From a virus: 64,000 nt of DNA. The position numbers were made by a program, and so were the translations under genes. The stretch lies in the IMG/VR virus record IMGVR_UViG_3300023184_003735, positions 60,184 to 124,183 of that record. One strand, written 5' to 3'. The notes beneath the pieces are model-generated. The model was not told the origin of the DNA, searched no databases, and worked only from the letters and a program-made list of their open reading frames with translations. This document shows positions 1 to 64,000 of this stretch, in pieces. Within the stretch, counting starts at the first letter, position 1; each line of letters begins with the position of its first letter.

Positions 1-792
1 ATGCGAAACGATATACGTGCCGAAATCTCACACTTTCAGGATAGTCAAATTGAAACCGAATTCAGTGCGGCTGTTGAGCAACATCGAGTAGAAGAAATCT
101 ATTGGGTAGGGGGAGAACCGCTGATGTACGAACAGCATTGGAGGTATATGAAAAGAATTATAGAACTAGGAGATGGGGAGAAACTATATGCAAGATACAA
201 TACTAATCTTAGTCGCGTGGATTATCGTGGTTGTAATTTATACAGCGATATTCTTTCGTTTGTTCGCGACTGGCAAATCTGCGCCAGCCTTGACGGAACC
301 GGCACCACAGGTGAGTACATACGAACAGGCCTGGACTATAGTGCTTTTTTAAGCAACTTTCGTCAAGGATTAGAGATAGCAACTAACCCCAGACAAATGC
401 GCCTGGACTTTACACTCACACTGCCGGGCATGATGGAAGTGGATGCAATGAACGCTTTAGCAAGAGAACTGGGTGTGGAGATGCTGGCCAAGGTCATATT
501 CAGTTTCTCGCCTGATATCATATTGAGCCCATTGGCACTACCTAGAGAGTTATTGGATCCATGGGTTGACGAGTTAGCAGGCCGCTCCGCAGGCGCCATG
601 CGTGATGTACTGCTACAATTAAAGACCCGTCCATGCTTTGAAGAACAATGGCCGGATCAATATCAAGAAGGGCTCTCTAAAGGCAAAGCCCGTGTGTTAC
701 AACTAGAACAAATAAGAACACAATCAGTGACAATGACAGATATCCTGGGCTCGCGTCCAGAAGTATTAGAATGGTGGATGAAAATTGCTTGA
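1..792 (+). CDS. Radical SAM protein, C-terminal part (probably 5'-truncated by window)
   Basis: GGEPL and YNTNLS/ASLDG motifs of the radical SAM barrel; CxxxCxxC not in window. Confidence 0.75.
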   Translation: MRNDIRAEISHFQDSQIETEFSAAVEQHRVEEIYWVGGEPLMYEQHWRYMKRIIELGDGEKLYARYNTNLSRVDYRGCNLYSDILSFVRDWQICASLDGTGTTGEYIRTGLDYSAFLSNFRQGLEIATNPRQMRLDFTLTLPGMMEVDAMNALARELGVEMLAKVIFSFSPDIILSPLALPRELLDPWVDELAGRSAGAMRDVLLQLKTRPCFEEQWPDQYQEGLSKGKARVLQLEQIRTQSVTMTDILGSRPEVLEWWMKIA

Positions 793-1834
793 TTCAATTG
801 AAATAGACTTGCGCGGCGCAAATGATATATTGACTGTGTATATAGACGTTGCGGACAACAGCCTCAGCCGTAAATGGCTCTCAGCATTAAATGATATCTT
901 AAAAACCAAATTACATTTGGAAAAGAACTACTGCTGGCTAGGCTGGCCTGAAAGTACTAGAACCGCTGAATATTTGTGCATACAAATCAACAGAAGCATA
1001 CAGGCCATTAACGCCAGCAATCTAGATTATTGTATACAAGATTTCTTTAGCCCCAGCACAGTGATTCAAACAGATCTAGATATCAATCACGATCGAATGA
1101 ATCAACTGCACAAGTATTTTGAAGACCTGCAGGGCACAGCAGGCGCCATGAGCACATATTATGATTCAGCAGATGATCACACACGCTGGCACATACGGCA
1201 ATTAAACTTGTTGTGTCACGAACTAGAGAGTCTTGTGCTGAGTATGCGCAAGGCGGTACAGGCCCCTGAATGGCGCAGACCCAGTCAACTCATGTGTTGG
1301 TTAAATGCACCACGCTACGAATTAGCACCCGAAGACCAGGAGTTATTTGGTATACAAGCAATCAATAGAAAACTGGGTGGTGTATATGTGGGCGTAAATA
1401 AAGCAGTGGGCAAGCATCACTGGGAGGTGTTTCAAGATGAAGGTAGGGATTCAAGAATTTCCGAATTGGTTACAACTGGGCTTCGGACACAGACTCAAGC
1501 GGCTGGTGATTTTGATATTGAATGGGCCCGTGATCCCAGCGAATACCAATGGCAAATTAAAAAACTGGCAGAATTTCGACTGTGGCTTGAACGGAATGGA
1601 TTCAACCCTGATGACCCCGGTCTCACAATCGGTCACCCTCAAGTCGGGCAAGTTGATCTTGAAAGGTCGTTTGGTACACAAAACTACCAAGTAATCTGGT
1701 CGCAACTAGCCAGTTATTTAGACGTTGTTACTGTGCGTACCAGTGCCGCCCAGGCCACTTATGACTACCATTGGAGCGACACAGACTACCAACTGCAACA
1801 AATACAGGCATTAAATGCAAGACATAACAGTTAA
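785..1834 (+). CDS. Hypothetical protein
   Basis: 349-aa ORF overlapping neighbours, operon-like. Confidence 0.75.
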   Translation: MLDSIEIDLRGANDILTVYIDVADNSLSRKWLSALNDILKTKLHLEKNYCWLGWPESTRTAEYLCIQINRSIQAINASNLDYCIQDFFSPSTVIQTDLDINHDRMNQLHKYFEDLQGTAGAMSTYYDSADDHTRWHIRQLNLLCHELESLVLSMRKAVQAPEWRRPSQLMCWLNAPRYELAPEDQELFGIQAINRKLGGVYVGVNKAVGKHHWEVFQDEGRDSRISELVTTGLRTQTQAAGDFDIEWARDPSEYQWQIKKLAEFRLWLERNGFNPDDPGLTIGHPQVGQVDLERSFGTQNYQVIWSQLASYLDVVTVRTSAAQATYDYHWSDTDYQLQQIQALNARHNS

Positions 1835-2486
1835 TGATTATTTAACATGGGAATATTCCACAGATCCTGACATACAATATCTCAATTGTCCGGCACCCAC
1901 ATCCATGCACAATCACATACCCGAATGGTTCAAAAATCAAAAGGCCCGCAAACAAGAAATCAACATAGCCGATCAACAAACTATTAGAAACTGCCTGGGG
2001 TTCCGCGGACTTGCTACCCTGGGTTATACTATTCCTTTACCAGAAGAACTCACAGGCCATGACACATATTTCAGCCGAGGTCGACTGCACCCTGAAATGC
2101 TATATGGAACCCAATGGGCCAATCAAGGCTCAGAACCCTGGACCACAGATGACACCAGTCTGTATGAATACCGTATTAGACTACTGTATTGGCCTTGGCG
2201 AGCACGAATGTCCCCAGGCTGGCGCTTGTTGATCTTGCCTTATCTATTAGATTGGTCAAATGATTGGAATGAATTTGCCGGCATAGTAGAACCCAATTAT
2301 GAAGTTAACTTTGGTAATAGTATAGGTGTTGGATTAAAATGGACTCAACCCATTGATCATAATTACAACTACTACAACCTAGAAACAGTGATGGCATACA
2401 AACGATCAGTCACTGTGACAAAGGGCACTGTGACTTTCTGTGCAGTTCCTTTGTATGACCCTGAACTAGCCGAGAAACAACTATGA
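1815..2486 (+). CDS. Hypothetical protein
   Basis: 223-aa ORF in operon. Confidence 0.7.
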   Translation: MQDITVNDYLTWEYSTDPDIQYLNCPAPTSMHNHIPEWFKNQKARKQEINIADQQTIRNCLGFRGLATLGYTIPLPEELTGHDTYFSRGRLHPEMLYGTQWANQGSEPWTTDDTSLYEYRIRLLYWPWRARMSPGWRLLILPYLLDWSNDWNEFAGIVEPNYEVNFGNSIGVGLKWTQPIDHNYNYYNLETVMAYKRSVTVTKGTVTFCAVPLYDPELAEKQL

Positions 2487-2584
2487 ACTGGATTAAACGA
2501 ATTTGGAATCGAATTGCATTGGAAATACGCTATCGTAAAAAATTACGAGAGTTGCGCAAACGAGATCCATTTATCTACAAATGA
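2483..2584 (+). CDS. Small basic protein (33 aa, MNWIKRIWNRIALEIRYRKKLRELRKRDPFIYK)
   Basis: Not in ORF track; ATGA overlaps at both ends couple it to both neighbours. Confidence 0.7.
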   Translation: MNWIKRIWNRIALEIRYRKKLRELRKRDPFIYK

Positions 2585-3225
2585 TATATTGTATAGGTGA
2601 TAGTTTTACATATGGACATGGTCTTGAAGATCCAGATAAAACCGCTTGGCCTATTGTATTAGGGACATTATTAAATCGTCCTGTTACTAATCTTGGAAAA
2701 TCCGGGTCTGGTAATACTCGAATTGTTAAACGTACAATAGATGTAGTGTTTCGCGACGATACGGAATTAGTGATACTGGCCTGGGTTGGCCCACATAGAA
2801 TAGAATTTTTTGATAAAACACCTTACGACATCTGGCCCGGACAAACTTTTAGAAAAACTCCTAATGAAATAGCAAAAGCACTTACAATAACACAAAATAA
2901 TCAATTTGATTTATGGTTGTGTAGAAAGTGGTTGAGAGATATTATCTTAACACAAAATTTATTAAAAAATCAAAACAAAAAATATCTAATGGCCAGAGCT
3001 TGGGGTGCGTGGGAACCATTGGCAGGTACTGAAGATCTATGGAACAAAATTGATTGGAACTATTTTGTAGGACACCCAACTACTACTAGAAATACAGACT
3101 ATGAAACGTTTGGCTATTGGTATACAGATATACCATTGGTACTTAACCATCCATCAGAATTGGGTCATCAAAGAATAGCAGAAAAATTTTATGAATATAT
3201 TAGGAATTTCGGCTGGATTTCATGA
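2581..3225 (+). CDS. SGNH/GDSL hydrolase-like protein
   Basis: N-terminal GDSFT, NLG block, C-terminal HPSELGH. Confidence 0.75.
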   Translation: MIYCIGDSFTYGHGLEDPDKTAWPIVLGTLLNRPVTNLGKSGSGNTRIVKRTIDVVFRDDTELVILAWVGPHRIEFFDKTPYDIWPGQTFRKTPNEIAKALTITQNNQFDLWLCRKWLRDIILTQNLLKNQNKKYLMARAWGAWEPLAGTEDLWNKIDWNYFVGHPTTTRNTDYETFGYWYTDIPLVLNHPSELGHQRIAEKFYEYIRNFGWIS

Positions 3226-4678
3226 TGCGGCAGCCACAGTGATCTCACCTGACGGGGAGATATTGTTTGCTGGCCATTCAGAACGGTACTCAAAAAAGAA
3301 GAATGACGAAAACTTCTGTACACCATTGATTAGAGAATTAGAAAACTACAACCCAATTGACACAGTGGCATATTATGAACGCCCGATAATGAAACAGTTA
3401 CGTCAATGGTACAGCGGTCAAGGGATTGAGTGGAACCGACTCAGTGTGAAGAAAAACATACACGATCAAATAGGTCATGCTAATTGGCAGGATCTTAAAC
3501 ACTACAAAAATTATAACCATCATTTATCGCATGCGGCAGGGGGCTTTCAAACGTCGCCATTTGACCGTGCCACAGTAGTGGTAATAGATGCAATAGGTGA
3601 ATGGGACACCGTATCAATTTGGGGTGCAGAATATGATTCAAAAGGACGGGCCCGGTACAAGAGATTGTGGAGACAGATTTATCCACATTCGATTGGCCTG
3701 TTCTATAGTTCTGTTACCCAGCGTATTGGACTACACCCACTAGACGAAGAATACATCACAATGGGCATGGCAGCCTGGGGTCGTAACACCTGGTATCATG
3801 ACATGCGTGAGCATGTGATTGCCAATGAGCGCGACCTTGAACTACGTCATAACTTCCACACAGGCATGAGTGCGGACTTCCTGGTAGGCGCCAGCAATGA
3901 AAACATTGCGGCTGCCGGGCAACTGGTGGCAGAGGATCTTATTCGTCAAGTGATGATTCGTGCTAGAAACACAGGATTTAGCACAAATCTGGTATATATG
4001 GGTGGGGTTGCACTGAATTGCACAGCCAACCGCATGCTAGGAGAATACTTTGACAAAATCTGGATTATGCCTTGCCCTGGCGATGCTGGTAGCAGCCTCG
4101 GTGCTGCCGCTTTGGCTTTTGGGCGTAGAGTTAACTGGAGGGACAGTTATCTCGGCCATTGCATTCCAGGTGTTTATCCTGTTAATGGGTTGCTGGATAG
4201 GCTTCTTACTGAACAGATTGTGGGGGTGGCCTCAGGACGAGCCGAGTTCGGCCCCCGCGCACTGGGAAACCGTAGCCTCCTGGCAGACCCTAGAGGCAGC
4301 GAGATCAAGGAGAAAGTAAATGCAATCAAACGTCGACAACAGTTTAGGCCATTTGCCCCGGTCATATTGGCTGAGGTGGCTGATGACTATTTTGATATGC
4401 CAGCCGGTTGGCATCATAGCCCTTATATGCAGTCAGTCGCTCGCTGCCGCCAGCCTAGTCTTACTCCTGCTGTATGTCATGTTGATGGCACCAGCCGAGT
4501 ACAGACTGTGGCGCGGGATGGATCAGGCATAAGAGAATTACTAGAGAAATGGTATGTGTTAACAGGATGTCCTATGCTGTTAAACACCAGTCTAAACATA
4601 CGTGGAGAACCCATGGTGAATGATCGTGCAGACGCCGATCGCTTTGAACAGTTATATAGCGTAAAGGTATGTTCATGA
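3191..4678 (+). CDS. O-carbamoyltransferase (NodU/CmcH/TobZ family)
   Basis: HDAAA, HHLSHA, GGVALN, EFGPRALGNRS, RPFAP, NTSLN motifs. Confidence 0.93.
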   Translation: MNILGISAGFHDAAATVISPDGEILFAGHSERYSKKKNDENFCTPLIRELENYNPIDTVAYYERPIMKQLRQWYSGQGIEWNRLSVKKNIHDQIGHANWQDLKHYKNYNHHLSHAAGGFQTSPFDRATVVVIDAIGEWDTVSIWGAEYDSKGRARYKRLWRQIYPHSIGLFYSSVTQRIGLHPLDEEYITMGMAAWGRNTWYHDMREHVIANERDLELRHNFHTGMSADFLVGASNENIAAAGQLVAEDLIRQVMIRARNTGFSTNLVYMGGVALNCTANRMLGEYFDKIWIMPCPGDAGSSLGAAALAFGRRVNWRDSYLGHCIPGVYPVNGLLDRLLTEQIVGVASGRAEFGPRALGNRSLLADPRGSEIKEKVNAIKRRQQFRPFAPVILAEVADDYFDMPAGWHHSPYMQSVARCRQPSLTPAVCHVDGTSRVQTVARDGSGIRELLEKWYVLTGCPMLLNTSLNIRGEPMVNDRADADRFEQLYSVKVCS

Positions 4679-5478
4679 CAGCAATAAAACAAGCAAAAAC
4701 AAGATACAGTGATGCATTTTACTTCTATGCCAACGATGAAATAATTGGTCAAAGTATTGATGTATATGGAGAATACAGTCAGTTTGAAGTGGATTTTTTA
4801 TTAAGTTTTTTAGGAAAAGACACTGTGGTATACGACATAGGTGCCAACATAGGATATCATACTCATGCGTTTGCCAGTCGTGCTGGACGAGTCATCAGTT
4901 TTGAACCACATCCACGAACATTTCAAATGCTAACAAAAAACACCGAACATTTACCAAATGTCACAAGGTTCAATCTGGCTGTGAGTAACTTTACTGGCCG
5001 GTCAAAATGTTTAGATTACAACATTGATGTTGGTGGCAATTATGGTGCAGTATCAGTGGACAGTGAGAACGGTGTGTTAGAAATTGAATGTGTGAGCCTG
5101 GAACAAGTGAATACATCTCTACCCGACTTGATCAAAATTGATGTTGAAGGCAGTGAATTTGCAGTGATACAGGGTTGTATGGAAATAATAAAAAAGAAAC
5201 ATCCAGTGGTGTATTATGAAGCACACGAAACTGTTCATCTTAAAGAAATTTACCAATTACTATCTCCGTTTCCCTATAAATTTTATTGGGTGCCTGTTAG
5301 AAATTTTAATCCAGACAATTTCAACAAACAAACACAAAATATATTTGGGGACAGCACATTACACAGCATTGTGGCCTGGCCTGATTATTTGCCTGAATTA
5401 GAACTATGGCCGGTGCAAGATGCGGATGATACTCTGGAAAAACTCTATACTCGACTAGGCAAAAATTATCACAGATAA
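4669..5478 (+). CDS. FkbM family methyltransferase
   Basis: YDIGANIG, SFEP, IKIDVEG motifs. Confidence 0.9.
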   Translation: MFMTAIKQAKTRYSDAFYFYANDEIIGQSIDVYGEYSQFEVDFLLSFLGKDTVVYDIGANIGYHTHAFASRAGRVISFEPHPRTFQMLTKNTEHLPNVTRFNLAVSNFTGRSKCLDYNIDVGGNYGAVSVDSENGVLEIECVSLEQVNTSLPDLIKIDVEGSEFAVIQGCMEIIKKKHPVVYYEAHETVHLKEIYQLLSPFPYKFYWVPVRNFNPDNFNKQTQNIFGDSTLHSIVAWPDYLPELELWPVQDADDTLEKLYTRLGKNYHR

Positions 5479-6506
5479 GTTTCTAATCCACCACGTCGGC
5501 GAATGTCTTGGGTGCAACAACTAATACCGCCATCCCAGAAGTAACTGTGGCGCAGTTCACTTATGATGGGTTCAATACCATGCTTGCGGCAGTAGTCAAA
5601 CACTTCCCGGTTGTGGGCACTAAAGATAACATGCGATTCGTCTAACACAAGACAGTTGACATCAAATACTGTTTCAGCAACAAAGCCAGTCCACTTGCTT
5701 AGATAAGTGTCAACAAATTGTGTGAACTCCGGTGTAGGTGTTTGTCCTTGTACATACCAAGCACCTGGTGACTGTTCGTATTTGAACTTGCCTACTTCCA
5801 TTGCGGCCCAGATTGAACTATCCCATATCTTGCATACGTCCCAACCGGGAAAGTCTCGGGCCAAATTCAAGTTAACATCGTGTTTGCTACTCAGCAACAC
5901 GCCGGGCTTGAGAATAGCAAATACTGCATCGCCATGCCCATCTGTGATGGCTTCGTGGACGCGATATTCAGGACCTAGTACATTATCCACAATCCAGCGT
6001 GTTTGATCTGGACGCAAAAAATCTGAGTTGTCAAAAAATACGTCACGACCCACACGCACAATACAACTGGCACTGGCACCATTCAAGATACAGTTCTCAT
6101 CCCAACCCGTAGGACCATGCGGATTGATTACTGTGCCACCTGCTTGGGTGTACTCATCGCATAGTGAATCTAGTTCTTGCATGGCCAACACCCTCAACAA
6201 CTTATCACCTAGGGTAATTTGCCAGTCTCTTGGAGTCAATGGTGGAAGAGGAGCACCACTACCGTGGATCTGTGATTGAATAAAGCGATCACGGTTGGGC
6301 AAGTCGGGACGACGTACTCGAGCACCAAACTTTTCTATTGTTCGTTGCAAGTTAGCAAGGTCTTCTTCAGTTTCAGAAAGGATTTGTTGTAACTGATTGC
6401 GCACTTGTGCGTTCTCGATGAAGTCAAAATAGTCTGGGCTGTACGCACGGCCGACAATGACTTCTTCAAGGGGTTGCCAACTTGTATAACTGTTAATAGG
6501 ATTCAT
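5469..6506 (-). CDS. Amidinotransferase (glycine/inosamine-phosphate amidinotransferase family)
   Basis: SWQPLEEVIVG, PRD, GHGD, FDVN, GGISCCT with C-terminal catalytic Cys. Confidence 0.82.
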   Translation of the reverse strand: MNPINSYTSWQPLEEVIVGRAYSPDYFDFIENAQVRNQLQQILSETEEDLANLQRTIEKFGARVRRPDLPNRDRFIQSQIHGSGAPLPPLTPRDWQITLGDKLLRVLAMQELDSLCDEYTQAGGTVINPHGPTGWDENCILNGASASCIVRVGRDVFFDNSDFLRPDQTRWIVDNVLGPEYRVHEAITDGHGDAVFAILKPGVLLSSKHDVNLNLARDFPGWDVCKIWDSSIWAAMEVGKFKYEQSPGAWYVQGQTPTPEFTQFVDTYLSKWTGFVAETVFDVNCLVLDESHVIFSAHNREVFDYCRKHGIEPIISELRHSYFWDGGISCCTQDIRRRGGLETYL

Positions 6507-7674
6507 TTAGTTGCTCGAGTAAGATATTTAAGCGGTCTGTCTTGTGTTGTAAAAATAAACGTTGATTGTGTTCTATATCTGCCAGTGCCTGTTCGAATCG
6601 GTAGATCAAATCCGATTGTGCCTGTTGTATACTTTGGCACAACAAGCGCCAACGTTGTGTGTTGTCAACTTCAAGATCATAACTGTTGTTCAACACATGA
6701 TCAAACACACGATATCCCATGTCACGCAGTTGTTGTAGACTTCCGGCAGCACCTGCTATAAAAAACATTTGTGCGTGTTTGATGGGCTTGAATGTTTTTT
6801 CAGTCAAGAACACACCGCCTGATTGATCAGCATCAAAGTGGGTCTCTAATACAATATGGCAGTAACTGTCGGTAAAGTACTTGGACACAAGGTTGGCATG
6901 ATTGTTGCGCTCGTGTTGACTGACCTCGTCAGAAAAATATGGGGCCGCATTTAAAAATTGCTGTGTGGCTGTTCTTAAATGTCCAAACGAATCAATTTCA
7001 ATGGGATTATCCTCGTCTACTAACTCACCAGTTTCACAATAACTCCAATAACTGTTGTCCAACACATGATGCTGTAACAAGTCGGCCATTGCTGTGGCTC
7101 GCCAACTTTTGTGTAATCTGTTTAGTGCAGTAAATTCACGTGAACGTGGATTATTATGTATGGACAATGCTCTGACAGAACTATTGCGATGCCAGTACCA
7201 GAGTTCAAAGTCTGCAAAGTACACAAAGTCTTCAACGTCACGTGCGGCTGTGTTGCCGCTGACAAATCTATAACAATGCTGGGGCAGTTGATGCTGTACT
7301 ACCAATCCATCTAATCGTTGTTTAATTTTGCTGGGATTGTCACCTTCATGATAGTAAAACAATATGCGTATGTGTTTACGTGCAAGTTCAGCAAACACCC
7401 GCCGGGGTAACAGACCAAAGTAATCTATATCAAAATTAAAAAAACCCAAGCCAATTGGATAAAAAGCGTTTACGGGCCATACATCGTTGATGTCTGCGAT
7501 GTTTAGTTTTACTTCGTGGTATTCGCAATATTCTTGTAGCCTTAGCGGCACAGTACCAGGCCAGTGGCATTCAAACTCTCGCCATGACTGTGTGTAAGGT
7601 TCTGCTTGGTGACAAGCCAATGCAGGATATATTTTACCCCTGATCAATCGATCCGTTATTAGTGTCAATGCCAT
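6493..7674 (-). CDS. Glycosyltransferase-like protein ('TEK' family)
   Basis: ETH...FLTEKTFKPI...LRDMGYRVF..YD C-terminal module shared with five paralogs. Confidence 0.55.
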   Translation of the reverse strand: MALTLITDRLIRGKIYPALACHQAEPYTQSWREFECHWPGTVPLRLQEYCEYHEVKLNIADINDVWPVNAFYPIGLGFFNFDIDYFGLLPRRVFAELARKHIRILFYYHEGDNPSKIKQRLDGLVVQHQLPQHCYRFVSGNTAARDVEDFVYFADFELWYWHRNSSVRALSIHNNPRSREFTALNRLHKSWRATAMADLLQHHVLDNSYWSYCETGELVDEDNPIEIDSFGHLRTATQQFLNAAPYFSDEVSQHERNNHANLVSKYFTDSYCHIVLETHFDADQSGGVFLTEKTFKPIKHAQMFFIAGAAGSLQQLRDMGYRVFDHVLNNSYDLEVDNTQRWRLLCQSIQQAQSDLIYRFEQALADIEHNQRLFLQHKTDRLNILLEQLNESY

Positions 7675-8812
7675 TCAACATCTCCTGTAATTCTCGCCAG
7701 AGAATCTGTTCAAACCCACCCCCATAGAAATGATTCCAGTTGTGTTCTATCACTTCTTGAGCCTGGTCAAACAATTGTTGTTTGGCTCCAATAGGCAGTT
7801 CATCTAGACTGCGCAACAAACTGGCTATGCGTTCAATACGCACATCATCTGATTCAAGATCATAACTCTCATCCCAGATACCTTCAAATGTACGGAACCC
7901 GTAACTGCGCAAATATTCTAAACTGCCTCGAGTACCCACAATCACAAACGGCATGCCCAGAGCAATAGGCTTGAATATTTTCTCAGTCAGGTGATGTCTA
8001 CGCCCGGTGTACACCGTCTCGGTCACTAGATACAACAAACACTCGGCTGACTCATCAAACAAACTCAACCAACATGAGTGCATGGGATGATCAGTTTCAC
8101 CGGCAAATTGTAGCGGTAATTTCTGTTGCTGAAACACCTGCTGAGCATCTGGATAGCGAGACATCAATTGATCTATGGCTTCGTATATGTGGGTTCCTTC
8201 TGCAGGACACACTACTGGACATGAGATATGATTGTTGATCATGTTGTTCTTAAATATATGATATAGCATTTCCAATCTGTGCTGTCGTTCGCCTGCAAAA
8301 ATTCGATTGGGTGCAATGAATGTTTTTGTTATTATGCGCTGATCCCAGGGCTGGATTAAAAACGTTCGGTTATATCCACGATACCAATCAAGTGCGGCCC
8401 AACCATGAAAGAAGTAGTATAGAGATTTCCATTTATACTTCTTGCAAATGATTTCGACGTTCTCACTATTGCACTCACTGGTCACAATATACCCAGGCGT
8501 CCAGTGCCCAAACGGGTGGTTTATTCTTTTAATTGGTTTGCCTGTAGTTCGATCCATGTGCCATCCGCCATGGATATCTGTATTTAATTTAACAATTTGA
8601 TCAAATGTAGGCATGTGTATGCTCAAATGAATTGGCTCTTGGTCAAAAAAGAATATATAATTGTGTTCGAGATAATCATCTCTGCCGTAGTTCATTACAC
8701 TTTCTGGATCGCTACGTCCAAATGGTTCACAAAAAAATTCTCTAAATCTGGGACGGTGTTTTTTAAGCCAAGGCCAGAACGTATTGTTATAAATTTCATC
8801 TATTCTAATCAT
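7634..8812 (-). CDS. Glycosyltransferase-like protein ('TEK' family)
   Basis: VTET...LTEKIFKPI...LRSYGFRTF..DESYD. Confidence 0.55.
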   Translation of the reverse strand: MIRIDEIYNNTFWPWLKKHRPRFREFFCEPFGRSDPESVMNYGRDDYLEHNYIFFFDQEPIHLSIHMPTFDQIVKLNTDIHGGWHMDRTTGKPIKRINHPFGHWTPGYIVTSECNSENVEIICKKYKWKSLYYFFHGWAALDWYRGYNRTFLIQPWDQRIITKTFIAPNRIFAGERQHRLEMLYHIFKNNMINNHISCPVVCPAEGTHIYEAIDQLMSRYPDAQQVFQQQKLPLQFAGETDHPMHSCWLSLFDESAECLLYLVTETVYTGRRHHLTEKIFKPIALGMPFVIVGTRGSLEYLRSYGFRTFEGIWDESYDLESDDVRIERIASLLRSLDELPIGAKQQLFDQAQEVIEHNWNHFYGGGFEQILWRELQEMLNGIDTNNGSIDQG

Positions 8813-10631
8813 GTTTGACGTATTCTATTCAGGTATTAAACCCAACCAATTCCCCCACGAGCGTGAGGCTGATAGTATTGAGCATGCACAGAAATTATGC
8901 CGTACAAGATATTTTTGGTGGATAAATTACTTATCGGACTATTCGGGGTTTGATTTTCTTTGGGAGCCAGTGCCCTGGCAAAGGCACCAACGCCATGCCT
9001 GGCCTAGTCAATGGCAAAAAGATGCAGGTGTGTATCTTGTGCCCCAAGCAGGATACACTGATACTAATTATCACTCAACACCAGTTGTGAATCGTGTACT
9101 CAAGGAATTGGACAAATGGCAAGCACCCAATGGTATAGACACAAGTAGTTTTGACTGGACCTGGCATCCAGATCCCACAGACCCACCTTACATATACCAA
9201 TTTGGTACGCAACATCAACGCACCGGCGGACCGCAGTATTGTGTCAAGGATGCAACTGACATCAAGTTCGTGGATCAAATTCGAATCAAAACCAATCGAG
9301 TAGCAACTGCCATTTACGAAATAGATCACATGGACGGCAATGCTGGAAAAATACCTAATACTACTCAACGTGTGCGCTATTTTGACAACTACCGAGACAC
9401 CTTGACTCGCCTGGCCAAAAATGTACCTGCCGAGCATGAGTTCATTTGGGTATGTTCCAGTGTGTGCGACTATACCAATTTTGATTTCTCGTGGCATCCT
9501 GAACAATGGCAAGCCACAATGCTACATGTGTTTCCCAGCAACGAACAAAAGTTTGGAGACACATTTTTTATGCATGTTCCTAGTTTTCTTGACAAGATCA
9601 AATATGCAAAATTGCTAGAATGGTTTGATACTTTGCATTTTATCAGTGGCATCAGCGTTACTAGATACCAACTGCCTAAGATACAATATCACAGTGATAC
9701 CTTGGTAGATGTCATAAAGAATCACGAATTTCAACAGCCGGTAGTGCAGTTTTATAGGCACACACCCTGTGATGTTGTGCCCACAATAAATCTCTGGCGC
9801 ACTGTTACCAAAACAACAATTCCAATGGCAGCAGACAATTCCACAATAATTGCACCAAGAGAAATCAAAGATCATATACAACAACAAGTCTACGATTATC
9901 CCCACATTGACAAAACACACAGGTCATTGATTCGACCCCAGTTACAAGACATTGTGTTTATCAGTTATGATGAACCCGACGCTGAAAAGAACTGGCAGAC
10001 ATTGATCAGTTCTTTTCCTAGAGCACAACGAGTGCATGGTGTCAAAGGAATGGAAACAGCACTAGAGGCTGCCGCAAACTTGGCGCAGACGCCTTGGTAC
10101 TTTGCTGTTTTTGCCAAGACTCGATTATATGAACAATTTGATTTTGCATTTGTTCCAGATTATATGCAACAGCCCAAGCACTATATTTTTAATGCTCGCA
10201 ATACTGTGAATGGTCTTGAATATGGGCACATGGGTATTATCATGTACAACAGTGCAGGTATTAGAAAGATCAATCAGATCAATGACTTTGGTGTAGACTA
10301 TACATTGAGTTTCCCACATGAGTCGGTTCCCTTGTTGAGTTGCTATGGAGAATTTGATCAAACACCATACCATACCTGGCGTACTGCATTTAGAGAGGCC
10401 AGCAAGTTGGCATACTTTGAACACAACCAAGCCACCGTTGATGGTGCATATAGGCTCAAAACTTGGCAAACTCAAGCACAAGGGCCTTATGCTGAATGGT
10501 GTTTGCGCGGCGCAAATGATGGTGTTGAATTCTTCAACAACAGTGATCGTGAGTTAGTCACTGTCAAGCAGGCTTTTAGATGGGAATGGTTGCGTGAATA
10601 TTTTGCCGCACGATACGGCGAACTAGAGTAA
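8811..10631 (+). CDS. Two-domain protein with C-terminal glycosyltransferase-like domain
   Basis: 606 aa; repeated FDxxWxP motif; C-terminal DIVFISYDEP...VHGVKG...WRTAFRE. Confidence 0.55.
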   Translation: MFDVFYSGIKPNQFPHEREADSIEHAQKLCRTRYFWWINYLSDYSGFDFLWEPVPWQRHQRHAWPSQWQKDAGVYLVPQAGYTDTNYHSTPVVNRVLKELDKWQAPNGIDTSSFDWTWHPDPTDPPYIYQFGTQHQRTGGPQYCVKDATDIKFVDQIRIKTNRVATAIYEIDHMDGNAGKIPNTTQRVRYFDNYRDTLTRLAKNVPAEHEFIWVCSSVCDYTNFDFSWHPEQWQATMLHVFPSNEQKFGDTFFMHVPSFLDKIKYAKLLEWFDTLHFISGISVTRYQLPKIQYHSDTLVDVIKNHEFQQPVVQFYRHTPCDVVPTINLWRTVTKTTIPMAADNSTIIAPREIKDHIQQQVYDYPHIDKTHRSLIRPQLQDIVFISYDEPDAEKNWQTLISSFPRAQRVHGVKGMETALEAAANLAQTPWYFAVFAKTRLYEQFDFAFVPDYMQQPKHYIFNARNTVNGLEYGHMGIIMYNSAGIRKINQINDFGVDYTLSFPHESVPLLSCYGEFDQTPYHTWRTAFREASKLAYFEHNQATVDGAYRLKTWQTQAQGPYAEWCLRGANDGVEFFNNSDRELVTVKQAFRWEWLREYFAARYGELE

Positions 10632-11501
10632 TTGTTTGACCTGATCAATTACCTGAGCCACTTGCTTGGCTGATTCTAGTCCGGTACTGGGTTTCTGTTT
10701 GGTAGCCACACAATCGACCCAGTGTTTTAATTCTGCTTCCAGTGGACTGAGATTGTGAGTATACACAATAGTCACAGGGTCAGAATCCATCACTGCTCGA
10801 CGGTCTTGTATGGTATTTTTTGCGACTGTGATTGTGTTGGCATCTTGATCCCAAACAATTTGTCCTTGACTGCCCATGATAATGGTTTGTCTAGTACGCA
10901 CAGGCCAATGCCAACTGACATCAATATCGAAAGTAACATTGTTGGCTATGCCTGAGAACCACACACGGTCTGGTTGTATATTATTGCTATAGTTCCAGGC
11001 CTGTGCTTGAATAGCAACAGGTGTACCATTTGCTATTTCTGCAACAATACTGATATCATGTGTGCCCAAACTAAGCAAGGGATCTGTTCGGGTTTGATAT
11101 ATGCCCCAGTTGAGTCTACGACTGGACACATGTACTAGATCACCAATGTCACCACGAGCAATAATATCTTTGATTTCTTGCATCTGCGGATGATGTACAA
11201 AGATATGTCCCACCATCAATACTTGTCCAGACCCAAGTGATTTTTCAATATCCAACACCTGTTCCAGTGTTTCGGCCATGGGCTTTTCTACATATAGATC
11301 ATGACCACGTTGGAGCAATTGGCATGTTTGCTCATGATGTTGCCACAGTGGTGTAGCCAACATCACAGGATCCAAGGTATCAATGTCGTTGATGGTTTGG
11401 CCATTACGTATGTCTATTACCGTGGCCGCCACATCAAACTTTTTTAAACTGGTCAGTAGTTTGCTACCCCAGTATCCGGCACCAACCAACCACATGTTCA
11501 T
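10623..11501 (-). CDS. Gfo/Idh/MocA family oxidoreductase
   Basis: GAGYWG Rossmann, ATP..H, YVEKP motifs. Confidence 0.9.
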   Translation of the reverse strand: MNMWLVGAGYWGSKLLTSLKKFDVAATVIDIRNGQTINDIDTLDPVMLATPLWQHHEQTCQLLQRGHDLYVEKPMAETLEQVLDIEKSLGSGQVLMVGHIFVHHPQMQEIKDIIARGDIGDLVHVSSRRLNWGIYQTRTDPLLSLGTHDISIVAEIANGTPVAIQAQAWNYSNNIQPDRVWFSGIANNVTFDIDVSWHWPVRTRQTIIMGSQGQIVWDQDANTITVAKNTIQDRRAVMDSDPVTIVYTHNLSPLEAELKHWVDCVATKQKPSTGLESAKQVAQVIDQVKQLL

Positions 11502-12583
11502 TGAAAAAACCTCCGAACGGTATCACTAATATATTTGCACTCTTCTTCAGTTAAACTGTAGTAACACGGCAAACTCAAAATTTCATTTACAGTACGCTCT
11601 GCTACTGGACAAGGTGAATACCACTTGCGGTAAGCCGGTTGTAAGTGTGTGGTAGTGGCATAATGTATGTTGGTTTGTATTCCATGTTGTGCTAGATACT
11701 GCTTTAATTCATCACGACGAGGAGTTTGTATAACGTATACATAATGCCCTTGGCCTACATTGGGATCAAGTCGAACAGTTTTAACTATATCCTGAAGTTG
11801 TGCATTATAATAACTGCTAATTGCACGTTTACGATTGACCCAGTGTGCTAATTTAGGTAACTTGGCCAATACAATGTTGCTTTGCATGTTGTCAATCCTG
11901 GCATTGTATCCTAGTTCCACAATGTCGTAACGACCGGTACGTCCATGATCTCTATACATACGCACACGATCCATCATTTGTTGTGATCCGGTCACACAAC
12001 CAGCATCGCCCATGGCACCCAAATTCTTTACAGGATTAAAACTAAAACAAGTTAAATCAGCGATGCTTCCTATTGGTTGTCCGCGCCATTGTGTGCCAAG
12101 ACTGTGTGCGGCATCTTCAATCATGACAAGATTGTGCTGTGTACAAATTGCTCGCAGTCGATCCAGATCAGGACATTGTCCATAAATGTCCACAAACAGT
12201 ACCGCACGACTACGCGAAGTAATTTTGGTTTCTAATATATCTAGATCAATAAGATGTGTATCAGGATCAATATCAACAAACACTGGATCTGCACCGGTCA
12301 TGACAATGGCTTCAGTTGTGGCCACAAACGTATGCGGAGTAGTCAACACTTCATCACCGGCACCAATACCTGCGGCACGTAAACTGCATAACAATGCCAT
12401 GGTTCCTGATCCAGTACTGGCGCAATCTTCTGCCCCCACATACTGTGCCAGGACTTTTTCAAAACGTGTCACATCAGGCCCAGTAATAAAACTAGAGGAT
12501 TTTATAGTGCCAGCAATGGCAGAATCAATTTCTGCTTGACAGTCTAGATACTGTTGATATAATTTAGTAAAGGAAATATTCAT
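11498..12583 (-). CDS. DegT/DnrJ/EryC1/StrS family sugar aminotransferase
   Basis: IEDAAH, SFNPVKNLGAMGDAG (PLP Lys), GYNARID. Confidence 0.93.
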   Translation of the reverse strand: MNISFTKLYQQYLDCQAEIDSAIAGTIKSSSFITGPDVTRFEKVLAQYVGAEDCASTGSGTMALLCSLRAAGIGAGDEVLTTPHTFVATTEAIVMTGADPVFVDIDPDTHLIDLDILETKITSRSRAVLFVDIYGQCPDLDRLRAICTQHNLVMIEDAAHSLGTQWRGQPIGSIADLTCFSFNPVKNLGAMGDAGCVTGSQQMMDRVRMYRDHGRTGRYDIVELGYNARIDNMQSNIVLAKLPKLAHWVNRKRAISSYYNAQLQDIVKTVRLDPNVGQGHYVYVIQTPRRDELKQYLAQHGIQTNIHYATTTHLQPAYRKWYSPCPVAERTVNEILSLPCYYSLTEEECKYISDTVRRFFQ

Positions 12584-13551
12584 TTTTGTATTCTGTTTTG
12601 CCAGTATGTGCTGTTAGAAAGCCACTCATAATATTTTTGAAATCCTTGTTCTACATCCACTTGGGGGTCAAATCCCAGTATCACTCGAGCACGATCAATG
12701 CACAACGCACCACGGCTGGGAAAGTCTGCATCTCGGTCTTGAGTTTCAATTGTGCCCCGGCCCACAATCTTAACAATCATTTCTGCGGCGTCTAACAAAC
12801 TAACTGAGCGTGATCGAGTAATATTGAATGTTTTATTGGCACTCATGATACGTGTGGCGGCTGCAACAATACCATCTGCGGCATCATCTACATAGGTAAA
12901 GTCTAGCGTCTCCCCTGCCCCATTAACATGGAGAATGCCCCCTCGCATGGCACCAAGCATGAACTTTGCAACCACTCGGTCTTCGACGTCCAAGGGCCCA
13001 TACACAGCACTGGGACGAACGATGCAATAATCAAAACAATTGCGACGATGATAATCTTTAACAAGATCTTCTCCTGCGAGTTTCATAATACCATACTGAC
13101 CAATAGGTTTACAGTCATGATCTTCTAACACCTGATCCGCAAAGTCACCGTATACCATGCTACTAGATATGTACACCACACGCTCTACACCGTGCTTTTT
13201 GGCACTTTCGCAAACGTTTATCAAACCCTCTATCATGACTCTAGCACCCCAGGCAGGATTAGCATTTACAACTTTCTGTCGGGGAAAACTTGCCATGTGA
13301 ATGATCACATCAGGCCGGTGTTCTTCTACCACACGATCAAATGCCCAGGCATCTGAGACGTCAGTACGATATACATCCTGTGTTGCAATCTTCTTGCGTC
13401 GCTCATCCAACAAGTATTCCAGTTCGTCTTGTGGTACGATGCCATAGTTGGTCATGATGTCCACAATCACAACTTCGTGTTCTTTTGCTTCTAATCGTTG
13501 CACTACATTGTGCCCGATCAAGCCCATGCCACCAGTTACTAAAAATTTCAT
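12580..13551 (-). CDS. NAD-dependent epimerase/dehydratase
   Basis: TGGMGLIG, SSSMVYG, YGIMK. Confidence 0.9.
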   Translation of the reverse strand: MKFLVTGGMGLIGHNVVQRLEAKEHEVVIVDIMTNYGIVPQDELEYLLDERRKKIATQDVYRTDVSDAWAFDRVVEEHRPDVIIHMASFPRQKVVNANPAWGARVMIEGLINVCESAKKHGVERVVYISSSMVYGDFADQVLEDHDCKPIGQYGIMKLAGEDLVKDYHRRNCFDYCIVRPSAVYGPLDVEDRVVAKFMLGAMRGGILHVNGAGETLDFTYVDDAADGIVAAATRIMSANKTFNITRSRSVSLLDAAEMIVKIVGRGTIETQDRDADFPSRGALCIDRARVILGFDPQVDVEQGFQKYYEWLSNSTYWQNRIQK

Positions 13552-13552
13552 A

Positions 13553-13903
13553 TCAAATCCAGTGTTGTGCTAGTACCATTAAACTTAGCCACGCCCACAT
13601 AGTGTTAAATCCTACCAGTGTTGGCAATGCTTTTTTACGGCTTGCCCAAATTAGTGTAACACTGGTCAATAGTGTTAGGTAGTATAATTCCCAGATCTGA
13701 ATACCAAAGATCAATCCCGGAATAATAATAATTGCCTTGGCCAACCAACTCACAAACTCTACTGTGTTGTATCCTGTCCAGTATTCCTTTGTGAACCACA
13801 TCATATAACAGTCACGCATGTTCCGCCAACCACTGTGGCTATAACTGATAACCATCAGTACTAACCATACACCTACTGCTAGTAAAATTTGTTCTGTTGT
13901 CAT
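13553..13903 (-). CDS. Small membrane protein
   Basis: 116 aa with several hydrophobic segments. Confidence 0.7.
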   Translation of the reverse strand: MTTEQILLAVGVWLVLMVISYSHSGWRNMRDCYMMWFTKEYWTGYNTVEFVSWLAKAIIIIPGLIFGIQIWELYYLTLLTSVTLIWASRKKALPTLVGFNTMWAWLSLMVLAQHWI

Positions 13904-14226
13904 TTAATATCTCCCCATTTAAGTTTCCAAAAAGTTTCGTTTTGTTCACTGAGCCGAGCCACAATGCGATACAGGTGTCCATACGTGTGCGGATCCATTG
14001 TCCGAGTCCAGTAAGGTTTGTCCACAGCATGTTCCATTATAAACTTACCAGCATCTGATTCTTGCCACTTCCACATGGGTTCGGCCACAAACAAGTCTGG
14101 ATCTTCAACATCACCCATACGTATTTCATGCACACATACGTCACGAAAACGTACTGCCTTATTGTTGATGATTTTGACTTGTTCAGGTTGCCAATGCTCT
14201 ACTTGCTCATTGTGTGTTATTGCCAT
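13900..14226 (-). CDS. Hypothetical phage protein
   Basis: ORF coupled to next gene by ATGA-type overlap. Confidence 0.7.
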   Translation of the reverse strand: MAITHNEQVEHWQPEQVKIINNKAVRFRDVCVHEIRMGDVEDPDLFVAEPMWKWQESDAGKFIMEHAVDKPYWTRTMDPHTYGHLYRIVARLSEQNETFWKLKWGDIK

Positions 14227-14246
14227 ACACAAGTATAGCAGAGCAG

Positions 14247-14918
14247 TTAGTTTTTTGCAACCAAGTCGGTGGCCATTGGGAAGATTGCGGCAATGGCTCT
14301 AGCACACTCAACTGCCACTGCTTGATGTTCCAGTTGTGTTCCATTGCCTGAACGTAATTCAATAAAGTGTATCCATGAGCGCAAGGTACCGTTCATGTAC
14401 AAGCGACTTTGAATTAGTCCTTCTGGTAGCACAGCACGAGCCTGTTCCTTGGCAATACCGTTAGCAATAGCCCATTCGTATTCGCGCCGGGCCGCATAGA
14501 TAACTCGCTGTTGAGCACGATACCAATCGTTCTCCAACAAGGTGTCCGCATGCTCTATGCTGTTTTGTCGATTCTTTGGGTCTTGAAGTCTTCCACTGCG
14601 GGTAACAAATTCAAGATCTTTTGTCGGGTCAGCATATCGTTGACTGAATTCTTGGAAACTGAAACTTCGGTGTCTAAGGATTTGCCGTGCAATATCTCGT
14701 GTTGTCGTAATTTCCATGCAAGCACTGACCATTTCGAGTGGACTCCAGTGTTGGTGTCGGACAAGGTATCGGATGAGTTTTTCGCTTGTGTCATTGTTGA
14801 ACTGGTTGGAGGGATTGGATACTCGTGCGCAGAAAGCGATAAGTTCTTGAGCATCGTCAATGCCCTGATTTCTGAAGTCTTCTGTTGGCTGTGAATAGGA
14901 GACAAGTTTAACATTCAT
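14247..14918 (-). CDS. thyX: FAD-dependent thymidylate synthase
   Basis: HWSPLE and RHRSFSFQEFSQRY ThyX signature. Confidence 0.96.
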   Translation of the reverse strand: MNVKLVSYSQPTEDFRNQGIDDAQELIAFCARVSNPSNQFNNDTSEKLIRYLVRHQHWSPLEMVSACMEITTTRDIARQILRHRSFSFQEFSQRYADPTKDLEFVTRSGRLQDPKNRQNSIEHADTLLENDWYRAQQRVIYAARREYEWAIANGIAKEQARAVLPEGLIQSRLYMNGTLRSWIHFIELRSGNGTQLEHQAVAVECARAIAAIFPMATDLVAKN

Positions 14919-15217
14919 AGATCTTTTAAGAGTTTATCGGTTTCAGGCTGAACCATTTTGGCAACTTCTGAGACATCAACCACAAAGTCAATGTCACGAA
15001 CTGTGTCGCCAAGTTCAGTTAGTGTACGGGTCAAGATCGTTTCAACTTCTTCTAAATCAAGACCTTGTTTTCTTAATGCAGACAAATTGATCGTTTTTTG
15101 TTTACGATCACTTAATCTGATTACAACTTTTTTAATGCATTCAAGTGGGACTTCGGTTTTATTGACTTCTTCAATGATGTGTTCCCACTGTTGAATAAAT
15201 TCATCACTGAACGGCAT
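14915..15217 (-). CDS. Hypothetical protein
   Basis: 100-aa ORF in operon. Confidence 0.7.
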   Translation of the reverse strand: MPFSDEFIQQWEHIIEEVNKTEVPLECIKKVVIRLSDRKQKTINLSALRKQGLDLEEVETILTRTLTELGDTVRDIDFVVDVSEVAKMVQPETDKLLKDL

Positions 15218-15947
15218 CGGCAGTCGCTACCTTGGATTTAGGAGGACGACCTTTTTTGGGTGCCGTTGGGGTAACTGTTGCTGTGGCGGTTGCAGAATAT
15301 TCATTTGCGTTTACATTGGGATTTAAATTCTGTGCTTCTTTTTTCATTCTAGCGGCTTCGGCAATCATGCCCTTGGCCTCAGTCTCCATGCGCTTGGCTT
15401 GTGCCAACATGTTGGACGCAAGAGTCTTGTCATCCAGTGCACCATCTGCTGATTGCAGTGGTGGTACATAAGGTGTTCTTGTGTCTTGTGCTTTGCGTTC
15501 TTCTCTACGTTTGAACTCGGCTTCTGCTTTGCGCTTCTGTGAAGGATCAACTATGCCGGCGCTGGCATCAAGTTCTTGCAATCGCTTGAGTGCTTCTCCG
15601 CCTTGTTCCATTTCACGAATAATCTTGTTCATCTCATCCAACTTTACATTGCTTTGTGGTGTGGGAGTCACAATAACTTGATTGGTTGGAATCTTCTTGA
15701 TCATGCCCTCGCGGTGCAATGACTCCAGTTGTGGTCTACCATCTGGCAGTAGATTGCGATGCAACACTTCTGACAGATTAGTTGCCGCTTGACCTGGGGC
15801 ACTTTCTAATGTGGCCATAATTGAATTATGGATATGTGTGGGCATGGTTTCTGGATATACCACAAGGCACATGTGCTCCTCACCGGGTACTTCTCTAAAG
15901 AGAATAGCAACCTTGCGGTCACCGTGTCGTCCTATATGTTTAAGCAT
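15204..15947 (-). CDS. Hypothetical protein with coiled-coil and basic tail
   Basis: 247 aa; C-terminal KKGRPPK AT-hook-like motif; SD AGGAG upstream. Confidence 0.75.
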   Translation of the reverse strand: MLKHIGRHGDRKVAILFREVPGEEHMCLVVYPETMPTHIHNSIMATLESAPGQAATNLSEVLHRNLLPDGRPQLESLHREGMIKKIPTNQVIVTPTPQSNVKLDEMNKIIREMEQGGEALKRLQELDASAGIVDPSQKRKAEAEFKRREERKAQDTRTPYVPPLQSADGALDDKTLASNMLAQAKRMETEAKGMIAEAARMKKEAQNLNPNVNANEYSATATATVTPTAPKKGRPPKSKVATADAVQ

Positions 15948-16149
15948 TTTGATCTCCTTGAGGTTGTGCTTGTTTTGCTTCTTGGGCTTTCTGTTGGGCT
16001 ACAATAGAGTCCAGGAATGCGGAAAGTTTGTCGTAGACGTCGCCAACAGATTTCATCTCTGCGGCTCGGAATGCACCGCGAGTACATGCGGCATCGATAA
16101 GTTGTTTGAGGCTTGCCAAATCGGCAATGGTAAGTTGTGCGTTTTCCAT
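15940..16149 (-). CDS. Hypothetical protein
   Basis: 69-aa ORF in operon. Confidence 0.7.
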   Translation of the reverse strand: MENAQLTIADLASLKQLIDAACTRGAFRAAEMKSVGDVYDKLSAFLDSIVAQQKAQEAKQAQPQGDQNA

Positions 16150-16186
16150 ATAGATATTTAATGTCTAAATACCTAGAGAAATAATT

Positions 16187-16402
16187 TTAGTCGGTATTTT
16201 GGAGAAATTCGTTCAGGCGATCTACTGCTTCGTCAAAGTCTATAGCCCAAACTCGTGCTTCTAGTATGTTACCTGTTATCTGCATATCAAAAGGTATAAC
16301 ACCACGAAATCCAAAATCATCAGGAAGTTCGGTAGTAACTGTAAATTCCTGTAAGTGCTTTGCTCTAAATATTAGATTGGTAGCCATGTCAACTGAGTTC
16401 AT
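16187..16402 (-). CDS. Hypothetical protein
   Basis: 71-aa ORF. Confidence 0.65.
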   Translation of the reverse strand: MNSVDMATNLIFRAKHLQEFTVTTELPDDFGFRGVIPFDMQITGNILEARVWAIDFDEAVDRLNEFLQNTD

Positions 16403-16635
16403 CGGTACTCCTTAATGTCCTTGTGTTTGACAACAACAACATTATATATCTGACCATCGAACCGGATGGGTAAATCTAGATGTACTGTGACTTCGGGACC
16501 ATTGTGATTGATAACTCGGTCGTTACCAACCGAGCCCACGAATGGAATTTTATTCCAGTGTCCAAACACACGATCACCTATGTTGTAAGTGCTCATATAG
16601 GGATCACGCATGAACCAATCAGTTAGGTTGCCCAT
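16399..16635 (-). CDS. Hypothetical protein (SH3-like)
   Basis: YNIGDRVFG pattern; start set at MGNLTD. Confidence 0.6.
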   Translation of the reverse strand: MGNLTDWFMRDPYMSTYNIGDRVFGHWNKIPFVGSVGNDRVINHNGPEVTVHLDLPIRFDGQIYNVVVVKHKDIKEYR

Positions 16636-16810
16636 GCTGTCCAATTTTTTTGCCCGACAGCAACAAGTTTGCCACCGAAACAAACAGGCTCAAACAACCA
16701 TACGTCATGTCTCCTCGGGCAAAATAATCTGCGGCACTCATCAAAGCAATACCTGACACAAAGCCAGAAATAACGTCTTGGTGTTTTACAAACCATGCAT
16801 AAAATTTCAT
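16619..16810 (-). CDS. Small membrane protein
   Basis: Two hydrophobic segments. Confidence 0.6.
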   Translation of the reverse strand: MKFYAWFVKHQDVISGFVSGIALMSAADYFARGDMTYGCLSLFVSVANLLLSGKKIGQHGQPN

Positions 16811-16989
16811 ACTAAATCCTTAAACATTTGTTTACGTCCGACTTCACCAAGGTGATAGTCGAACAATTCCCTTGTGCGTTGCAACATAGCACAAGCCATC
16901 ATCAATTGATCTTCACGATCGTCACACATCATAATCTGTTGCTCAACGGGTGCCATGAGTTCTCTCATGCGTTGTTCTACCTCGCTCAC
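16807..16989 (-). CDS. Hypothetical protein
   Basis: 60-aa ORF with overlaps to neighbours. Confidence 0.6.
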   Translation of the reverse strand: MSEVEQRMRELMAPVEQQIMMCDDREDQLMMACAMLQRTRELFDYHLGEVGRKQMFKDLV

Positions 16990-17195
16990 ATTTTTCTTTC
17001 GTGAATCATAGATTCAAATGTGTTCCACAAACGATCAAACTTGCGCTCGTAGTATTGTGCTAGAGCCGCAAACTCTTCAGATGTGGCACTCTCAGCAACA
17101 TAGTGTTTGATGTCGTCAGTGATGTTCCAGCATTGCAAAATCTCTTGCTCAAGATCAAATCGATCTTTTGTTTTCTCAATCATTTCGATTTCCAT
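16986..17195 (-). CDS. Hypothetical protein
   Basis: SD GGAGG before MEIEM. Confidence 0.65.
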   Translation of the reverse strand: MEIEMIEKTKDRFDLEQEILQCWNITDDIKHYVAESATSEEFAALAQYYERKFDRLWNTFESMIHERKM

Positions 17196-17331
17196 TTGGG
17201 TTCCTCCATTGGTGTTTGGCCAGTTTCGCTTCTTCATAAATCCTCTTACATATAATCCATATTGGATGCCAAAAGTATCCTAGTACAAAGCCCCAGACAA
17301 AAGGCGCTAGTGCTTGCAAAAAATCATTCAC
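17176..17331 (-). CDS. Small membrane protein (51 aa, MNDFLQALAPFVWGFVLGYFWHPIW...)
   Basis: Not in ORF track; GTGA overlap with upstream stop, fills gap. Confidence 0.55.
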   Translation of the reverse strand: MNDFLQALAPFVWGFVLGYFWHPIWIICKRIYEEAKLAKHQWRNPNGNRND

Positions 17332-17558
17332 GATGCAACTCCAAAATGTTCTTTAATTCTCATACCGTTTGTTTTGGTAATATATCCGCAACCAACTGAA
17401 TTGGATCTCTCGGTATCGGCAATTAGCGCACATTCTCTCACAATTAACCGGGCAAACTTTTCAATATCAAAGTGCTCGTCAATCATGAACGTTTGGTTGC
17501 CATACACTTGATTCCAAGCACCGCACTCACGTGCAAATTTTTCTACAAGTTCAATCAT
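17328..17558 (-). CDS. Hypothetical phage protein
   Basis: EKFARLIVREC...IKEHFGV; TAATG coupling to vWA gene. Confidence 0.65.
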   Translation of the reverse strand: MIELVEKFARECGAWNQVYGNQTFMIDEHFDIEKFARLIVRECALIADTERSNSVGCGYITKTNGMRIKEHFGVAS

Positions 17559-18826
17559 TACTCGGCCTCGTCGTAGTAGGCATATTGCCCCCAAGGTGGC
17601 TCAATAGTTGTGGTACCATGCAAGATCCAAACAGTATCTGCATAGTTCTCATCACCCCACGAACCAAACGGGTAGCCGTCTGTAAACACAACCAGTCGCT
17701 TGGGCTCGATTTCATTGTCTTTCAAGTACTTGAAGATACAATCAAAGTCAGTACCACCACCACCTGTTACTTCGTAGTCACAGATGTCTTCCAAGTTGTC
17801 TGAGTCATATTGTGCAGGGTTGTATGCATCAGTATCAAACGTAATAACGTGAATACGATATGCAGGGAACGAATCCATAATGCCTTGGATCTCGCCCAAG
17901 AAGTCTTTCAACATCTTTTCGCTAATACTGCCCGAAGCATCCAGCGCAACAGCAATATCAATCATGGGATCCAGTTTCATTCCCGGCATCACAGCATCCA
18001 TGTGCCAACCTTTACGGCTGGCCCGCATCCAAGTGTAATCTGATTTGATAGTGCTTTCTAATTGCATACGCAACAATTCGCGCCAGTTCATCTTGGGTTC
18101 GGTCATGTCTTGTATAAGACGCTTGACACCCGCTGGGATATTGCCTGCACCGTCCACTGTAGCGGCCGCCGCCAACATGGCCTCTTTGATCTCGTCTTTG
18201 ATGGCTTGTCGTTCTTCGGGTGTTAGTTTGGGACGACCTTTGCCTTCTTTCTCGTCCCCGTTACCATCATTGTCACCCTCACCATCCATGTGCTCGTCAA
18301 TCATTTTGTCTAGCAAATCTGACAAATTAATTTTATCTGCTTTTTCGTACAACTGGTCATAGATCTCTTCTGAACTAAGGCCGTCATACTTGCGATCAAA
18401 CAAACAAGGCACTGACGTAATCATGTCACCTACCTTGTGTTTTACCAAGTCGCCGTTCACAGCAAAGTCGTTAGCAATGTTCCACAACTGTGGATCACGA
18501 TCGCCTCTACGTCCAAAGTGATCATAAACACAATGCAGGACCTCGTGTCCAAACAAGAACTCAATCTCTTTGGGCTTGAGCATTTTGATAAAGCGAGTGT
18601 TGTAATAGAAGTTTCTGCCGTCTGTTGCGGCAGTGGCACACCACTCGTCAGCATTGACCAATTTCAAACGAGTAGCAAGGTTGCCAAAGAAACTGGCCTT
18701 TAACAACAGGCCCACACGAGCAGTTATTAATTGTTCACGCACAATTTTGTCAAGTTTGGTGTCCATGGGTCCAATAAGATCTTTGAACTTATCAGACTCT
18801 TTTTTGTTTACTGTACTGGTAGTCAT
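17558..18826 (-). CDS. Metallopeptidase-vWA domain protein (DUF2201-like)
   Basis: AATDG, HEVLH zinc motif, DASGS MIDAS, GGGGTDF, VFTDG. Confidence 0.88.
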   Translation of the reverse strand: MTTSTVNKKESDKFKDLIGPMDTKLDKIVREQLITARVGLLLKASFFGNLATRLKLVNADEWCATAATDGRNFYYNTRFIKMLKPKEIEFLFGHEVLHCVYDHFGRRGDRDPQLWNIANDFAVNGDLVKHKVGDMITSVPCLFDRKYDGLSSEEIYDQLYEKADKINLSDLLDKMIDEHMDGEGDNDGNGDEKEGKGRPKLTPEERQAIKDEIKEAMLAAAATVDGAGNIPAGVKRLIQDMTEPKMNWRELLRMQLESTIKSDYTWMRASRKGWHMDAVMPGMKLDPMIDIAVALDASGSISEKMLKDFLGEIQGIMDSFPAYRIHVITFDTDAYNPAQYDSDNLEDICDYEVTGGGGTDFDCIFKYLKDNEIEPKRLVVFTDGYPFGSWGDENYADTVWILHGTTTIEPPWGQYAYYDEAE

Positions 18827-18852
18827 GTGTGTCCTTTGTTGCTTATGTGTAT

Positions 18853-18881
18853 ATTATAGCAGATCATGAATTATTCGTCAA
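18853..18881 (-). promoter_or_regulatory. sigma70-like promoter TTGACG-N17-TATAAT
   Basis: Exact spacing, TG extended -10, upstream of vWA gene. Confidence 0.75.
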
Positions 18882-18895
18882 GTAGTACTCAAGTA

Positions 18896-19180
18896 CTACC
18901 GATTCAAGTACTTGAGTTGAAACCATGATTGTGCTGATTCCGAGAAGAAATCCAAGTGTATCTGTTCCTCAGGGTATTTAAGTTGATACTCGCCTTCCGT
19001 CTTGCCACTTGAGATCCAGGTGGTATGGGATCTCCAACTGAAACCCAGTCTTTCACGCCTGGCATAACTGATGTTGATACTTTGCCCATATTCCTCTATT
19101 AGTCGTTTGCGAATAGGCATCCAATCCACAGGACTGTGAAAGATGATGAGATTCTTTTTTATGGTGATACGGGATGACAT
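18896..19180 (-). CDS. Hypothetical protein
   Basis: ORF between MoxR and vWA genes. Confidence 0.6.
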   Translation of the reverse strand: MSSRITIKKNLIIFHSPVDWMPIRKRLIEEYGQSINISYARRERLGFSWRSHTTWISSGKTEGEYQLKYPEEQIHLDFFSESAQSWFQLKYLNR

Positions 19181-19488
19181 AGCAAAAACCAACTGAGTGT
19201 TTTGTCGTTGTCAACATAGATTCGATAGTCGCCGTATTTGACAGCATAGGCCCACACAAGATTGATATCATCAGGCTGAATTGCATCCGGATTGTGACGT
19301 GCATTGTGCAACATCCGGGCTCGGGTCTCAACGTCCTGGCTCCAGCCAAAGTTCTGATTGAACCAACGTCGGCAACGATCAAAGTCCAACACGCCAGTGC
19401 CTACGTTTATGCGACTAGAGAATTCTATCAAATAGTCATAACCATGTCGGCTATACCTATTGTCCATTTTGGTGACTTTGTATTTCAT
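19159..19488 (-). CDS. Hypothetical protein
   Basis: ORF between MoxR and vWA genes. Confidence 0.6.
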   Translation of the reverse strand: MKYKVTKMDNRYSRHGYDYLIEFSSRINVGTGVLDFDRCRRWFNQNFGWSQDVETRARMLHNARHNPDAIQPDDINLVWAYAVKYGDYRIYVDNDKTLSWFLLCHPVSP

Positions 19489-19546
19489 ATAGAAAGGAGG
19501 GCAGTGCGACACAGCCCTGTGTATTTAACCACCACCCTCCTAAAAC

Positions 19547-20629
19547 TTAGGCGCTTGCCTGCAAGATGTACTTGCCGTAACGCTGGTGGAACTCGTCAAA
19601 GTTCTTCAACTTGGTTGGGAGGAAGGGCAAGTCGTATGTGGTCAACGCAATTCTAGCACCCATCACAGTCAACTCAGTCTCAAAGTTCTTCATCATGTAA
19701 CCCAGGAAGTTATCAGCCATCTCATGGAACTTCTTGTCTTCTACCTTGTTCTCAATAGCACCCTTGAGTTCATAACACATGGAGATCACCAAACTGTACA
19801 TGGCACTCACCTCTTTGACTTCCAGTGTCTTGACCTTGCCCGATAAGATGTCTGCTGGGTTAGGCATGCGGCCTGCAACCTTTTTATGCGCCATGAACTT
19901 CACAGCAAGACCTTCGCCTACAGTACCTGCAATCAGGTTCATTGTGGTGTCGTCGTCATCGTTTTCGTCCAACAACTGGCTCACAAAGGTCCAAGAGCGT
20001 GGTGTAGCAAATGCACGGCTGGCACTCTTGGCGTCAAAGTCGTACAGGTCCTGCTTGGCAAAACTCAAGTAACCCACCACGTCTTTGTGAACGCGATTGT
20101 TAACTGCCCACTCTTGCCAAGATGCAAAGTCCACCTTCATTTCTTGGTGAATAAAGCGATTTGCCAAGGGAGTTGGCATGCGATATGTAACGCCTTTGTC
20201 GCTCTCACGGTTGCCAGCGGCCACCATCACAACATTGTCGGGTAACCGATACTTGCCAATACGTCGATTCAAAATCAACTGATATGCGGCACTCTGAACA
20301 GACGGTGCGGCACTGTTAAGTTCGTCCAAGAACAACACCACAATAGGGAACTGACTGGCAGTTTCTTCATCGGGCAGTTCCACTGGGGGAGCCCAATCCA
20401 TCTTGCCAATGTCCTTGTTGTAAAACGGAATACCACGAATGTCTGTGGGCTCCATTTGGCCTAGTCGCAAGTCAATCATCAAGCCGCCAAGTTCGTTGGC
20501 AATGCCTTCCACAAGTTCGGATTTACCGATACCTGGAGGACCCCACAAGAACAAGGGACGTTTGACTCGGAATGCTTTGAGCAAAGATTTTTTTGCTTGA
20601 AGCGCGGTGACTGTACGGGATTCTGACAT
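19547..20629 (-). CDS. MoxR-like AAA+ ATPase
   Basis: Walker A GPPGIGKS, Walker B LFLDE, AAGN, LANRF, TPRSW. Confidence 0.9.
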   Translation of the reverse strand: MSESRTVTALQAKKSLLKAFRVKRPLFLWGPPGIGKSELVEGIANELGGLMIDLRLGQMEPTDIRGIPFYNKDIGKMDWAPPVELPDEETASQFPIVVLFLDELNSAAPSVQSAAYQLILNRRIGKYRLPDNVVMVAAGNRESDKGVTYRMPTPLANRFIHQEMKVDFASWQEWAVNNRVHKDVVGYLSFAKQDLYDFDAKSASRAFATPRSWTFVSQLLDENDDDDTTMNLIAGTVGEGLAVKFMAHKKVAGRMPNPADILSGKVKTLEVKEVSAMYSLVISMCYELKGAIENKVEDKKFHEMADNFLGYMMKNFETELTVMGARIALTTYDLPFLPTKLKNFDEFHQRYGKYILQASA

Positions 20630-20659
20630 GGGCTGTGCCTTTCAAGTTAATAAGTCTAT

Positions 20660-20688
20660 ATTGTAGCAGAAGTTGATTTTGTGGTCAA
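20660..20688 (-). promoter_or_regulatory. sigma70-like promoter TTGACC-N17-TACAAT
   Basis: Repeated phage promoter motif upstream of AAA gene. Confidence 0.7.
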
Positions 20689-20858
20689 CTGTTTATTGTA
20701 GCAAAAGGGCTGAGAACTTCTTCAGGTTCTTCAACTGCCTTGGGCTTTTCGTAAACCCAACTAACTGGAATCTCCAGTTCTCGGGCAATCTCCATTGCAG
20801 TCCGGCCTTTCTCCAGCAGGTACCGAATGTCCAAATCAAGTTCGCTCATTCTACTCAT
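20685..20858 (-). CDS. Small HTH-like protein (57 aa, MSRMSELDLDIRYLLEKGRTAMEIARELEIPVSWV...)
   Basis: Not in ORF track; SD AAGGAG; EIARELEIPVSWV HTH pattern. Confidence 0.65.
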   Translation of the reverse strand: MSRMSELDLDIRYLLEKGRTAMEIARELEIPVSWVYEKPKAVEEPEEVLSPFATINS

Positions 20859-20873
20859 CGGGTTCTCCTTAAA

Positions 20874-21113
20874 TTACGCTGGTACTCGAGCATCCATCAT
20901 TTCTGACAGGATGAATTTGGCAATGTTCATGTGCTTGCGAACATACTCAACTGAACTGGGGCCAGTGCCCATGGACATCATTTCTTGGCAGTCGCTCATG
21001 ATGCCCATCACAACCATTTCAAGACCTGAACACTGGGCTGTAATACTTTGCATATACTGTTCACGGATCTCTTGTTCTGTGATACCGTAGCACTTGTTTT
21101 CAAATTCTGTCAT
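20874..21113 (-). CDS. Hypothetical protein
   Basis: SD AAGGAG, 79 aa. Confidence 0.7.
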   Translation of the reverse strand: MTEFENKCYGITEQEIREQYMQSITAQCSGLEMVVMGIMSDCQEMMSMGTGPSSVEYVRKHMNIAKFILSEMMDARVPA

Positions 21114-21143
21114 TTGGGGCTCCTTTTGTGTTTGTATGTGTAT

Positions 21144-21172
21144 ATTATAGCAAATTGGGATTTATTGGTCAA
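21144..21172 (-). promoter_or_regulatory. sigma70-like promoter TTGACC-N17-TATAAT
   Basis: Repeated motif. Confidence 0.75.
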
Positions 21173-21402
21173 CCAAATGCTTTGGCTAGTCCAGATGCCC
21201 CAATGCACAAGGCCACAATGTTCACCATCAACTGTGGCCGATTTGCAACACGTATGGTCCAGGCCATAAACAAAATTGTGCCTATAAAAAAGGCAAGAAT
21301 ATTGTAAGGATAAGCCTCAGGGCCCACGGCGTTGAGACTGTGGCCTGCAATGATAAACACTGCTCCGGTCCACTGTAGTATTTCATTGATTTCTAATTTC
21401 AT
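21169..21402 (-). CDS. Small membrane protein (3 TM), probably leaderless
   Basis: Hydrophobic; ATG 6 nt after the -10 box at 21409-21414. Confidence 0.65.
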   Translation of the reverse strand: MKLEINEILQWTGAVFIIAGHSLNAVGPEAYPYNILAFFIGTILFMAWTIRVANRPQLMVNIVALCIGASGLAKAFG

Positions 21403-21408
21403 GTTATT

Positions 21409-21437
21409 ATTATAACCGATCTTGAATATTTGGTCAA
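21409..21437 (-). promoter_or_regulatory. sigma70-like promoter TTGACC-N17-TATAAT
   Basis: Repeated motif. Confidence 0.7.
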
Positions 21438-21440
21438 GTC

Positions 21441-21470
21441 AAAAAAAAGCCCTACATGTAGTAGGGCTTT
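21441..21470 (-). terminator. Rho-independent terminator
   Basis: AAAGCCCTAC/GTAGGGCTTT hairpin followed by T-run on minus strand. Confidence 0.75.
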
Positions 21471-21492
21471 GGTAGTACTCTAGTATTACTTT

Positions 21493-22098
21493 TTACATAG
21501 TGGGTCCGTTGCCACTTTTAAACCCCAACACACCACCTTCTGCTTCGATGCGTCGGTAAACGTCTTCCAACAAGATGGGTGCAAAGTCTGTTTGTTCCAC
21601 ACAAACGCAATGGTAGCGTGGATCGATTTCGGTTCCGTACAAGATTTCGCCAGTACGGGCATCTACACCACGTGCCTTCTTCACACGACTAGCGTGTAAG
21701 TGTCCGTGAATATTACACCCAAATCTACCAAGACTTGCTTCGTGTATAGGAATGTGACTCAAAATAAGTCCGTTCATCACATGGTATGCACGTAACTCAC
21801 GAAAGTATTCGCGGTATTCGTCATCACGGAAGATGTCATGGTTGCCACGGATCAACACCTTGTCGCCGTTCAAGCGAGCCAATGTAGGCAATGCCTTACG
21901 ATTGATCACAACGTCACCCAGGTGATACACCTTGTCGTTAGGACGCACACGGTCGTTCCAGCGCCGGATCATTTCTTCATCCATCTCGTCAGGATCCGTC
22001 CAGGGACGCAATTTCACTTCGGGATCGTCTGGGTGGGTGAAGCGACAGACACCGGCATGACCAAAGTGTGTGTCACTGACTAAAAATACTGCTGGCAT
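21493..22098 (-). CDS. Calcineurin-like metallophosphoesterase
   Basis: SDTHFGH, HLGD, GNHD, HGHLH. Confidence 0.9.
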   Translation of the reverse strand: MPAVFLVSDTHFGHAGVCRFTHPDDPEVKLRPWTDPDEMDEEMIRRWNDRVRPNDKVYHLGDVVINRKALPTLARLNGDKVLIRGNHDIFRDDEYREYFRELRAYHVMNGLILSHIPIHEASLGRFGCNIHGHLHASRVKKARGVDARTGEILYGTEIDPRYHCVCVEQTDFAPILLEDVYRRIEAEGGVLGFKSGNGPTM

Positions 22099-22123
22099 CT
22101 TGTGCTCCTTTCTCTATTTTGTA

Positions 22124-22152
22124 ATTATAACATTTTGCTGATATTTGGTCAA
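22124..22152 (-). promoter_or_regulatory. sigma70-like promoter TTGACC-N17-TATAAT
   Basis: Repeated motif. Confidence 0.7.
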
Positions 22153-22634
22153 TCAGTAGAAAGTACTACTTCTTGCCAGGTGTGATCTCCCATGTACTTG
22201 ACTTGCATTATGTACTGGTAGTCCTCTGGCACTCCGGTGTTCCAGTCATCGGGCCCGGTCACAACCAATAGATTTTTCTCATGACGTTTGTGCCATACCA
22301 ACCAATAGCAGTTGCCCATGACAATTTGAAAATTGTATTCGGCAGCATACACAGCATCAGTCACTTCCAGTCTGCGCCGGATGTCATCTGCTTGTTTTTG
22401 TAGTACGGTGACCAGTTCAACTATGCGATCATATTCTTGCTGGGCATACATCCTGGCATGATTGATCATGAGATCTTTTTGTTTTTCTACAGGTACTAGA
22501 TCAAACTTGGGACCTAGTGTACTGGTGGCGTAAGGTGTTACATTTCTGTTGAAAAAATGTACCAAGGTGTTGCCAGTCGCAACATCAAAACTTTCACGAC
22601 CCTTGGCTGAGTTTGGCTGATCAGAATCCGCCAT
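22149..22634 (-). CDS. Hypothetical protein (DUF2452-like)
   Basis: Coiled segment, YNFQIVMG..Y, DHTW end. Confidence 0.6.
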   Translation of the reverse strand: MADSDQPNSAKGRESFDVATGNTLVHFFNRNVTPYATSTLGPKFDLVPVEKQKDLMINHARMYAQQEYDRIVELVTVLQKQADDIRRRLEVTDAVYAAEYNFQIVMGNCYWLVWHKRHEKNLLVVTGPDDWNTGVPEDYQYIMQVKYMGDHTWQEVVLSTD

Positions 22635-22914
22635 GTTCCCGGTAGCGACGACGTGGTTCAATGTCCAACTGCTTGTACAGATACTCACGACCAATTAGTC
22701 GGTGTTCGATCTCTTTGAGAGCAGTTACTACTGCACTGTGTTTAGGACCATCAATCTTTGGTCGGTCGCCACGACCTAGTTCTCTGGCACGACGAGCACC
22801 GATCAGCACTAGGTCGTAACGATTCTCTACAGCCTCAACTGCGGCCTCATTGCTGAGTCCTAGTGTTGATTCATATGCAAGTGCGTCTTGGATGTCTTGG
22901 ACTTTATTCATCAT
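22621..22914 (-). CDS. rpoZ: RNA polymerase omega subunit homolog
   Basis: AVEAVENRYDLVLIGARRAREL...VVTALKEI matches omega conserved regions. Confidence 0.85.
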   Translation of the reverse strand: MMNKVQDIQDALAYESTLGLSNEAAVEAVENRYDLVLIGARRARELGRGDRPKIDGPKHSAVVTALKEIEHRLIGREYLYKQLDIEPRRRYREHGGF

Positions 22915-23209
22915 CTTCCTTTGTTGTTAAACCATTTGAATGTGTATCGCGAATCACTTCCATGTTTTGGAACAGTCGCTTTTCTTGTTGTGTTAATCTA
23001 TCTTTGTGTGTCTTGCGTGGATTTCCACAGAGATAACATTGGGGGTTACCACAGTCCATGGCATGATGCTTGGCCAATCTATGGGTTTGTTTGATGTTAC
23101 GCTGGTTGTATGTTGCATGGCTTTTGGCAATTTTTACTTGCCTTGAAATTGCCACATCTGTTTTGTGACGACGTTTGGAGTTTAGGTATCGGGCTAGATC
23201 GTTGCTCAT
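22904..23209 (-). CDS. Hypothetical protein with CGNPQCYLCGNPR motif
   Basis: 101 aa, basic, Cys cluster. Confidence 0.7.
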   Translation of the reverse strand: MSNDLARYLNSKRRHKTDVAISRQVKIAKSHATYNQRNIKQTHRLAKHHAMDCGNPQCYLCGNPRKTHKDRLTQQEKRLFQNMEVIRDTHSNGLTTKEDDE

Positions 23210-23258
23210 ACAGTTATTTAATAATGTAGGACTAGTATAACATAATCCTACATCATTG

Positions 23259-23765
23259 TCAACTGTTTAGAACTTTTGCAACCGAATTCATTACTGCCGC
23301 GATTCTGCCAATATCTCTTAACTGCTCGACAATATAACCCATAGTCTTCAAGCCATCGTAATGGGCTTTCACGCAGAACTCGCATTTGCCCACAATGCTT
23401 GCAGCCAAACTGAATGCTTCAAAGTTAGACTTTGTAGTTCCACCATGGCTAGCAATCGCGTTCATGCGTAACTGTGCAGGTAAACCTTTTAGAGCCGGGT
23501 CGTCGGCCATTTCAACGTAGGGGTACCAGACGTTGTTTTGGGCCATGATGCTGGCTGCTGTCATTGCTGACTCTGCGTGTACTGGAGCATCTGCCAAAAT
23601 TACTGATAGTATTTTACCGTTGCCAGTCGCGGCCAGTGCGGCCACAGCACAACCCATGGCCACATCAGGATCCAATGTGCTACGCAAAAGTACAGCATCA
23701 AGATTTAACTTGGTGTCTTTTGCGTAGTCTGGCAACGCGCCTTTTACTGATTCAATAAAACTCAT
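23259..23765 (-). CDS. ahpD: Alkylhydroperoxidase AhpD
   Basis: LPDYAKDTKLNL, MAQNNVWY, SIVGKCEFCVKAH. Confidence 0.9.
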   Translation of the reverse strand: MSFIESVKGALPDYAKDTKLNLDAVLLRSTLDPDVAMGCAVAALAATGNGKILSVILADAPVHAESAMTAASIMAQNNVWYPYVEMADDPALKGLPAQLRMNAIASHGGTTKSNFEAFSLAASIVGKCEFCVKAHYDGLKTMGYIVEQLRDIGRIAAVMNSVAKVLNS

Positions 23766-23766
23766 T

Positions 23767-24402
23767 TTAATATCTCCCTGATGCTAATACGATTTGACAA
23801 ATATGTTCCAATCGCTCAATATGTTCAAAGGCTCGCCATGGACTTGTATCAACTGAAACAATACCATGCCCTTTAATACCTACAATATCATAGGCAATGT
23901 TACCATCAAAATCAAGTTCTAATTTGCGATGGCACTCATCTGCCAATTCTTGACTGATTGGAGGAACATCACCTACGTTAAATGCTACCTTTGTATATCT
24001 GCTGAGTTCCGGAAACTCTTTAGCAATTTCACCTAACTCAATGCCAGCATGCATTGCGGCAACACAATAGGTGGGATGGAAGTGCATTACCACACGAACA
24101 TCTGTACTATGTTGACCCATCTTCTTTTGTAAACCAAAATGAAGTGGAAGTTCACCACTGGGTTTTAAATTGGCACTGATATCACTATATGGAAGTTCTA
24201 TAGCATTCCAACGCTCAATGGGTTGATACATAATACCAATTTTCTTAAACTGGTCAGGTTGCATAGTCTGCTTACGAACGCCACTGGGTGTGATATAAAA
24301 GTGATCACGATCGTGATGACGAATACTTACATTGCCATCACGACTGGTAATCCAGTTGCGCCTATATGCTTCAACCATTGTGTCGCATATGGTTTCTAAC
24401 AT
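23767..24402 (-). CDS. Class II aldolase/adducin family protein
   Basis: DGNVS, ITPSG, PSGELPLH, HFHP, GHG. Confidence 0.85.
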   Translation of the reverse strand: MLETICDTMVEAYRRNWITSRDGNVSIRHHDRDHFYITPSGVRKQTMQPDQFKKIGIMYQPIERWNAIELPYSDISANLKPSGELPLHFGLQKKMGQHSTDVRVVMHFHPTYCVAAMHAGIELGEIAKEFPELSRYTKVAFNVGDVPPISQELADECHRKLELDFDGNIAYDIVGIKGHGIVSVDTSPWRAFEHIERLEHICQIVLASGRY

Positions 24403-24941
24403 TACAAGGTCTCGCCGCCTACTGTACGGTTACATGCACACAATTCTCCAGTCTGCAATGCGTCTAATACACGCAATGTTTCTTCTGGGCTACGACCCAC
24501 GTTCAAGTTGTTAACTGTGACGTGTTGGATTTCATTGTTGGGGTCAATGATGAATGTTGCACGTAGTGCGGCACCTGCTGGAGCATAGAACACACCCAGT
24601 TGTTCAATTAATGATAACTCACCACGCTGTGTGTCAGCAAACTGATGGTGGGTGATCTTCTTAAGATCTTCATGTGCTGTTTGCCATGCCACTTTGCAAA
24701 ACTCATTGTCTGTTGAACCGGTTAACAAAATAGCATCACGGTCGGCAAAGTCCGTGGCCAACCGGTCATAGGCCACAATCTCAGTTGGGCACACAAATGT
24801 AAAATCTTTTGGATAGTACACAATCACTTTCCACTTGCCTTCGAATGATTCGTCAGTAATGGTATAAAATGCGTCTTGGGGTTGTCCAGGTTTCACGCCA
24901 GTGACAGCAAATGGTGTTAACTTATCGCCTACAGTTTTCAT
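24402..24941 (-). CDS. ahpC: Peroxiredoxin AhpC
   Basis: YPKDFTFVCPTE, GRSPEETLR, LCAC; SD AGGAG. Confidence 0.93.
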   Translation of the reverse strand: MKTVGDKLTPFAVTGVKPGQPQDAFYTITDESFEGKWKVIVYYPKDFTFVCPTEIVAYDRLATDFADRDAILLTGSTDNEFCKVAWQTAHEDLKKITHHQFADTQRGELSLIEQLGVFYAPAGAALRATFIIDPNNEIQHVTVNNLNVGRSPEETLRVLDALQTGELCACNRTVGGETL

Positions 24942-25063
24942 ATTTTCTCCTTGATTAATGAAACTCAGTGTTTGTACTGAGTCATTATTATATAGCATAG
25001 GAGATGTCTAAGTCAAGGCATTTTGCCATTGATTTTTTCTATGTTGACAATTGATTTTGTAAA

Positions 25064-25372
25064 TTATGTAGGATCAACTTGAGAACTGGTTATGTTACCA
25101 GGATAAGTTAAAGAGGTTGGCACGGTTTGCATTGTTTCAAGCCAGGCATTGGCAATTTCCAATGTGTCCCAGGAACGCACTACAGTTCTTGTACCAGTAT
25201 CATAATCTATGGTTTCACTAACAAGATTGTCTGTATCTGTTGGTATTCCTTGCGATTGAAAAAATTCAAGTAATGGTGGTTTTGATTTCAATGTAAATTC
25301 TCTCACCGTTTCGGCCATGACTTCTTGAGAATCTTGATAGGTAAATCTAAAAACTACGGTAGTTGTTGGCAT
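25064..25372 (-). CDS. Hypothetical protein
   Basis: SD AAGGAGG; TATAAATA late-type motif at 25397-25404. Confidence 0.7.
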   Translation of the reverse strand: MPTTTVVFRFTYQDSQEVMAETVREFTLKSKPPLLEFFQSQGIPTDTDNLVSETIDYDTGTRTVVRSWDTLEIANAWLETMQTVPTSLTYPGNITSSQVDPT

Positions 25373-25405
25373 ATTAGCCTCCTTAAGTTGATCATGTATT
25401 TATAC

Positions 25406-25482
25406 TGGCCGGCCCTGAGGGACTCGAACCCCCAACCTCCAGTTTCGAAGACTGGCACTCTAATCCATTGAGTTAAGGACCG
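25406..25482 (-). tRNA. tRNA-Arg(TCG)
   Basis: Cloverleaf; CCAGT-CT TCG AA-ACTGG; encoded CCA. Confidence 0.9.
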
Positions 25483-25488
25483 TTTTGT

Positions 25489-25562
25489 TGGTGCTCCTAA
25501 CTGGTAACGATCCAGTGTTTCTACATTACCAATGCCGTGTAATGCTATTATACTATGAGAGC
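25489..25562 (-). tRNA. tRNA-Thr(GGT)
   Basis: TT GGT AA loop; atypical T-loop ATCGTTA; CCA. Confidence 0.82.
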
Positions 25563-25565
25563 AAT

Positions 25566-25639
25566 TGGAGCGGGATAGGAGAATCGAACTCCTACGATAA
25601 CCTTGGCAAGGTCACAGGCAACCATTACATCAATCCCGC
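25566..25639 (-). tRNA. tRNA-Gly(GCC)
   Basis: GCGGGAT acceptor, TT GCC AA, TCCA end. Confidence 0.9.
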
Positions 25640-25645
25640 CTAAAC

Positions 25646-26116
25646 TTACGCTGCCAAACTCTTGAATCTATCTGCGGCGTAACTGGCTGCAAATGCTTGG
25701 GGTTTGACAAAAGGTATCACATTACATGTACCTTTGATGTATCCAATGGCTTGTGAAATTACACAACTTGATCCGTGCATTTCGTTGGGATTGATGTCCA
25801 GGTGAACCTCAACTTCTCGCCCTTCTAGTACCTCTGCCAGTTTAAGGTACAATTCGCTCACTTTGTATACTTCGGTCATCAAACGTAAACTAGGGCGACT
25901 GGCCTTCTGGTCCCAGTCGCGTTCACGTTGTACTTCGCCAAACAGTTTGCAACCGTTGTTGCCATTGATATGGACCACAATAGCCAGCACATAATCGGCA
26001 TGCCAGGCACCTTCTACTTTGACACGTTCACTATCGCAACCAAGATAGATTTTTGTTTCAGGTGTTTGGGCCCGGATAAATTCTGCCACTTGGTCAATGT
26101 CTAGTTTTTTCATCAT
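25646..26116 (-). CDS. RNase H-like YkuK/DUF458 family protein
   Basis: IYLGCDS, RLMTEV, EVHLDIN, KPQAFAASYAAD. Confidence 0.8.
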   Translation of the reverse strand: MMKKLDIDQVAEFIRAQTPETKIYLGCDSERVKVEGAWHADYVLAIVVHINGNNGCKLFGEVQRERDWDQKASRPSLRLMTEVYKVSELYLKLAEVLEGREVEVHLDINPNEMHGSSCVISQAIGYIKGTCNVIPFVKPQAFAASYAADRFKSLAA

Positions 26117-26156
26117 TTGCCTTTTATTTAACTCTATAAACATTACGGTTTTATTA

Positions 26157-26233
26157 TGGTGCCCCAAGAGAGACTCGAACTCTCAAAATTTGGCTTTTAA
26201 GACCAACACGTATACCAATTCCGTCATCGGGGC
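26157..26233 (-). tRNA. tRNA-Leu(TAA), short variable loop
   Basis: TTGGT-CT TAA AA-GCCAA; CCA. Confidence 0.87.
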
Positions 26234-26241
26234 AAAAATAC

Positions 26242-26315
26242 TGGCACGGGAACTAGGGCTCGAACCTAGAATGACAGAGTCAAAGTCTGTAGTGTTACCA
26301 TTACACCATTCCCGA
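26242..26315 (-). tRNA. tRNA-Gln(TTG)
   Basis: ACAGA-CT TTG AC-TCTGT; GCCA. Confidence 0.9.
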
Positions 26316-26325
26316 ACAAAAATCT

Positions 26326-26400
26326 TGGTGGATGAGAGTAGAGTCGAACTACCACCGGACTCCGTATGAAGGAGGGGCACTACCATTATGCTACTCATCC
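26326..26400 (-). tRNA. tRNA-Met(CAT), probably elongator
   Basis: GGATGAG/CTCATCC acceptor, TT CAT AC loop. Confidence 0.85.
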
Positions 26401-26401
26401 T

Positions 26402-26483
26402 TGGTACCCCTGCCCCGACTCGAACGGGGATATCATACTCCTCTGTTTGAGAGAGGCGACTTTACCAATTTGTCCACAGGGGC
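26402..26483 (-). tRNA. tRNA-Leu(CAA)
   Basis: CCTCT-CT CAA AC-AGAGG; ACCA. Confidence 0.88.
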
Positions 26484-26488
26484 CGACT

Positions 26489-26565
26489 TGGGGTGCATGA
26501 TGGGATTCGAACCCACGAGTATCGGAATCACAATCCGAGGTCTTGACCGCTTGACGACACGCACC
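26489..26565 (-). tRNA. tRNA-His(GTG) with encoded G-1
   Basis: TCGGA-TT GTG AT-TCCGA; CCCA end. Confidence 0.9.
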
Positions 26566-26644
26566 ATACAAAAACACACTGCCTCTCTTTATGGTCGGAG
26601 CCCATGGTAAAGACGTCGCTCCTCGGCAGTGTGTTTTTGTATGG
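26564..26644 (-). ncRNA. Long-stem structured RNA cassette (20-bp perfect terminal helix)
   Basis: CCATACAAAAACACACTGCC / GGCAGTGTGTTTTTGTATGG enclosing 41 nt. Confidence 0.55.
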
Positions 26645-26669
26645 TAGGGGCACAGAGAATCGAACTCTA
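26642..26669 (-). pseudogene. tRNA 3' remnant (T-arm + acceptor strand + CCA)
   Basis: TAGAGTTCGATTCTCTGTGCCCCTACCA with no matching 5' half; overlaps HNH stop. Confidence 0.75.
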
Positions 26670-27248
26670 CTTCTCTAACAATCTTTTTGCTCTGGAATAG
26701 TTGTTACCCTTTGCCGCAATTCCTGCTTTGAGCAAACCTTGTCTTATACTACTGGTTTCTTTAAGACATTGTAGTAAAAATTCATCGGTTACTACATTTA
26801 CGCCGTTTTTAGAAGGTTTGTTTCGTCCCCTCCATGTATCAGTGATACTATGGCAGTTTGGGCACAGTCCTTCTAAATTTTCTCTAGTATTGTTTTGATT
26901 GTTGCCATCTTTGTGCTCAAGTTCAAGTGGAATTTTGAACCCCTGCCACTCACTTACGCCACATTTATTACAGCAATGATTTTGTTCTTCAAATACTCTG
27001 CGTCGTCTGTTTTCCATACCTAATTCAGAAAATGGAGTAGCATTATATTTGTCTAGCCACGCCTGTTTGATATTTGCTCTCCATTGATCTACATCAGAGA
27101 TAAGTCCACGTGTACTAGGCTTTCCCTTTAATGCAATACTTTTTTTACGTTTACTTTCATCGGAAAACTCCCGACTATTAGCACATGTTCTAGAACAAAA
27201 TGTTCCAGATTTGCTATGTTCTGTTTTACACTTAGGACATTGTTTCAT
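26667..27248 (-). mobile_element. HNH homing endonuclease in the tRNA array
   Basis: N-terminal CPKC/FCSRTC zinc finger; CNKC...LELEHKDGNNQNNTRENLEGLCPNCH. Confidence 0.88.
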
Positions 27249-27308
27249 ATCGAACCCTATTAAATTATAGAAGTATTTAGTAGAGTTCCATATAAAACAA
27301 CTCATAAA

Positions 27309-27382
27309 TGGTGAGACCGGAAGGTACTGCCCCTTCTTAGTCGGATTAAAAGTCCGATACTTTACTTTTAAGTTACGATCCC
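27309..27382 (-). tRNA. tRNA-Lys(TTT), atypical T-loop GGCAGTA
   Basis: TCGGA-CT TTT AA-TCCGA; GGGATCG/CGGTCTC acceptor; ACCA. Confidence 0.8.
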
Positions 27383-27412
27383 ACTAATCTTATCACTCTT
27401 GTCACTAGTCAT
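27368..27412 (-). CDS. Putative mini-ORF MTSDKSDKISGIVT running into tRNA-Lys
   Basis: Strong SD AAGGAGA upstream; stop inside tRNA D-arm. Confidence 0.4.
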   Translation of the reverse strand: MTSDKSDKISGIVT

Positions 27413-27434
27413 GACACTTCTCCTTAGAAAAAAT

Positions 27435-27509
27435 TGGTGCCGCCGGGTGGGAACGATCCACCGACCCTTGCCTTATCAAGACAATGCTCTACCACTGAGC
27501 TACGGAGGC
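27435..27509 (-). tRNA. tRNA-Ile(GAT)
   Basis: TTGTC-TT GAT AA-GGCAA; ACCA. Confidence 0.88.
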
Positions 27510-27673
27510 TATAAATATGCGTATGATTACCGCTGACAATGCCATGATATTCTTGTACCAGGCGGCACAAGGCACTTATCAACAACGATTTTATTCTACT
27601 ACCACACGCAGGTTCACTCTTGATACCATGCTGATCAATCCACGGAAAGAGTTTAAAATTGATACTACGTTTG

Positions 27674-27749
27674 TGGTGCCTCCTCCAGGTTCCGACCCTG
27701 GTTCCCCGGATTTTCAGTCCGGTGCTATGACCACATCAGCTAAAGAGGC
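27674..27749 (-). tRNA. tRNA-Phe(GAA)
   Basis: CCGGA-CT GAA AA-TCCGG; ACCA. Confidence 0.88.
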
Positions 27750-27754
27750 ATAAT

Positions 27755-27830
27755 TGGTACATCCTGACGGGCTCGAACCGCCGACAGCCTCGGTGTAAGC
27801 GAGGAACTCTACCAACTGAGTTAAGGATGC
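27755..27830 (-). tRNA. tRNA-Val(TAC)
   Basis: CCTCG-CT TAC AC-CGAGG; ACCA. Confidence 0.9.
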
Positions 27831-27835
27831 ATGTT

Positions 27836-27928
27836 TGGCGGAAGACGGAGGAGTCGAACCCCATCCCATTTTGTGAGAACCTGGTTTTCAAGGCCAGTCG
27901 CGGCACCAACGCCACTGCATCATCTTCC
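27836..27928 (-). tRNA. tRNA-Ser(TGA), probable 8/4 fold
   Basis: CT TGA AA loop, long variable arm, GGAAGATG/CGTCTTCC acceptor, GCCA. Confidence 0.85.
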
Positions 27929-27934
27929 TGAATT

Positions 27935-28012
27935 TGGAGCAACGGGCTGGATTCGAACCAGCGGCTTTTGGGATTTGCAATCCCATGCATTGGGCCACTC
28001 TGCCACCGTTGC
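27935..28012 (-). tRNA. tRNA-Cys(GCA)
   Basis: TGGGA-TT GCA AA-TCCCA; TCCA. Confidence 0.9.
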
Positions 28013-28016
28013 ATAT

Positions 28017-28094
28017 TGGTCGGAATGGTGGGATTCGAACTCACGACCCTCTGCTCCCAAAGCAGATGCGCTAACCAGACTGCGCTACACTCCG
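28017..28094 (-). tRNA. tRNA-Pro(TGG)
   Basis: CGGAGTG start, TT TGG GA loop. Confidence 0.92.
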
Positions 28095-28330
28095 AATTTT
28101 TTCTTGATCCACATACCAAACAGTGTGCCACAGTAGGCACCTGCTAGAGCAGGTATCAAGGCCCAATGGTCTTCTGTGTAGTTGATTACTGCTACACTGG
28201 CTGTGAAGGTCACTGCCATGCTCCACCACGCGGCCATTAAGGGACGATTGTCTTGAATTGATTTCACAAAGTAAACGTAAATCAAGTCAGTTGCAAATAC
28301 TGCAAAAAAAGTTATGATATAAGCCCACAT
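28085..28330 (-). CDS. Small membrane protein (3 TM)
   Basis: Hydrophobic; stop codon lies inside tRNA-Pro 5' end. Confidence 0.65.
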   Translation of the reverse strand: MWAYIITFFAVFATDLIYVYFVKSIQDNRPLMAAWWSMAVTFTASVAVINYTEDHWALIPALAGAYCGTLFGMWIKKKFGV

Positions 28331-28331
28331 A

Positions 28332-28562
28332 TTATTTCTTCTTGTCTAGTGTGGGTTCTTGCGGGTTGTCTAATTCATGCGGTTCAGCGAATCTTGCGTT
28401 GCCACCGATGCCTTTCCAACTGTCTTCTGTGAAGATTCTGATGGGTCGCCAGTATCGAGCAATGATATTGTTGATCACCACAAGTGCAATTACCACGGCT
28501 ATAAAGCCCAGTGCTGTCAAAATGCTACCGGCTAAAAATACTGCCGCTTGATCCATGTCCAT
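28332..28562 (-). CDS. Single-TM membrane protein
   Basis: SD AAGGA; N-terminal hydrophobic helix. Confidence 0.65.
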   Translation of the reverse strand: MDMDQAAVFLAGSILTALGFIAVVIALVVINNIIARYWRPIRIFTEDSWKGIGGNARFAEPHELDNPQEPTLDKKK

Positions 28563-28578
28563 ATGTTTTTCCTTTGAG

Positions 28579-28652
28579 TGGAGCGGGATAGCGGAATCGA
28601 ACCGCTGACACTAACTTGGAAGGATAGGGTAATACCATTTTACGAATCCCGC
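28579..28652 (-). tRNA. tRNA-Gly(TCC)
   Basis: GCGGGAT acceptor, CT TCC AA loop. Confidence 0.88.
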
Positions 28653-28675
28653 TCTTATACATTACAATGTATGCT

Positions 28676-28751
28676 TGGTGCCCCCACCATGATTCGAACA
28701 CGGCACCTACTGATTACAAATCAGTTGCTCTACCGAATGAGCTATAGGGGC
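28676..28751 (-). tRNA. tRNA-Thr(TGT)
   Basis: ACTGA-TT TGT AA-TCAGT. Confidence 0.92.
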
Positions 28752-28757
28752 AAATTT

Positions 28758-28833
28758 TGGCTCTCTAGCGTGGGCACGATCCACGGACCTAACGGTTAAC
28801 AGCCGTTTGCTCTACCAACTGAGCTACTAGAGA
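28758..28833 (-). tRNA. tRNA-Asn(GTT)
   Basis: AACGG-CT GTT AA-CCGTT; GCCA. Confidence 0.9.
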
Positions 28834-29027
28834 ATAATTTCAACTGACTTGGCGTCTTGATCACGTATGGCCCACTCAGTGCTACCCACACGTATGTGTA
28901 GACAACAGGCCCCGCGTCGTAACACAGTCACAGTTCGTGTGGCAACAATGCCCATTTGCTGTAGTCGTTCGTTAGTGACGCCGGCTATCACAGCCTGGTC
29001 ATGCGTTTTTAAGTCGTTCAATGTCAT
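28827..29027 (-). CDS. feoA: FeoA-like SH3-domain protein
   Basis: MTLNDL...ERLQQMGI...VTVLRR...LHIRVGSTEWAIRDQDAKSV follows FeoA pattern. Confidence 0.7.
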   Translation of the reverse strand: MTLNDLKTHDQAVIAGVTNERLQQMGIVATRTVTVLRRGACCLHIRVGSTEWAIRDQDAKSVEIIL

Positions 29028-29033
29028 ATGCTT

Positions 29034-29123
29034 TGGCGGAGCGTTAGGGAGTCGAACCCTATCAACCACTTTCATGATTGTACGGATTAGCAATCCGCTG
29101 CCTTACCATCCGGCCCACGCTCC
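29034..29123 (-). tRNA. tRNA-Ser(GCT)
   Basis: TT GCT AA loop, long variable arm, GCCA. Confidence 0.9.
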
Positions 29124-29131
29124 TCTATAGT

Positions 29132-29160
29132 ATTATATAGTCAACGTGTGACCATGTCAA
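29132..29160 (-). promoter_or_regulatory. Consensus sigma70 promoter TTGACA-N17-TATAAT inside tRNA array
   Basis: Perfect boxes, just upstream of tRNA-Ser(GCT). Confidence 0.8.
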
Positions 29161-29168
29161 CAACAATT

Positions 29169-29253
29169 TGGTGGAGATGACTTGAGTCGAACAAGTAGTG
29201 CCAGGGGCGGCTGATTTACAGTCAGCTGGGGTTACCAATTTTCCTACATCTCC
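29169..29253 (-). tRNA. tRNA-Tyr(GTA)
   Basis: GCTGA-CT GTA AA-TCAGC; variable arm; ACCA. Confidence 0.9.
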
Positions 29254-29257
29254 AATT

Positions 29258-29332
29258 TGGTGGACCGTCCCGGGTTCGAACCGGGGACTGAGGCTTGCAA
29301 AGCCACTGTGTTCCCAACTATACCAACAGCCC
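29258..29332 (-). tRNA. tRNA-Ala(TGC)
   Basis: G3:U70, TT TGC AA loop. Confidence 0.9.
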
Positions 29333-29339
29333 AAATTTT

Positions 29340-29416
29340 TGGCGACCCCGAAAGGATTTGAACCTCTGACATTTGGTTTTGGAGACCAACGTTCTGCCGG
29401 ACTGAACTACGGAGCC
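29340..29416 (-). tRNA. tRNA-Trp(CCA)
   Basis: TTGGT-CT CCA AA-ACCAA; GCCA. Confidence 0.9.
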
Positions 29417-29437
29417 ATAACGCACTCTTGCGAATGC

Positions 29438-29520
29438 GTGTATCGAAGCACACCAAGGTCACAAACCCCGACCGTTCATGGCCGCACGAACCTTTTCGGT
29501 ACTGGTATGCTTCGATACAC
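29438..29520 (-). ncRNA. Long-stem multibranch RNA cassette
   Basis: 18-bp helix GTGTATCGAAGCATACCA/TGGTGTGCTTCGATACAC enclosing three small hairpins. Confidence 0.55.
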
Positions 29521-29610
29521 TCGGATTTTTTTATGTACAAGAACATAAGCCATCCCCGAGGCCGCCCATTTGCAGTTTTGAGTGTTGCAGGCTCGCGTTG
29601 CCTTGCACTA

Positions 29611-29645
29611 AATGAAAAACCCTGGAGTTTTAATTCCAGGGTCCT
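29611..29645 (-). terminator. Attenuator terminator 1 (CCCTGGA/TCCAGGG + TTTTTCATTT)
   Basis: GC hairpin + U-tract; its 5' arm can alternatively pair with the end of the leader ORF. Confidence 0.75.
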
Positions 29646-29671
29646 TGGTGTGAATACGGTTGTATACTATG

Positions 29672-29785
29672 TTAGGACCCTGTGTCTCCTGGAATGCTTG
29701 CTGTCAAGCGACCATAGACATGTGACCAGGCGGATGTCTGATTAAACATTGTCTTGGGTAGCGATAAACAGAGTTGCGTTTTCAT
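29672..29785 (-). CDS. Putative leaderless leader peptide 1 (37 aa, MKTQLCLSLPKTMFNQTSAWSHVYGRLTASIPGDTGS)
   Basis: ATG 7 nt after TATAAT; ends in antiterminator strand. Confidence 0.6.
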   Translation of the reverse strand: MKTQLCLSLPKTMFNQTSAWSHVYGRLTASIPGDTGS

Positions 29786-29792
29786 AGTATCA

Positions 29793-29821
29793 ATTATAGT
29801 TTATTTATCATCTCGTGTCAA
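29793..29821 (-). promoter_or_regulatory. sigma70 promoter TTGACA-N17-TATAAT with ATAAATA in the spacer
   Basis: Perfect boxes and spacing. Confidence 0.8.
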
Positions 29822-29865
29822 CCACGACATGCTCTTTCTGTGTTATTTATACAACACAGTTGAAT

Positions 29866-29939
29866 TGGATGCGGGTGACAGATTCGAACTGCCGATGCAC
29901 CTGGCTTATGAGACCGGTGTGGTGGCCACCCTACCCGCG
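29866..29939 (-). tRNA. tRNA(CAT), initiator-like (C1:A72) with shortened D-arm
   Basis: CGCGGGT/ACCCGCA acceptor, CT CAT AA loop, TTCGAAT T-loop. Confidence 0.72.
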
Positions 29940-29980
29940 ATAATATTATTTATAAATTATAAAACAAATAAAATTATTTG

Positions 29981-30835
29981 TCAACCAGGATACAAATTTT
30001 CTTCACTGTCAAATTTGTAGTCGTCTGGCAATACCACCTTGGTTGAGTGGTCAATCAACTCGGCTAACTGGGCGGTGGGTACTCCGGTGACTCTAATTTG
30101 TCTTCTCCTAGAGGTGCAAATTGGAACACCATGCAAAAAATAATCACTATGCAAGTATACCGGATCGTTTGTGGTAAACACTTTTTTGTTGTCATCTCCA
30201 TCCAGTGCCCACCATAGCGGAACACCGCCATCACTGATGTTTAATGCAACGATCACATGACCTTGCTGATATAATCCATTTTCGGCACCAGCATTTTTAG
30301 CGAAAGGCAAACCAGCATCAGCAGAATATCTTGCATCACGATGTATGTTACTGAAACTTCCTGGTGCCAAACTCACACAGTGTATGTTCACAATTCGTTT
30401 AAATGGCAATTGCTTCAAAATAAATTCTACAATTTTTAAATGTTTAAATTCGGGTTTTATTTTATAAAGTCTGTTCAAATGATGATTGCGCATGCAAGAC
30501 CCACCTTCTCCAGCATTACGTTTTACAAAATCGCTATCTGATTCAATAGTGATAAGTTCTAGCAGTTGATTCATTTCAAAGCCAGAAATCCCACGAATTT
30601 CTTCAGTGTATTGTCCAGAATTACCAATTTCTATCGACACGTTCATTTTATCATACAAGATTGGATCTATCATTCCCCATGCCCGATTGAGATTACGAGT
30701 ACCATCTAAAGTTTGCCGGCGTGTACATATAGAGTGCGAAGTTGGTAAAATATATTGGTCATACTCTTCGACAAAGAGTTTGTGGTCAAAGTCGAGATTG
30801 AGTTTTGCGTAAGCAAGATTTGCAAATTGGTGCAT
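29981..30835 (-). CDS. Hypothetical protein, possible 2OG-Fe(II) oxygenase/cupin fold
   Basis: HRD...LHGV...RRQIR pattern. Confidence 0.55.
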   Translation of the reverse strand: MHQFANLAYAKLNLDFDHKLFVEEYDQYILPTSHSICTRRQTLDGTRNLNRAWGMIDPILYDKMNVSIEIGNSGQYTEEIRGISGFEMNQLLELITIESDSDFVKRNAGEGGSCMRNHHLNRLYKIKPEFKHLKIVEFILKQLPFKRIVNIHCVSLAPGSFSNIHRDARYSADAGLPFAKNAGAENGLYQQGHVIVALNISDGGVPLWWALDGDDNKKVFTTNDPVYLHSDYFLHGVPICTSRRRQIRVTGVPTAQLAELIDHSTKVVLPDDYKFDSEENLYPG

Positions 30836-30912
30836 GTTTTTAGTAGTAGATATTTTGAAATCCAACAAGTGGAGTTTCTATTGAAAGTACTATATTTAGT
30901 TCAATTGATAAT

Positions 30913-32364
30913 TCATTGATCATGTTTTTCTAATTCGGGCACAAAATCTTTAAGTTTTACTCCACGACTATTATCAAGTACACGATTAAATTCAAAAAAT
31001 TTTTTTAAACTTTCAGTATCGGGTAGTGAATTTTTTACTTGAATTTCAATTCTATCAATTGTGGTTTTAAAATACTGATCTTGCTGATATCTCTTTAGTT
31101 GTTTGATCAACTGTAAATTGTCAAGAATTGTTTGTGGCTCGGGATGATTCCAAGGCGATTGATCAGGTTCTACGCCAGCAACAAGATTCATGGAACAATG
31201 AACTTTTAAATATTTGTCATCTAAGAAATTATAAAGATCAAACAGGTGTGCAATATTATAGATACTGATCACAGTATTGAAGTTTGCAACACGACCCATA
31301 TCATAAAGTGTAGCAACATTGCGACACCAGTTGTCCCATTTGATAGGCCATCTAATGTAGCGATTTAATTGATCAAATCCGTCTACACTCACACTAAATT
31401 CTAGATTAGGAAATTTGTTACAGTAGTCTAACATCTGAGTTGATAAGACTGATGCATTGGTGCTGACTTCAAATGCAATATCATTGCGTTGCTTTTCAAT
31501 GCATTGGTCAAGGAATTGAAAAAATTCCTTGTTTATAGTGGGCTCTCCTCCGGCTATTTGTAGACATCGCACATGGTCAATGTCAACGTGATCAAAAATA
31601 CCTTGTTTTTTGTGATTAGTATAGTTTGATAGACCAATTGCTCTATATTCTCTAGCAATGAGATGCGAATTGCCAGGAACACACATTCGACACATTGCAT
31701 TACAACGATTGTCTAATACCGCATATACATACAATGGTGAAGGTACAGTTGTTACATCTTGTTGCGTTTTAATATTAAACTTGCTACTCCAAGTTTGAGT
31801 AAAATTTTGTCTTTGACTGGTCATTCCTAGATCTTCTTTTTGCCAACAATGACTGCATTCATCAACACGTTTTCCCTGCAACATACTCTGTTTTACGGAC
31901 TGGCTCCATGATGCATCAAATTTATCAGATGGTCTTGATTGCATGTGACAGCAATGACTTTTTTGCTTTTGTGTTTGGTATAGCCCAACGAATGGTACAA
32001 TGCAAAAGGCTGGATTAGTATGTAATTCTTTTAGAATCCATGGTACCAAGTCGGGATTTTGATATTCCACTACAAAAGATTTTTGTAAGTCAAATATCAT
32101 GCTGATTGTTATTGCAAAATCTTCAGCATTATTGTAAGATTCTTGATCTTGATCTAACAATATAATTTTGCATGATTTACCATACAACAGGGTCTGCAAC
32201 TCAGCCGGTGTTATATCGTATATACTGGTATGATAGACACCAGAAGATAAGTTTGTATTTCGATCCAATACTAATTTATATTCAAGATCGTGTTGTTGTG
32301 CAATTTTTTGTGTAATTTTGTGTGCTATTTTATTGCCTGTGCCCACACATACAATTAGATTCAT
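30913..32364 (-). CDS. Radical SAM protein with N-terminal twitch/SPASM-like domain
   Basis: FCIVPF..HCC..CSHCW, CNAMCRMC, GGEPT, STNAS, SVDG..YIRW. Confidence 0.87.
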   Translation of the reverse strand: MNLIVCVGTGNKIAHKITQKIAQQHDLEYKLVLDRNTNLSSGVYHTSIYDITPAELQTLLYGKSCKIILLDQDQESYNNAEDFAITISMIFDLQKSFVVEYQNPDLVPWILKELHTNPAFCIVPFVGLYQTQKQKSHCCHMQSRPSDKFDASWSQSVKQSMLQGKRVDECSHCWQKEDLGMTSQRQNFTQTWSSKFNIKTQQDVTTVPSPLYVYAVLDNRCNAMCRMCVPGNSHLIAREYRAIGLSNYTNHKKQGIFDHVDIDHVRCLQIAGGEPTINKEFFQFLDQCIEKQRNDIAFEVSTNASVLSTQMLDYCNKFPNLEFSVSVDGFDQLNRYIRWPIKWDNWCRNVATLYDMGRVANFNTVISIYNIAHLFDLYNFLDDKYLKVHCSMNLVAGVEPDQSPWNHPEPQTILDNLQLIKQLKRYQQDQYFKTTIDRIEIQVKNSLPDTESLKKFFEFNRVLDNSRGVKLKDFVPELEKHDQ

Positions 32365-32374
32365 TATAAATTTT

Positions 32375-32766
32375 GCTCGGTTAAATGCTCTGACATCCCT
32401 CGGCGGTAATTATAGAGCATTGAGTGATAGTCTTTCCACTACACACCGCAACTTGTACTCCTTCCACCCGCTTCCCGACAGGGACCGTTCTCGTATTGCT
32501 AACGCCGGTTAGGTTAGACCGCATCTTTCGATGTGAGACTTATATTCCAAATCTCAGAACCACCCGTGCTTGTCACAGCACTTCTCATCGTCTGGGTCAG
32601 ACTATCCAGTGACGCTGGAACGTTAGGGAAGGGCTGGCCCCATAACGGGATACCACTTAGCCTTACTTATCTGTCGCGTTGGAGTAAGGCACCCTAATTA
32701 GGAGAGAAGCCACGGTTGCAGGACCTAGTGCCTTTTGCAAGGGAAGTATCCAGGCGGTGTGGCTTC
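32375..32766 (-). ncRNA. Candidate large structured ncRNA downstream of tRNA-Asp
   Basis: GC-rich, no credible ORF, several helices and a likely 3' pseudoknot. Confidence 0.5.
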
Positions 32767-32773
32767 AAAAACT

Positions 32774-32848
32774 TGGCGGTCCGAACGGGAATCGAACCCG
32801 TCTCCTCGCAGTGACAGTGCGAAATACTAACCGATATACTATCGAACC
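32774..32848 (-). tRNA. tRNA-Asp(GTC)
   Basis: TCGCA-CT GTC AC-TGCGA; GCCA. Confidence 0.92.
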
Positions 32849-32850
32849 AA

Positions 32851-33006
32851 ATGTTATAGTCAAGCACCGAGAATGCCAATTTATGCGTCCTCCGCTAAGA
32901 GTGCAAAAGCCGAATGCAGTTATATTAGGATCAGTCGCCGGCCGCTGTGACCCGAATAGTGTTGGCGTCCCATACACGATACCTTATCGATGCTTGACTA
33001 TAACAT
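32851..33006 (-). ncRNA. Long-stem RNA cassette
   Basis: ATGTTATAGTCAAGCATCGA/TCGGTGCTTGACTATAACAT 20-bp helix around ~115 nt. Confidence 0.55.
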
Positions 33007-33007
33007 T

Positions 33008-33132
33008 TACCATATAGAAGCACTCTCGCCAGCAGGCCTAGGAGGGGACTTGCACCACTGAAACTTTCGCATCTGCAGATACTAGGCTTCTTCTCCTGCT
33101 TTGACTTATGCCAAGAATACTTCTATATGGTA
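33008..33132 (-). ncRNA. Long-stem RNA cassette beginning at tRNA-Glu CCA
   Basis: TACCATATAGAAGTATTCTTG/CGAGAGTGCTTCTATATGGTA helix with G-U pairs. Confidence 0.55.
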
Positions 33133-33203
33133 CTCCGTGGGGGAATCGAACCCCTCCTTACCCGCGTGAAAGGCGAGTGTCCTAACCGATAGACGAACGG
33201 AGC
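33128..33203 (-). tRNA. tRNA-Glu(TTC)
   Basis: CTCGC-CT TTC AC-GCGGG; ACCA. Confidence 0.92.
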
Positions 33204-33212
33204 ATGTAGTTT

Positions 33213-33416
33213 TACATTGAGGAATCATTGTGGATCTTGTTCTGCTTGGCTTGCGAGGCCAAGTCACCACGATCATTACATCCAGACGATCCGCCGCTTT
33301 TCCGGATCACTTCGCAAGGAAGGAGAGCCTATTTCATGACTGATAGCAGATGGGCACCCGCCGATGCCGGATTCATCTCTACCAATGCCACTAACGGGTC
33401 TGGTAACCTCTTTGTA
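33213..33416 (-). ncRNA. Candidate ~200-nt structured ncRNA upstream of tRNA-Glu
   Basis: Nested helices CCAGAC/GTCTGG, GATCCG/CGGATC, CTTGGC/GCCAAG, terminal GAGG/CCTC. Confidence 0.45.
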
Positions 33417-33473
33417 TATTTTAAAGATCTGTTGCAACCAGTATCGATCTACTTTGTTGCTTTGTTAAGTTCT

Positions 33474-33502
33474 ATTGTAGCAGAGTTCCATTTATTGGTC
33501 TA
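33474..33502 (-). promoter_or_regulatory. sigma70-like promoter TAGACC-N17-TACAAT
   Basis: Variant of the repeated TTGACCAATAA..TGCTAyAAT motif. Confidence 0.55.
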
Positions 33503-33508
33503 GCACTA

Positions 33509-33541
33509 AATGAAAAACCCTCCAAATTGGAGGGCCTTTAG
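33509..33541 (-). terminator. Attenuator terminator 2 (CCCTCCA/TGGAGGG + TTTTTCATTT)
   Basis: Same architecture and tail as terminator 1. Confidence 0.75.
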
Positions 33542-33559
33542 TGATGTAGTACAAAATAC

Positions 33560-33637
33560 TTACATCCAAAGACCCTGCAGGCAATCGCGCTCGTGTTCTG
33601 AACGGAAAGTGTTAGCGATTGCGTTTATTGTCATCAT
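33560..33637 (-). CDS. Putative leaderless leader peptide 2 (25 aa, MMTINAIANTFRSEHERDCLQGLWM)
   Basis: ATG 6 nt after TACAAT; ends in antiterminator strand. Confidence 0.58.
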   Translation of the reverse strand: MMTINAIANTFRSEHERDCLQGLWM

Positions 33638-33643
33638 AGTGTT

Positions 33644-33672
33644 ATTGTATACGATTATTTATACTTTGTCAA
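33644..33672 (-). promoter_or_regulatory. sigma70 promoter TTGACA-N17-TACAAT with TATAAATA in the spacer
   Basis: Boxes and spacing seen directly. Confidence 0.78.
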
Positions 33673-34829
33673 CGAAAATAATTTTGGATTTTGCCAGATC
33701 TGCTGATGTCGTTTGTGACACAATGAATGCCGCAATCCCAGAAATATTTGTGACGGAACGGCACCACATGCACTTCGATGCCATGTCGTGCGCAGGCCTT
33801 CTCTACCTGGTCGTTGTGTGTGCTGACCACAATGTTCTTGGGATCCACTATCAGGATGTTGACGTCGAACACAGTTTCACTAACCTGTCCCACCCACTCG
33901 TCAAAGTAGTGATCCACCATGTGAACCAAGTTGTTGTCCTGTTCAAACCCGGGCATGAACCAACGTCCCTTGTTGCGTTTCATGGAGTACTCAAACTCGC
34001 GCATGTGTGCGTAGTTGCTGGGTGGCAGGTACACCACTTCCCAGTCTGGGAAGGTGTCAGCATAGGTGGGAACATCATTGAGGCTGATGATCAGACCCGG
34101 CGTCACTGGGCAATACACCGCATCACCGTGCCCACCTGAATTGACCACTCTATTTTGAGTTGTAGGAAACAACTGATTCACTTGATCTAGTATGCCTTGT
34201 TTGTCATCATGATAGGTTTGTGTGGCAAAGTACAAGTCCTCACCTATGCGACTCACAAAACAGCCGTTGATGAAATCAAGATCAGTTGACACAATCTCAT
34301 TGCCCTGCGCCTTGATGTCCGCAAACACATGAGAATAAAACCCCAACTTGGCGTCTAGATGCGCTTGATCAGTCTGATTGAATCTAGCAAACTTGGCCTG
34401 TACCTCTTCGGCAAACTCAGGATAGTCTGCATAAAAATCCGCAGGACGTATGTGGTCGTTCCACCAAGGCTGTTTGTTCTGTCGGTAAAACACTGACCAT
34501 GCATGACTGGCATTGGGAATTCGGGGAACCCAAAATCTGTCCTGAATCATCAAAAAGTAATCTCTTGGTGCTGTGGGCGGTTGCACCCACTTGTTATCTA
34601 TGTACAGTTGGGACAAGTCCGTGGGAAACTCCGGACGCATCACACGCACACCAAATCGATCTGTCAACAGTCGTATGAGTCGTTGATAGTCTTCTTCGGT
34701 CTCTTGTGCAAGAGTTTCAAAGCGTTCTCGGGTGGCAGAGTTCTTGATCCAACTGTAGAACTCTGGGGGATAAGTGCGACCCACTAATGAGACTTGTAGT
34801 GGATCCCAGTGTTGATATACTGAATACAT
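33669..34829 (-). CDS. Second amidinotransferase
   Basis: HWDPLQVSLVG, APRD, GHGD, ETVFDVN, CGIHCVT; paralog of 5469-6506. Confidence 0.82.
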   Translation of the reverse strand: MYSVYQHWDPLQVSLVGRTYPPEFYSWIKNSATRERFETLAQETEEDYQRLIRLLTDRFGVRVMRPEFPTDLSQLYIDNKWVQPPTAPRDYFLMIQDRFWVPRIPNASHAWSVFYRQNKQPWWNDHIRPADFYADYPEFAEEVQAKFARFNQTDQAHLDAKLGFYSHVFADIKAQGNEIVSTDLDFINGCFVSRIGEDLYFATQTYHDDKQGILDQVNQLFPTTQNRVVNSGGHGDAVYCPVTPGLIISLNDVPTYADTFPDWEVVYLPPSNYAHMREFEYSMKRNKGRWFMPGFEQDNNLVHMVDHYFDEWVGQVSETVFDVNILIVDPKNIVVSTHNDQVEKACARHGIEVHVVPFRHKYFWDCGIHCVTNDISRSGKIQNYFR

Positions 34830-34874
34830 AGATAGACTTTTTGATAGTCTACTATATATTGATATCGCTTTGGG

Positions 34875-35039
34875 TCAAGGCTTTTTGACTCGATTGCAAG
34901 CAGGATCTTTACAAGCAGTGATTCGTTTGCGATCACAGTCGGGGCAGTCTCGGATTCGGACCCAGTTGGCGGGCATGAATCTTATGACCTCATTTTTTCC
35001 GGGTTTGTCCTGACTGTCACATTTGGTAGCATGTATCAT
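34875..35039 (-). CDS. Small Cys-rich protein
   Basis: SD AAGGAG; CPDC..C..C. Confidence 0.45.
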   Translation of the reverse strand: MIHATKCDSQDKPGKNEVIRFMPANWVRIRDCPDCDRKRITACKDPACNRVKKP

Positions 35040-35094
35040 CAATGTCTCCTTGACATACATATACAACGTGTTAGCCCGCAAAAGGGTTGACAAG

Positions 35095-35117
35095 AGAAAC
35101 CCGCCGAAGCGGGTTCT
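35095..35117 (-). terminator. Terminator after tmRNA
   Basis: AACCCGC-TTCG-GCGGGTT hairpin + TTCTCTT. Confidence 0.7.
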
Positions 35118-35274
35118 GGTGATTTCTGTTACGAGGTATTTCCTACCCTAGGCCGCTCACGCTGCCAAAGAATAAACGCTATCGTTTGCATTTACTAGTT
35201 TTGCTTGATTTACGGTCATCGCCTACCGAGCGCCATTACCCCTACTCTTTGCCCTGTCGAAACTATGCAGGCCC
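35118..35274 (-). ncRNA. ssrA: tmRNA coding piece (two-piece, permuted); tag ANDSVYSLAA* at 35189-35157
   Basis: 5' GGGCCTGCATAGTTTCGAC; resume context GTAAAT-GCA AAC GAT; tag ends LAA-TGA. Confidence 0.9.
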
Positions 35275-35275
35275 A

Positions 35276-35644
35276 TCATAAAGAAACTTGTTTGAGGTAT
35301 TGCTCACCTTCGCCAGTAACATACCAATACTCATTGTCATTGACAATGTATCCTAAATCTGCCAAACTATCCATAGCATTGTCAAAGGCTTGGGTGCGTG
35401 ACTCATCTTCTACATAGTCTAATCCTGACATGATGGCAGTATAGATTCCTTTTAGTATTAGAATTTTACCTAATCCTTTGCTTTGAAAGGTTGGATCTAA
35501 CTCTACTAAACTTCTTCCACTATCTGCATCGTATTGAAACGTTCCTGCATACTGCCCGTCAACATTCATTTCAACACCAATAGTATTACTACCTTTTGTT
35601 GTGTTAAAACTTAGTTTTGAACCGGCAATATCAGTAATACGCAT
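35276..35644 (-). CDS. GNAT-like protein encoded inside the tmRNA intervening segment
   Basis: SD AAGGAAG right after CCA; LDPTFQSKGLGK resembles acetyl-CoA motif A. Confidence 0.7.
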   Translation of the reverse strand: MRITDIAGSKLSFNTTKGSNTIGVEMNVDGQYAGTFQYDADSGRSLVELDPTFQSKGLGKILILKGIYTAIMSGLDYVEDESRTQAFDNAMDSLADLGYIVNDNEYWYVTGEGEQYLKQVSL

Positions 35645-35656
35645 CAAACTTCCTTA

Positions 35657-35720
35657 TGGTGGACCTGGGGGGATTCGCACCCCCGTCCAGAACACTTTTC
35701 TTGATAACAGTTTACGCTGT
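35657..35720 (-). ncRNA. ssrA: tmRNA acceptor piece (T-arm, acceptor 3' strand, CCA)
   Basis: TGTTCTGGACGGGGGTGCGAATCCCCCCAGGTCCACCA; pairs with GGGCCTG giving G3:U70; 5' end approximate. Confidence 0.88.
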
Positions 35721-35760
35721 TCAAGTATTTATTATACTATCAAATTGATTTGATGTCGAC

Positions 35761-35940
35761 CTATTTGGTACTCTGATTGCACGTGGCCACAATCTGTTTG
35801 TTTTGGGCCCGGAACTCTTCACGTTTCTGAACTCGGGCCTGCTCGCATTCCGCTTGGGTTTTGAACTTGGCTTGTTCGCCATACTCAGGCACTGGTCCCA
35901 AGACACTAAAACTCAACACCCAGATCAGAGTCCGGCTCAT
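35761..35940 (-). CDS. Small exported protein
   Basis: Hydrophobic N-terminus, FKTQAECEQA motif. Confidence 0.55.
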   Translation of the reverse strand: MSRTLIWVLSFSVLGPVPEYGEQAKFKTQAECEQARVQKREEFRAQNKQIVATCNQSTK

Positions 35941-35979
35941 AAACAATTCCCAAAACGGATTCAAGTCCGTGGGTAATAT

Positions 35980-36873
35980 TTATTGATTTTTAGGTTTTGT
36001 GTTGGCTATGCGTTCAAAGATTCGGATTTCTCGGTTGGCATACTCAGCGGCTTTCTTTGGGCCATGATTCAGCACAGTAAGGCCTGGCAAATCTCGAAAT
36101 TCAGAATTTACTGTGGCTTGTACCAAACGTGACATGGTCATCACAGCCTCTTGACCAGTATCTTGCCTGGCCCAAATAGCATACCAATTGTTGGTGTATG
36201 CGCCGGTGAATCCCAGTTCACCGGCAGTGGGCACAGCGGGCAATTGTGGCAGGCGTTGGTCTGCAAACACCAGCATCGGCCGAACTTGATTGTCTTTGAC
36301 ATATGGGGCAATGCCAGTGTGTGCCAAGACTCCGTATTCGGTATGTCCGGGTATGACATCATTCAGCATGGGTGCCAGGCCCTTGTACGGGATCAAGTTG
36401 AGCGGTGTAGGTGACTTTAGATCATTCAGCCAAACCTCACCTTGATTGGCAATGCCTACATTGATGGTGTCCCGGTTTCGAATCTGTTGTCGAATTCGAT
36501 TATCTGTGCTGGCAGTGAACAAGATGTAAGGACTTTCGCCAATCACCATGGCCGGCAAAAACTTTTGATATGTCGCAGTTCCCAACATAGCCGGGCCCAC
36601 AACAAATCCAGCGTCAGCAATGATAAATGTGTGATTGTCGTTGGCACGACCCAGTACATGTGTGGTGGCAACTGCAATGGCCGCACCCGGCATGTACTGA
36701 ACCTCAACTGGAAACGACACCCGGTCTTGAAAGTCTTTTTGTATGGCTCTGGCAAACTTGTCAACCAAGCCACCTGGCGGATATGGCACAATAAGTGTGA
36801 TGGGTCGTGTGGGCCATGCCCACACACTCAGTGACATTAACATAGCCACAATAAAAGTCAAAAGTTTTTTCAT
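35980..36873 (-). CDS. Bug/TctC tripartite tricarboxylate transporter substrate-binding protein
   Basis: Signal peptide; WPTRPITLIVPYPPGG..D..AR, IPYKG, RLPQLPAVPT. Confidence 0.9.
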   Translation of the reverse strand: MKKLLTFIVAMLMSLSVWAWPTRPITLIVPYPPGGLVDKFARAIQKDFQDRVSFPVEVQYMPGAAIAVATTHVLGRANDNHTFIIADAGFVVGPAMLGTATYQKFLPAMVIGESPYILFTASTDNRIRQQIRNRDTINVGIANQGEVWLNDLKSPTPLNLIPYKGLAPMLNDVIPGHTEYGVLAHTGIAPYVKDNQVRPMLVFADQRLPQLPAVPTAGELGFTGAYTNNWYAIWARQDTGQEAVMTMSRLVQATVNSEFRDLPGLTVLNHGPKKAAEYANREIRIFERIANTKPKNQ

Positions 36874-36875
36874 GT

Positions 36876-37736
36876 TTACATTCCTAGTATTTGTTTTGTT
36901 TCAGCAGGAGTTGCTAGTTCGCCGCCAAGATCGTCTATAAGCCTTGCCGCCTTTTGCACTAGTTGTGCATTGGTTTTTGCCAGTTCACCGTGACGAATAT
37001 AAATGTTGTCTTCCAAGCCCACTCTTGCATGTCCGCCATTGAGATATGACAGCGCCACAAATGGCATCTGCATCTGGCCTATGCCAAAGGCTGACCATGT
37101 TGCGGGGTTGGGCATGATTTGTTTGGCGTACTCTAGAGTGGCTGTGGTTGAATCCCAGCCCCATCGAATACCTGTGGCCAATTGTATGAATGGTATGTTA
37201 TTTATAGTACCATCTTCAATCAACATAGAAACAATGCGTAAATCACCACTGTCAAAACATTCCAACTCGGGCTTGACTCCGGCTGATTTCATTATGGCTG
37301 CCATCTCTCTTATGATCTTGATAGAATTTACAGTGATCTTTTTAGGGCCTCGGTTCATGGTGTTGAGATCAAGACTGCAAATTTCTGGCCGCAGTTCAAC
37401 CACATGACGAGTGCGCTGTTCTGCTGTGCAGAAACCTGGGTCCAACTCTCCAAACACCACATCACTTGATCCACTGGCACCCGGTCCACAAGTCAAATTG
37501 ATCAGCACACTATCATTCTGATCTCTGATGCGATCCACTACTTCTTTGTACAGTTCAAATCGCATGCTGGGTAATCCTTTTACAGGATCACGTACATGCA
37601 GATGCACTATAGCGGCACCTGCGTCTGCGGCCTCCAATGCACTCTGCGCGATTTGTTCAGGAGTGATGGGCAAGTATGGTGTTTGCTTGGGCAAAGTTCC
37701 ACTGCCAGTAACAGCACAAGTCAATATAGTTTTCAT
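36876..37736 (-). CDS. Beta-keto acid cleavage enzyme (BKACE/DUF849)
   Basis: TCAVTG, LPITPEQIA, AGAAIVHLHVRD, KPELECFD, RVGLEDN. Confidence 0.92.
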   Translation of the reverse strand: MKTILTCAVTGSGTLPKQTPYLPITPEQIAQSALEAADAGAAIVHLHVRDPVKGLPSMRFELYKEVVDRIRDQNDSVLINLTCGPGASGSSDVVFGELDPGFCTAEQRTRHVVELRPEICSLDLNTMNRGPKKITVNSIKIIREMAAIMKSAGVKPELECFDSGDLRIVSMLIEDGTINNIPFIQLATGIRWGWDSTTATLEYAKQIMPNPATWSAFGIGQMQMPFVALSYLNGGHARVGLEDNIYIRHGELAKTNAQLVQKAARLIDDLGGELATPAETKQILGM

Positions 37737-38479
37737 AATATGCGACCCCCGTCCACTACAAAACAATCTCCTGTGGCATAACGCATGGTCAAGGCCACTG
37801 ACTCTACTACTGCTGCCACATCCTCTGGAACAGCAATACGCTTTAGTGGAGTAGCCTCACTGGCTCGATCATAAAATTCTTGACCATGTGTTAAAAATCC
37901 TGTGTTGACAGAACTAGGGCAAATAGATACAACTCGAACAACAGGTGCCAACGCTAGTGCCAAGTTCTTGGTCATTGATTCTACACCTGCCTTGGCAGCC
38001 ACATAGGCAATGTTACTACCATGCCCAGGTTTTAATGCAGAAGCAGAACTGATGTTGACAATCAAGGCATGTTTACTTTGGGTCAATAAAGATTCAAATA
38101 CTCGCACTGTAGAAAATACTGCTCTGCAATTCATAATCAACATCTCATCAAAAAATTCATCACTCAACGTATCTAAATTTTTGTGTGGAATGGATTTGGA
38201 AAAGCCAGCTGAGTTGACCAATATATCGCAACGAGTCAAGTCACTGGCCAATGCTGTTAGTTCATCACTGTTTCTTACATCTGCTAACTTGACTTGATGT
38301 CCAGTTCCGGGCAGGGTGCTCATGAACTCAGCCAAGTCATCTAAATTGCGCCATGTAACTCCCACCACTTGAGCACCGCGTCGGGCAAGTGTGTGAGCAA
38401 TGGCCCTACCGATGCCACCATTGGCTCCTGTTACCACAGCAAGTTGTCCATTTAAATTTTCTAAAGATTCAAAAGTCAT
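37733..38479 (-). CDS. SDR family oxidoreductase
   Basis: TGANGGIG, VNSAG, YVAAK. Confidence 0.92.
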   Translation of the reverse strand: MTFESLENLNGQLAVVTGANGGIGRAIAHTLARRGAQVVGVTWRNLDDLAEFMSTLPGTGHQVKLADVRNSDELTALASDLTRCDILVNSAGFSKSIPHKNLDTLSDEFFDEMLIMNCRAVFSTVRVFESLLTQSKHALIVNISSASALKPGHGSNIAYVAAKAGVESMTKNLALALAPVVRVVSICPSSVNTGFLTHGQEFYDRASEATPLKRIAVPEDVAAVVESVALTMRYATGDCFVVDGGRIL

Positions 38480-38481
38480 GT

Positions 38482-39627
38482 TCACTCCAATTGATATGTA
38501 TTGATACAACCCTTGATACCGCGGGTCAAGTCAGTTGTGCTGTTTACCCAGTAATCACCTACTCTTGACAGCAATTCTTTGACACCGCCTTGGGCGTTGC
38601 GCACCGCTTCGGATGTGGTTTGATTCCAGAACCAGTTGTCTCTTTCAGACAACAACAAATTTTGTGGCTTGGGTGCCACAATGGTCGTTGGATCCCATCC
38701 AGGATAAATCACAGTGTGATATATGTCATTACGTAGATATCGGCCACTAAGTCGATGTTGGGGCAAATGTGCTCCACTCACATCTGAAAACCAGGGACTG
38801 TCTGCAGATTCTTGATTTAGTATTTTCATCAATACATGACTTTGTTTGGCCACAATAGGTGCTGTGTCTGGAGCCCAGTAAAACCATTCGTCAAAGTAAC
38901 CATTGTTGGCCATGGACTGTAAACGCAAGTTGGTTTCAGAGAACACATCAAGAAAACATGTATGCCATTTTCCGTCGAATACTTTTAGTCTGGGTTTTTC
39001 TGTGCCCCATAGGAAACACATCTTTTTGCCGCTGTCAATGATCTGTCGGTATTCATTCACATATTCTCTAATGTAAGACCGAGCCAAACTATTGGCAGAC
39101 ATAATGCCCTTGATGTTGTAGATGTAATCATACTTGACATCTGGCCGCAAATAAATGTCGCTGATAATTTCACTAATGTCTACCACACGATGTTCGATGC
39201 CCGGATGTTGTTCAAGTATCTGTTGTGTCTTTGGTATGGCAGTGTAGAACACTTCTTCATTGATCACACTGTGTCGGTCTTTGTCTGCATCGTAACTCAC
39301 AAACTGTGCAATTTCATCCACCTTGATATTGTTCTTGAGAAACGCATTTAACATGCACCAGCCGTCAGGGCCACCACCGTACCATACTACAACATAGTCG
39401 TAGTTGTCTCGTATCTGTTGAGCCCGCTGTCGGTACAACTCGTCCAATGACTCTACAGGTTCTTTTGTCCAGTCAAACTTGCTGTAGGTTTCTTTATTGA
39501 AGTGCCAATCTAAGTGAACTCCTGTTCGCTTCATTTCTTCAATGGCCAGTAATTTACTGTAGGTTTTGAAGTTTTCTCCAACTGTATAATAACCAAATTG
39601 GTCACCAGAGTAAGTGTTAGTAAAAAT
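38482..39627 (-). CDS. Hypothetical protein with degenerate PP-loop (YGGGPD); probable ATT start
   Basis: Open frame extends 31 codons upstream of track ATG to an ATT 5 nt after SD AGGAG. Confidence 0.65.
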   Translation of the reverse strand: MFTNTYSGDQFGYYTVGENFKTYSKLLAIEEMKRTGVHLDWHFNKETYSKFDWTKEPVESLDELYRQRAQQIRDNYDYVVVWYGGGPDGWCMLNAFLKNNIKVDEIAQFVSYDADKDRHSVINEEVFYTAIPKTQQILEQHPGIEHRVVDISEIISDIYLRPDVKYDYIYNIKGIMSANSLARSYIREYVNEYRQIIDSGKKMCFLWGTEKPRLKVFDGKWHTCFLDVFSETNLRLQSMANNGYFDEWFYWAPDTAPIVAKQSHVLMKILNQESADSPWFSDVSGAHLPQHRLSGRYLRNDIYHTVIYPGWDPTTIVAPKPQNLLLSERDNWFWNQTTSEAVRNAQGGVKELLSRVGDYWVNSTTDLTRGIKGCINTYQLE

Positions 39628-39636
39628 GTTGACTCC

Positions 39637-40716
39637 TTAAAATTGAGTGCTCAAGTAACTTCTTGAAACTTTTCCCGAAGGTGCCAATGGAATAGAGTCA
39701 ACTGCTTGCACAAATTTGGGTCGGCAATAATTTCCCAAACTATATAAGAAATCGTCAATAGCGGTTGAATCGCAAGTGCCAACATACAGGCAACGCACAT
39801 CATGTTCACCAAAAATAACACACTCTGCCAAGCCCGACACATTTGCCAACAGTTGATTTTCTAAACTTACTGGATTGAGTTTAATTCCTCGCACGTTGAT
39901 TTGATCTCGGCTTCGTCCTAGTATTCTATAGTACCCGGCGTCATCTTGATCAGCAAGGTCTCCAGTGTCGTACCATCCATCAGTTGAAACTGTGGCACCT
40001 TTGATCAGCAAGTGTCCTTGTTCTATCTTGGCGTCAATTCCATCAGGAAGGCCAACAGTGCCCACACGTTGTTCACCATGCAATGGATTGGTAAAACAAT
40101 GACTCAAGGCCTCGGTCATACCAAATGCTTCTACCACAGGTACATTAAATTTTTCTACTAATGCACTATACAAAGCAGGAGACAACGGGGCACTGGCTGA
40201 TCTTATGAATCTCAAATGATCAAAATCAAACTGTCCTGCAACCTTTAACACATCTGGAATAGCAGTGATAAACGTAGGATCAAACGCCGACATACTCTTG
40301 ATATTTTTTATAGACAAGTAATTAGTTTCACACCGGGCTCGTTGTGCGGCCCAGTAAAACCCTTGTCCATGCGCATGCCATAATCCCATGATGCTAACAT
40401 ATCTATCATTGGCCGATAACTCATATGTATTACATATTTTTTCTGCCAACAAGTCTACTTGTGCCTGTGAAAAACTACAGAACTTGCTGTCGCCTGTGGT
40501 TCCGCTGGTATACCACAGCACTTTTTCATTGCTGTAAGACCCACCATCTCTCCAGTGTTCCCCTTGCTCATCAATCAACAAACTCCAGTCAGCACGATCC
40601 AACAAGTATTGTTTTCTTGCTGGTGTGCTGGCAGGGTTTATGATCATGATGCTGTAATCCGGCAACTGCGGAATCCACTGCTCAGGATTGCTGGTGCAGA
40701 TTACCGCTCGCTTCAT
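39637..40716 (-). CDS. AMP-dependent synthetase/acyl-CoA ligase (short form)
   Basis: YTSGTTGDSK, AFGMTE, YDTGD, GRSRDQI, SGKV. Confidence 0.9.
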   Translation of the reverse strand: MKRAVICTSNPEQWIPQLPDYSIMIINPASTPARKQYLLDRADWSLLIDEQGEHWRDGGSYSNEKVLWYTSGTTGDSKFCSFSQAQVDLLAEKICNTYELSANDRYVSIMGLWHAHGQGFYWAAQRARCETNYLSIKNIKSMSAFDPTFITAIPDVLKVAGQFDFDHLRFIRSASAPLSPALYSALVEKFNVPVVEAFGMTEALSHCFTNPLHGEQRVGTVGLPDGIDAKIEQGHLLIKGATVSTDGWYDTGDLADQDDAGYYRILGRSRDQINVRGIKLNPVSLENQLLANVSGLAECVIFGEHDVRCLYVGTCDSTAIDDFLYSLGNYCRPKFVQAVDSIPLAPSGKVSRSYLSTQF

Positions 40717-40958
40717 GCTGTTTGTAGTTCGGGATTGGTGATTTCTTTACCGGCGTCGATCCTGTTCCATGCACGTTCGTGAAAATAATACAGGACGCTG
40801 TTGACCACAAGAGCAAATGATACCACTCCCAGACCCACTTGCCACGAACCACTGGCCAACCAACCACCAACAAAGTTGGTGATGGTAACAAGAATTCGCC
40901 AGGTTACGACTTTACCAAGGCTGCGGACGGCCTTCTCTACAAATTTTGTTTGAAACAT
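40713..40958 (-). CDS. DUF2061-like membrane protein
   Basis: RSLGKVVTWRI...YYFHERAW. Confidence 0.8.
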   Translation of the reverse strand: MFQTKFVEKAVRSLGKVVTWRILVTITNFVGGWLASGSWQVGLGVVSFALVVNSVLYYFHERAWNRIDAGKEITNPELQTA

Positions 40959-41126
40959 TTGGATTCCTCTTAAATTAAATTATAACTTAAAAGCTGGCAG
41001 ATTGTCAAGCGATATCTGCTACGGTTGGCGTTCTGAGTGTAACACATCAGTAAAGGAGTTTCACTACTCCGGGCGTCAATTTTGGTCCGACGTCGGTCCT
41101 TACCGGCGTTGCAAAATTATTTATAA

Positions 41127-41150
41127 GAAAGCGGCCGAAGCCGCTTGTTT
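41127..41150. terminator. Terminator hairpin after dctP-like gene
   Basis: AAGCGGC-TTCG-GCCGCTT on minus strand with flanking T-rich runs. Confidence 0.65.
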
Positions 41151-42125
41151 TTAGTGTCTAGTTTGTCTAATGCGTTTTATCAAATCAGGTGTGAAGAAAT
41201 ATTTAGTTTTAACATAAGTCATTTGAGATTTGTGTTTTAATGTTTGTGTGTCTTCTTCTGAGATGTCAGTAATCGTAACACCATTGGTTTTGGCATTTTG
41301 TTCAAACTGTTCGGCATCTTGAATGCTCCATTCACGCTCTTTACGTGATGCAACAAGTGCAGATTGCTGGAATGCTTTCTGTTGCTGTTCAGTTAACGAA
41401 TCCCAAAACTTGTTGCTAACAACAATGGTTGTCATAAACATTGAATGATTAGTTTTCAGAACATGTTTACCGTTGAATCGTAGATATGTGGTTTCTACTG
41501 CATCGGCTTCGCCTTTGCCCAATAAATCATATTTGTTCCAAAGATTGGGAGGAACTGGAACTGCTGTCCCGCCCATGCTTTCAATCGTAGTACCCAGTGT
41601 GATTGGATTTTGAACAACGATGCGTTTATCTTTTAATTCATCCAAAGTTAAAATAGGTTCATCGCTGCCAATAACACGGTAACCACCGGAGTAGGTAAAT
41701 GCCAAGCCAGTTACTCCTGACTTCTGTCCTAAGTTATAACATAATTCTTGTCCGATTGGTCCTTCCAACGTTTCACTCACATGATCATGATCGTCAAATA
41801 TAAATGGCAAGTCAAGAGCATGGAAATCTGAATATAATTCTCCAACTTGACCCACTTGTATCTGGCTCATTTCTATTTCACTATCAAATAGTGCTTGCCA
41901 AAAACTTTTAATAGCATTATCAGTATCAACGTCTGCTTGATCTAACGTTTCCAAATTGGGAATTGCACGATATTTTTCTTTATATTCTGGATAAGTTAAA
42001 ATTTCAACTTCTAGTTCACCAGCACAATGTTTGTTGAGTTCTTTGCTAAAGGCTCGAGCAGTACGCACAAATAACTCTTGCGGTTGATGTGCAATAAGCC
42101 ATCTGATTTTACGGGGGTTTGACAT
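41151..42125 (-). CDS. TRAP transporter solute-binding protein (DctP family), no signal peptide
   Basis: ALDLPFIFDDHDH, SGGYRVI, LDELKDKRI, SNKFWDSLTEQQQ. Confidence 0.82.
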   Translation of the reverse strand: MSNPRKIRWLIAHQPQELFVRTARAFSKELNKHCAGELEVEILTYPEYKEKYRAIPNLETLDQADVDTDNAIKSFWQALFDSEIEMSQIQVGQVGELYSDFHALDLPFIFDDHDHVSETLEGPIGQELCYNLGQKSGVTGLAFTYSGGYRVIGSDEPILTLDELKDKRIVVQNPITLGTTIESMGGTAVPVPPNLWNKYDLLGKGEADAVETTYLRFNGKHVLKTNHSMFMTTIVVSNKFWDSLTEQQQKAFQQSALVASRKEREWSIQDAEQFEQNAKTNGVTITDISEEDTQTLKHKSQMTYVKTKYFFTPDLIKRIRQTRH

Positions 42126-42157
42126 GTGTATCTCCTGGGGGTTTGTATAATTATTTA

Positions 42158-42679
42158 TCAATCATCGTTACATTCTTTTGGAATCCAGCCCAGTTTAAAC
42201 AAATCCTCGCGTATTTGATCCGTTACTGTACCTTCTGGTACATGCCCTAGATCTACCCAGGCCTCATCAGGCTCGCCTTGTATGCCCGAACAGTACCAGT
42301 TGATGTAGTCACCCGATTCACACATGTCTGCTACAATACCTCCAGCATAGCGCCACGAACATGACCAAGTCTCACCTTTCAGCAAGGGCCAAACCGCATT
42401 GCGTTGCCAGTCTTGATTACACATGGCCGCATACAAGTTTTGAGCATAGGTTTTATTACTTTTGGCTCGGTCACAGATCCACTTGGTACTACGTAAGTCA
42501 TACTCTAGATTGTCTTTTTGCCACTCAGGATCCTGCATCCGTTCTTGATCTTGTTGCCGCAGGGTTCGGAACAATTCCATGCGATCCTCGCTTGGCGCAT
42601 GTCCTTCTATTTTGCACTGATCCAGGTAGTTATTTTCTATGAATTTGCCACGGTCAGGACTGGAATTTATTTTCGACAA
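42158..42679 (-). CDS. Hypothetical phage protein
   Basis: YAQNLYAAMCN, WSCSWRYAGGIVAD, GDYINWYCSG. Confidence 0.75.
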   Translation of the reverse strand: MSKINSSPDRGKFIENNYLDQCKIEGHAPSEDRMELFRTLRQQDQERMQDPEWQKDNLEYDLRSTKWICDRAKSNKTYAQNLYAAMCNQDWQRNAVWPLLKGETWSCSWRYAGGIVADMCESGDYINWYCSGIQGEPDEAWVDLGHVPEGTVTDQIREDLFKLGWIPKECNDD

Positions 42680-42680
42680 G

Positions 42681-42857
42681 TTAGCCTCCTCGGCCAGTGA
42701 CCTTTCGCATGGGTCGTCCAGCCGCGCTTGGAGTGCCTCGCTTGGCGGCCTTTTGTTGAGTTTTACTGAGTTTGGTGTCAGGGTGAGCAGTTTGTTGTTT
42801 TTTGGCCAGTGCCTCTTTCACAGCATCTGCAAGTTTTACGGGTTTAGTGGGTTCCAT
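42681..42857 (-). CDS. Small basic protein
   Basis: SD GGAGG; Lys-rich. Confidence 0.6.
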   Translation of the reverse strand: MEPTKPVKLADAVKEALAKKQQTAHPDTKLSKTQQKAAKRGTPSAAGRPMRKVTGRGG

Positions 42858-42875
42858 AGTTGCCTCCAAAAATAT

Positions 42876-43088
42876 TTAGCGGCGTTGCATGTTCTGCCAA
42901 GTTAACCAGCCTTGGAATGCGTTATATACTGTTTCGGCTTCTTGGTCATCTATTGGAACCGGCTTGCCACGCACATAAAAGCCATCGGGGGATATTTTCA
43001 GTATTTCGTCGTTGCCTGCAATGTAAAAACTGATGGTGTTTTCTTTAGCAGGTGTATGGATTTGAAGTGCGTCATTAAGTTCGGTCAT
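42876..43088 (-). CDS. Hypothetical protein
   Basis: SD AAGGA after tRNA-Arg. Confidence 0.65.
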   Translation of the reverse strand: MTELNDALQIHTPAKENTISFYIAGNDEILKISPDGFYVRGKPVPIDDQEAETVYNAFQGWLTWQNMQRR

Positions 43089-43098
43089 AGTATTCCTT

Positions 43099-43173
43099 TG
43101 GTCCGGCGTAGTGGAATCGAACCACTATTATCTCTTTAGAAGAAAGATGTCCTATCCGTTGAACGAACGCCAG
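43099..43173 (-). tRNA. tRNA-Arg(TCT)
   Basis: TCTTT-CT TCT AA-AGAGA; ACCA. Confidence 0.9.
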
Positions 43174-43177
43174 TGAA

Positions 43178-43252
43178 TGGTGCCTTGGGAGGGACTTGAA
43201 CCCCCACTCGGTCGATTATGAGTCGACTGTTTCACCTTTAAACTACCAAGGC
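43178..43252 (-). tRNA. tRNA(CAT), Ile2 or Met
   Basis: GTCGA-CT CAT AA-TCGAC; ACCA; TTGACA-N17-TATAGT promoter upstream. Confidence 0.85.
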
Positions 43253-43284
43253 ACACTGTACTATAACAGGAAACCTATTTAGTG

Positions 43285-43593
43285 TCAAGCCCGGTACCAA
43301 ACAATGTCGTCTTTTAATCTAAGAGTTTCTGCACCGTCGTATTCGTTTATGATAAATTCGGTGCCCACAGGCAACCACTCGATTTCCAAGTCGCGCATGC
43401 CGCCAAGATAGATGTTGGGATATTTCAGTTTGACGTAGACTTCAAGTTCTTCCCATTTGTTGTGTTCTACAAATTCCACTATGGCAGGGTCAAACAAGAT
43501 TTCTTCGTTTTCGGAATTCCAAGTTGACCAGCCAGCGCCATTCCCTGGTGATATCAGTACTGCCACCTGGCCATTGCGAATCAGTTTGTTCAC
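43285..43593 (-). CDS. Hypothetical phage protein
   Basis: GQVAVLISPGNGAGWSTW...FIINEYDGAE. Confidence 0.7.
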   Translation of the reverse strand: MNKLIRNGQVAVLISPGNGAGWSTWNSENEEILFDPAIVEFVEHNKWEELEVYVKLKYPNIYLGGMRDLEIEWLPVGTEFIINEYDGAETLRLKDDIVWYRA

Positions 43594-43859
43594 TTCAAGT
43601 CGCCCCGGAGGGTGTGCCACACCACAGGATCGCATCCAAGATAGATGCGGTATTTCACATTGTTACGCCAACGAGTGAACTGATTGATTTGGCGCTCAAC
43701 AAAATTAAACATACTATCACGAAACCAAAACGGATTCAGTATGGCCGCAATCATGGCAATGGCCAGGGGTGGCATGACAACTGCCACAGTGACCCAATGG
43801 AAACTCATGGCACGATAGAATCGGCCACCCTCGGGAGTGAGTGTAATCTCTTTGTTCAT
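43590..43859 (-). CDS. Membrane protein
   Basis: One TM segment, overlaps neighbours. Confidence 0.6.
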   Translation of the reverse strand: MNKEITLTPEGGRFYRAMSFHWVTVAVVMPPLAIAMIAAILNPFWFRDSMFNFVERQINQFTRWRNNVKYRIYLGCDPVVWHTLRGDLK

Positions 43860-44053
43860 CGCTGTACCTTTCTGCATTCAAAAACGCCGGGAAACATCTT
43901 GTTCTCCCGCACTAACCGATCCATGTATACAATCATGGAGGTTCGGGTCTTTTCGCAGTCCTCTAGTTCTCTAAACTGACTCATGCGCTCTATGTGAAAA
44001 CCCGGAATGCCGGCCTGCGTGGTAACCAAAAATGTAAATATTAATTCGTACAT
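43856..44053 (-). CDS. Hypothetical protein
   Basis: 65 aa in operon. Confidence 0.55.
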   Translation of the reverse strand: MYELIFTFLVTTQAGIPGFHIERMSQFRELEDCEKTRTSMIVYMDRLVRENKMFPGVFECRKVQR

Positions 44054-44277
44054 GGTTCATATCCTAAGTTTGTTGCATATTCTCGAATGGTAGGTGCCCC
44101 GTTCAACCCATCTTCATCAGTGAATACGGGTTTGCTGGCAATGGTATAACCATCGTAAAATGATATAGACCAAGCAGGTCGACCATAACTTTGACAAGGC
44201 CTGGCCTGCCCCACTCGCCGACCATTTACATAGGGTGGCCGATCAATGCTGACGAGATACTGACTGACTTGATTCAT
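44041..44277 (-). CDS. Hypothetical protein
   Basis: 78 aa in operon. Confidence 0.55.
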   Translation of the reverse strand: MNQVSQYLVSIDRPPYVNGRRVGQARPCQSYGRPAWSISFYDGYTIASKPVFTDEDGLNGAPTIREYATNLGYEPCTN

Positions 44278-44284
44278 AGTACAC

Positions 44285-44467
44285 TTAGTCCATCAAACTG
44301 TAAAGTTTTTCTTCCCAGTAAAATTCATAACTTTGGCACTGTTCAGCAACCTTGCCCACAAGGCTTGCACGTTGTAGATATGTACGACTGGTCTTTGCCG
44401 CCTCCAGTTTGGCAATCAGCGCATCGATGTCTGCATTCATACGCTCGTCAAGTGGTGATAGTCTCAT
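44285..44467 (-). CDS. Hypothetical protein
   Basis: SD AAGGA, 60 aa. Confidence 0.6.
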   Translation of the reverse strand: MRLSPLDERMNADIDALIAKLEAAKTSRTYLQRASLVGKVAEQCQSYEFYWEEKLYSLMD

Positions 44468-44476
44468 ACAATTTCC

Positions 44477-44824
44477 TTAGTCTAAACGGCTACCAGCGTA
44501 GGCAGTAAAGCCGTATTGCTTGAAAACATCAGCCGCCGCTTGGGCACCTGCCTCTAGTGTGTCTACGTTCTGTACATACATGTCTGCTGGATTCCAAATT
44601 TGGAAAGCACCTGTGTGACTTTTCTTGACGCCGGCTTCTTTGAGGGCCCGGCCAAGTTTTGTATTACCTCGAACACCAAAAATGTCAACCCAAGCAAAGC
44701 CACAAGCATACTGATCTCGTCCTTGCAATTTATCTTGAAAGAACTGTTCAGCGGCCGCTCTGGCGGCTGACTTGGCTTCGGCTACGATTGTGTCTACTGA
44801 TACACCATTAACTGTAACTGTCAT
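44477..44824 (-). CDS. Hypothetical phage protein
   Basis: SD AAGGAG; ACGFAWV...YAGSRLD. Confidence 0.75.
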   Translation of the reverse strand: MTVTVNGVSVDTIVAEAKSAARAAAEQFFQDKLQGRDQYACGFAWVDIFGVRGNTKLGRALKEAGVKKSHTGAFQIWNPADMYVQNVDTLEAGAQAAADVFKQYGFTAYAGSRLD

Positions 44825-44840
44825 ATTAGACTCCTTAAAA

Positions 44841-45011
44841 TTAAATTTCGACTTCGTCTGCTTCGCGGATGACTACTTCGCCATCAGCATCCAACTCTAC
44901 ACACGGATGACTAAATCCGTCATAAGTCTCGTAACTGCCACGCAAGATCACACCAGCATCTTGTGGCATGGCTTGCAATTGGCGTATCAAATCTGCTACT
45001 GTTGTTCTCAT
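44841..45011 (-). CDS. Small acidic protein (56 aa, MRTTVADLIRQLQAMPQDA...)
   Basis: Not in ORF track; SD AAGGAG, promoter at 45042-45070. Confidence 0.65.
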   Translation of the reverse strand: MRTTVADLIRQLQAMPQDAGVILRGSYETYDGFSHPCVELDADGEVVIREADEVEI

Positions 45012-45041
45012 ATTTGGCTCCTTTTTAGTTTCTATACAAGT

Positions 45042-45070
45042 ATTATAGCAAATCGGTAATTATTGGTCAA
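45042..45070 (-). promoter_or_regulatory. sigma70-like promoter TTGACC-N17-TATAAT
   Basis: Repeated motif. Confidence 0.75.
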
Positions 45071-45407
45071 CCGTTTTAGCACGTACATCTGTGTTCAAAT
45101 TAGGTGCGTACTTTCGTATTAATTCGCGCTCGAATGTGTGTGCTTGAGTTTTACCGCGCAAGACTGCTAGTACGCCAACAGAGAAACTGCCTACGCCGCG
45201 CTCGCGCATGGTCTCGTAAAGCAACCACGACTTGTCTTCGCTTCGTGCTCGGTACAAGTGCTTCCGGCATCGTGTCATCACGCTCTTTTTTATTGTGCCT
45301 GCAGTCTTAGCAGTAACGCCAATATAAAAGTCTTCACCGCTAGTGAGCATGTACACGATGTGTGTACGATCTGTGCGTTTTTTACGTGATTGCTTTTTAA
45401 GTTCCAT
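45060..45407 (-). CDS. GIY-YIG nuclease-like protein, probably leaderless
   Basis: IVYML..FYIGVT...AHTFERELI..PNLN; ATG 6 nt after -10 box. Confidence 0.75.
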   Translation of the reverse strand: MELKKQSRKKRTDRTHIVYMLTSGEDFYIGVTAKTAGTIKKSVMTRCRKHLYRARSEDKSWLLYETMRERGVGSFSVGVLAVLRGKTQAHTFERELIRKYAPNLNTDVRAKTVDQ

Positions 45408-45413
45408 ACAAGT

Positions 45414-45442
45414 ATTATAGCAAAAGAGCATTATTTGGTCAA
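45414..45442 (-). promoter_or_regulatory. sigma70-like promoter TTGACC-N17-TATAAT
   Basis: Repeated motif. Confidence 0.75.
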
Positions 45443-45541
45443 CCAAAATTGTGTGTTGTATTTCTGCAACAAAAAAGTAGTACTTTTTGTTGCATTTTTT
45501 GAGTTTCTAAAAACTAGTACTTTTCTGCTATAAGTATTACA

Positions 45542-46588
45542 ATGACAACAGATGAACCGGGTGTGATACACAGTGGAGAAATTTGGCTCAAGAGCCAGTG
45601 CTTAACAAAAGAAGAACAATTGATCGAATCTATTTCAGCATGCCTGCAACAGCACAATTATCAAAAAATCACAATTGTCACTTATACCAAATCAGTTTGG
45701 CAACGCAAAGACCAGAAGATTGTGATCAGTTTGGTTGATGATCTCTGGGACTGTGCTGCCGATCGATCTCTTGATACACCATACCTGTTTGATTCAAATA
45801 CCACAGTCATAACCGACAATCATTTGAATTGTCCCAGCGTGTATCGTATGCGACCAACACCACTTAGTTTTTATGGGATTTATTCTTACGTGCCCAGCAA
45901 TCAAAGTTGGTGTCCTGATCGTGATTATACTTTTGCTGTAAATCGTTTAGATTACAAACGCATGGATATGTTGTTGCAATTGCATCGAACTTTGGGACTT
46001 GACACAGGCTACGTCAATTTCAATTGCAATATTGGCGGAAAACATGTTGCATCCGAACAGGCGCGACGCCAAGCATTTTTGGATCAGGCACTAACTCACG
46101 CTGGCACCGCAGCCGAACAAGATGCGTTTGTTAATCTGGCCCACTTGGTTCCTATAAAAAATCACACACTCGAACATGATCAAATGTACACACTTGGTTG
46201 GTTGAATATCATAGTTGAAACTTACAGCAGTGACAATGTGATTAGTTTTAGCGAGAAAATATTTAGATGTTTGGTAACTCCAGTACCTTGGGTCATGTAT
46301 GCCGGAAGATATGCCATTGCTAAACTGCGCGAATTGGGATTTGATGTCATGGACGACTTGGTGGATCACAGTTATGATTGTTTGATGGAAGCCCAACACA
46401 AAATGTCATATTTTGCAACGTCGGCACAAAAAACTATTGCAACTTTAAAAACACAGGATTGGGAACAGATAAAATCACGTGCTCAAGTGGCAGCATTTCA
46501 CAATCAAACATTATTATCTGACCTCTCTCGTATATGGTACGAAAATCAGTCAGCATGGTTGCAACAATTGAGTCGGGACATCAGGTAA
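45542..46588 (+). CDS. Glycosyltransferase-like protein ('TEK' family)
   Basis: IVETY..FSEKIFRCL..LRELGFDVMDDLVDHSYD. Confidence 0.55.
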   Translation: MTTDEPGVIHSGEIWLKSQCLTKEEQLIESISACLQQHNYQKITIVTYTKSVWQRKDQKIVISLVDDLWDCAADRSLDTPYLFDSNTTVITDNHLNCPSVYRMRPTPLSFYGIYSYVPSNQSWCPDRDYTFAVNRLDYKRMDMLLQLHRTLGLDTGYVNFNCNIGGKHVASEQARRQAFLDQALTHAGTAAEQDAFVNLAHLVPIKNHTLEHDQMYTLGWLNIIVETYSSDNVISFSEKIFRCLVTPVPWVMYAGRYAIAKLRELGFDVMDDLVDHSYDCLMEAQHKMSYFATSAQKTIATLKTQDWEQIKSRAQVAAFHNQTLLSDLSRIWYENQSAWLQQLSRDIR

Positions 46589-48069
46589 TGTGCGGCATAC
46601 TGTTTGTTGAGAGTCGTAACAATATACCACTTGAAAAGCATTTAGAGGCATTGGAGATATTAAAAAGTCGTGGACCCGACTTCACACGTTACAAGCATCG
46701 TGGTGGATTATTCGTGGCACAAACAGTACTACACATTACAGGCAAAGCAGACTTTTACAACAGAACCAGCACAGATTTCTTTGCTTACAATGGTGAGATA
46801 TATGACTTTCGTTGGCACGGAGGTTATAGTAATGATGTCGAACTAGTGTACCAAGCCGCCAGGCGAGACCATAGATTATTCCGATACTTTGAAGGTCCTT
46901 GGGCTTGGGTGTATACTGACTTTACGACCACTACATATGCTAGCGATCCGCAAGGTGAACATTACCTGTATCGCTATCAAGATGATGATATTGTAATTGT
47001 GTGCAGTGAAGTGGCACCTATACTGTGTTATATTGATGCAGTCAAAATACCGGTGCCTTACCTCAACAAGTGTTGGACCTTGCAACACGAAACACCCTGG
47101 GCAGGCATTGAACGCCTTGAGCCTGGTAGATTGTATAGTAATCACGTGGCCGCCAATAGTCTAGACAACATTTGGAGTTGGGTCAATCCCAGGAGCAATT
47201 TGACATTTGACGAAGCCTATCAAGAGTTTGATGCGGTGTGGGATCGAGCCATGCGTATCACTCGACCTGATTGTGCTACTGCTCTCAGTTATTCAGGCGG
47301 ACTAGACAGCAGTATTATCTTGCGTGATCTAAATCCCTCACAATTAATAGTTACCAACATGACCGGTAAAGATCCCATAGTCGATCGTATTGGAGAATTT
47401 TTGTCGCCGGCACAGTTACAACGACTAACTGAAATTGATGTGGACTATGAACAGTATGCTCAAGAATATCTAGCACTCATGCGGCGTACTAGAATGCCTG
47501 TTCAAAGTTGGAGTTACGTGGGTAAATGGATTGTGGCCCAGGCCTGTCGCGCACGAGTTCTGTTTTCTGGCCAGGCTGCTGACGAGTTGTTTGGTGGCTA
47601 TGATGTGTATCGAACTATAGACTATACTACTGAACATTCTACTAGCCCATACAGTTTAAATATTGATCCTGCGGTATGGCAACAATGTTTGGAAGTGTAT
47701 AACCGCGATCCACGTCAGGCCACATTGTTGGCCGACTACTGGTGTCAGATAGTTGGATCAGATGGCCCGGGCAGTGACCGCATAGGTGGAGCACATGGCA
47801 TAGAAACACGCAATCCATTCCAACTCAAAAGTGTTATGACATTTGCTCTAAACCTGCCTTGGGAGTTTAAAGTCAATACTGTAGGCAAACCTTTGATAAG
47901 AAAAAAGTTTCTAGAAAAATGGCCCGAACACATGATATTGCCCAAGATGGGCTTTGCTGGACATGCTAATGACTCACTGCCTTGGTTGGATGTGAGTATT
48001 GATGCAACTGGTGACCGTCATCGTGATTGGCAACAGATAGCACAAAAAACTTTTTACAAACACGGTTGA
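46588..48069 (+). CDS. Asparagine synthetase-like glutamine amidotransferase
   Basis: MCGI N-terminus (start 46588), RGPD, NGEIY, YSGGLDSS, GQAADELFGGY, ETRNPF. Confidence 0.88.
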   Translation: MCGILFVESRNNIPLEKHLEALEILKSRGPDFTRYKHRGGLFVAQTVLHITGKADFYNRTSTDFFAYNGEIYDFRWHGGYSNDVELVYQAARRDHRLFRYFEGPWAWVYTDFTTTTYASDPQGEHYLYRYQDDDIVIVCSEVAPILCYIDAVKIPVPYLNKCWTLQHETPWAGIERLEPGRLYSNHVAANSLDNIWSWVNPRSNLTFDEAYQEFDAVWDRAMRITRPDCATALSYSGGLDSSIILRDLNPSQLIVTNMTGKDPIVDRIGEFLSPAQLQRLTEIDVDYEQYAQEYLALMRRTRMPVQSWSYVGKWIVAQACRARVLFSGQAADELFGGYDVYRTIDYTTEHSTSPYSLNIDPAVWQQCLEVYNRDPRQATLLADYWCQIVGSDGPGSDRIGGAHGIETRNPFQLKSVMTFALNLPWEFKVNTVGKPLIRKKFLEKWPEHMILPKMGFAGHANDSLPWLDVSIDATGDRHRDWQQIAQKTFYKHG

Positions 48070-48758
48070 TATTGTGTCCAATCAATCACTTGATCAAACC
48101 ACTCGGGAGTGAATTCAACTTCTGGATGTGCAGCCAGGTACTGGGTCATCATACCAACTGCTTCATCTTCATCTGGTGTAACTGATCGTGTGCGTGAACT
48201 GTTATATTCATACCAATCTATGCCGTACGGTGAATCAGGTCCAGTTAACCTAAATAAAAATTCTTGTCCCAGTTCAGCGTTGCACAAGGCAGCAAATTGA
48301 TCAAACGACTCCACCAGTTCGAGATCATGGTATAAGTGCGCACGACTTGAGTGAGTTGAAATAAACGCTGGCACTGTGCGTATCTCAGGTATGCGTTCGA
48401 GACAGCGCAATCTTGAATCACCATTGCTGGCCTGGAAAGAACCATTACCTAGATCTTGTATCAACCAAGGCTTTACTATGCCCTGTCTGCGTATATCGTG
48501 TATCCACATATTGAGTTTGACCAAGTTGGCAATGTCATAAAAACATTCAGGACTGGTTAAAAATGCATGGGCACCTTGTACTAGTAGACCGTAATTGGCC
48601 CAGGCACATAAGTCTGCTAGACGTTGCGTGGTTGATAAGTGGTCAAATTTGGATTGAGGATTCCAAAATAAACAATGCTGACCACCATGTGTGGCCTTAA
48701 ATATTATATCGCTTGCGGCAGGATATTGAACTTGTTCTAAGGGATTATTCCAATACAT
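48054..48758 (-). CDS. Hypothetical protein (ParB-like motif GIVKPW..NGDSRL)
   Basis: ORF antisense within + strand island. Confidence 0.65.
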   Translation of the reverse strand: MYWNNPLEQVQYPAASDIIFKATHGGQHCLFWNPQSKFDHLSTTQRLADLCAWANYGLLVQGAHAFLTSPECFYDIANLVKLNMWIHDIRRQGIVKPWLIQDLGNGSFQASNGDSRLRCLERIPEIRTVPAFISTHSSRAHLYHDLELVESFDQFAALCNAELGQEFLFRLTGPDSPYGIDWYEYNSSRTRSVTPDEDEAVGMMTQYLAAHPEVEFTPEWFDQVIDWTQYQPCL

Positions 48759-48769
48759 ACCATACTTAT

Positions 48770-49822
48770 ATGATAGAAATACTAGGCCCAACATATCGCT
48801 ATCGTGGTGAAATTCTAGATCAACCAGAAATAATTTTGATCAGAGATCATCATTATGATGATATTGATCATTGTTTTCATGTAAAAAAACTACTAGACCA
48901 CAGTACTTGTGACCCCAGGCAACATCTCTTAGTGTCAGATTCTGTACTCCACAGTGACGAAATACATCCTTATAAACTTCTATGCCTGCCTATATACATG
49001 GCACAACAATCTGATCAATTCGTACTAAAAAATATCCAACCCAACTGGGACAATAAAGTTGTCGCTTTTAATTTCATGATCAATAAACCAAGACCCAATC
49101 GAGAATTTTTGTTGTTGCTAATAAAACACTTTGGGTTGAATGACTATACCTATTCTCTTTGTTGGAAAAATACAAAAATCAAAAAAGCACATTTATTGTC
49201 CAATGTTCAGTCTGATTTTTATAAGAAAATTATAGAAAATACTCAGACTGATATTCCTGAAAAAACGTATACATTTGGACATGAAGTTTTTTTAGATCAA
49301 GGACTACACTCCGGACATATTACTAACTCTGAAAATTACACTAAACTATTGCAAACTACAGTATTTGAACCCAGTTGTATTAGTCTAATAACCGAGCCAA
49401 CTTTTTACGAACGCGAAACATTTATAACTGAAAAAACCATCATGGCCATGTATGGTGGTACCCTGCCAATTTGGGCAGGAGGATGGGGTATACCTGATAG
49501 CATGCGTCAATTGGGATTTGATGTATTTGATGACATAGTGGACCACAGTTATGAATACATGGAGGATCCTTGGGACCGCGTATATCATGCTGTGGAGAAA
49601 AATTTACACTTACTTAAAAACATCAATATTACACAAGAATTTATAAAAACCAATCATGATAGGCTTCAACACAATGTGGATCTAATCAACAACAATGTTT
49701 TTCAAAAACATATAACTAATAAAATTGCAAAATATAATCCTGTTACTCAAAAACTTCTTGAGTCAATAATGCAAGGGCAAGGTTTCCAAAATCAACTGCC
49801 CAGCAACTATAAATTATGGTGA
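48770..49822 (+). CDS. Glycosyltransferase-like 'TEK' family, tandem copy 1
   Basis: MIEILGPTYRY start; ITEP..ITEKTIMAMYGG..LGFDVFDDIVDHSY. Confidence 0.6.
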   Translation: MIEILGPTYRYRGEILDQPEIILIRDHHYDDIDHCFHVKKLLDHSTCDPRQHLLVSDSVLHSDEIHPYKLLCLPIYMAQQSDQFVLKNIQPNWDNKVVAFNFMINKPRPNREFLLLLIKHFGLNDYTYSLCWKNTKIKKAHLLSNVQSDFYKKIIENTQTDIPEKTYTFGHEVFLDQGLHSGHITNSENYTKLLQTTVFEPSCISLITEPTFYERETFITEKTIMAMYGGTLPIWAGGWGIPDSMRQLGFDVFDDIVDHSYEYMEDPWDRVYHAVEKNLHLLKNINITQEFIKTNHDRLQHNVDLINNNVFQKHITNKIAKYNPVTQKLLESIMQGQGFQNQLPSNYKLW

Positions 49823-49826
49823 ACAC

Positions 49827-50873
49827 ATGATAGAAATATCAGGCCCGACATATCGTTACAGTGGTGAAATTTTAGACCGCCCAGAAATTATTTTTGTAAG
49901 TGATCATCATTATGATGATGATAACAATTGTTTTCATGTAAAAACTTTATTGGATAATAGCACCTGTGACCCCCAACAACATTTTTTGGTATTCAGTCAC
50001 ATGGCACATGAAGATCAACTGCAAGATTTCAATCATGTGAGTTTACCTATAGGACTAGTTGCACAAGTTGAACAATTTAAACAGCAAAATATTCAATCCA
50101 ATTGGAATAATAAGACTGCCGCATTTAACTTCATGATCAATAAGCCAAGGCCCAACCGAGAGTTTTTATTGCTGTTGATCAAGCACTTTGGATTAGATAA
50201 CTATACCTATTCTCTTTGTTGGAAAACTACCAATCTCAAAAGAGATCACATGATTAGAAATACTGTGTCTGATGTTTATCAAAAAATTATACATGACACT
50301 CCAATCGACATTCCTGAAAAAACCTACACATTCGGTCATGAAGTTTTTATGGAGCACGGTCTCAAATCTGGACACGTAAACAATGCCAAAAACTATGTGG
50401 GTTTGTTACAAACCACTGTGTTTGAACCCAGTTATGTTAGTTTGATTACTGAACCCAGTTTTTATGAACGCGAAACTTTTATGACTGAAAAAACTATCAT
50501 GGCCCTATATGGCGGTACCCTGCCAATCTGGATAGGAGGATGGGGCATACCTGATAGCATGCGTCAATTGGGATTTGATGTATTTGATGACATCGTTGAT
50601 CATGGTTATCAACACCTGGCAGATCCTTGGGATAGAGCATATTGGGCTATAGAGAAAAATTTGCATTTGCTCAAAGACACCAAGATCACACAAGAATTTA
50701 TAAAAAACAATTATGCCAGACTACAGCGCAATGTGGATCTAATCAACAACAATGTTTTTCAAAAACATATGATTGAAAAAATCAATCAATATCGCGGATC
50801 TTTATATAACCTACTAAACACATTAACACAAGGGCTCAAGTATCGACAATCCGGTGATTATAAATTATGGTGA
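49827..50873 (+). CDS. Glycosyltransferase-like 'TEK' family, tandem copy 2
   Basis: Colinear paralog of copy 1. Confidence 0.6.
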   Translation: MIEISGPTYRYSGEILDRPEIIFVSDHHYDDDNNCFHVKTLLDNSTCDPQQHFLVFSHMAHEDQLQDFNHVSLPIGLVAQVEQFKQQNIQSNWNNKTAAFNFMINKPRPNREFLLLLIKHFGLDNYTYSLCWKTTNLKRDHMIRNTVSDVYQKIIHDTPIDIPEKTYTFGHEVFMEHGLKSGHVNNAKNYVGLLQTTVFEPSYVSLITEPSFYERETFMTEKTIMALYGGTLPIWIGGWGIPDSMRQLGFDVFDDIVDHGYQHLADPWDRAYWAIEKNLHLLKDTKITQEFIKNNYARLQRNVDLINNNVFQKHMIEKINQYRGSLYNLLNTLTQGLKYRQSGDYKLW

Positions 50874-50877
50874 ACAT

Positions 50878-51966
50878 ATGATTGATATTTTTGGCCCAAC
50901 ATATCGTTACCGTGGCGAAACTTTAACCAAACCAGAAATTATTTTCGTAAACGATCATCACTACGACGTTGACCTCAGTACTTTTCATATAAAAAATTTG
51001 CTGGAACACAGCACCTGTGACCACCAGCAACATCTCTTGGTATTTGACCACATGGCACATGAAGATCAACTGCAACATTTCAATCATGTGAGTTTGCCTG
51101 TATTTTTGGCCGCATCTGCAGAAGAATTTGCACAACAAAATATCCAACCCAATTGGAACAACAAAACCACTCGTTTCAACTTCATGATCAACAAACCACG
51201 GCACAACCGAGAGTTTTTGTTGCTGTTGATCAAGCACTTTGAACTTGTTGATTATTCTTATTCGTTATGTTGGAAAACTACCAATCTCAAAAGAAACCAC
51301 ATGATTGGAAACACACAATCTGAACGGTACAAAAAGATCATACGTGACACTCCAATAGACATACCTGAAAAAATATACACATTTGGGCACGAAGTCTTTA
51401 TGGATCATGGTCTACGTTATGGTCATGTTAAAAACTCTGAAAACTATGCTGGATTACTTCAGTCCACGGTATTTGAACCCAGTTGTGTTAGTTTGATTAC
51501 TGAACCCAGTTTTTATGAACGCGAAACTTTACAAACAGAAAAAACTATCATGGCCATGTATGGTGGTACTTTGCCCATCTGGATTGGTGGCTGGCGCATA
51601 CCCCAAAGCCTAAGACAATTAGGCTTCGATGTATTTGATGACATAGTGGACCACAGTTACGAAACGCTTGCAGATCCCTGGGATCGTGCCTACTATGCTG
51701 TGGAGAAGAATTTAAATCTCTTACGCGACCCTGATCTAGCAAAAGATTTTATAGCCACCAACCATGCTAGACTACAACATAATATTGATCTGCTAGAACA
51801 AAATGTATTTTTGAAATATTGCATTCAAAAGATTAACACGTATGATTCAAACACAAGATTAGTATTGATTAAAATCATGCAAGAATACAATAGTCACAGT
51901 ATTCATCATGTGAGTTTGCCTCAGATTGATTTAGGTTCGATCCAGGTAACCCAAAAACTTTTCTAA
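50878..51966 (+). CDS. Glycosyltransferase-like 'TEK' family, tandem copy 3
   Basis: Colinear paralog; start MIDIFGPTYRY. Confidence 0.6.
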   Translation: MIDIFGPTYRYRGETLTKPEIIFVNDHHYDVDLSTFHIKNLLEHSTCDHQQHLLVFDHMAHEDQLQHFNHVSLPVFLAASAEEFAQQNIQPNWNNKTTRFNFMINKPRHNREFLLLLIKHFELVDYSYSLCWKTTNLKRNHMIGNTQSERYKKIIRDTPIDIPEKIYTFGHEVFMDHGLRYGHVKNSENYAGLLQSTVFEPSCVSLITEPSFYERETLQTEKTIMAMYGGTLPIWIGGWRIPQSLRQLGFDVFDDIVDHSYETLADPWDRAYYAVEKNLNLLRDPDLAKDFIATNHARLQHNIDLLEQNVFLKYCIQKINTYDSNTRLVLIKIMQEYNSHSIHHVSLPQIDLGSIQVTQKLF

Positions 51967-52281
51967 GTCTCCATACATGGCATACATGGTTGCTTCTCGG
52001 CTGTCAAAAAAACACAGCATTGGTTTCTTTCCTAGTTTGATATAGTAAGGAGAGGTGAGTTTGCGATCTAATGCCAGCAGGATCCTGGCTATAGCCTGTA
52101 TGGCTGTTGGGGTTTCATAGTCCCAATGTTCAATTTTGCATTGTTTAAATGCATCAAAGCCCACATGAGTTAATCTCCAACCGCCATTGGGATTTTGCCA
52201 CCAATCTCGCATGGCACCTTCCACAGTCCACAAATCAAACTGCGAGACTAATTTTTGTGTGAGTTGTAGTTTACTTGGCAT
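51931..52281 (-). CDS. Hypothetical protein
   Basis: GGWRLT..G, SPYYI pattern. Confidence 0.7.
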   Translation of the reverse strand: MPSKLQLTQKLVSQFDLWTVEGAMRDWWQNPNGGWRLTHVGFDAFKQCKIEHWDYETPTAIQAIARILLALDRKLTSPYYIKLGKKPMLCFFDSREATMYAMYGDLEKFLGYLDRT

Positions 52282-52567
52282 TGGGGTATACTTGCGCCCC
52301 CTGCGTCAAGAGCACGACTGTAAACTTGTCGGTCTTGAATTGTATGTTGAGTTTTTTGGCCAAGTTCTTGGCATGCCCAGGATTGGAGAATGAAACTTTT
52401 TTGTATTTGGGCCCTGGATATTGTGTGAGCATGTTAGATGTTTTGAGATTGATGGGTTTGGTGTCGTAGAATACTGCCCACACTCCTTCAGAGGCCAATA
52501 CTTGTTCGGTCTTGTAAGTTGCTTTATCAGTATGCTCGATTAGCACATTTGGCTTGGGTCTTGACAT
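52271..52567 (-). CDS. Hypothetical phage protein
   Basis: MSRPKP...PGPKYKKVSFSNPGHA; SD GGAG. Confidence 0.75.
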   Translation of the reverse strand: MSRPKPNVLIEHTDKATYKTEQVLASEGVWAVFYDTKPINLKTSNMLTQYPGPKYKKVSFSNPGHAKNLAKKLNIQFKTDKFTVVLLTQGAQVYPNAK

Positions 52568-52598
52568 CGTTATCTCCGTAGTTTATTTATCACAAAAA

Positions 52599-52814
52599 CT
52601 ACGTGGTTTTGAAACTGCCGCCACTCATTTCTACTGAGATTGTTTCTTCTCGGGGTTGAGCATTTCGGGTATGCAAGGTTTCTAGTGTCAGCAACAATTT
52701 TGTAATGTCACTATGCAGGTCCTTGGCTTCACGCATGGTCATGACAAAATCACGCTGACCGCGTGATTCGTGTGCCTTGATACTGTCAACAAAACGATTG
52801 ATGTGTAGACTCAT
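52599..52814 (-). CDS. Hypothetical protein
   Basis: ATGA overlap with upstream gene. Confidence 0.65.
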   Translation of the reverse strand: MSLHINRFVDSIKAHESRGQRDFVMTMREAKDLHSDITKLLLTLETLHTRNAQPREETISVEMSGGSFKTT

Positions 52815-53167
52815 GACACAAAAGGTTCTAGGTTGGGCGGCACCCATCCGGCCGGCTTGAGTACCTTGCCATCTTCACGTTTGCGAACCCGACCTGTTTG
52901 TTTGTCGATCTTGGCAAAGTTAGTGCTCATGACTTCTTTCCAAGCACCTTCAGCATCAGCACCTAGGCTATGTATGGCACCAATAGTCACAACAAGGATA
53001 TCAATTAGTGCATCAAGATCATCCACTTTGGTCTTGCTGGCCACCAATTCATCAAATTCTTCACTTATGAGATTACAATACAGTTGATATTGTGCTTCGT
53101 TGAACTCGCCCACTGTTTGTTCGCAGGCTCGCATGAATTTTTCTTGATCACGAAACGGATTTGTCAT
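52811..53167 (-). CDS. MazG-like / PRA-PH nucleotide pyrophosphohydrolase
   Basis: LISEEFDEL, DALIDILVV, EVMSTNFAK, REDGKVLKP. Confidence 0.82.
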   Translation of the reverse strand: MTNPFRDQEKFMRACEQTVGEFNEAQYQLYCNLISEEFDELVASKTKVDDLDALIDILVVTIGAIHSLGADAEGAWKEVMSTNFAKIDKQTGRVRKREDGKVLKPAGWVPPNLEPFVS

Positions 53168-53600
53168 TTGCTTCTTCTTTGCTGTTAAAAGGACCTTGGT
53201 AAGCATAACGCTCCAAGGTGATGAGTTTGGGGTGTTGTACCACTCGCCACTTACGATGTTGCTTGACTCGGTACCAGCCGGCGGCAAACCACGACTTGGA
53301 TTTGTCTTCTCTAGTGAATAGAGGTAACCGGTGTTTCACGTCCCATAGTGGGTTGAACACATCACCTTCAACTTCATGTCCATATACCACGTTTGGTGGT
53401 AGTGGAGTTGCAGTTTCAGCCGGCTCAAATTGGATATCAACTGCCTCTCGAGCCATCTTGATTGTTTTGTAACTTATTACACTATCAAGAATTTTTATAG
53501 TGCAGTTGCCGTTCTCTTTTAATTCGAGTTGGCCGATCTTGCGATCATCCTTCTTGAGAATCCAATATTGATTCTCTACTACCGGTTTGGCTAATATCAT
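53148..53600 (-). CDS. Hypothetical phage protein
   Basis: 150 aa in replication-type operon. Confidence 0.7.
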   Translation of the reverse strand: MILAKPVVENQYWILKKDDRKIGQLELKENGNCTIKILDSVISYKTIKMAREAVDIQFEPAETATPLPPNVVYGHEVEGDVFNPLWDVKHRLPLFTREDKSKSWFAAGWYRVKQHRKWRVVQHPKLITLERYAYQGPFNSKEEANDKSVS

Positions 53601-54594
53601 TCAGCACTCCTTTATATGTTTCATTGAGCCAGCGACCAAACTGTTCAGCCGCATCGCTACACTTGTTCAATTCATACTTGCCGCAGAATTGCATAAATCT
53701 CACACCCACTTGCCCCACATCCTTATGCGAAATCTGTTCGCATATGGCCGAGTCCACAGTGGCCTTGATGTCCGCAGGTTGAGCAGTCAAGTCAATCAAG
53801 GTACAATTACGTTCATAATCATCTAACACACGATGTTCGACTCCATCCGGGTCGGTCCAACGTTGCAACATCATGTTGTTCCAATTGTATCCGCGCTTGT
53901 CTCTGTCTCCAAAGGCCTCACGGAGACCAACTTTATTCTTTGTGCCTTTCTCACGTACTCCAGGATACGCACTGAATACGTTGTCTGAGGTGTCGCCACG
54001 CATACACTTCTCAAATAGCAACCAGGCTGGATCCGGGATGGTTTTTGGCTGTTTAGTTTTCTTATCATTGACACGGTTACCTTTGGCATCAAATATACCC
54101 TCAACAGTTAGTAGTTCGTCAGCAATGCCATTGTATTGCGTGACATTGGGTGCGAGCAGTTGTACAAAATCAGAATCTGAACTAATAATAACGTGTTGGT
54201 CTTGGGGGTGTAAAGCAATCCAACGTGCTATGATATCATCTGCTTCGGCAGTGGCACATCGGATAACGCTACAATTGGTTTTCGTAGCCAAGTATTTAGT
54301 CAGTTCGTCATACGTCTCCCAAAACAGTTTATCTTCTTCTGCTTCTGCCTCGGTCATTTTTCCCCGGGCCACAGCACGATTTGCTTTGTAGGGTTTGTAA
54401 TAGTCCTTGCGCCACGAGCGCCCTTCCAGTGCGAATACCACATGATCTGCCTCAAATCGCTTGGCCATCTTGTTCACAGCCATTAGTGTAACATGCAGAG
54501 CAAAGCCTAGTTTGGTCCAAGAGTCTGCGGCTCTAAATGCCCCGTGCCTAGCACGAAAGAACATGTTGGCAGTGTCAATCAGTACGTATTTCAT
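53545..54594 (-). CDS. rnh: T4-type RNase H / 5'-3' exonuclease
   Basis: LIDTAN, WRKDYYKPYKANR, EADDII, SSDSDFVQL, RGDTSDNV. Confidence 0.88.
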   Translation of the reverse strand: MKYVLIDTANMFFRARHGAFRAADSWTKLGFALHVTLMAVNKMAKRFEADHVVFALEGRSWRKDYYKPYKANRAVARGKMTEAEAEEDKLFWETYDELTKYLATKTNCSVIRCATAEADDIIARWIALHPQDQHVIISSDSDFVQLLAPNVTQYNGIADELLTVEGIFDAKGNRVNDKKTKQPKTIPDPAWLLFEKCMRGDTSDNVFSAYPGVREKGTKNKVGLREAFGDRDKRGYNWNNMMLQRWTDPDGVEHRVLDDYERNCTLIDLTAQPADIKATVDSAICEQISHKDVGQVGVRFMQFCGKYELNKCSDAAEQFGRWLNETYKGVLNDISQTGSRESILDSQEG

Positions 54595-55300
54595 TGTGTG
54601 CAATCAAGTTGTTATCGTTGATGTATTGTAGCACATGTTCGGCCCAAAAGCAATGAGCCGCTTCACCAAAATGCCAAGATTTTGGATTAACCGTTTTAAA
54701 ACCGTTGTTTTTGAGCACATTATTATAGGTTCGGTCTGGGTCATATGGTGCCATGTAGTTTGTACCCCAGTCGTGGCGATTTGGTACACCTGAGAAATCC
54801 GAATTGCCGTTAAAAAACACATGCCGAACATGATTGAGGTGCAGTTCTCTATGAAACTGCCAAATTTGGCTGTGCGCATGTTGTCTTGCTTCGGCCCAGT
54901 CAACATCAGCAATGAATCTTCGATATCGATCTTGTAATGATTCGGGCACATCATCTACACCACTGGCATTGACTTGGTACCAAGTGCTATCATGCAACCA
55001 TTCTTGCCGTTCCCAAGTGGACCATTGTATAACGATCAAGGTATCTTCAAGACTGTGTTGCTGTTGCAACCAGGCCCGTGTGGTGCGCATGATACGGGCA
55101 TTGCTGGAGGCACTTTCTGCATCACAATATAAAATGGCTTTGAGATGATTGGCCAGTTCACAACCCCAACTCACACGCTCGTTGTCGGGGTGCGGCCTAC
55201 GCCCAAGTCCATAATACAAGTTATCATCTTCGGCAAATGCATAAGGATTCACTGCTTCTGCGGCCGCGGTGTGGCTATCACCGTTTACATACAGTATCAT
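54575..55300 (-). CDS. SGNH hydrolase-like protein
   Basis: VNGDSH, HFGEAAH. Confidence 0.65.
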   Translation of the reverse strand: MILYVNGDSHTAAAEAVNPYAFAEDDNLYYGLGRRPHPDNERVSWGCELANHLKAILYCDAESASSNARIMRTTRAWLQQQHSLEDTLIVIQWSTWERQEWLHDSTWYQVNASGVDDVPESLQDRYRRFIADVDWAEARQHAHSQIWQFHRELHLNHVRHVFFNGNSDFSGVPNRHDWGTNYMAPYDPDRTYNNVLKNNGFKTVNPKSWHFGEAAHCFWAEHVLQYINDNNLIAHNEIRTD

Positions 55301-55773
55301 TTTTGCATTAGCACTTTTTCAGTCTCTGCGGCCACCACACGTTTGCGCAGACTTGAACTGGAGAACGAATGATCCCTACCATTGAACACTAATTCGATGC
55401 CGCGCATTCCACACTCCTCATAGCCAGAGAAGTTTTTGTGTTGATATTCCACGCCCAGGATGCGAACATCCACAGGCAAGATCAACAGCAAGTCAACAAG
55501 ATCTTGTTCAGTTTGATACACAACAACTTCATCAACGTAACGGCATGCGGCCAACTGTATTTGTCGCTCCACAATACTTTGTATAGGGTGATTTTTAGTT
55601 TCAGGTCTATCGATAGTTGGGTCTGTTTGGAGCCCGCAGATCAGGTAGTCACAGTGATTTTTGGCTTCCGACAGCATGGCAATGTGCCCTGCGTGGAGCA
55701 TGTCGAAGGTTGAGAAAGTGATGCCAATTTTCTTGCCATCCTGTTTGAGTTGTTTAATATGATTGAATATCAT
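55297..55773 (-). CDS. Cytidylyltransferase (TagD-like)
   Basis: TFDMLHAGH, YVDEV, FSSSSLR. Confidence 0.88.
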   Translation of the reverse strand: MIFNHIKQLKQDGKKIGITFSTFDMLHAGHIAMLSEAKNHCDYLICGLQTDPTIDRPETKNHPIQSIVERQIQLAACRYVDEVVVYQTEQDLVDLLLILPVDVRILGVEYQHKNFSGYEECGMRGIELVFNGRDHSFSSSSLRKRVVAAETEKVLMQK

Positions 55774-56011
55774 TCTTGATATGCTGGGTTAGGTACTTCA
55801 AGTTCAAACACGTGAAACTTGGGTTTAGGTACAGTGGTTTCTTTGAGTAGTTCAAATGTACGAGCCTGCTCGGCTTCGTGTCTGGTGCCGTAAAACCAGC
55901 CCCATAGTTTACACTACTAGCCATGCTGACATACACATAACTCATGCTCATGCCTGTCTGCTTGATCACTGTGTAAACTTTGTGTGTGGCTGGAGGGCTC
56001 AGTGGTTCCAT
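55770..56011 (-). CDS. Hypothetical protein with apparent 1-nt frameshift at ~55892-55895
   Basis: -1 frame continues YGTRHEAEQAR...FELEVPNPAYQE and stops in ATGA overlap with next gene. Confidence 0.5.
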
Positions 56012-56403
56012 TAACTTACCTCACTACGTCCGCCGCCTATGTCTCTAGAGTTTACATATTGACTGCTGTACTTGTTTATGGCCTGCTCTTGTTCCCATGT
56101 TTCCATAACCACGTGTCGGCAAATATTTTGGAACCAACGATCCACTATATCTGCATCCGCATCATCGGGTTTCATCATGTAGCCGGCCTTGACCAAGCGA
56201 GCCACAAAGATTTCGTTCCAGTCTAGTTCAAATGCACCTTGATGCAAATTGTTGGGATCTATGTCCATGCGCACAATGCTCACATAAGGTTCATTTTTTT
56301 CTGTGGCAAGTTCTTTTTCGGTTTTCTCTGGTGCCTTGGGCTTGGGCTCGGCCCGAACTTTTGCTGGTGCAGGCTTCTTGCGAAACCGATCAAATATTCC
56401 CAT
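56011..56403 (-). CDS. Hypothetical phage protein
   Basis: EPYVSIV..GAFELDWN..IVDRWF. Confidence 0.72.
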   Translation of the reverse strand: MGIFDRFRKKPAPAKVRAEPKPKAPEKTEKELATEKNEPYVSIVRMDIDPNNLHQGAFELDWNEIFVARLVKAGYMMKPDDADADIVDRWFQNICRHVVMETWEQEQAINKYSSQYVNSRDIGGGRSEVS

Positions 56404-57260
56404 CAGGTTCCCCATTCGTTTTTAAATAGTGGCACTTGTAGTCGATCACTGTACCGCCAGCCTTTTCGCATTGCCATTTCTGCCACTGCACGATTGTTAA
56501 GGGTATACACCCGCTCAACACCACCAACAGGCATAACATACACAGGGCCTGTAAAACCTGCTGTGCGATACTCCAAGACTGCTTGTTCTGCATCTGCTAG
56601 ATCCTGTTCTGTGGCAATTACCAGTTTCAAATAGGTGTAACCATATTCCTCATACTCGCATACTACGTCTGGACAGATAGCATCCGACCATGACTCACCT
56701 GACCCGGGTAGTTTAGCACTCACACTAAATGTTACTTCTCTATAGAAGTCTTGGCCATGATGGAAAGTCCATGTATGCAAGTGTTGTTTGAATTGATCAT
56801 CTAATTGCTGAGTGCCATTAGTTTCAAATGTGATTTCTCGAAGTCTGCCCATGCTTGGATGATTCAACAAGTCTGGATAAGCACGTTGCCAACCTAACAA
56901 AGGTTCACCACCTGTGATAACAAGATGTTCATCTTCCCAACGCTTGTGCGGAAGTATTTCCATGATACGATGCACAATAGCATCAGTTTCTAGCATGGGA
57001 CTTAGATCTTTGAATCGTGGATCCCACGATGCATAACTGTCACAGCCAGTTGACACCAAGGGCAGTTCGTTGTAGTCTTTGAATTCAATCATGCGTTCAG
57101 CGATAGCATCACGCTCCGCGCTCATCTCACCACGCGGCATACCGAATCCACCGCAAGTAAAGTTGCACCCAAATGTTCTCAAGAACACACTAGGTACACC
57201 CATGTATCGACCTTCACCCTGAACTGAATAAAATAGTTCTGCTATTTTAAGTTTACTCAT
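56403..57260 (-). CDS. queE: 7-carboxy-7-deazaguanine synthase (radical SAM)
   Basis: ELFYSVQGEG, FLRTFGCNFTC...GCDS, ITGGEP, ETNGT, SDRLQ. Confidence 0.9.
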   Translation of the reverse strand: MSKLKIAELFYSVQGEGRYMGVPSVFLRTFGCNFTCGGFGMPRGEMSAERDAIAERMIEFKDYNELPLVSTGCDSYASWDPRFKDLSPMLETDAIVHRIMEILPHKRWEDEHLVITGGEPLLGWQRAYPDLLNHPSMGRLREITFETNGTQQLDDQFKQHLHTWTFHHGQDFYREVTFSVSAKLPGSGESWSDAICPDVVCEYEEYGYTYLKLVIATEQDLADAEQAVLEYRTAGFTGPVYVMPVGGVERVYTLNNRAVAEMAMRKGWRYSDRLQVPLFKNEWGT

Positions 57261-57332
57261 CTGTATCCTTTGTTATACATTGTACATTATACACGAGATC
57301 GCGGGCGTTTTGCAAGTGGCTAGATTGCCAGT

Positions 57333-58223
57333 TTATCCAATTGATTTTTGCACACCCGATTCAAAACTCATGGGCACATAGTCGGGCATGATGCTTCGTA
57401 GTCGGGTGATATCAGGTCTGCGACTGGCTGTACTTCCGGGCTTGCCTGGTGTGGTGGTCCATGTAGGATTGTCATGACCTAGTGCTGATGCAATGATTTG
57501 AGCCGCATCCATGATGGTAATTTCTCGATCGTTACCAATGTTGATCAGTTCACGAGTCTGTGTTTCGGCGCAGTAGATACTGGCTCGTATGGCATCTTCC
57601 ACATGACAGAAACTTCTAGTTTCGTTGGCACCAAAGCACTCAAATCTGCCTTCTTTAATCTTGGCAATCTGATCAGCCAAAAAGTGTCCAGCCTTGCTAT
57701 TCTCACCGTAAACGTTGAAGTAACGTAACATCACATAAGGCAGTCGGCTGTTGGCCAAATAGTTCTCACTACATACTTTGGCCAATCTATAACTCCAACG
57801 AGCATTGTGAATGTCCCGGATTGTAATGTCTGCATGTTCTGGCACCGGGCTAACAGGATCATCACTAACAATTTCGCTACTGCTGGCATACACAATTTTT
57901 TTAAGGTTTGTAATTTCTCCAGCGTACTCAAACATATTTAGATCACAGATGAAATTGTTTGCCAACACATGATTGGGACGTTCATAAAAATTCTTGGTAC
58001 CGTTGATGGCACCATAGTGATAGATGTAATCAAACACTCGGGGCAACTTATCAATTGATGTTTGATCAGTTAGATCAATTTCCAAGAAGTGATCACATGG
58101 TGGAATAGTTGAACTACGACTATGATTGTCAATTGCCCAGACTTCGTTTTGTGGATTGGCTTTTAGTTGTCGGCAAATTTCTGTACCCAATAACCCACTG
58201 GCACCTGTTACTAATATTTTCAT
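57333..58223 (-). CDS. NAD-dependent epimerase/decarboxylase (UDP-GlcA decarboxylase-like)
   Basis: TGASGLLG, ASSSE, RWSYRLAK, RYFNVYG, TRSFCHVED. Confidence 0.85.
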   Translation of the reverse strand: MKILVTGASGLLGTEICRQLKANPQNEVWAIDNHSRSSTIPPCDHFLEIDLTDQTSIDKLPRVFDYIYHYGAINGTKNFYERPNHVLANNFICDLNMFEYAGEITNLKKIVYASSSEIVSDDPVSPVPEHADITIRDIHNARWSYRLAKVCSENYLANSRLPYVMLRYFNVYGENSKAGHFLADQIAKIKEGRFECFGANETRSFCHVEDAIRASIYCAETQTRELINIGNDREITIMDAAQIIASALGHDNPTWTTTPGKPGSTASRRPDITRLRSIMPDYVPMSFESGVQKSIG

Positions 58224-58993
58224 TTGCTTACTTTCTGATTATCATCAATTACACTTTGGATCAAGGTGTAAGGCAGATCAAGATTCTTGATCAAGTTATT
58301 CCACGCACTAGTATCTTTAGGCAAACAATGCCCACCGTAGCCACGCATGTTGTCATTGGCCATTAGGTAGTGTGGATTGATGCATTCTCTACGAGTGATT
58401 GCATCATACACATTCTTGTAGTCAGCACCTAATTTTTTACATACGTCGTATGTGATGTTGGCAAAGGTCACGCTCATAGCATGGTGTACATTGTTAAAGT
58501 ACTTGACTACTTCGGCTTCAGTGGGGCTCACACAGGCCACAGTCTTTGGAAAATGCCCGTGTATTTTTTTGATTAATTCAAAGTCTTCCTCGCGGTCGCT
58601 ACCAATAATCAATAAGTCATGATTGTAAACAAAATCTGCTAGAGCAGTCTTGGCCCGCAAAAATTCGGGAACACTACAGATTTTTAAATTAGGATACGCT
58701 GTACTGAGTCGTTTGCTAGTTCCAGGCACCACCGTACTTTTGATTGCTACTAGGCCTGGGTACTGGTGTTGATTTAACTCCTCAACCACTCGTTCCACAA
58801 TGCTGGTATCACAATCACCATTATCGGCTTGATTGGTGGGTACACTTAAGAACACACATTCAGCATCCAACACATCGGCCAATTTACTGCCTTCATAGGC
58901 TGGATCAAAGAAACACATGTTGTGTCCAAGATACTCCAACCCTTCATACACAGCCTTGCCCACTGTGCCCTTGCCAATAATTCCTATTTTCAT
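58220..58993 (-). CDS. UDP-glucose/GDP-mannose dehydrogenase family (short form)
   Basis: GKGTVG, SVPT, IKSTVVPG, PEFLR, GYGGHCLPKD. Confidence 0.9.
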   Translation of the reverse strand: MKIGIIGKGTVGKAVYEGLEYLGHNMCFFDPAYEGSKLADVLDAECVFLSVPTNQADNGDCDTSIVERVVEELNQHQYPGLVAIKSTVVPGTSKRLSTAYPNLKICSVPEFLRAKTALADFVYNHDLLIIGSDREEDFELIKKIHGHFPKTVACVSPTEAEVVKYFNNVHHAMSVTFANITYDVCKKLGADYKNVYDAITRRECINPHYLMANDNMRGYGGHCLPKDTSAWNNLIKNLDLPYTLIQSVIDDNQKVSK

Positions 58994-59604
58994 ATTACAT
59001 CCTTAAAAGTCATATCCACACACATACTAGTTGACCCTGATTCAACTAGTCGAAAAATTTCTCCAGCAACTTGATCCGGTTCCAAATAATCCAACGCGGG
59101 ATCGATTGCTTTGCCTGCTGTGGCCATCTTGGTTCTTGTTCGCACAGGATTGACCAGATCAACCACAATGTCTGAATCTCGAAAGTAATCTCTTGCTGAT
59201 TCCCACAAGTTGTACAAGGCTGCCTTGCTGGCACTGTATAACGGATACAATTTTCGTCCGCCAGTATAACTACTACTGCCAATCATGATGATTCTTGTGG
59301 GCTTGGCCAATCCCTTGAGAGCCATGTAATAACTCACAATCGACCAATTGCTACCAAAATTTACGTTCATAGTGGCATAATGGGTATCAGCGAATCCATT
59401 GACGAACACACCAGCACAATTAACAACCACATCAGCCTGTACTTGGTTCAACAACTTGGCAACATCCGAATGACTTTGTTCGCTGTCAAAATTCAAATAA
59501 TCCCGACCGATTGGCACAACATGATATCCTTGATCTGCAAATAATTCAGCAGTTGCGGCACCAATCCCGCCCAGAGCACCAAAAATCACTACAGTTTTTG
59601 TCAT
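58990..59604 (-). CDS. SDR family oxidoreductase
   Basis: GALGGIG, VNCAG, YSASK. Confidence 0.88.
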   Translation of the reverse strand: MTKTVVIFGALGGIGAATAELFADQGYHVVPIGRDYLNFDSEQSHSDVAKLLNQVQADVVVNCAGVFVNGFADTHYATMNVNFGSNWSIVSYYMALKGLAKPTRIIMIGSSSYTGGRKLYPLYSASKAALYNLWESARDYFRDSDIVVDLVNPVRTRTKMATAGKAIDPALDYLEPDQVAGEIFRLVESGSTSMCVDMTFKDVI

Positions 59605-60008
59605 TGAGTAATATCGTCTACTCGGTAAGTGTCAGTCTCATAGTCCTCACCACCTCTTGGACCTTCGGCAAACGCAATAAAGGTACAGCCATCAGCACCT
59701 GCCCGCATGGCATGGATCTCAAGTGGCTCACTAATGATCATGTCTCCGGCCACAGCGTTAAAAACGTCAGTAGGTTTATCGCCACCAATGCTTCGACTGT
59801 AATAGGTCAGTGTACCGGACAATATGTAAGTGTATTGTGTGGTAAATTTATGATAGTGATTGCCACGCACAGCGCCCGGTTGATTGGTAATGATACAGCC
59901 ATGATTCATGTTGGCTGTGTAAAATATGTCAGTAATACTACCGCGACTGTCTTCAAAACTACCAAGTCCGGTCTGACCATGATCAGCGTAAATGTTGTAT
60001 GTTTTCAT
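59601..60008 (-). CDS. Cupin, sugar isomerase/epimerase-like (FdtA/WxcM type)
   Basis: FEDSRG, VRGNHYHK, IHAM. Confidence 0.75.
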   Translation of the reverse strand: MKTYNIYADHGQTGLGSFEDSRGSITDIFYTANMNHGCIITNQPGAVRGNHYHKFTTQYTYILSGTLTYYSRSIGGDKPTDVFNAVAGDMIISEPLEIHAMRAGADGCTFIAFAEGPRGGEDYETDTYRVDDITQ

Positions 60009-61240
60009 TGTGATATAAACCTTGTGTTGGGATTGATATTTAAAATAGCACGGCGCAATCCTTCGCCAATGTTCCAACTCAATATCAGTGCATATGGCTG
60101 TCGGTGTTGGGCAAACTCTTGATCTGCCACAACAGGAATTCTGGTTAACGGAGTATACTTGCCTTGCTTGTGTTCACTTGCATCAGTAATACAACGAATA
60201 ACAGTGCTGTCAAGTCCGTGCCACTTTAACCATGTGTTGGCCTTGGCTGCGGCACCGACTCCTATCACAACAGCATCTGGATCCTCGTTGAGCAATTGAT
60301 AAAAAGCGGCCAGCCAATCAATCTTGGCCTTCTCAAACTTCAGTTGTAAGTTTTGATAAAATGCAGGATCAAACAAACCCATGTTTGTTTCTTTGATAAT
60401 AGCGTCTTGAATTTTAACAGGCATGTCGGCACCAGTATCTAGTCTAGCAAACACACGCAGACTACCACCATGATAGTCAACTACGTCAAAATCAGTAATT
60501 TCTAGTCCTGCTGACTTCAGCAGATTCCAGGCCATCTTTACTGTGAAGTAAGTAGGGTGTTCATGATACACCATGTCAGTAAACCTGCCTGACTCGATCA
60601 TGCTCAGCCAGTAAGGCACTTCAAACACAAACTCTCCTGTGTTTGATAACAATCGTGCCACACTCTTTGCAAAAGCTTTAGGATCGTTGGCATGATTAAA
60701 AACATTATTGGCAATGATTGCAGAAGCCATTCCGTGTGTGGTTTTTATTGCGTCAGCAGTGGCATCATCAAATAAGGCATTGATAGTTGTGATGCCTTTT
60801 GCTTGAGCAATCACACACATTTCTGCACTGGAGTCAACACCTACACCTTGCGCAAATTGTCCCACTAGGTACCCATCGTTGCTACCAATTTCTACTACCA
60901 ATCCCACATGACCACGACTTTGAATTGTTTCAGCATATTCATCCCAGTGGCTTCTGGCTGTTTGACTGTTGCTAGAAGTATAACTGTAACTGTAGAGGTT
61001 GTAGCGATCTTCAGCCGAACTAACATATCCCAGTTGTATACTGCCTGAATCACTATTGAGATATACTTGTAAAGGAAATACAGGTTCACTGAGATGCAAT
61101 TGATCTGACCGTATAAATGTATCAGCATAGGCATGCTGACCAAAGTCAAGTATCTTTGTAACTGGTGCTGTTGAAACAACACAGTCAGTAATCAGGCCAC
61201 TGACTGTTATATTATTTTGTTGCAAGCGTCCTCCGGACAT
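60005..61240 (-). CDS. NDP-sugar C-methyltransferase (class I SAM)
   Basis: VEIGSNDG, ANNVFNH, YHEH, HGGSLR, GAAAK, KQGKYTP, LSWN. Confidence 0.88.
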   Translation of the reverse strand: MSGGRLQQNNITVSGLITDCVVSTAPVTKILDFGQHAYADTFIRSDQLHLSEPVFPLQVYLNSDSGSIQLGYVSSAEDRYNLYSYSYTSSNSQTARSHWDEYAETIQSRGHVGLVVEIGSNDGYLVGQFAQGVGVDSSAEMCVIAQAKGITTINALFDDATADAIKTTHGMASAIIANNVFNHANDPKAFAKSVARLLSNTGEFVFEVPYWLSMIESGRFTDMVYHEHPTYFTVKMAWNLLKSAGLEITDFDVVDYHGGSLRVFARLDTGADMPVKIQDAIIKETNMGLFDPAFYQNLQLKFEKAKIDWLAAFYQLLNEDPDAVVIGVGAAAKANTWLKWHGLDSTVIRCITDASEHKQGKYTPLTRIPVVADQEFAQHRQPYALILSWNIGEGLRRAILNINPNTRFISQ

Positions 61241-62102
61241 CTTCACTCTTTTGATCTTTGCCGTAGGACATGACCTGTCCACGCTCGTCAAGTTCCATTA
61301 CAAATTGACTCATTTGTTTGTTGACATCCAAGGCAATTAATTTTTCCCAGGGATAACTTTTTCCAGTTTTGACGCCTTCCCACCAAGAAGTATCCAGGTC
61401 AATTAAGCGCATGTATTCAGCAATAGTATCACAATCCTGATAGCGTCGAGCACTAGTTTGAGGATTATGGAAATCATGCGGATTAGCAGGGTTACCTTCA
61501 AATCTTACCTTGGGTTTGAGAGGATCAGTTGCATCTTTGGTCAACTCAACTTGGTTGTGTATGACATCAACTTCAATCACTTGCATGATATCCAGCAAGA
61601 AAGCCAGTTGACTTAGTTCAGCATCGATCATTTGATGTCTACTGAGATGATTCATTAGGTCATACCATGCTCTTGGCATTATGGGAAAAATACTGTAAGG
61701 GTGATCGTTATGAGTGTGAACTTTTAACAGTTTGAATTGGCCAGTGTATTGTTCAATAACTGAGTCCCAGCCCTGTGTCTCCATTACAGCGTCATCGTTC
61801 CACACAAACAACCAGTCGGCTGAAGTTGACTTGGCTAGATGATTGTAGTAGCGATTGAGTCCAGCATAGCCCATGCTTTTAAATGCTTGGGCCTCGTAAG
61901 ACACCCCACGTTTGTCCAAAAATGGTTGAATCACCGTTTTAAAATGATTCAAACCTATTTCATCATCGTCGTCAAATCCAAAGATTAGTTGTATGCGAGA
62001 AACATTGTTGGCCAAATCTATAATACTAGTTACACTTGAAGTAAGTGCATCAGTGCGGCTACGTGTGGGCAGTAAGACTGCTATGCTGTATTCGTTTGTC
62101 AT
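61212..62102 (-). CDS. Glycosyltransferase family 2-like
   Basis: VLLPTRSR, FDDDD, WNDD. Confidence 0.75.
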   Translation of the reverse strand: MTNEYSIAVLLPTRSRTDALTSSVTSIIDLANNVSRIQLIFGFDDDDEIGLNHFKTVIQPFLDKRGVSYEAQAFKSMGYAGLNRYYNHLAKSTSADWLFVWNDDAVMETQGWDSVIEQYTGQFKLLKVHTHNDHPYSIFPIMPRAWYDLMNHLSRHQMIDAELSQLAFLLDIMQVIEVDVIHNQVELTKDATDPLKPKVRFEGNPANPHDFHNPQTSARRYQDCDTIAEYMRLIDLDTSWWEGVKTGKSYPWEKLIALDVNKQMSQFVMELDERGQVMSYGKDQKSEDVRRTLATK

Positions 62103-62129
62103 TGGAAAAATATTTATATGCGTATATTA

Positions 62130-62636
62130 TCAAGCAAATAAATCTTCATTCCATTCACGATGACCTTCACGGAAAGCCATATTGGCCTGTGTTTCGCGAA
62201 CTTCCACACGATAGCACCATAAACGTGCGGCTTCACCTGGTCCCCACATTTCGGGAATGTAAACACCATTCACATATTTGTATAGCATGTCAGATAAACC
62301 TTCACAACCTAACCGTGGTAACACTACAACCTTGGCCATGTTCTTTTCTTGCAGTAACTTGAATGTCTCCATTTCTGGATCATCCTGTGCCACAATAAGT
62401 GTGTGATCAAATTGATCTTCTAATGTTTTCTTGAGTTCTTTGAGTCCACCATAGTCAGCGGCCCAGTTACGCACATCCAGTTCATTGGTTCCAAAATAGA
62501 ACTTCATTGAGAATGAATATCCATGGATTAAGTTACAATGGCTATCGCTCCTCCACTGTCTATACGCACATGGAAATGCGTCGTGGTACTCTTTGGTTGA
62601 AGTATATTTGTAAACTACGGGATTTAATGTTGTCAT
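62130..62636 (-). CDS. queD: 6-carboxy-tetrahydropterin synthase
   Basis: HCNLIHGY, DYGGLK, FDHT, VRET. Confidence 0.88.
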   Translation of the reverse strand: MTTLNPVVYKYTSTKEYHDAFPCAYRQWRSDSHCNLIHGYSFSMKFYFGTNELDVRNWAADYGGLKELKKTLEDQFDHTLIVAQDDPEMETFKLLQEKNMAKVVVLPRLGCEGLSDMLYKYVNGVYIPEMWGPGEAARLWCYRVEVRETQANMAFREGHREWNEDLFA

Positions 62637-62729
62637 GCTGTTTTTCTCCTATGTTAAAGTATAGCATAGGCGGCGGAGTTTGTAAAGCGGGACGATGCCG
62701 ATAGGCCGCTGTAAAAGAATATTTATTAA

Positions 62730-63134
62730 CTATTCGGGTTGTTGATATGTATCTGTTTTGTAGTTGGCTTGACCAGGTATGACTCCACGAACACCACCAA
62801 CTGGATCAGGAGTGTCACCATGTCGTCTTGGTATCAAGTGTACGTGTGGATACATCACTGTTTGTCCGGCAGCGACTCCTGCATTCAATCCAACGTTGAA
62901 CGCATCACATTGATTGTTTTGTATCATTTGCCGACCAGTCAACAAGGCTAGGCCCAGGGCCACCACAATTGATTCATCAGTGTTGGCACGTGGTACAAAC
63001 AACAGGTGCCCCTCTGCAACAGGATATGCATCGCGGAACACAGCAATATGAGCATTGCTGAGTTCGGGTACGGTGTTGGTCCAAGGTGCCACTTTGCCGT
63101 CCTGTGCGGCCTTTAGAGTTGCATAACTAATCAT
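62730..63134 (-). CDS. HIT family hydrolase
   Basis: DAYPVAEGHLLFVP, AGQTVMYPHVHLIPR. Confidence 0.9.
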   Translation of the reverse strand: MISYATLKAAQDGKVAPWTNTVPELSNAHIAVFRDAYPVAEGHLLFVPRANTDESIVVALGLALLTGRQMIQNNQCDAFNVGLNAGVAAGQTVMYPHVHLIPRRHGDTPDPVGGVRGVIPGQANYKTDTYQQPE

Positions 63135-63868
63135 CGTGGTGCAAAGTCCTGTTGTAGTTTGATGTTGTCAAAGAATTCCTTCTTCACGCTTTGATCTGCT
63201 TTGAAGGCTCCGTGGAGCACAGTAGTTTGGGTGAGACTACTGTGAGCCATAATACCACGATTCTCGCAACATCCGTGGGTAGCCTGAATATAAACGGCCA
63301 CATCCGGTGATCCAGTTGCTGTCCCGATCTCACGAGCGATATCCATGCAGAGTTCTTCTTGAAGGGTTCCACGACGGGCACACCACTGTGCGATACGGGT
63401 GTACTTCGAAAGACCAATGAGTTTGGGGCCAGCAATGATTCCAATATAAGCAACACCCGCAACAGGTTGATGATGGTGGCTACACATACTCTTAAGTTCG
63501 CTACGCACCACCAGCATGCCTTCGTATGCTCCGTCTGTGTCATTTGGAAAAGCCGTTGCATTTGGCGATTCCTCATATCTACCAGCCATAATTTCATTGT
63601 AGTACATTTTTGCCAACCGGCGAGCCGTACCTTGGGAGTTTGGGTCATTTTCTCTGTCAATCAATAATGTGTCTAATACTCGTTCAAATGCTATAGTGGC
63701 TTCATCAATCAATTGTGCTTTTGTTGTTTCATCTACGTATTCACTGATATTGTCCCCGGCCCAAAAACGTTTATTGTCACGTTTCATTTTAAAACGAATA
63801 GCATCTGCTAGATATGCAGACTCATAGCCTTTGTCATCAATGTTATTTACTGATATTGATTCTGTCAT
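63131..63868 (-). CDS. folE: GTP cyclohydrolase I
   Basis: SMCSHH, IGLSKYTR, LQEE, HGCCENRG. Confidence 0.95.
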   Translation of the reverse strand: MTESISVNNIDDKGYESAYLADAIRFKMKRDNKRFWAGDNISEYVDETTKAQLIDEATIAFERVLDTLLIDRENDPNSQGTARRLAKMYYNEIMAGRYEESPNATAFPNDTDGAYEGMLVVRSELKSMCSHHHQPVAGVAYIGIIAGPKLIGLSKYTRIAQWCARRGTLQEELCMDIAREIGTATGSPDVAVYIQATHGCCENRGIMAHSSLTQTTVLHGAFKADQSVKKEFFDNIKLQQDFAPR

Positions 63869-63869
63869 C

Positions 63870-64000
63870 TTAGTCCTTGATTGTGATAGTTCTTAAGTCT
63901 GGATAATCTACGTGTTGTGGTTCAGGGCAATGTTCTTTAAGACCTTCCAACAACGCCAAGCCTTGCACAGCGTCTTCGATACTGGGCCTGTAATGGTATC
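63870..64000 (-). CDS. C-terminus of a probable DegT-like aminotransferase (partial)
   Basis: YHYRPSIEDAVQGL...DYPDLR* reading frame, cut by window edge. Confidence 0.5.
   Translation of the reverse strand, partial: YHYRPSIEDAVQGLALLEGLKEHCPEPQHVDYPDLRTITIKD

What the first reader, a model, noticed from the sequence alone, without database searches (positions are those of the whole stretch)
26564..33132. Family of long-stem RNA cassettes between tRNAs sharing a TAT/TAC-Nx-AAGCA...TGCTT type helix
Seen: four cassettes with 18-21 bp terminal helices at 26564-26644, 29438-29520, 32851-33006 and 33008-33132. The tmRNA spacer has a similar helix. In three, G-U pairs work only on the minus (tRNA) strand, which points to RNA-level structure. 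Two start exactly at a tRNA CCA (CCATACAAAAACAC, CCATATAGAAGTATT). None has the short loop plus U-tract of a terminator, and the interiors differ. Inference: tRNA processing may release a set of stable small RNAs (decoys, guides, Y-RNA-like), or the stems are RNase III-type processing signals with variable cargo.
Basis: partly seen in the sequence, partly recalled or inferred. Interest (0 to 1): 0.72.

Follow-up and report, generated by a model that had tools for sequence, protein, structure and literature searches.

The report
Clamped small RNAs between phage tRNAs
In the tRNA gene cluster of this uncultured lake phage, four small folded RNAs each sit inside a roughly 20-base-pair helix that touches the neighbouring tRNAs; related phages share the arrangement, phage T5 has it too, and its purpose is still unknown.

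Summary
Four hairpin cassettes with closing helices of 19-21 pairs lie on the tRNA (minus) strand at the stated places. They are the four longest short-range inverted repeats in the 124-kb record.

They are RNA-level elements. Wobble pairs fit the tRNA strand only, and the stems and interiors covary in relatives. C1 and C4 carry variants of one sequence-conserved clamp (CCAUAUAAAAACACAUU / AGUGUGUUUCUAUAUGG). This clamp starts on a tRNA CCA and ends in the next tRNA's first bases. An exact version of it occurs in at least 120 viral contigs around largely unrelated inner sequences. C3 and C4 hold conserved multi-helix cargo RNAs, and no Rfam family matches any cassette.

Closest known are the T5 stable RNAs RNAIII and RNAIV, which I show sit in 20-21-pair clamps of the same design.

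Best guess, not shown: the clamps are double-strand processing sites for the host's RNase III. Cutting them would free the tRNA ends and release the cargo RNAs, whose functions are unknown.

The remark about a similar helix in the tmRNA spacer was not confirmed.

This scan noted the same family earlier on other genomes.

The parts
26564..26643 (-). C1: class-A clamp (5' arm 26643-26624, 3' arm 26583-26564; 20 perfect pairs) around a 40-nt cargo. Its 3' arm ends on G-1/G+1 of tRNA-His.
   Evidence: Fold. Homologues in L001 and L152 have stem changes that keep the pairing and a nearly unchanged cargo.
26641..26668 (-). Remnant of tRNA-Lys(UUU) (T arm, 3' acceptor strand, CCA). Its CCA opens the C1 clamp. 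The stop codon of the HNH ORF (26667-27305) runs into it.
   Evidence: 100% identical over 28 nt to a sequence in 5 related loci, which in 4 of them is the 3' end of an ARAGORN-called tRNA-Lys(UUU). ORF. HNH families.
26489..26565 (-). tRNA-His (with G-1 at 26565), abutting the 3' arm of C1.
29438..29520 (-). C2: 19-pair clamp (5' arm 29520-29502, 3' arm 29456-29438, with G-U pairs) around a 45-nt cargo of two hairpins.
   Evidence: Fold. Homologue in L099 at 86% identity.
29521..29610 (-). Conserved leader upstream of C2, downstream of a terminator. It probably belongs to the same transcript as C2 and tRNA-Trp.
   Evidence: Alignment with L099. Sequence.
29340..29416 (-). tRNA-Trp, 21 nt downstream of C2. 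A small covarying hairpin lies between them.
32851..33006 (-). C3: 20-pair clamp (5' arm 33006-32987, 3' arm 32870-32851) around a conserved multi-helix cargo of about 115 nt. It ends 2 nt before tRNA-Asp.
   Evidence: Fold. 19 homologous loci. Covariation. The same cargo sits in a different clamp in L133.
33008..33132 (-). C4: 21-pair class-A-type clamp (5' arm 33132-33112, starting on the UACCA of tRNA-Glu; 3' arm 33028-33008) around a conserved three-way-junction cargo of about 80 nt.
   Evidence: Fold. 11 homologous loci. Covariation. Relatives lack it at exactly this place.
33128..33203 (-). tRNA-Glu, whose 3' UACCA forms the first pairs of the C4 clamp.
32774..32848 (-). tRNA-Asp, 2 nt after C3.

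Best explanation
The four cassettes belong to a widespread family of 'clamped' small RNAs carried in the polycistronic tRNA-island transcripts of a clade of uncultured freshwater phages (relatives of 320-347 kb).

Each unit is a helix of about 18-22 pairs formed by the 5' and 3' flanks of an inner RNA (the cargo). In the commonest type the helix begins on the discriminator-CCA of the upstream tRNA and ends in the first bases of the downstream tRNA. tRNA, clamp and tRNA therefore form one continuous set of helices.

Shown: the helices are selected at the RNA level. C3 and C4 hold conserved, covarying structured RNAs. The clamp of C1 and C4 is conserved in sequence around interchangeable cargo.

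Inferred: the clamp is a double-stranded processing site of about two helical turns, like the stalks that flank 16S and 23S rRNA. The host's RNase III would cut it, since no phage RNase III was found. The cut would free the paired CCA trailer and the paired 5' leader for exonucleases and RNase P. It would also release the cargo as a small RNA capped by the rest of the stem.

The functions of the cargo RNAs are unknown.
For: RNA-level selection:
- G-U 148 against A-C 32 in 59 distinct stems; 17 of the 30 class-A stems carry an A-C at position 8.
- C3: 99.5% of cells paired, 22 of 36 pairs compensated, 0 of 500 shuffles, and slid controls 33-47% paired.
- L133 keeps the C3 cargo in a wholly different but fully paired clamp.
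- C4: 11 of 45 pairs compensated.

Geometry:
- The median stem is 20 pairs.
- Class-A clamps begin 3-7 nt inside the upstream tRNA. In most of them the 3' arm ends 2-5 nt inside the next tRNA.
- The best terminal helix of 470 inter-tRNA spacers is bimodal: a bulk at 5-11 pairs and 72 spacers (60 distinct) at 13-25 pairs.

Specific to tRNA islands:
- 124 long hairpins in 335 kb of islands against 37 in 756 kb outside them; 52 of 69 loci have at least one.
- All four in this record lie in the island.

Precedent:
- T5 RNAIII and RNAIV, annotated as stable RNAs, lie in 20- and 21-pair clamps (z -6.7 and -5.7). The RNAIII clamp starts on the CCA of RNAI and ends in tRNA-His. The annotated ends of RNAIV lie inside its clamp with a 1-nt 3' overhang.
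- A review states that E. coli RNase III takes part in T4 tRNA maturation (PMC4810235, passages read).

No phage enzyme: no RNase III domain in the record or in 5 relatives that are at least 92% complete.

Cargo looks functional rather than filler: cargo GC is 51% against 43% for the genome, and the mean fold z of 37 short cargos is -0.62.
Against: - No cleavage or RNA-end data exist for these phages. Only contigs of RNA-labelled libraries could be laid, and contigs cannot show ends.
- The annotated ends of T5 RNAIII are equally explained by RNase P at tRNA-His plus a single-strand cut after the CCA of RNAI. I could not verify that the T5 ends were mapped by experiment.
- The class-A clamp is conserved in sequence, not only in pairing, and it often carries an A-C mismatch at position 8. 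A generic RNase III site does not need either feature.
- 398 of 470 inter-tRNA spacers of 40-450 nt have no terminal clamp, so clamps are not a general requirement for spacer RNA.
- In the complete relative G005 only 2 of 7 long hairpins lie in the island.
Confidence: 0.45

Rival explanations
1. The clamp is a folding insulator and end-protector and is not cut. The long helix lets each cargo and each neighbouring tRNA fold independently in a dense polycistronic transcript. RNase P, RNase E and exonucleases do all the cutting at the helix base. The intact clamp then shields the released small RNA from exonucleases.
For: - The clamps abut the tRNA ends exactly.
- The annotated 3' end of T5 RNAIII coincides with the tRNA-His 5' end, and its 5' end lies 4 nt after the CCA of RNAI.
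- The bases right after the CCA are AU-rich (UAUAAAAA). From my own knowledge, this resembles the sites where RNase E cuts tRNA trailers.
- In BUCT-ZZ01 a tRNA-His itself sits in a 13-pair leader-trailer helix.
Against: - With the CCA and the 5' leader locked in a helix of about 20 pairs, exonucleases and the leader-binding part of RNase P would be hindered (inference).
- Insulation needs no particular length, yet stems cluster at 19-23 pairs.
- The annotated ends of T5 RNAIV lie 12-13 nt inside its clamp on both sides.
Confidence: 0.3
2. The clamp is a sequence-specific handle for a dedicated host or phage protein. It presents fast-changing small RNAs, for example decoys or inhibitors aimed at host RNA-targeting or tRNA-targeting defences.
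For:
- In the 80 stored loci it encloses 67 distinct inner sequences in 53 clusters.
- An A-C mismatch is kept at position 8 in 17 of 30 class-A stems while the neighbouring position 7 covaries.
- The canonical place is next to tRNA-Lys.
Against: - No partner protein was identified.
- The DUF458 (RNase H-like) gene inside the island is neither necessary nor sufficient. It sits in the tRNA island of phage DLP6, where no clamp abuts a tRNA. T5 has clamps but is not among the 76 phage records that hold the gene.
- Clamp sequence can be replaced completely around the same cargo (L133; class C RNA in at least 5 different clamps).
- Recombination within the conserved tRNAs and clamp arms could swap cargo without any special machinery.
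Confidence: 0.15
3. The cassettes are DNA-level elements: miniature inverted-repeat transposons, invertible segments, or recombination or homing sites. Their RNA fold is incidental.
For: - They have terminal inverted repeats around variable interiors.
- Cassettes are present or absent precisely. C4 is missing between tRNA-Glu and C3 in L081 and L099, and in contigs of three runs.
- Cassette order is shuffled in L001.
- An HNH homing-type gene lies next to C1.
Against: - Non-Watson-Crick positions fit the tRNA strand as G-U far more often than the other strand (148 against 32).
- All 35 blastn matches of the four cassettes (C1 2, C2 1, C3 19, C4 12 plus a 33-nt partial) lie in the same orientation as the tRNAs, so there are no inversions.
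- Interior helices covary.
- The exact clamp pattern occurs once in 185,579 prokaryote genomes, on a 1.5-kb contig of a metagenome-assembled genome.
Confidence: 0.04

Closest known systems
Phage T5 stable RNAs RNAIII and RNAIV of the tRNA region (annotated 'stable RNA with unknown functions' in NC_005859)
   Same: - They are small non-tRNA RNAs on the tRNA strand inside a phage tRNA cluster.
- Extended by their flanks, RNAIII lies in a 20-pair perfect helix and RNAIV in a 21-pair helix, each around a multi-hairpin interior.
- The RNAIII clamp starts on the CCA of the preceding tRNA-like RNAI and ends in the 5' bases of tRNA-His. That is the same design and the same downstream tRNA as C1.
   Different: - No sequence similarity was seen. 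T5 is not among the megablast matches. No model-based search was done.
- The T5 clamps have different sequences.
- No family of swapped cargo under one clamp is known for T5.
- T5 infects E. coli, and these phages are uncultured freshwater jumbo phages.
RNase III processing stalks of bacterial rRNA operons, and RNase III in T4 tRNA precursor maturation (the latter as stated in PMC4810235, passages read)
   Same: The 5' and 3' flanks pair over long range into roughly two helical turns around a stable RNA within a polycistronic precursor that also carries tRNAs.
   Different: The cargo here is 30-170 nt rather than rRNA. Cleavage is not shown. The commonest clamp is conserved in sequence and often has an A-C mismatch.
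Phage T4 species 1 and species 2 RNAs (rnaC, rnaD)
   Same: They are small stable RNAs of unknown function that directly follow a tRNA in the phage tRNA cluster.
   Different: As annotated, neither folds with a long closing helix. rnaC has a short tRNA-like end with a canonical T arm, and rnaD folds no better than shuffles (z -0.83).
GOLLD and ROOL ornate RNAs of phage tRNA islands
   Same: The genomic niche is the same. A relative (L088) carries a GOLLD RNA at 197.6 bits in the same island as a C3 homologue. Papers describe both classes as often lying near tRNA islands (PMC5737381 and bioRxiv 10.1101/2024.12.08.627333, passages read).
   Different: The cassettes are 80-160 nt, not 400-800 nt. 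No Rfam match to these families was found.
Bacterial Y RNAs (YrlA type)
   Same: They have a long terminal stem with a variable or tRNA-like module. 5 of 59 distinct cargos contain a T-arm-like hairpin against 0.34 expected.
   Different: No Rfam match at E up to 1. No TROVE/Ro gene in this record or in 5 near-complete relatives. The stems are perfect helices without the bulged Ro-binding helix (that feature is from my own knowledge).

Membership tests
RNase III processing stalk (rRNA-operon type) | The 5' and 3' flanks of a stable RNA pair into about 20 or more base pairs of dsRNA within a polycistronic precursor | tested here: met
   19-21 pairs in all four cassettes. Median of 20 pairs in 59 distinct stems. 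Same strand and spacing as the tRNAs.
RNase III processing stalk (rRNA-operon type) | Staggered cleavage of the stalk by RNase III | not testable with these tools
   Only contigs of RNA-labelled libraries were available, and contigs cannot show ends.
T5-type clamped stable RNAs (RNAIII, RNAIV) | A non-tRNA RNA on the tRNA strand of a phage tRNA cluster, closed by a long terminal helix that touches a CCA end and/or a tRNA 5' end | tested here: met
   Window. T5.
T5-type clamped stable RNAs (RNAIII, RNAIV) | Accumulates as a discrete stable RNA during infection | not testable with these tools
   Contigs of RNA-labelled runs cover homologues of C2 and C3. These runs hold relatives, and DNA carry-over cannot be excluded.
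T5-type clamped stable RNAs (RNAIII, RNAIV) | Sequence or model homology to the T5 RNAs | tested here: inconclusive
   T5 is absent from the megablast matches of window 26000-34000. No distant or covariance-model search was run.
Bacterial Y RNA (YrlA) | Partner Ro60/Rsr (TROVE) gene in the genome | tested here: not met
   0 of 1 (own record, 36% complete) and 0 of 5 relatives at 92-100% completeness. The control genomes gave matches.
Bacterial Y RNA (YrlA) | Match to a curated RNA family model | tested here: not met
   No Rfam 15 family overlaps any cassette at E up to 1.
Intrinsic terminator | Short GC-rich hairpin followed by a U-tract | tested here: not met
   The inner parts are 40-116 nt and no T-run follows. 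None of the 8 terminator-like sites in 25000-36000 coincides with a cassette.
Inverted-repeat DNA element (MITE or invertible segment) | Arm complementarity that is symmetric at the DNA level, and both orientations in populations | tested here: not met
   G-U 148 against A-C 32. All blastn matches of the four cassettes are co-oriented with the tRNAs.
GOLLD / ROOL | Match to the Rfam models | tested here: not met
   for the window. GOLLD is found elsewhere in relative L088.

The most novel reading that the evidence does not exclude
The sequence-invariant clamp of about 18 pairs is a dedicated RNA 'socket'. It starts on a tRNA CCA and keeps an A-C mismatch at position 8. A specific factor recognises it, and phages use it to express and exchange a fast-diversifying repertoire of small RNAs. 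These would act as decoys or inhibitors against host defences that target tRNAs or sense phage RNA. On this reading the tRNA island is a modular RNA-cassette array, not only a tRNA supply.
Probability: 0.15. Interest if true: 0.85.

Novelty: new variant of a known kind. Interest (0 to 1): 0.64.

Why it matters
Phage tRNA islands are under study as counter-defence and translation-support modules. They are also known to hold enigmatic RNAs such as GOLLD, ROOL and the T4 and T5 stable RNAs.

This finding adds three things:
- A common architecture: a two-turn helix that joins tRNA ends and encloses small RNAs.
- At least two new conserved structured RNAs in this window (the C3 and C4 cargos), plus a third of about 160 nt in relatives.
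- A clamp that is invariant in sequence around dozens of unrelated cargos.

It also ties the long-unexplained T5 RNAIII and RNAIV to a large environmental family. It names tractable systems for a direct test of processing and function: T5 in E. coli, and phage BUCT-ZZ01 with the Synechococcus elongatus host named in its record.

Tried and rejected
1. RNA evidence. Three RNA-labelled runs (X19, X18, X20) and one DNA run (X2) were laid on 26400-33300, all as contigs.
- The RNA-labelled runs have depth over the tRNA and cassette bins. This includes a 104-nt contig on 29446-29549 over C2 and contigs on 32704-33017 over C3.
- They have none over the protein-coding bins 26862-27092, 28248-28478, 30096-30788 and 31251-32174, which X2 covers.
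- I do not count this as expression. These runs share only 6-7% of the words, so they hold relatives. Conserved RNA genes pass the 88% likeness filter more easily than coding DNA, two of the runs are flagged as probably DNA, and contigs show no ends.
- What can be said is that contigs in three runs join 33003 to 33127 and so lack C4 exactly.

2. Antisense or guide role. The longest exact matches of the four cargos elsewhere in the 124-kb record are 9-12 nt. Shuffled cargos give 10-16 nt.

3. Y-RNA reading. No Rfam match and no TROVE gene. No RtcB gene in the own record.

4. Phage-encoded RNase III. None in the own record or in 5 near-complete relatives.

5. The DUF458 (RNase H-like) gene at 25646-26167 as the cognate nuclease.
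- It is PF04308 and phrog_11311, of unknown function, with no PDB sequence match.
- It sits inside tRNA islands in relatives and in phage DLP6.
- DLP6 shows no clamp abutting a tRNA, and T5 has clamps without the gene. No link is supported.

6. The tmRNA-spacer helix was not found.

7. Terminator, inverton and MITE readings are rejected.

8. tRNA-like cargo. Only 5 of 59 distinct cargos have a T-arm-like hairpin.

9. Host. The exact clamp pattern occurs once in 185,579 prokaryote genomes, on a 1.5-kb contig of a metagenome-assembled genome. That is too little to name a host. Relatives' tmRNAs match the betaproteobacterial model.

10. Literature.
- Full-text searches found no description of clamped cassettes between phage tRNAs.
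- I read passages of PMC5737381, bioRxiv 10.1101/2024.12.08.627333, PMC10690425 and PMC4810235.
- PMC10690425 lists 8,495 candidate structured RNAs from the same viral collection. One of them sometimes overlaps a tRNA-Asp call. Its supplementary tables were not opened, so C3 or C4 may be listed there without a name that I could see.
- The original T5 papers were not in the library, so I could not check how the T5 RNA ends were determined.

11. The class C RNA of about 160 nt seen in relatives is absent from this record.

12. The strand-preference count (plus-longer 71 against minus-longer 50) is confounded by the conserved A-C at position 8 and was not used.

Full report
**Context**

The window is the 3' half of a 124,183-base virus record that is linear and about 36% complete by CheckV. 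Its GC content is 43%.

On the minus strand, 25.4-33.2 kb holds 23 ARAGORN tRNA genes. Rfam adds two more tRNAs. A circularly permuted tmRNA lies at 35148-35719. Consensus sigma-70 promoters on the same strand at 33672, 29984, 29821 and 29160 split the island into several transcription units.

Relatives are uncultured viral contigs of up to about 350 kb, many of them over 100 kb. The runs that hold the stretch are labelled as lake water, freshwater or other metagenomes. Five relatives are 92-100% complete at 320-347 kb.

**The observation**

All four cassettes fold as stated:
- C1 (26564-26644): 20 perfect pairs around 41 nt.
- C2 (29438-29520): 19 pairs around 45 nt.
- C3 (32851-33006): 20 pairs around about 116 nt.
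- C4 (33008-33132): 21 pairs around 83 nt.

Fold z-scores run from -4.4 to -6.9, and none of 200 shuffles matches any of them.

In the whole record, 10 places carry an uninterrupted inverted repeat of at least 15 pairs within 320 bases. The four cassettes have 19-23 pairs and the other six have 15-16. Three other non-tRNA stretches of the island fold like shuffles.

C2, C3 and C4 need G-U pairs that exist only on the tRNA strand. No Rfam 15 family matches any cassette, even at E up to 1.

Three details needed correction:
- The CCA that opens C1 belongs to a 28-nt remnant of tRNA-Lys(UUU). The remnant is identical to a sequence in 5 related loci, and in 4 of them ARAGORN calls it as the 3' end of tRNA-Lys(UUU). 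It lies directly behind an inserted HNH endonuclease gene.
- C2 has no tRNA on its 5' side. A terminator and a conserved leader lie there.
- The tmRNA spacer has no comparable helix. It is filled by a 123-codon ORF.

**Relatives**

Two protein anchors gave 160 viral loci. blastn found the following:
- C3 in 19 loci at 73-98% identity.
- C4 in 11 loci.
- C1 in 2 loci.
- C2 in 1 locus.

All matches are co-oriented with the tRNAs.

C3 always ends 3-5 nt before a tRNA: Asp in 8 loci and Cys in 5. C4 normally fills the gap from tRNA-Lys to tRNA-His or tRNA-Met exactly. It overlaps the Lys ACCA by 4 nt and the next tRNA by 2-3 nt.

In this window C4 instead follows tRNA-Glu. In L081 and L099, and in contigs of three sequencing runs, tRNA-Glu is followed directly by C3, with C4 precisely absent. 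In L001 the order is tRNA-Glu, C1, C4, C3.

So C1 is the local occupant of the canonical Lys-to-His slot, and whole cassettes are gained, lost and moved.

**A family with one clamp and many cargos**

I took 470 same-strand inter-tRNA spacers of 40-450 nt and measured the best helix joining their two ends. The distribution is bimodal. The bulk lies at 5-11 pairs, and 72 spacers (60 distinct sequences) lie at 13-25 pairs.

The dominant class (class A) reads (U)ACCAUAUAAAAACACAUU ... AGUGUGUUUCUAUAUGGU(G/A). In 30 class-A stems, positions 5, 7, 11, 12, 14, 15, 16 and 18 covary. Position 8 is an A-C mismatch in 17 stems and a Watson-Crick pair in 11.

Over 59 distinct stems the non-Watson-Crick cells are G-U 148 times and A-C 32 times. 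The median stem is 20 pairs.

The arms of C1, C2, C3 and C4 are recognisable variants of this clamp. The AAACAC/GUGUUU and AAGCAC/GUGCUU forms differ by a compensated pair.

In the 80 stored loci there are 85 matches with 67 distinct inner sequences in 53 clusters. The same pattern occurs once in 185,579 prokaryote genomes, on a 1.5-kb contig of a metagenome-assembled genome.

Across all clamp types, 59 distinct cargos fall into 41 blastn families, 35 of them singletons.

Long hairpins are 7.6 times denser inside the tRNA islands than outside: 124 in 335 kb against 37 in 756 kb. 52 of 69 loci have at least one. In the one complete relative that I scanned whole, only 2 of 7 long hairpins lie in the island of about 12 kb. 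That is still about 11 times the density elsewhere.

**The cargo**

C3 is a real structured RNA. In 16 sequences, 99.5% of cells pair, 22 of 36 pairs show compensation, 0 of 500 shuffles reach this, and slid controls give 33-47% pairing. L133 carries the same cargo in a completely different but fully paired clamp.

C4 is a three-way junction. 11 of its 45 pairs are compensated in 8 sequences.

A third RNA of about 160 nt (class C) sits in at least five different clamps between different tRNAs in relatives. It is absent from this record.

Short cargos are GC-rich for this genome (51% against 43%) and fold slightly better than shuffles (mean z -0.62, n = 37). 5 of 59 distinct cargos have a T-arm-like hairpin. 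None of the four window cargos is complementary to the rest of the record beyond chance.

**How it may work**

What is shown is an RNA-level helix of about two turns. It sequesters the upstream tRNA's CCA and the downstream tRNA's 5' leader, and it encloses a separate RNA.

The best-supported reading is the one that holds for rRNA operons. The paired flanks form a double-strand processing site. Cutting it separates the units and lets exonucleases and RNase P finish the tRNA ends. The cargo would be released as a small RNA capped by the rest of the stem.

The enzyme would be the host's. Neither this record nor five near-complete relatives encode an RNase III domain. A review states that E. coli RNase III takes part in T4 tRNA maturation (PMC4810235).

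This step is inferred. The main rival is a clamp that is never cut and acts as a folding insulator and end protector. The sequence invariance of the class-A clamp and its kept mismatch leave room for a specific binding factor. DNA-level readings fit poorly.

**Comparison with what is known**

Its record annotates RNAIII, RNAI, RNA1, RNA2H, RNAIV, RNA2, RNA3 and RNAX in the tRNA region. Five of these (RNAIII, RNAI, RNA2H, RNAIV and RNAX) are described as 'stable RNA with unknown functions', and RNA1, RNA2 and RNA3 as tRNA-like or putative tRNA-like RNAs.

My hairpin scan and folds give the following for T5:
- RNAIII lies in a 20-pair perfect helix (z -6.7). The helix starts on the CCA of RNAI and ends in the first bases of tRNA-His.
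- RNAIV lies in a 21-pair helix (z -5.7) that extends 12-13 nt beyond both annotated ends.

These are the closest known relatives in design. No sequence similarity was seen.

T4 rnaC and rnaD occupy the same niche but have no long clamp.

The cultured phage BUCT-ZZ01 has a Synechococcus elongatus PCC 7942 host according to its record. It carries class-A-like clamps after tRNA-Lys and before tRNA-Met.

GOLLD occurs in the same island in relative L088.

**Verdict**

The finding is real, non-random and conserved. The cassette idea is right.

It is a new variant of a known kind, the small stable RNAs of phage tRNA clusters. The new elements are a shared two-turn clamp joined to tRNA ends, an invariant clamp around interchangeable cargo, and at least two new conserved RNAs in this window.

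The processing mechanism and all cargo functions remain untested.

Follow-up agents of this scan reached a similar reading on three other genomes. My scores rest on the tests above.

Noticed in passing
window 26641-27382 (-): An HNH endonuclease ORF (26667-27305) has replaced most of a tRNA-Lys(UUU), leaving its last 28 nt. Just upstream lies a second tRNA-Lys(UUU) (27312-27382). Rfam finds it and ARAGORN does not, and it has an unusual T loop (GGCAGUA). This looks like a homing cassette that carries its own variant tRNA.
   Followed up: partly
window 32375-32766 (-): A non-coding block of about 390 nt lies directly after tRNA-Asp. Parts of it are conserved in 24 related loci at 68-92% identity. 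It has no Rfam match. It is a candidate large structured RNA. In some relatives its 3' part lies just upstream of C3.
   Followed up: partly
window 33213-33470 (-): A non-coding stretch of about 260 nt upstream of tRNA-Glu is conserved in L081, L099 and L001 at 75-88% identity. The part I folded is no more stable than shuffles (z +0.99).
   Followed up: partly
window 33520-33672 and 29605-29821 (-): There are two units of the same design: a consensus promoter, a short ORF (25 and 37 codons) and a terminator. Each is followed by the shared motif GGGTTTTTCATTTAGTGC ahead of the RNA genes. Other first-reader notes read them as leader-peptide attenuators. I did not test that.
   Followed up: no
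window 25646-26167 (-): A DUF458 (RNase H-like, PF04308) gene of unknown function sits inside the tRNA island. At least 594 relatives exist in viral contigs. It also lies inside the tRNA island of Stenotrophomonas phage DLP6.
   Followed up: partly
window 35148-35719 (-): The intervening segment of the two-piece (permuted) tmRNA is filled by a 123-codon ORF (35276-35647) that starts just after the acceptor piece's CCA.
   Followed up: no
L088 1587-2052: A relative carries a GOLLD RNA (197.6 bits) with a tRNA inside it (1650-1721), in the same tRNA island as a C3 homologue.
   Followed up: no
L084, L087, L088, L089, L093, L095, L098, L099, L108, L111, L158 (for example L099 10782-10980): A conserved RNA of about 160 nt (class C) sits in at least five different clamps between different tRNA pairs. 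No Rfam match appears among the rows shown for the loci scanned, and it is absent from this record.
   Followed up: partly
L163 171-270 (phage BUCT-ZZ01): A tRNA-His gene is itself enclosed by a 13-pair helix of leader and trailer, so a clamp can also hold a tRNA as its cargo.
   Followed up: no

Follow-up and report, generated by a model that had tools for sequence, protein, structure and literature searches.

A probable leader-peptide attenuator ahead of tRNA genes in an uncultured giant lake phage

Two cassettes of promoter, short ORF and hairpin in a phage tRNA region

We analyzed a 64,000-nucleotide stretch of viral DNA (hereafter, the window; positions 60,184 to 124,183 of IMG/VR record IMGVR_UViG_3300023184_003735). 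The window comes from a viral record of 124 kb with a CheckV completeness of 36%, so the source, an uncultured giant lake phage, has a genome much larger than this record. Three sequencing runs from two studies, labelled lake water or freshwater metagenome, contained at least half of the sampled words, and the source may be among them. Cultured phages, searched for close DNA relatives, yielded only tRNA-level matches, and PHROG and tblastn searches with the DUF458/RNase H-like protein led only to distant phages, from varied Proteobacteria plus one cyanophage.

The locus of interest, cassette 1, lies on the minus strand and begins with a promoter of perfect consensus, TTGACA-N17-TATAAT (29793-29821), one of five such sites in the window against 0.02 expected, with a spacer motif, ATAAATAAAC, that is common to most of the relatives described below. 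Seven nucleotides past the -10 hexamer, an ATG opens a leader ORF of 37 codons plus TAA (MKTQLCLSLPKTMFNQTSAWSHVYGRLTASIPGDTGS, 29672-29785), which comprises 32 distinct codons and 19 amino acids, with no tandem codons and no enrichment for any one amino acid. The final codons of the ORF, together with the first base of the stop codon, form the segment CAGGGTCCT (29674-29682, minus strand), an exact 9-base complement of AGGACCCTG (29637-29645, minus strand). The latter segment has CCCTG in common with the 5' arm of a putative terminator hairpin, CCCTGGA-ATTAAAAC-TCCAGGG (29620-29641, minus strand; 7 bp between arms 29641-29635 and 29626-29620), which is followed by TTTTTCATTT, with the T-run TTTTT and then CATTT at 29610-29619 (minus strand). 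A consensus terminator scan of the window did not include the hairpin at 29641-29620 among its calls. The first-pass annotation of this DNA, made from the letters alone, had pointed out the perfect minus-strand promoter at 29821-29793 and the 9-base pairing that overlaps the terminator arm, and these, like all other sequence features that it listed, are present in the window.

The hairpin is separated from the first tRNA gene by about 190 nt (29417-29609, minus strand) that encode a spacer RNA, both conserved and structured. Its elements are hairpin H1, the block GGGCGGCC, a helix that covaries, a long stem whose interior varies, and a GNRA hairpin. It is followed by genes for tRNA-Trp, tRNA-Ala and tRNA-Tyr (29169-29416, minus strand; ARAGORN), the only tRNAs located between the hairpin and the next promoter, an internal consensus site (29132-29160, minus strand) that would restart transcription for the rest of the array and that is found 3' of tRNA-Tyr in the closest relatives as well. 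Altogether, 22 minus-strand tRNAs lie 3' of cassette 1, 20 of them called by ARAGORN and two more, Lys-UUU and Thr-GGU (anticodons read by eye), by Rfam only; as counted previously, this set lacks only Glu and Asp. Directly upstream of cassette 1 is a tRNA-Met gene (CAT; 29866-29939, minus strand), which was called by ARAGORN, has no Rfam match at E <= 1, and occupies the same place immediately 5' of the cassette in relatives L007, L008, L010 and L014. A further promoter, TTGACA-N17-TATAAT at 29956-29984 (minus strand), the third perfect one here and missed by the first-pass annotation, serves tRNA-Met and would be expected to read into cassette 1.

The window contains a second cassette (33503-33672, minus strand) with the same organization. 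Its promoter, TTGACA-N17-TACAAT (33644-33672), is followed, 6 nt past the -10 hexamer, by the ATG of a leader ORF of 25 codons plus TAA (MMTINAIANTFRSEHERDCLQGLWM, 33560-33637). Within the switch region (33513-33576), AGGGTCTTT (33576-33568) pairs with AAAGGCCCT (33539-33531), next to a hairpin, CCCTCCA-ATT-TGGAGGG (33534-33518), and a T-run (33517-33513). The 18-base tail is identical in the two cassettes. Cassette 2 is followed by its own spacer of about 300 nt and then by tRNA-Glu (33203-33128) and tRNA-Asp (32848-32774; together 32774-33203, minus strand).

The cassettes form a family that precedes tRNA genes

Using the 18-mer tail as the probe in viral and metagenome contigs, we retrieved relatives from 16 viral loci and 112 metagenome stretches, for a total of 131 hits, 105 of them distinct, from which 80 distinct family members were used. 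Ninety-two hits (72 unique) combine a promoter, an ATG 6-10 nt past the -10 hexamer and a 25- to 44-codon ORF that ends 39-53 nt before the 3' end of the hairpin. Thus, the layout of promoter, ORF, antiterminator and terminator for which a search had been proposed is conserved in relatives. The 25 further distinct hits include about 12 chance-like matches in unrelated DNA and 13 members of a distinct type, type D, which have the same switch and downstream RNA along with an ORF of 41-57 codons located behind purine-rich stretches. The filter that defined the 72 cassettes itself required an ORF; in an independent check, no family member with upstream sequence was found to be without one. A complementary search that started from the ORF brought up members whose tails differ. 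These keep a run of 5-9 T but not always the CAT, and tRNA-Trp/Ala still follow in all four for which enough downstream DNA was available; the contigs of two others are too short.

Among the 66 distinct members with at least 700 nt of downstream sequence, 64 have the start of a same-strand tRNA gene no farther than 1600 nt away, and for 59 the distance is at most 450 nt, compared with 0/9 for the chance-like hits. Two motif hits, L049 and L129, have more than 1.2 kb of downstream sequence and no tRNA. The identity of the tRNAs follows the leader type: type A leaders are followed by tRNA-Trp/Ala and type B leaders by tRNA-Glu. An exact 31-mer of the switch had no hits in viral contigs, and the neighboring 295-aa protein, used as a query, led to a single distant locus, L003, without a cassette.

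The sequencing runs were used as assembled contigs only. RNA-library contigs of relatives from two studies (X19 and X18) each stop at 29615, where the T-run has its final T; we set these ends aside as evidence of termination, counting neither way, because one X1 DNA contig breaks 5 nt away, at 29610, while another spans 29555-29788. The shared 18-mer is likely an assembly-graph break point. The RNA-library contigs cover the tRNA and non-coding parts of the locus and not the protein genes at 29951-32447, a pattern that may reflect only conservation among relatives.

Two mutually exclusive helices covary

Covariation was assessed across 80 distinct 113-nt family sequences of all types. In these sequences, 88.8% of the antiterminator cells are paired, compared with at most 61.5% in slid controls, and 58 cells carry double changes, against 23.1 (sd 4.0) in shuffled controls, none of which (0/500) reached this number. 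For the terminator, 97.0% of the cells are paired and 67 carry double changes, against 16.3 (sd 3.3), again with none of 500 shuffles reaching the observed value. These shuffle controls ignore relatedness among the sequences; nevertheless, the outcome of the slid controls, together with the range of pair types observed, argues for a genuine covariation signal. A column that belongs to both helices covaries three ways (A-T-A in 27 sequences, G-C-G in 17 and G-T-A in 14), which is what two functional, mutually exclusive helices predict. In long variants, the antiterminator arm itself is extended. The antiterminator loop contains a conserved small hairpin. The first-pass annotation had proposed looking for covarying stems in relatives and had regarded homologs lacking the ORF or the antiterminator as telling against its reading; both stems covary, all members carry the ORF, and the pairing holds at the level given above.

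The calculated folding energy is -12.0 kcal/mol for the hairpin alone, -24.6 kcal/mol for the 3' part in its antiterminated form, and -48.5 kcal/mol for the complete 182-nt RNA (z = -3.40; 0/200 shuffles fold as well). RNAalifold additionally places a hairpin, P1, within the ORF (29686-29730, minus strand). Its outer helix joins CCTGG (29730-29726), which includes the Trp codon, to CCAGG (29692-29688), which includes the Pro-Gly codons, and its inner helix is TCA/TGA. The outer helix (CCUGG:CCAGG) is 99.7% paired, with only one-sided wobble changes, and the inner helix covaries and is 71.9% paired; the residue preceding Trp varies (A, T, V or F), and wobble keeps the pairing. The invariant Trp and Ile-Pro-Gly codons of the leader are thus explained by an RNA helix, and P1 is possibly a pause hairpin. 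A further candidate pairing, between the 5' AUGAAAA and UUUUCAU in the tail, was not retained among the conserved features, the CAU being lost in relatives whose tails differ.

The reading frame is maintained

Several features of the family show that the reading frame of the leader matters. In all 80 members, the ORF runs to a stop codon whose first base is located 0-21 nt past the last base of the antiterminator 5' arm, so that translation of the ORF must cross the 5' arm and never reaches the 3' arm. In the part of the ORF that is shared in the type A alignment, all six indel positions are in frame (gap runs of 3, 3, 6, 3, 3 and 3 nt, plus one compensated 2+1), compared with 3 of 15 gap runs that are multiples of three past the stop codon. 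The alternative frames are open in 0/72 and 20/72 cassettes.

The peptide sequence, in contrast to the frame, probably matters little. Types A, B and C have the architecture in common although their peptides show no sequence relationship, and types A and D align codon for codon with differing residues. Within each type the peptide is well conserved, contrary to the poor conservation that had been anticipated. This conservation is mostly a matter of nucleotides: pN/pS has a value of 0.62 for the ORF's own frame, compared with 0.88 and 0.78 for the two shifted ones. In many codons even the third position is fixed, entropy by codon position is 0.73, 0.72 and 0.82, and individual triplets are nearly invariant as nucleotides (ATT 60/60, TGG 60/60, GGG 59/60). 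The 37-aa product matched no family in Pfam or PHROGs. Two further candidate roles for the peptide were dropped. The arrest motif of TnaC features a Trp...Pro spacing; a comparable nascent-peptide arrest motif was abandoned here because helix P1 accounts for the Trp and Pro-Gly codons and residues differ between types A and D. A RiPP precursor for a nearby radical SAM enzyme was likewise discarded, the cassette tracking tRNA genes rather than that gene.

The leader mRNA of cassette 1 is probably leaderless, as had been proposed. There is no purine-rich stretch among the 7 bases that separate the -10 hexamer from the ATG at 29785, and hence no Shine-Dalgarno sequence, but such a start is not universal in the family, because in the 13 type D relatives the ORF starts about 50 nt past the -10 hexamer. 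Moreover, the missing Shine-Dalgarno sequence is not distinctive, given that Shine-Dalgarno cores are rare among the genes of this phage (27/89).

A probable ribosome-dependent switch

Comparison of the relatives establishes, at the level of sequence, the two exclusive helices, the maintained frame, the placement of the stop codon, and the association with tRNA genes. Taken together, these features point, with somewhat better than even confidence on our part, to a ribosome-dependent, leader-peptide type of transcription attenuator that gates tRNA genes, such that transcription probably enters the tRNA genes when ribosomes lag. We infer that the ORF is translated and that the hairpin terminates transcription, as well as the direction of the switch and the signal that it senses. 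As we picture it, a strong promoter of the sigma-70 type would start the RNA directly at the AUG of the 37-codon ORF. If no ribosome occupies the last codons, these would pair with the terminator's 5' arm and the sequence flanking it on the 5' side, and, this antiterminator having formed, transcription would continue into the spacer RNA and tRNA-Trp/Ala/Tyr. A ribosome that keeps up with RNA polymerase until the ORF ends would instead melt or cover the 5' arm of the antiterminator, which would allow the hairpin and U-run to form and transcription to stop. Slow or failed decoding of the leader would, therefore, increase the output of the tRNA genes behind the switch, and the signal would be translation capacity or decoding progress in general rather than the supply of one amino acid. 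In transcripts that start at the 29984 promoter, the ORF would be internal, and these transcripts would probably default to read-through.

The reach of such a switch is narrower than the control of the whole tRNA array that had been envisaged originally. The caveat raised at that time, that an internal promoter at 29132-29160 could bypass control past tRNA-Tyr, concerns a genuine consensus site, and because of this promoter only the spacer RNA and tRNA-Trp/Ala/Tyr are strictly behind the switch, with 19 of the 22 tRNAs bypassed.

An alternative that we consider unlikely is that the terminated RNA of about 170 nt is itself the product, a stable and possibly dual-function small RNA, with the ORF being secondary. 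The strong promoter and terminator that this RNA would have of its own, its high nucleotide conservation (the near-invariant ATT, TGG and GGG triplets) and its low folding energy (the z of -3.40) all fit this scenario, as would the pairing of the 5' AUGAAAA with UUUUCAU, were the CAU not lost in the variant-tail relatives. There are also precedents: the tRNA cluster of phage T4 encodes small stable RNAs, and attenuator RNAs are described as capable of acting in trans, as in the case of rnTrpL/peTrpL (PMC7968998, 10.1101/606483). A single stable fold, however, needs no two exclusive, covarying helices, and the maintained frame, the in-frame indels and the placement of the stop codon call for translation. 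In any case, a functional small RNA would be compatible with an attenuator rather than exclusive of it.

Codon content of the leaders

The first-pass annotation had gone further, proposing that the leader is selected to sample nearly all codons, so that depletion or cleavage of any host tRNA would induce the whole 22-tRNA array. The observation behind this proposal is sound in one respect: 32 distinct codons among 37 is a rare value compared with windows of the phage's own genes (mean 25.3, sd 2.4; P = 0.0012), which was the comparison suggested at the time. The same tendency is seen in the family, in which the median percentile relative to length-matched gene windows is 0.92, with 70 of 72 leaders above the median. 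Synonymous diversity given the peptide is also somewhat elevated (P = 0.027; family mean z of +1.0). Against base composition, however, the excess shrinks: shuffles of the leader's own bases give 28.1 distinct codons (sd 1.9; P = 0.043 for 32), and relative to such shuffles type A leaders have a median percentile of 0.59 and type B leaders one of 0.45, which gives no support to codon diversity that is selected and kept in relatives. The G+C content is 48% in the leaders and 43% in the genome, and most of the codon diversity follows from a balanced base composition along with the lack of codon bias.

The match between leader residues and downstream tRNAs is weak. The lack of Glu codons in the window leader, matching the lack of tRNA-Glu in the downstream array, is not supported as a design feature, given that other type A leaders have GAA or GAG right after Pro-Gly. 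For the first three downstream tRNAs, the match with leader residues is 0.156 in type A and 0.135 in type B, and type B leaders fit type A tRNA sets (0.122) nearly as well as their own (0.135). The only clear contrast concerns Glu/Asp-type residues, which account for 3.0% of type A leaders against 13.5% of type B leaders, the type that precedes tRNA-Glu/Asp. This contrast would favor codon sampling, but we treat it as a lead and not as a result, because the independent leader types number only about four and codon-to-tRNA matches of any kind have little statistical weight. With the invariant Trp codon explained by helix P1 and with the 29160 promoter placing most of the array outside the switch, we regard selection for codon sampling as quite unlikely.

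A related idea is that each leader type is a cognate gauge of the tRNAs located directly behind it, with the terminated RNA perhaps acting in trans. A Trp codon is invariant in types A, C and D, and type A leaders have tRNA-Trp/Ala as the first tRNAs behind them; type B has conserved Glu and Asp codons ahead of tRNA-Glu/Asp. We consider a cognate gauge speculative and rather improbable, but if it exists, phage tRNA genes would be autoregulated by the decoding speed of their own codons, and the phage would restore exactly those tRNAs that are removed by host defenses, such as anticodon nucleases.

It is very unlikely, in our assessment, that the ORF is an ordinary micro-protein gene encoding 25-50 aa in front of a leaky terminator, with the pairing being only 3'-UTR structure. 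It is true that every family member keeps the ORF, that the peptide is conserved among leaders of one type, and that the type D 5' UTR contains purine-rich stretches before the ATG. The unrelated peptides of types A, B and C, the weak pN/pS contrast, the variable residues before Trp at which wobble preserves the pairing, and the lack of a Pfam or PHROG family argue against this explanation, which also leaves unaccounted for a stop codon located just past the arm that competes with the terminator. A translation-free switch in which one of the helices is stabilized by a phage or host protein, a tRNA or a ligand, of the riboswitch, T-box, PyrR or TRAP type, could exploit the two exclusive helices, the small hairpin conserved in the antiterminator loop, and the conserved promoter spacer and tail, but it is highly improbable, given that no non-tRNA Rfam family, T-box included, was found over 29417-29830 with Rfam 15 at E <= 1, that no binding-site repeats were seen, and that the maintained frame and stop placement would go unexplained.

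Implications and comparison with known systems

If the leader-peptide switch works as inferred, giant phages would tune their tRNA supply to how well ribosomes decode. Such tuning would bear on the reasons for large phage tRNA sets and on how phages withstand host shut-off or tRNA-targeting defenses, would explain the promoter and terminator islands inside phage tRNA arrays, and would provide reporter work with a natural, compact device for sensing translation speed. The conserved 190-nt spacer RNA appears worthy of study as well.

Leader-peptide attenuation is the familiar mode of regulation of amino-acid operons, by trpL, hisL, pheL, thrL and the ilv leaders; pheL is described as one such attenuator (PMC3082878). 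Like the leaders of the trp/his class, the phage cassette has a short ORF 5' of an intrinsic terminator, an antiterminator that excludes this terminator, and an arrangement in which the 5' arm would be masked once a ribosome has come to the ORF's end; P1, the hairpin within the ORF, could act as a 1:2 pause hairpin. Unlike these leaders, the cassette has no defining run of cognate codons. It precedes tRNA genes and a structured RNA rather than biosynthetic enzymes, belongs to a phage, and probably has a leaderless start, and its untranslated default is apparently read-through, as opposed to termination in trp. Among phage tRNA clusters, a parallel is found in T4, whose cluster encodes the small stable RNAs known as species 1 and 2; like these, the 190-nt spacer (29417-29609) is a non-tRNA structured RNA among phage tRNA genes, but we know of no leader ORF or terminator switch associated with species 1 and 2.

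Further parallels come from other bacterial systems. The leader-peptide attenuators of Bacillus subtilis yxjB, of msrD and of MexXY are described as responding to general ribosome stalling by inducing antibiotic-resistance genes (PMC6851288, PMC10314930, PMC13041342). The phage cassette resembles the antibiotic-resistance leaders in that impaired translation would be sensed via an ORF coupled to attenuation; those leaders respond to drug-bound ribosomes, often through a specific nascent peptide, whereas here there is no drug and the output is tRNA. The trn operon of Anabaena PCC 7120 is reported as a supernumerary tRNA array that is induced when translation is impaired (PMC8421152, PMC10272220), and so it is similar to the phage array in that tRNAs would be switched on under translational impairment, although the Anabaena array resides on a bacterial megaplasmid and is controlled by a repressor, TrcR, at the promoter, rather than by a leader peptide and terminator in a phage. 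In Sinorhizobium, the terminated RNA and the leader peptide of the rnTrpL/peTrpL system are described as being functional themselves (PMC7968998, 10.1101/606483), and the well-conserved terminated RNA of about 170 nt could likewise function alone. In the literature that we searched, we found no published attenuator of tRNA genes, in either phages or cells.

A conserved spacer RNA behind diverse leaders

Between the terminator hairpin of the first cassette and tRNA-Trp lies a conserved, structured spacer RNA of about 190 nt (29417-29609, minus strand), for which Rfam returned no match. It comprises a hairpin, H1 (AGUG..GGC-AACGCGA-GCC..CACU), a GGGCGGCC block, a long stem whose interior varies, and a GNRA hairpin, together with one helix that covaries among relatives, appearing as CUCGG/CCGAG, CUGUA/UACAG or CCGGA/UCCGG. 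At two type A loci, L157 and L162, the spacer RNA is replaced by different DNA 3' of the hairpin: L157 carries tRNA-Ala at +480, and in L162 the hairpin is followed by an ATG and a purine-rich stretch, with the contig ending soon beyond.

The same switch and spacer RNA are found in the type D loci (L009, L022, L030, L051, L063, L077, L083, L087, L091, L108, L119, L123 and L130), where the ORF spans 41-57 codons and starts about 50 nt past the -10 hexamer, with purine-rich stretches ahead of the start. The tRNAs downstream of type D leaders vary (Glu, Asp, Val, Tyr and Met).

Promoter motif and translation starts

Most cassettes retain a promoter spacer motif, ATAAATAAAC, adjoining the -10 hexamer (29799-29815 in the window, minus strand). 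The window's other consensus promoters, at 29984 and 29160, lack this motif, which may serve as a factor-binding site.

The lack of a Shine-Dalgarno sequence ahead of the leader in the first cassette is not distinctive, because across the whole viral record a 4-base core of this kind occurs in the 20 nt preceding the first ATG of only 27 of 89 long ORFs, a count based on a crude choice of start. A distant relative (L003, 7736-8003, plus strand) has a perfect TTGACA-N17-TATAAT promoter, followed 5 nt on by the ATG of a 77-codon ORF; phages of this group may often use leaderless starts.

Neighboring genes and the paralogous cassette

Genes encoding a 483-aa radical SAM protein (30913-32364), an HNH endonuclease (26667-27305) and a DUF458/RNase H-like protein (25646-26167), all on the minus strand, are sited within and between the tRNA blocks of the window. 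ARAGORN also called a tRNA-Met on this strand (29866-29939), which the tRNA model of Rfam did not report at E ≤ 1. A second, paralogous cassette, of type B (33503-33672, minus strand), lies upstream of a spacer of approximately 300 nt, which is followed by tRNA-Glu and tRNA-Asp, and across six relatives its leader retains Glu and Asp codons (SE.E.D).

What the first reader, a model, noticed from the sequence alone, without database searches (positions are those of the whole stretch)
33503..33672. Second attenuator of the same design upstream of tRNA-Glu/tRNA-Asp, carrying the Glu codons the first lacks
Seen: TTGACA-N17-TACAAT, ATG 6 nt later, and a 25-codon ORF (22 distinct codons, including GAA, GAG, GAT). 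Its end AGGGTCTTTGG(ATGTA) pairs with (TACATC)..CTAAAGGCCCT, overlapping the 5' arm of terminator CCCTCCA/TGGAGGG. Both units share CAGGGTC in the antiterminator, GGGTTTTTCATTTAGTGC after the stem and ATAAATA in the promoter spacer, but the peptides are unrelated. Downstream are tRNA-Glu, tRNA-Asp and four ncRNA candidates. Inference: an independent copy of the architecture argues against chance, and leader codon content may partly match the tRNAs controlled. Caveat: a TAGACC-N17-TACAAT promoter sits right after this terminator.
Basis: partly seen in the sequence, partly recalled or inferred. Interest (0 to 1): 0.82.

Follow-up and report, generated by a model that had tools for sequence, protein, structure and literature searches.

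The report
Leader-peptide attenuator before phage tRNA genes
A short translated leader, with a terminator and a competing antiterminator, sits in front of tRNA genes in a family of giant phages and looks built to raise tRNA production when translation slows.

Summary
On the minus strand at 33672-33503 lie a near-consensus sigma-70 promoter, an ATG 6 nt after the -10, a 25-codon ORF, an intrinsic terminator, and an upstream arm that overlaps the stop codon and competes for the terminator's 5' arm.

It is not a chance pair. Pattern searches of IMG/VR found 90 such units (68 distinct peptides).
- Frame: the stop lies 47-62 nt before the end of the T-run in 70 of 70 distinct units. The other two frames give 0 and 2 of 70.
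- Antiterminator: its flanks covary with their partners (z = -13.8).
- Context: 80 of 81 units with enough downstream sequence precede same-strand tRNA genes. The same terminator behind long ORFs does so in 1 of 25.
- Leader content: leaders are unusually rich in distinct amino acids (18.2 against about 16 expected; 10 of 36 hold all 20).
- tRNA match: leader codons cover 259 of 282 downstream anticodons, more than permuted leaders do.

Best reading: a ribosome-mediated transcription attenuator of phage tRNA operons that senses tRNA supply. Nothing was tested experimentally.

For this unit, a conserved second promoter follows the terminator, so control is at most partial. No description was found in Rfam or in five literature searches.

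The parts
33644..33672 (-). Promoter P1: TTGACA, 17-nt spacer holding ATAAATAA, TACAAT
   Evidence: 11 of 12. The same promoter class heads 90 units. TTGAC and the A2, A4, A5 and T6 positions of the -10 are near-invariant, and GG precedes the -35 in 55-58 of 67.
33560..33637 (-). Leader ORF of 25 codons plus TAA. The ATG lies 6 nt after the -10, so the mRNA is probably leaderless.
   Evidence: Orthologues in L003/L219 and L320 also have 25 codons. Family frame test: 70 of 70.
33584..33598 (-). Glu-x-Glu-x-Asp codons (GAA, GAG, GAT), candidate control codons
   Evidence: Kept in all three orthologues while neighbouring residues change. The downstream tRNAs are Glu(ttc) and Asp(gtc).
33561..33576 (-). 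Antiterminator 5' arm, overlapping the last codons and the stop
   Evidence: Duplex of -16.6 kcal/mol with 33548-33531. It forms in the nascent-RNA fold.
33531..33548 (-). Antiterminator 3' arm; its last four bases, CCCT, are the start of the terminator's 5' arm
33513..33534 (-). Intrinsic terminator: 7-bp stem, 3-nt loop, T5
   Evidence: (-13.4 kcal/mol). Stem changes in L003 (CCCTGC/GCAGGG) keep the pairing.
33474..33502 (-). Second promoter P2: TAGACC, 17 nt, TG-n-TACAAT, directly after the terminator
   Evidence: Conserved in L003 and L320, and present as TTGACC-N17-TACAAT without an attenuator in L316.
33128..33203 (-). tRNA-Glu(ttc), first downstream gene
32774..32848 (-). tRNA-Asp(gtc)
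29612..29821 (-). Unit 1, the sister attenuator: promoter, 37-codon leaderless ORF, antiterminator CAGGGTCC/GGACCCTG, terminator. It is followed by a structured RNA and an array of at least 18 tRNA genes.

Best explanation
The region is a ribosome-mediated (leader-peptide) transcription attenuator placed between a strong sigma-70 promoter and phage tRNA genes.

Proposed steps:
1. Transcription starts at or next to the ATG, so the leader is translated as a leaderless mRNA.
2. If the ribosome keeps pace and reaches the stop codon, it covers the upstream arm (33576-33561). The CCCT-containing strand is then free to form the terminator hairpin, and transcription ends at the T-run.
3. If the ribosome is late or stalled, or translation does not start, the upstream arm pairs with 33548-33531. 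This takes away the terminator's 5' arm, and RNA polymerase reads on into tRNA-Glu and tRNA-Asp.

Across the family the leaders contain nearly every amino acid, and in particular codons read by the tRNAs of the array behind them. The sensed quantity is therefore most likely the supply of usable tRNAs. That would give negative feedback on phage tRNA production.

In this unit the Glu-x-Glu-x-Asp codons are the likely sensing positions. A conserved second promoter after the terminator gives a basal level that the attenuator cannot control.

Shown here (by computation): the sequence elements, frame conservation, the competing helices with covariation, the link to tRNA arrays, and the leader composition and codon match.

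Inferred: the transcription start, translation, the direction of the switch, and the signal.
For: Anatomy.

Family size: 148 terminator-pattern hits in the fetched loci plus the window. Of these, 90 carry a promoter, an ATG 5-10 nt after the -10, and an ORF of 22-48 codons (68 distinct peptides). The -10 to ATG distance is 6 or 7 nt in 51 of 68.

Evidence that the ORF is translated:
- The stop ends 47-62 nt before the end of the T-run in 70 of 70 distinct units, against 0 and 2 of 70 in the other frames.
- pN/pS is 0.28-0.83.
- Variants whose promoter lies about 48 nt upstream carry a Shine-Dalgarno AAGGA before the ATG (L252, L253, L279/L342).

Competing helix:
- Cognate arm pairs average -15.0 kcal/mol against -10.9 for non-cognate pairs, z = -13.8 over 2000 permutations, in 66 units.
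- In an ungapped register, positions 2 and 3 next to the GGG/CCC core switch between C-G and T-A. 229 of 342 cells are paired, against 192.8 +/- 5.7 with permuted partners.

Folding of 70 units:
- The antiterminator holds at least half of the terminator's 5' arm in 70 of 70 nascent RNAs.
- The terminator forms in 67 of 70 with a ribosome footprint on the stop.

Context: 80 of 81 units with at least 500 nt downstream have a same-strand tRNA within 4 kb, and none has a reverse-strand tRNA. The control (the same terminator behind long ORFs) gives 1 of 25.

Sensing:
- Distinct amino acids per leader average 18.19, against 15.8, 16.3 and 16.3 under three null models. 10 of 36 representatives hold all 20, where 0.3-0.4 are expected.
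- Downstream anticodons with a cognate leader codon: 259 of 282, against 189.6 +/- 6.9 for gene windows and 244.5 +/- 4.0 for length-stratified permuted leaders (maximum 258 in 5000).
- The amino acids present in the leader agree with the tRNAs present downstream in 281 of 513 cells, against 243.4 +/- 7.8.

This unit: three orthologues of 25 codons keep S-E-x-E-x-D-C.
Against: - There is no experimental evidence of any kind. The only RNA-labelled runs were assembled contigs with small shares, which cannot show starts, ends or levels.
- The host is unknown, so leaderless translation there is an assumption.
- In this unit a conserved promoter directly follows the terminator and works without an attenuator in L316. 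tRNA-Glu and tRNA-Asp may therefore be made mostly independently of the switch.
- The full-length MFE of unit 2 favours the terminator by about 4 kcal/mol, so readthrough depends on folding kinetics.
- The unit-2 type is known from only three sequences. The L320 antiterminator has an internal A-A mismatch.
- The leader is not restricted to codons of the downstream tRNAs. In unit 2 only 3 of 25 codons are Glu or Asp.
- Related units share ancestry, so the permutation p-values for the codon-tRNA match are overstated.
- Peptides show some conservation (a central Trp; the endings GSE and EGWDD). This could mean that the peptide itself has a role.
- The T-run is only 5 long in many units.
Confidence: 0.65

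Rival explanations
1. It is an independent small-protein gene. The promoter, ORF and terminator form a self-contained unit whose 25-48 residue peptide is the product. The tRNA genes are expressed from other promoters, such as P2 at 33502-33474.
For: pN/pS is below 1 (0.28-0.83). Peptide motifs recur: a central Trp and the endings GSE and EGWDD. A conserved promoter follows unit 2's terminator. The same terminator also ends an ordinary long gene.
Against: This reading does not explain several findings:
- the covarying helix that competes with the terminator and embeds the stop codon;
- the near-exclusive position in front of tRNA arrays (80 of 81 against 1 of 25);
- the excess of distinct amino acids, or the match to downstream anticodons.

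Peptide sequence also turns over fast. About 9 of 25 residues differ between the window and L003, while the neighbouring 386-aa protein is 95% identical.
Confidence: 0.12
2. It is an attenuator driven by a nascent arrest peptide or a ligand, of the TnaC type. The conserved Trp and C-terminal motifs stall the ribosome in response to a small molecule or factor, not to tRNA supply.
For: Nearly every leader has a Trp in mid-peptide and a conserved ending close to the stop. tRNA-Trp is among the first tRNAs in many arrays.
Against: - The conserved endings coincide with the RNA arm (GGG and GGT codons), so RNA pairing can explain them.
- Trp enrichment fits the general flattening of composition: Cys, His, Met and Trp are all raised, and Ala, Asp and Val are lowered.
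- Unit 2 lacks the central Trp.
- A stall at the stop would favour termination, not readthrough, in the folding model.
Confidence: 0.1
3. It is a non-coding small RNA gene: a promoter, a structured RNA of about 125 nt and a terminator. The ORF is incidental.
For: The fold is better than shuffles (z = -3.5). The phage region holds other structured RNAs.
Against: The frame is kept open to a fixed distance from the terminator in 70 of 70 units, against 0 and 2 of 70 in the other frames. The ATG sits at a fixed place after the -10. Shine-Dalgarno-bearing variants exist. Leader composition is non-random at the amino-acid level.
Confidence: 0.04

Closest known systems
Leader-peptide transcription attenuators of amino-acid biosynthetic operons (trpL, hisL, pheL, thrL, leuL, ilvL; established knowledge, recalled)
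   Same: A short ORF at the 5' end of the transcript, an intrinsic terminator before the regulated genes, and an antiterminator that shares a strand with the terminator. A ribosome that reaches the stop blocks the antiterminator, so fast translation gives termination.
   Different: - The regulated genes are tRNAs (plus small proteins or a structured RNA), not biosynthetic enzymes.
- There is no run of one regulatory codon. The leaders instead span nearly all amino acids.
- The start is leaderless.
- No upstream 1:2 hairpin was found, so absence of translation is predicted to give readthrough.
- There was no match to any Rfam family, even at E up to 1.
Polycysteine leaderless short-ORF attenuators of mycobacteria (bioRxiv 10.1101/834739; abstract and outline read)
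   Same: A leaderless sensory short ORF at the head of an operon. Ribosome pausing on it changes an mRNA structure and so the expression of downstream genes.
   Different: The mycobacterial ORFs have a poly-Cys tract and act on translation by freeing a sequestered ribosome-binding site. Here there is an intrinsic terminator, no codon run, and the targets are tRNA genes of a phage.
Ribosome-stalling attenuators induced by translation inhibitors (for example vmlR and mef/msr leaders; titles and abstract starts seen)
   Same: A leader ORF acts as a general sensor of slowed translation and controls a terminator/antiterminator choice.
   Different: Those control antibiotic-resistance genes of bacteria. 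No tRNA operon or phage case was listed.
T-box riboswitches (established knowledge, recalled)
   Same: They link tRNA status to a terminator/antiterminator decision.
   Different: A T-box binds uncharged tRNA directly, has no ORF, and regulates aminoacyl-tRNA synthetase and amino-acid genes. No Rfam T-box match here.

Membership tests
Ribosome-mediated leader-peptide transcription attenuators | A short ORF with start signals at the 5' end of the transcript | tested here: met
   The ATG is 5-10 nt after the -10 in 90 units. The frame is kept in 70 of 70. Variants with a Shine-Dalgarno exist. Translation itself was not observed.
Ribosome-mediated leader-peptide transcription attenuators | An intrinsic terminator between the leader ORF and the regulated genes | tested here: met
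   Hairpins of -12.8 to -16.7 kcal/mol followed by a T-run in 70 units. Unit 2 terminator at 33534-33513.
Ribosome-mediated leader-peptide transcription attenuators | An antiterminator helix mutually exclusive with the terminator | tested here: met
   z = -13.8; C-G/T-A switches; 229 against 192.8 +/- 5.7; 70 of 70.
Ribosome-mediated leader-peptide transcription attenuators | Ribosome position (at the stop or upstream) decides which helix forms | tested here: met
   Tested in silico only. A footprint on the stop gives the terminator in 67 of 70; a footprint in mid-ORF gives the antiterminator in 70 of 70. The stop begins 6-14 nt after the arm's first G in 42 of 57.
Ribosome-mediated leader-peptide transcription attenuators | A run of regulatory codons cognate to the operon's end product | tested here: not met
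   No tandem runs in the 68 peptides. Unit 2 has spaced Glu-x-Glu-x-Asp. Leaders instead maximise codon and amino-acid coverage.
Ribosome-mediated leader-peptide transcription attenuators | An upstream 1:2 hairpin that gives termination when the leader is not translated | tested here: not met
   In nascent-RNA folds without a ribosome the antiterminator forms in 70 of 70.
Ribosome-mediated leader-peptide transcription attenuators | Termination and readthrough shown to respond to translation | not testable with these tools
   Only assembled contigs of RNA-labelled runs were available.
Rfam leader families and T-box (sequence/structure models) | A match to a curated covariance model | tested here: not met
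   No match on either unit at gathering score or at E up to 1.
Leaderless short-ORF attenuators (mycobacterial polycysteine type) | A leaderless sensory ORF | tested here: inconclusive
   The promoter geometry predicts a start at or within 3 nt of the ATG. No transcription start data.
Leaderless short-ORF attenuators (mycobacterial polycysteine type) | A poly-Cys tract, and control by ribosome-binding-site sequestration | tested here: not met
   No Cys runs. The decision element is an intrinsic terminator.

The most novel reading that the evidence does not exclude
Giant phages regulate their own tRNA arrays through near-pangram leader peptides. The leader ORF carries at least one codon for almost every tRNA in the array behind it. 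Shortage of any one of them would slow the leader ribosome and switch the array on. Such a shortage could come from host tRNA decay during infection, or from cleavage by tRNA-targeting defence nucleases (a link recalled from the literature, not tested here). Once phage tRNAs are plentiful, transcription terminates again. This would be the first attenuator whose product is the sensed molecule itself, and a single sensor for the whole tRNA pool.
Probability: 0.4. Interest if true: 0.92.

Novelty: new variant of a known kind. Interest (0 to 1): 0.85.

Why it matters
Phage tRNA genes are common, but how their expression is controlled is largely unknown. A leader-peptide attenuator in front of tRNA arrays would show that phages measure translation capacity and adjust tRNA supply by feedback.

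The leaders would be a new design of sensory ORF. They favour maximal codon coverage rather than a run of one codon.

The idea is directly testable with reporters. It offers a compact part for sensing global tRNA status. It also gives a way to read which tRNAs matter to a phage, including in conflicts with tRNA-cleaving host defences.

Tried and rejected
- GenBank phage records: a megablast of 33000-34000 found no match. A tblastn of the upstream 386-aa protein found only distant hits of 25-37% identity.
- Consensus terminator scan: it did not list the units' terminators, so folding was used instead.
- Expression: the look-up of sequencing runs gave 4 runs (2 studies), all Logan contigs with shares of 0.05-0.07. 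Laying them showed relatives' contigs over the tRNA, ncRNA and leader regions. Contig ends fall at the repeated terminator and cannot be read as RNA ends, so there is no evidence either way.
- Rfam at gathering score and at E up to 1: nothing on the units.
- Covariance model R1 on five virus records: beside one genuine unit per record (two in the window's own record), three weak hits were ordinary terminators behind protein genes with no tRNA downstream.
- PHROGs and Pfam on six small proteins that follow the attenuators: no family at curated level.
- Codon-level preference within four-fold boxes: considered but not tested, because wobble reading by U34 tRNAs makes the expectation weak.
- Supplementary files of papers were not consulted.

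Full report
**What the window is**

The window is part of a 124-kb IMG/VR virus record that CheckV rates 36% complete. Relatives reach 300-357 kb. It carries 25 ARAGORN-called tRNA genes, all on the minus strand, plus two more seen only by Rfam and a two-piece tmRNA. Several near-consensus sigma-70 promoters lie on the same strand.

**The observation**

On the minus strand, directly after a 386-aa gene (34829-33669), lie these elements:
- TTGACA-N17-TACAAT (33672-33644);
- an ATG 6 nt later (33637);
- a 25-codon ORF ending in TAA (33562-33560);
- a hairpin CCCTCCA/TGGAGGG with T5 (33534-33513);
- an upstream arm (33576-33561, overlapping the stop) that pairs with 33548-33531 and so competes for the CCCT of the terminator's 5' arm.

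The full-length MFE (-39.2 kcal/mol) has the terminator. Without the 3' arm, the long antiterminator helix forms (-35.0).

The sister unit at 29821-29612 has the same plan with a 37-codon ORF. Its full-length MFE shows the antiterminator. The 18-mer after both T-runs is identical, and 0 of 100 shuffles gave two copies.

**A family, not a pair**

The upstream 386-aa gene has 130 relatives in IMG/VR, of which 80 loci were kept. In 3 of the 79 loci where the gene's end was found, a like unit follows the gene (L003, L024, L081).

Two terminator patterns were then searched in IMG/VR, giving 35 and 116 stretches. In the fetched loci plus the window there are 148 terminator hits, with 119 distinct upstream sequences.

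Ninety of the hits carry a sigma-70 promoter, an ATG 5-10 nt after the -10, and an ORF of 22-48 codons. These give 68 distinct peptides. The -10 to ATG distance is 6 or 7 nt in 51 of 68.

The other 58 hits fall into three groups:
- about 22 distinct 3' ends of a long structural-like gene that uses the same terminator;
- about ten further leader units that my promoter filter missed;
- about eleven chance hits of the shorter pattern.

A covariance model run on five virus records found one genuine unit in each of four relatives and two in the window's own record. Three weak hits were plain terminators.

**Is the ORF read?**

- In frame 0, the stop ends 47-62 nt before the end of the T-run in 70 of 70 distinct units. 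Frames +1 and +2 give 0 and 2 of 70.
- pN/pS in equal-length subfamilies is 0.28-0.83. This is weak purifying selection, which fits a regulatory ORF overlapped by RNA structure.
- Where the promoter lies about 48 nt upstream instead of abutting the ATG, a Shine-Dalgarno AAGGA precedes the ATG (L252, L253, L279/L342).

These points argue for translation, but none is a direct observation.

**Are the two helices real alternatives?**

- Duplex energies between the 38 nt around the stop and the 16 nt ending in CCCT average -15.0 kcal/mol for cognate pairs and -10.9 for non-cognate pairs. That is z = -13.8 against 2000 permutations. 66 of 70 units were used; four lack an exact CCCT.
- In an ungapped register, the two positions next to the GGG/CCC core switch between C-G and T-A. 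229 of 342 cells pair, against 192.8 +/- 5.7 with permuted partners and 191, 141 and 137 in slid registers.
- Several units have 16-bp helices that contain the stop codon.
- In nascent RNA without a ribosome, the antiterminator holds at least half of the terminator's 5' arm in 70 of 70 units.
- With a 30-nt footprint on the stop, the terminator forms in 67 of 70 units.
- In full-length RNA without a ribosome, the terminator is the MFE in 36 of 70, so the two states are balanced.
- No upstream hairpin that would sequester the antiterminator arm appeared. Lack of translation is therefore predicted to give readthrough, unlike in trp.

**What is controlled?**

Of 81 units with at least 500 nt of downstream sequence, 80 have a same-strand tRNA gene within 4 kb (median distance 311 nt). 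None has a reverse-strand tRNA. The one exception has only 827 nt downstream. The same terminator behind long ORFs is followed by a tRNA in 1 of 25 cases.

Directly after the T-run comes one of two things:
- a Shine-Dalgarno and a small conserved protein gene of unknown family; or
- a conserved structured RNA of about 170-190 nt, as after unit 1.

**What is sensed?**

Leaders hold more distinct amino acids than expected. The mean is 18.19 in 36 representatives. The three null models give 15.8 (windows of the record's 74 long ORFs), 16.26 (pooled leader composition) and 16.34 (random codons). None of 2000-3000 simulations (300 for the random-codon null) reached the observed mean. Ten of the 36 contain all 20 amino acids, where 0.3-0.4 are expected and the maximum was 4.

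For 27 representative units with at least 2.5 kb downstream:
- 259 of 282 downstream anticodons have a cognate codon in the leader.
- Equal-length gene windows give 189.6 +/- 6.9.
- Leaders permuted among arrays give 234.6 +/- 5.4.
- Permutation within length classes gives 244.5 +/- 4.0, with a maximum of 258 in 5000.
- Amino acids missing from a leader tend to be those whose tRNA is missing downstream: 281 of 513 cells agree, against 243.4 +/- 7.8.

One example is L254. Its 22-residue leader lacks C, F, H, K, Q, R, W and Y, and its array lacks tRNAs for exactly these plus I and S within 4 kb.

Two cautions apply. Units share ancestry, so these p-values are too small. Leaders also contain many codons that the array's tRNAs do not read.

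**The unit in question**

It is a short, atypical member known from three versions: the window, L003/L219 and L320. All have 25 codons. They are MMTINAIANTFRSEHERDCLQGLWM, MITTNAITNTYCSEKEWDCLQGLCV and MNQTTAIITTLRSEHEWDCHWGLCL.

S-E-x-E-x-D-C is kept while neighbouring residues change. The genes behind it are tRNA-Glu and tRNA-Asp. Unit 1's subfamily lacks Glu codons, and its arrays lack tRNA-Glu within 4 kb.

The terminator stem differs between orthologues with pairing kept. The L320 antiterminator has one internal mismatch.

The sequence after the terminator is a conserved promoter with an extended -10. In L316 it has a TTGACC -35 and stands behind tRNA genes with no attenuator. For this unit the attenuator can therefore only add P1-driven transcription to a P2 baseline.

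**Comparison with known systems**

The logic is that of leader-peptide attenuation. The differences are:
- the regulated genes (tRNAs);
- the leaderless start;
- the lack of a codon run and of a 1:2 hairpin;
- the coverage-maximising leader.

Rfam has no matching family. Five full-text searches found no description of an attenuator before phage tRNA genes or tRNA operons. From those searches I saw listings and abstract starts, passages of PMC9693318, and the abstract and outline of 10.1101/834739 on leaderless polycysteine attenuators.

**Verdict**

- The attenuator reading is well supported by comparative evidence, but it is untested at the bench.
- The tRNA-supply signal is a supported inference.
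- Control of tRNA-Glu and tRNA-Asp by this particular unit is probably partial, because of P2.

Noticed in passing
window 35115-35763 (-): Rfam matches for a two-piece (permuted, alpha-type) tmRNA: RF01849 at 53.7 bits and RF04321 at 58.6 bits. A TCGACA-N17-TATAAT promoter starts at 35759. A phage-borne permuted tmRNA may hint at the host group.
   Followed up: no
window 29420-29605 (-), and 19 distinct copies in other loci: A conserved structured RNA of about 170-190 nt lies between the unit-1-type terminator and the first tRNA (Trp or Ala). It has an outer GTGC/GCAC stem, a hairpin with an AACGAG loop and covarying stem, a GGGCGG motif, a long stem, and a final hairpin before the tRNA. No Rfam match at E up to 1.
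   Followed up: partly
window 33204-33502 (-), 32849-33127 (-), 32384-32773 (-): The non-coding stretches before tRNA-Glu, between tRNA-Glu and tRNA-Asp, and after tRNA-Asp are conserved at 70-90% identity in several other contigs (L003, L320, L316 and others). Their structure and function were not examined.
   Followed up: partly
loci L024 5369-5542, L081 5371-5544, L341 1316-1483 (-) and others: In many relatives the attenuator's T-run is followed within about 10-25 nt by a strong Shine-Dalgarno and a conserved 51-57-residue protein gene, ahead of the tRNAs. No PHROG or Pfam family at curated level.
   Followed up: partly
about 22 distinct contigs, e.g. L234, L245, L293: The same terminator sequence (CCCTGGAAYTAA..CTCCRGGGTTTTT) also ends a long structural-like gene. 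It is a reused terminator module in this phage clade.
   Followed up: partly
window 27312-27382 (-), 25492-25562 (-), 29866-29939 (-): The tRNA callers disagree. Rfam finds tRNAs at the first two places that ARAGORN does not call. ARAGORN calls a tRNA-Met at 29866-29939 (anticodon at position 30) that Rfam misses even at E up to 1.
   Followed up: no
window 26667-27305 (-), 25646-26167 (-), 30913-32364 (-): Protein genes lie inside or beside the tRNA arrays: an HNH endonuclease-like gene (PHROG E 1.6e-25), an RNase H-like gene (Pfam PF04308), and a radical SAM protein of 483 aa.
   Followed up: no
window 43260-43288, 29956-29984, 29132-29160 (-): Other consensus promoters sit directly in front of tRNA genes (tRNA-Met 43252, tRNA-Met 29939, tRNA-Ser 29123) with no leader. 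Only some tRNA transcription units carry an attenuator.
   Followed up: no
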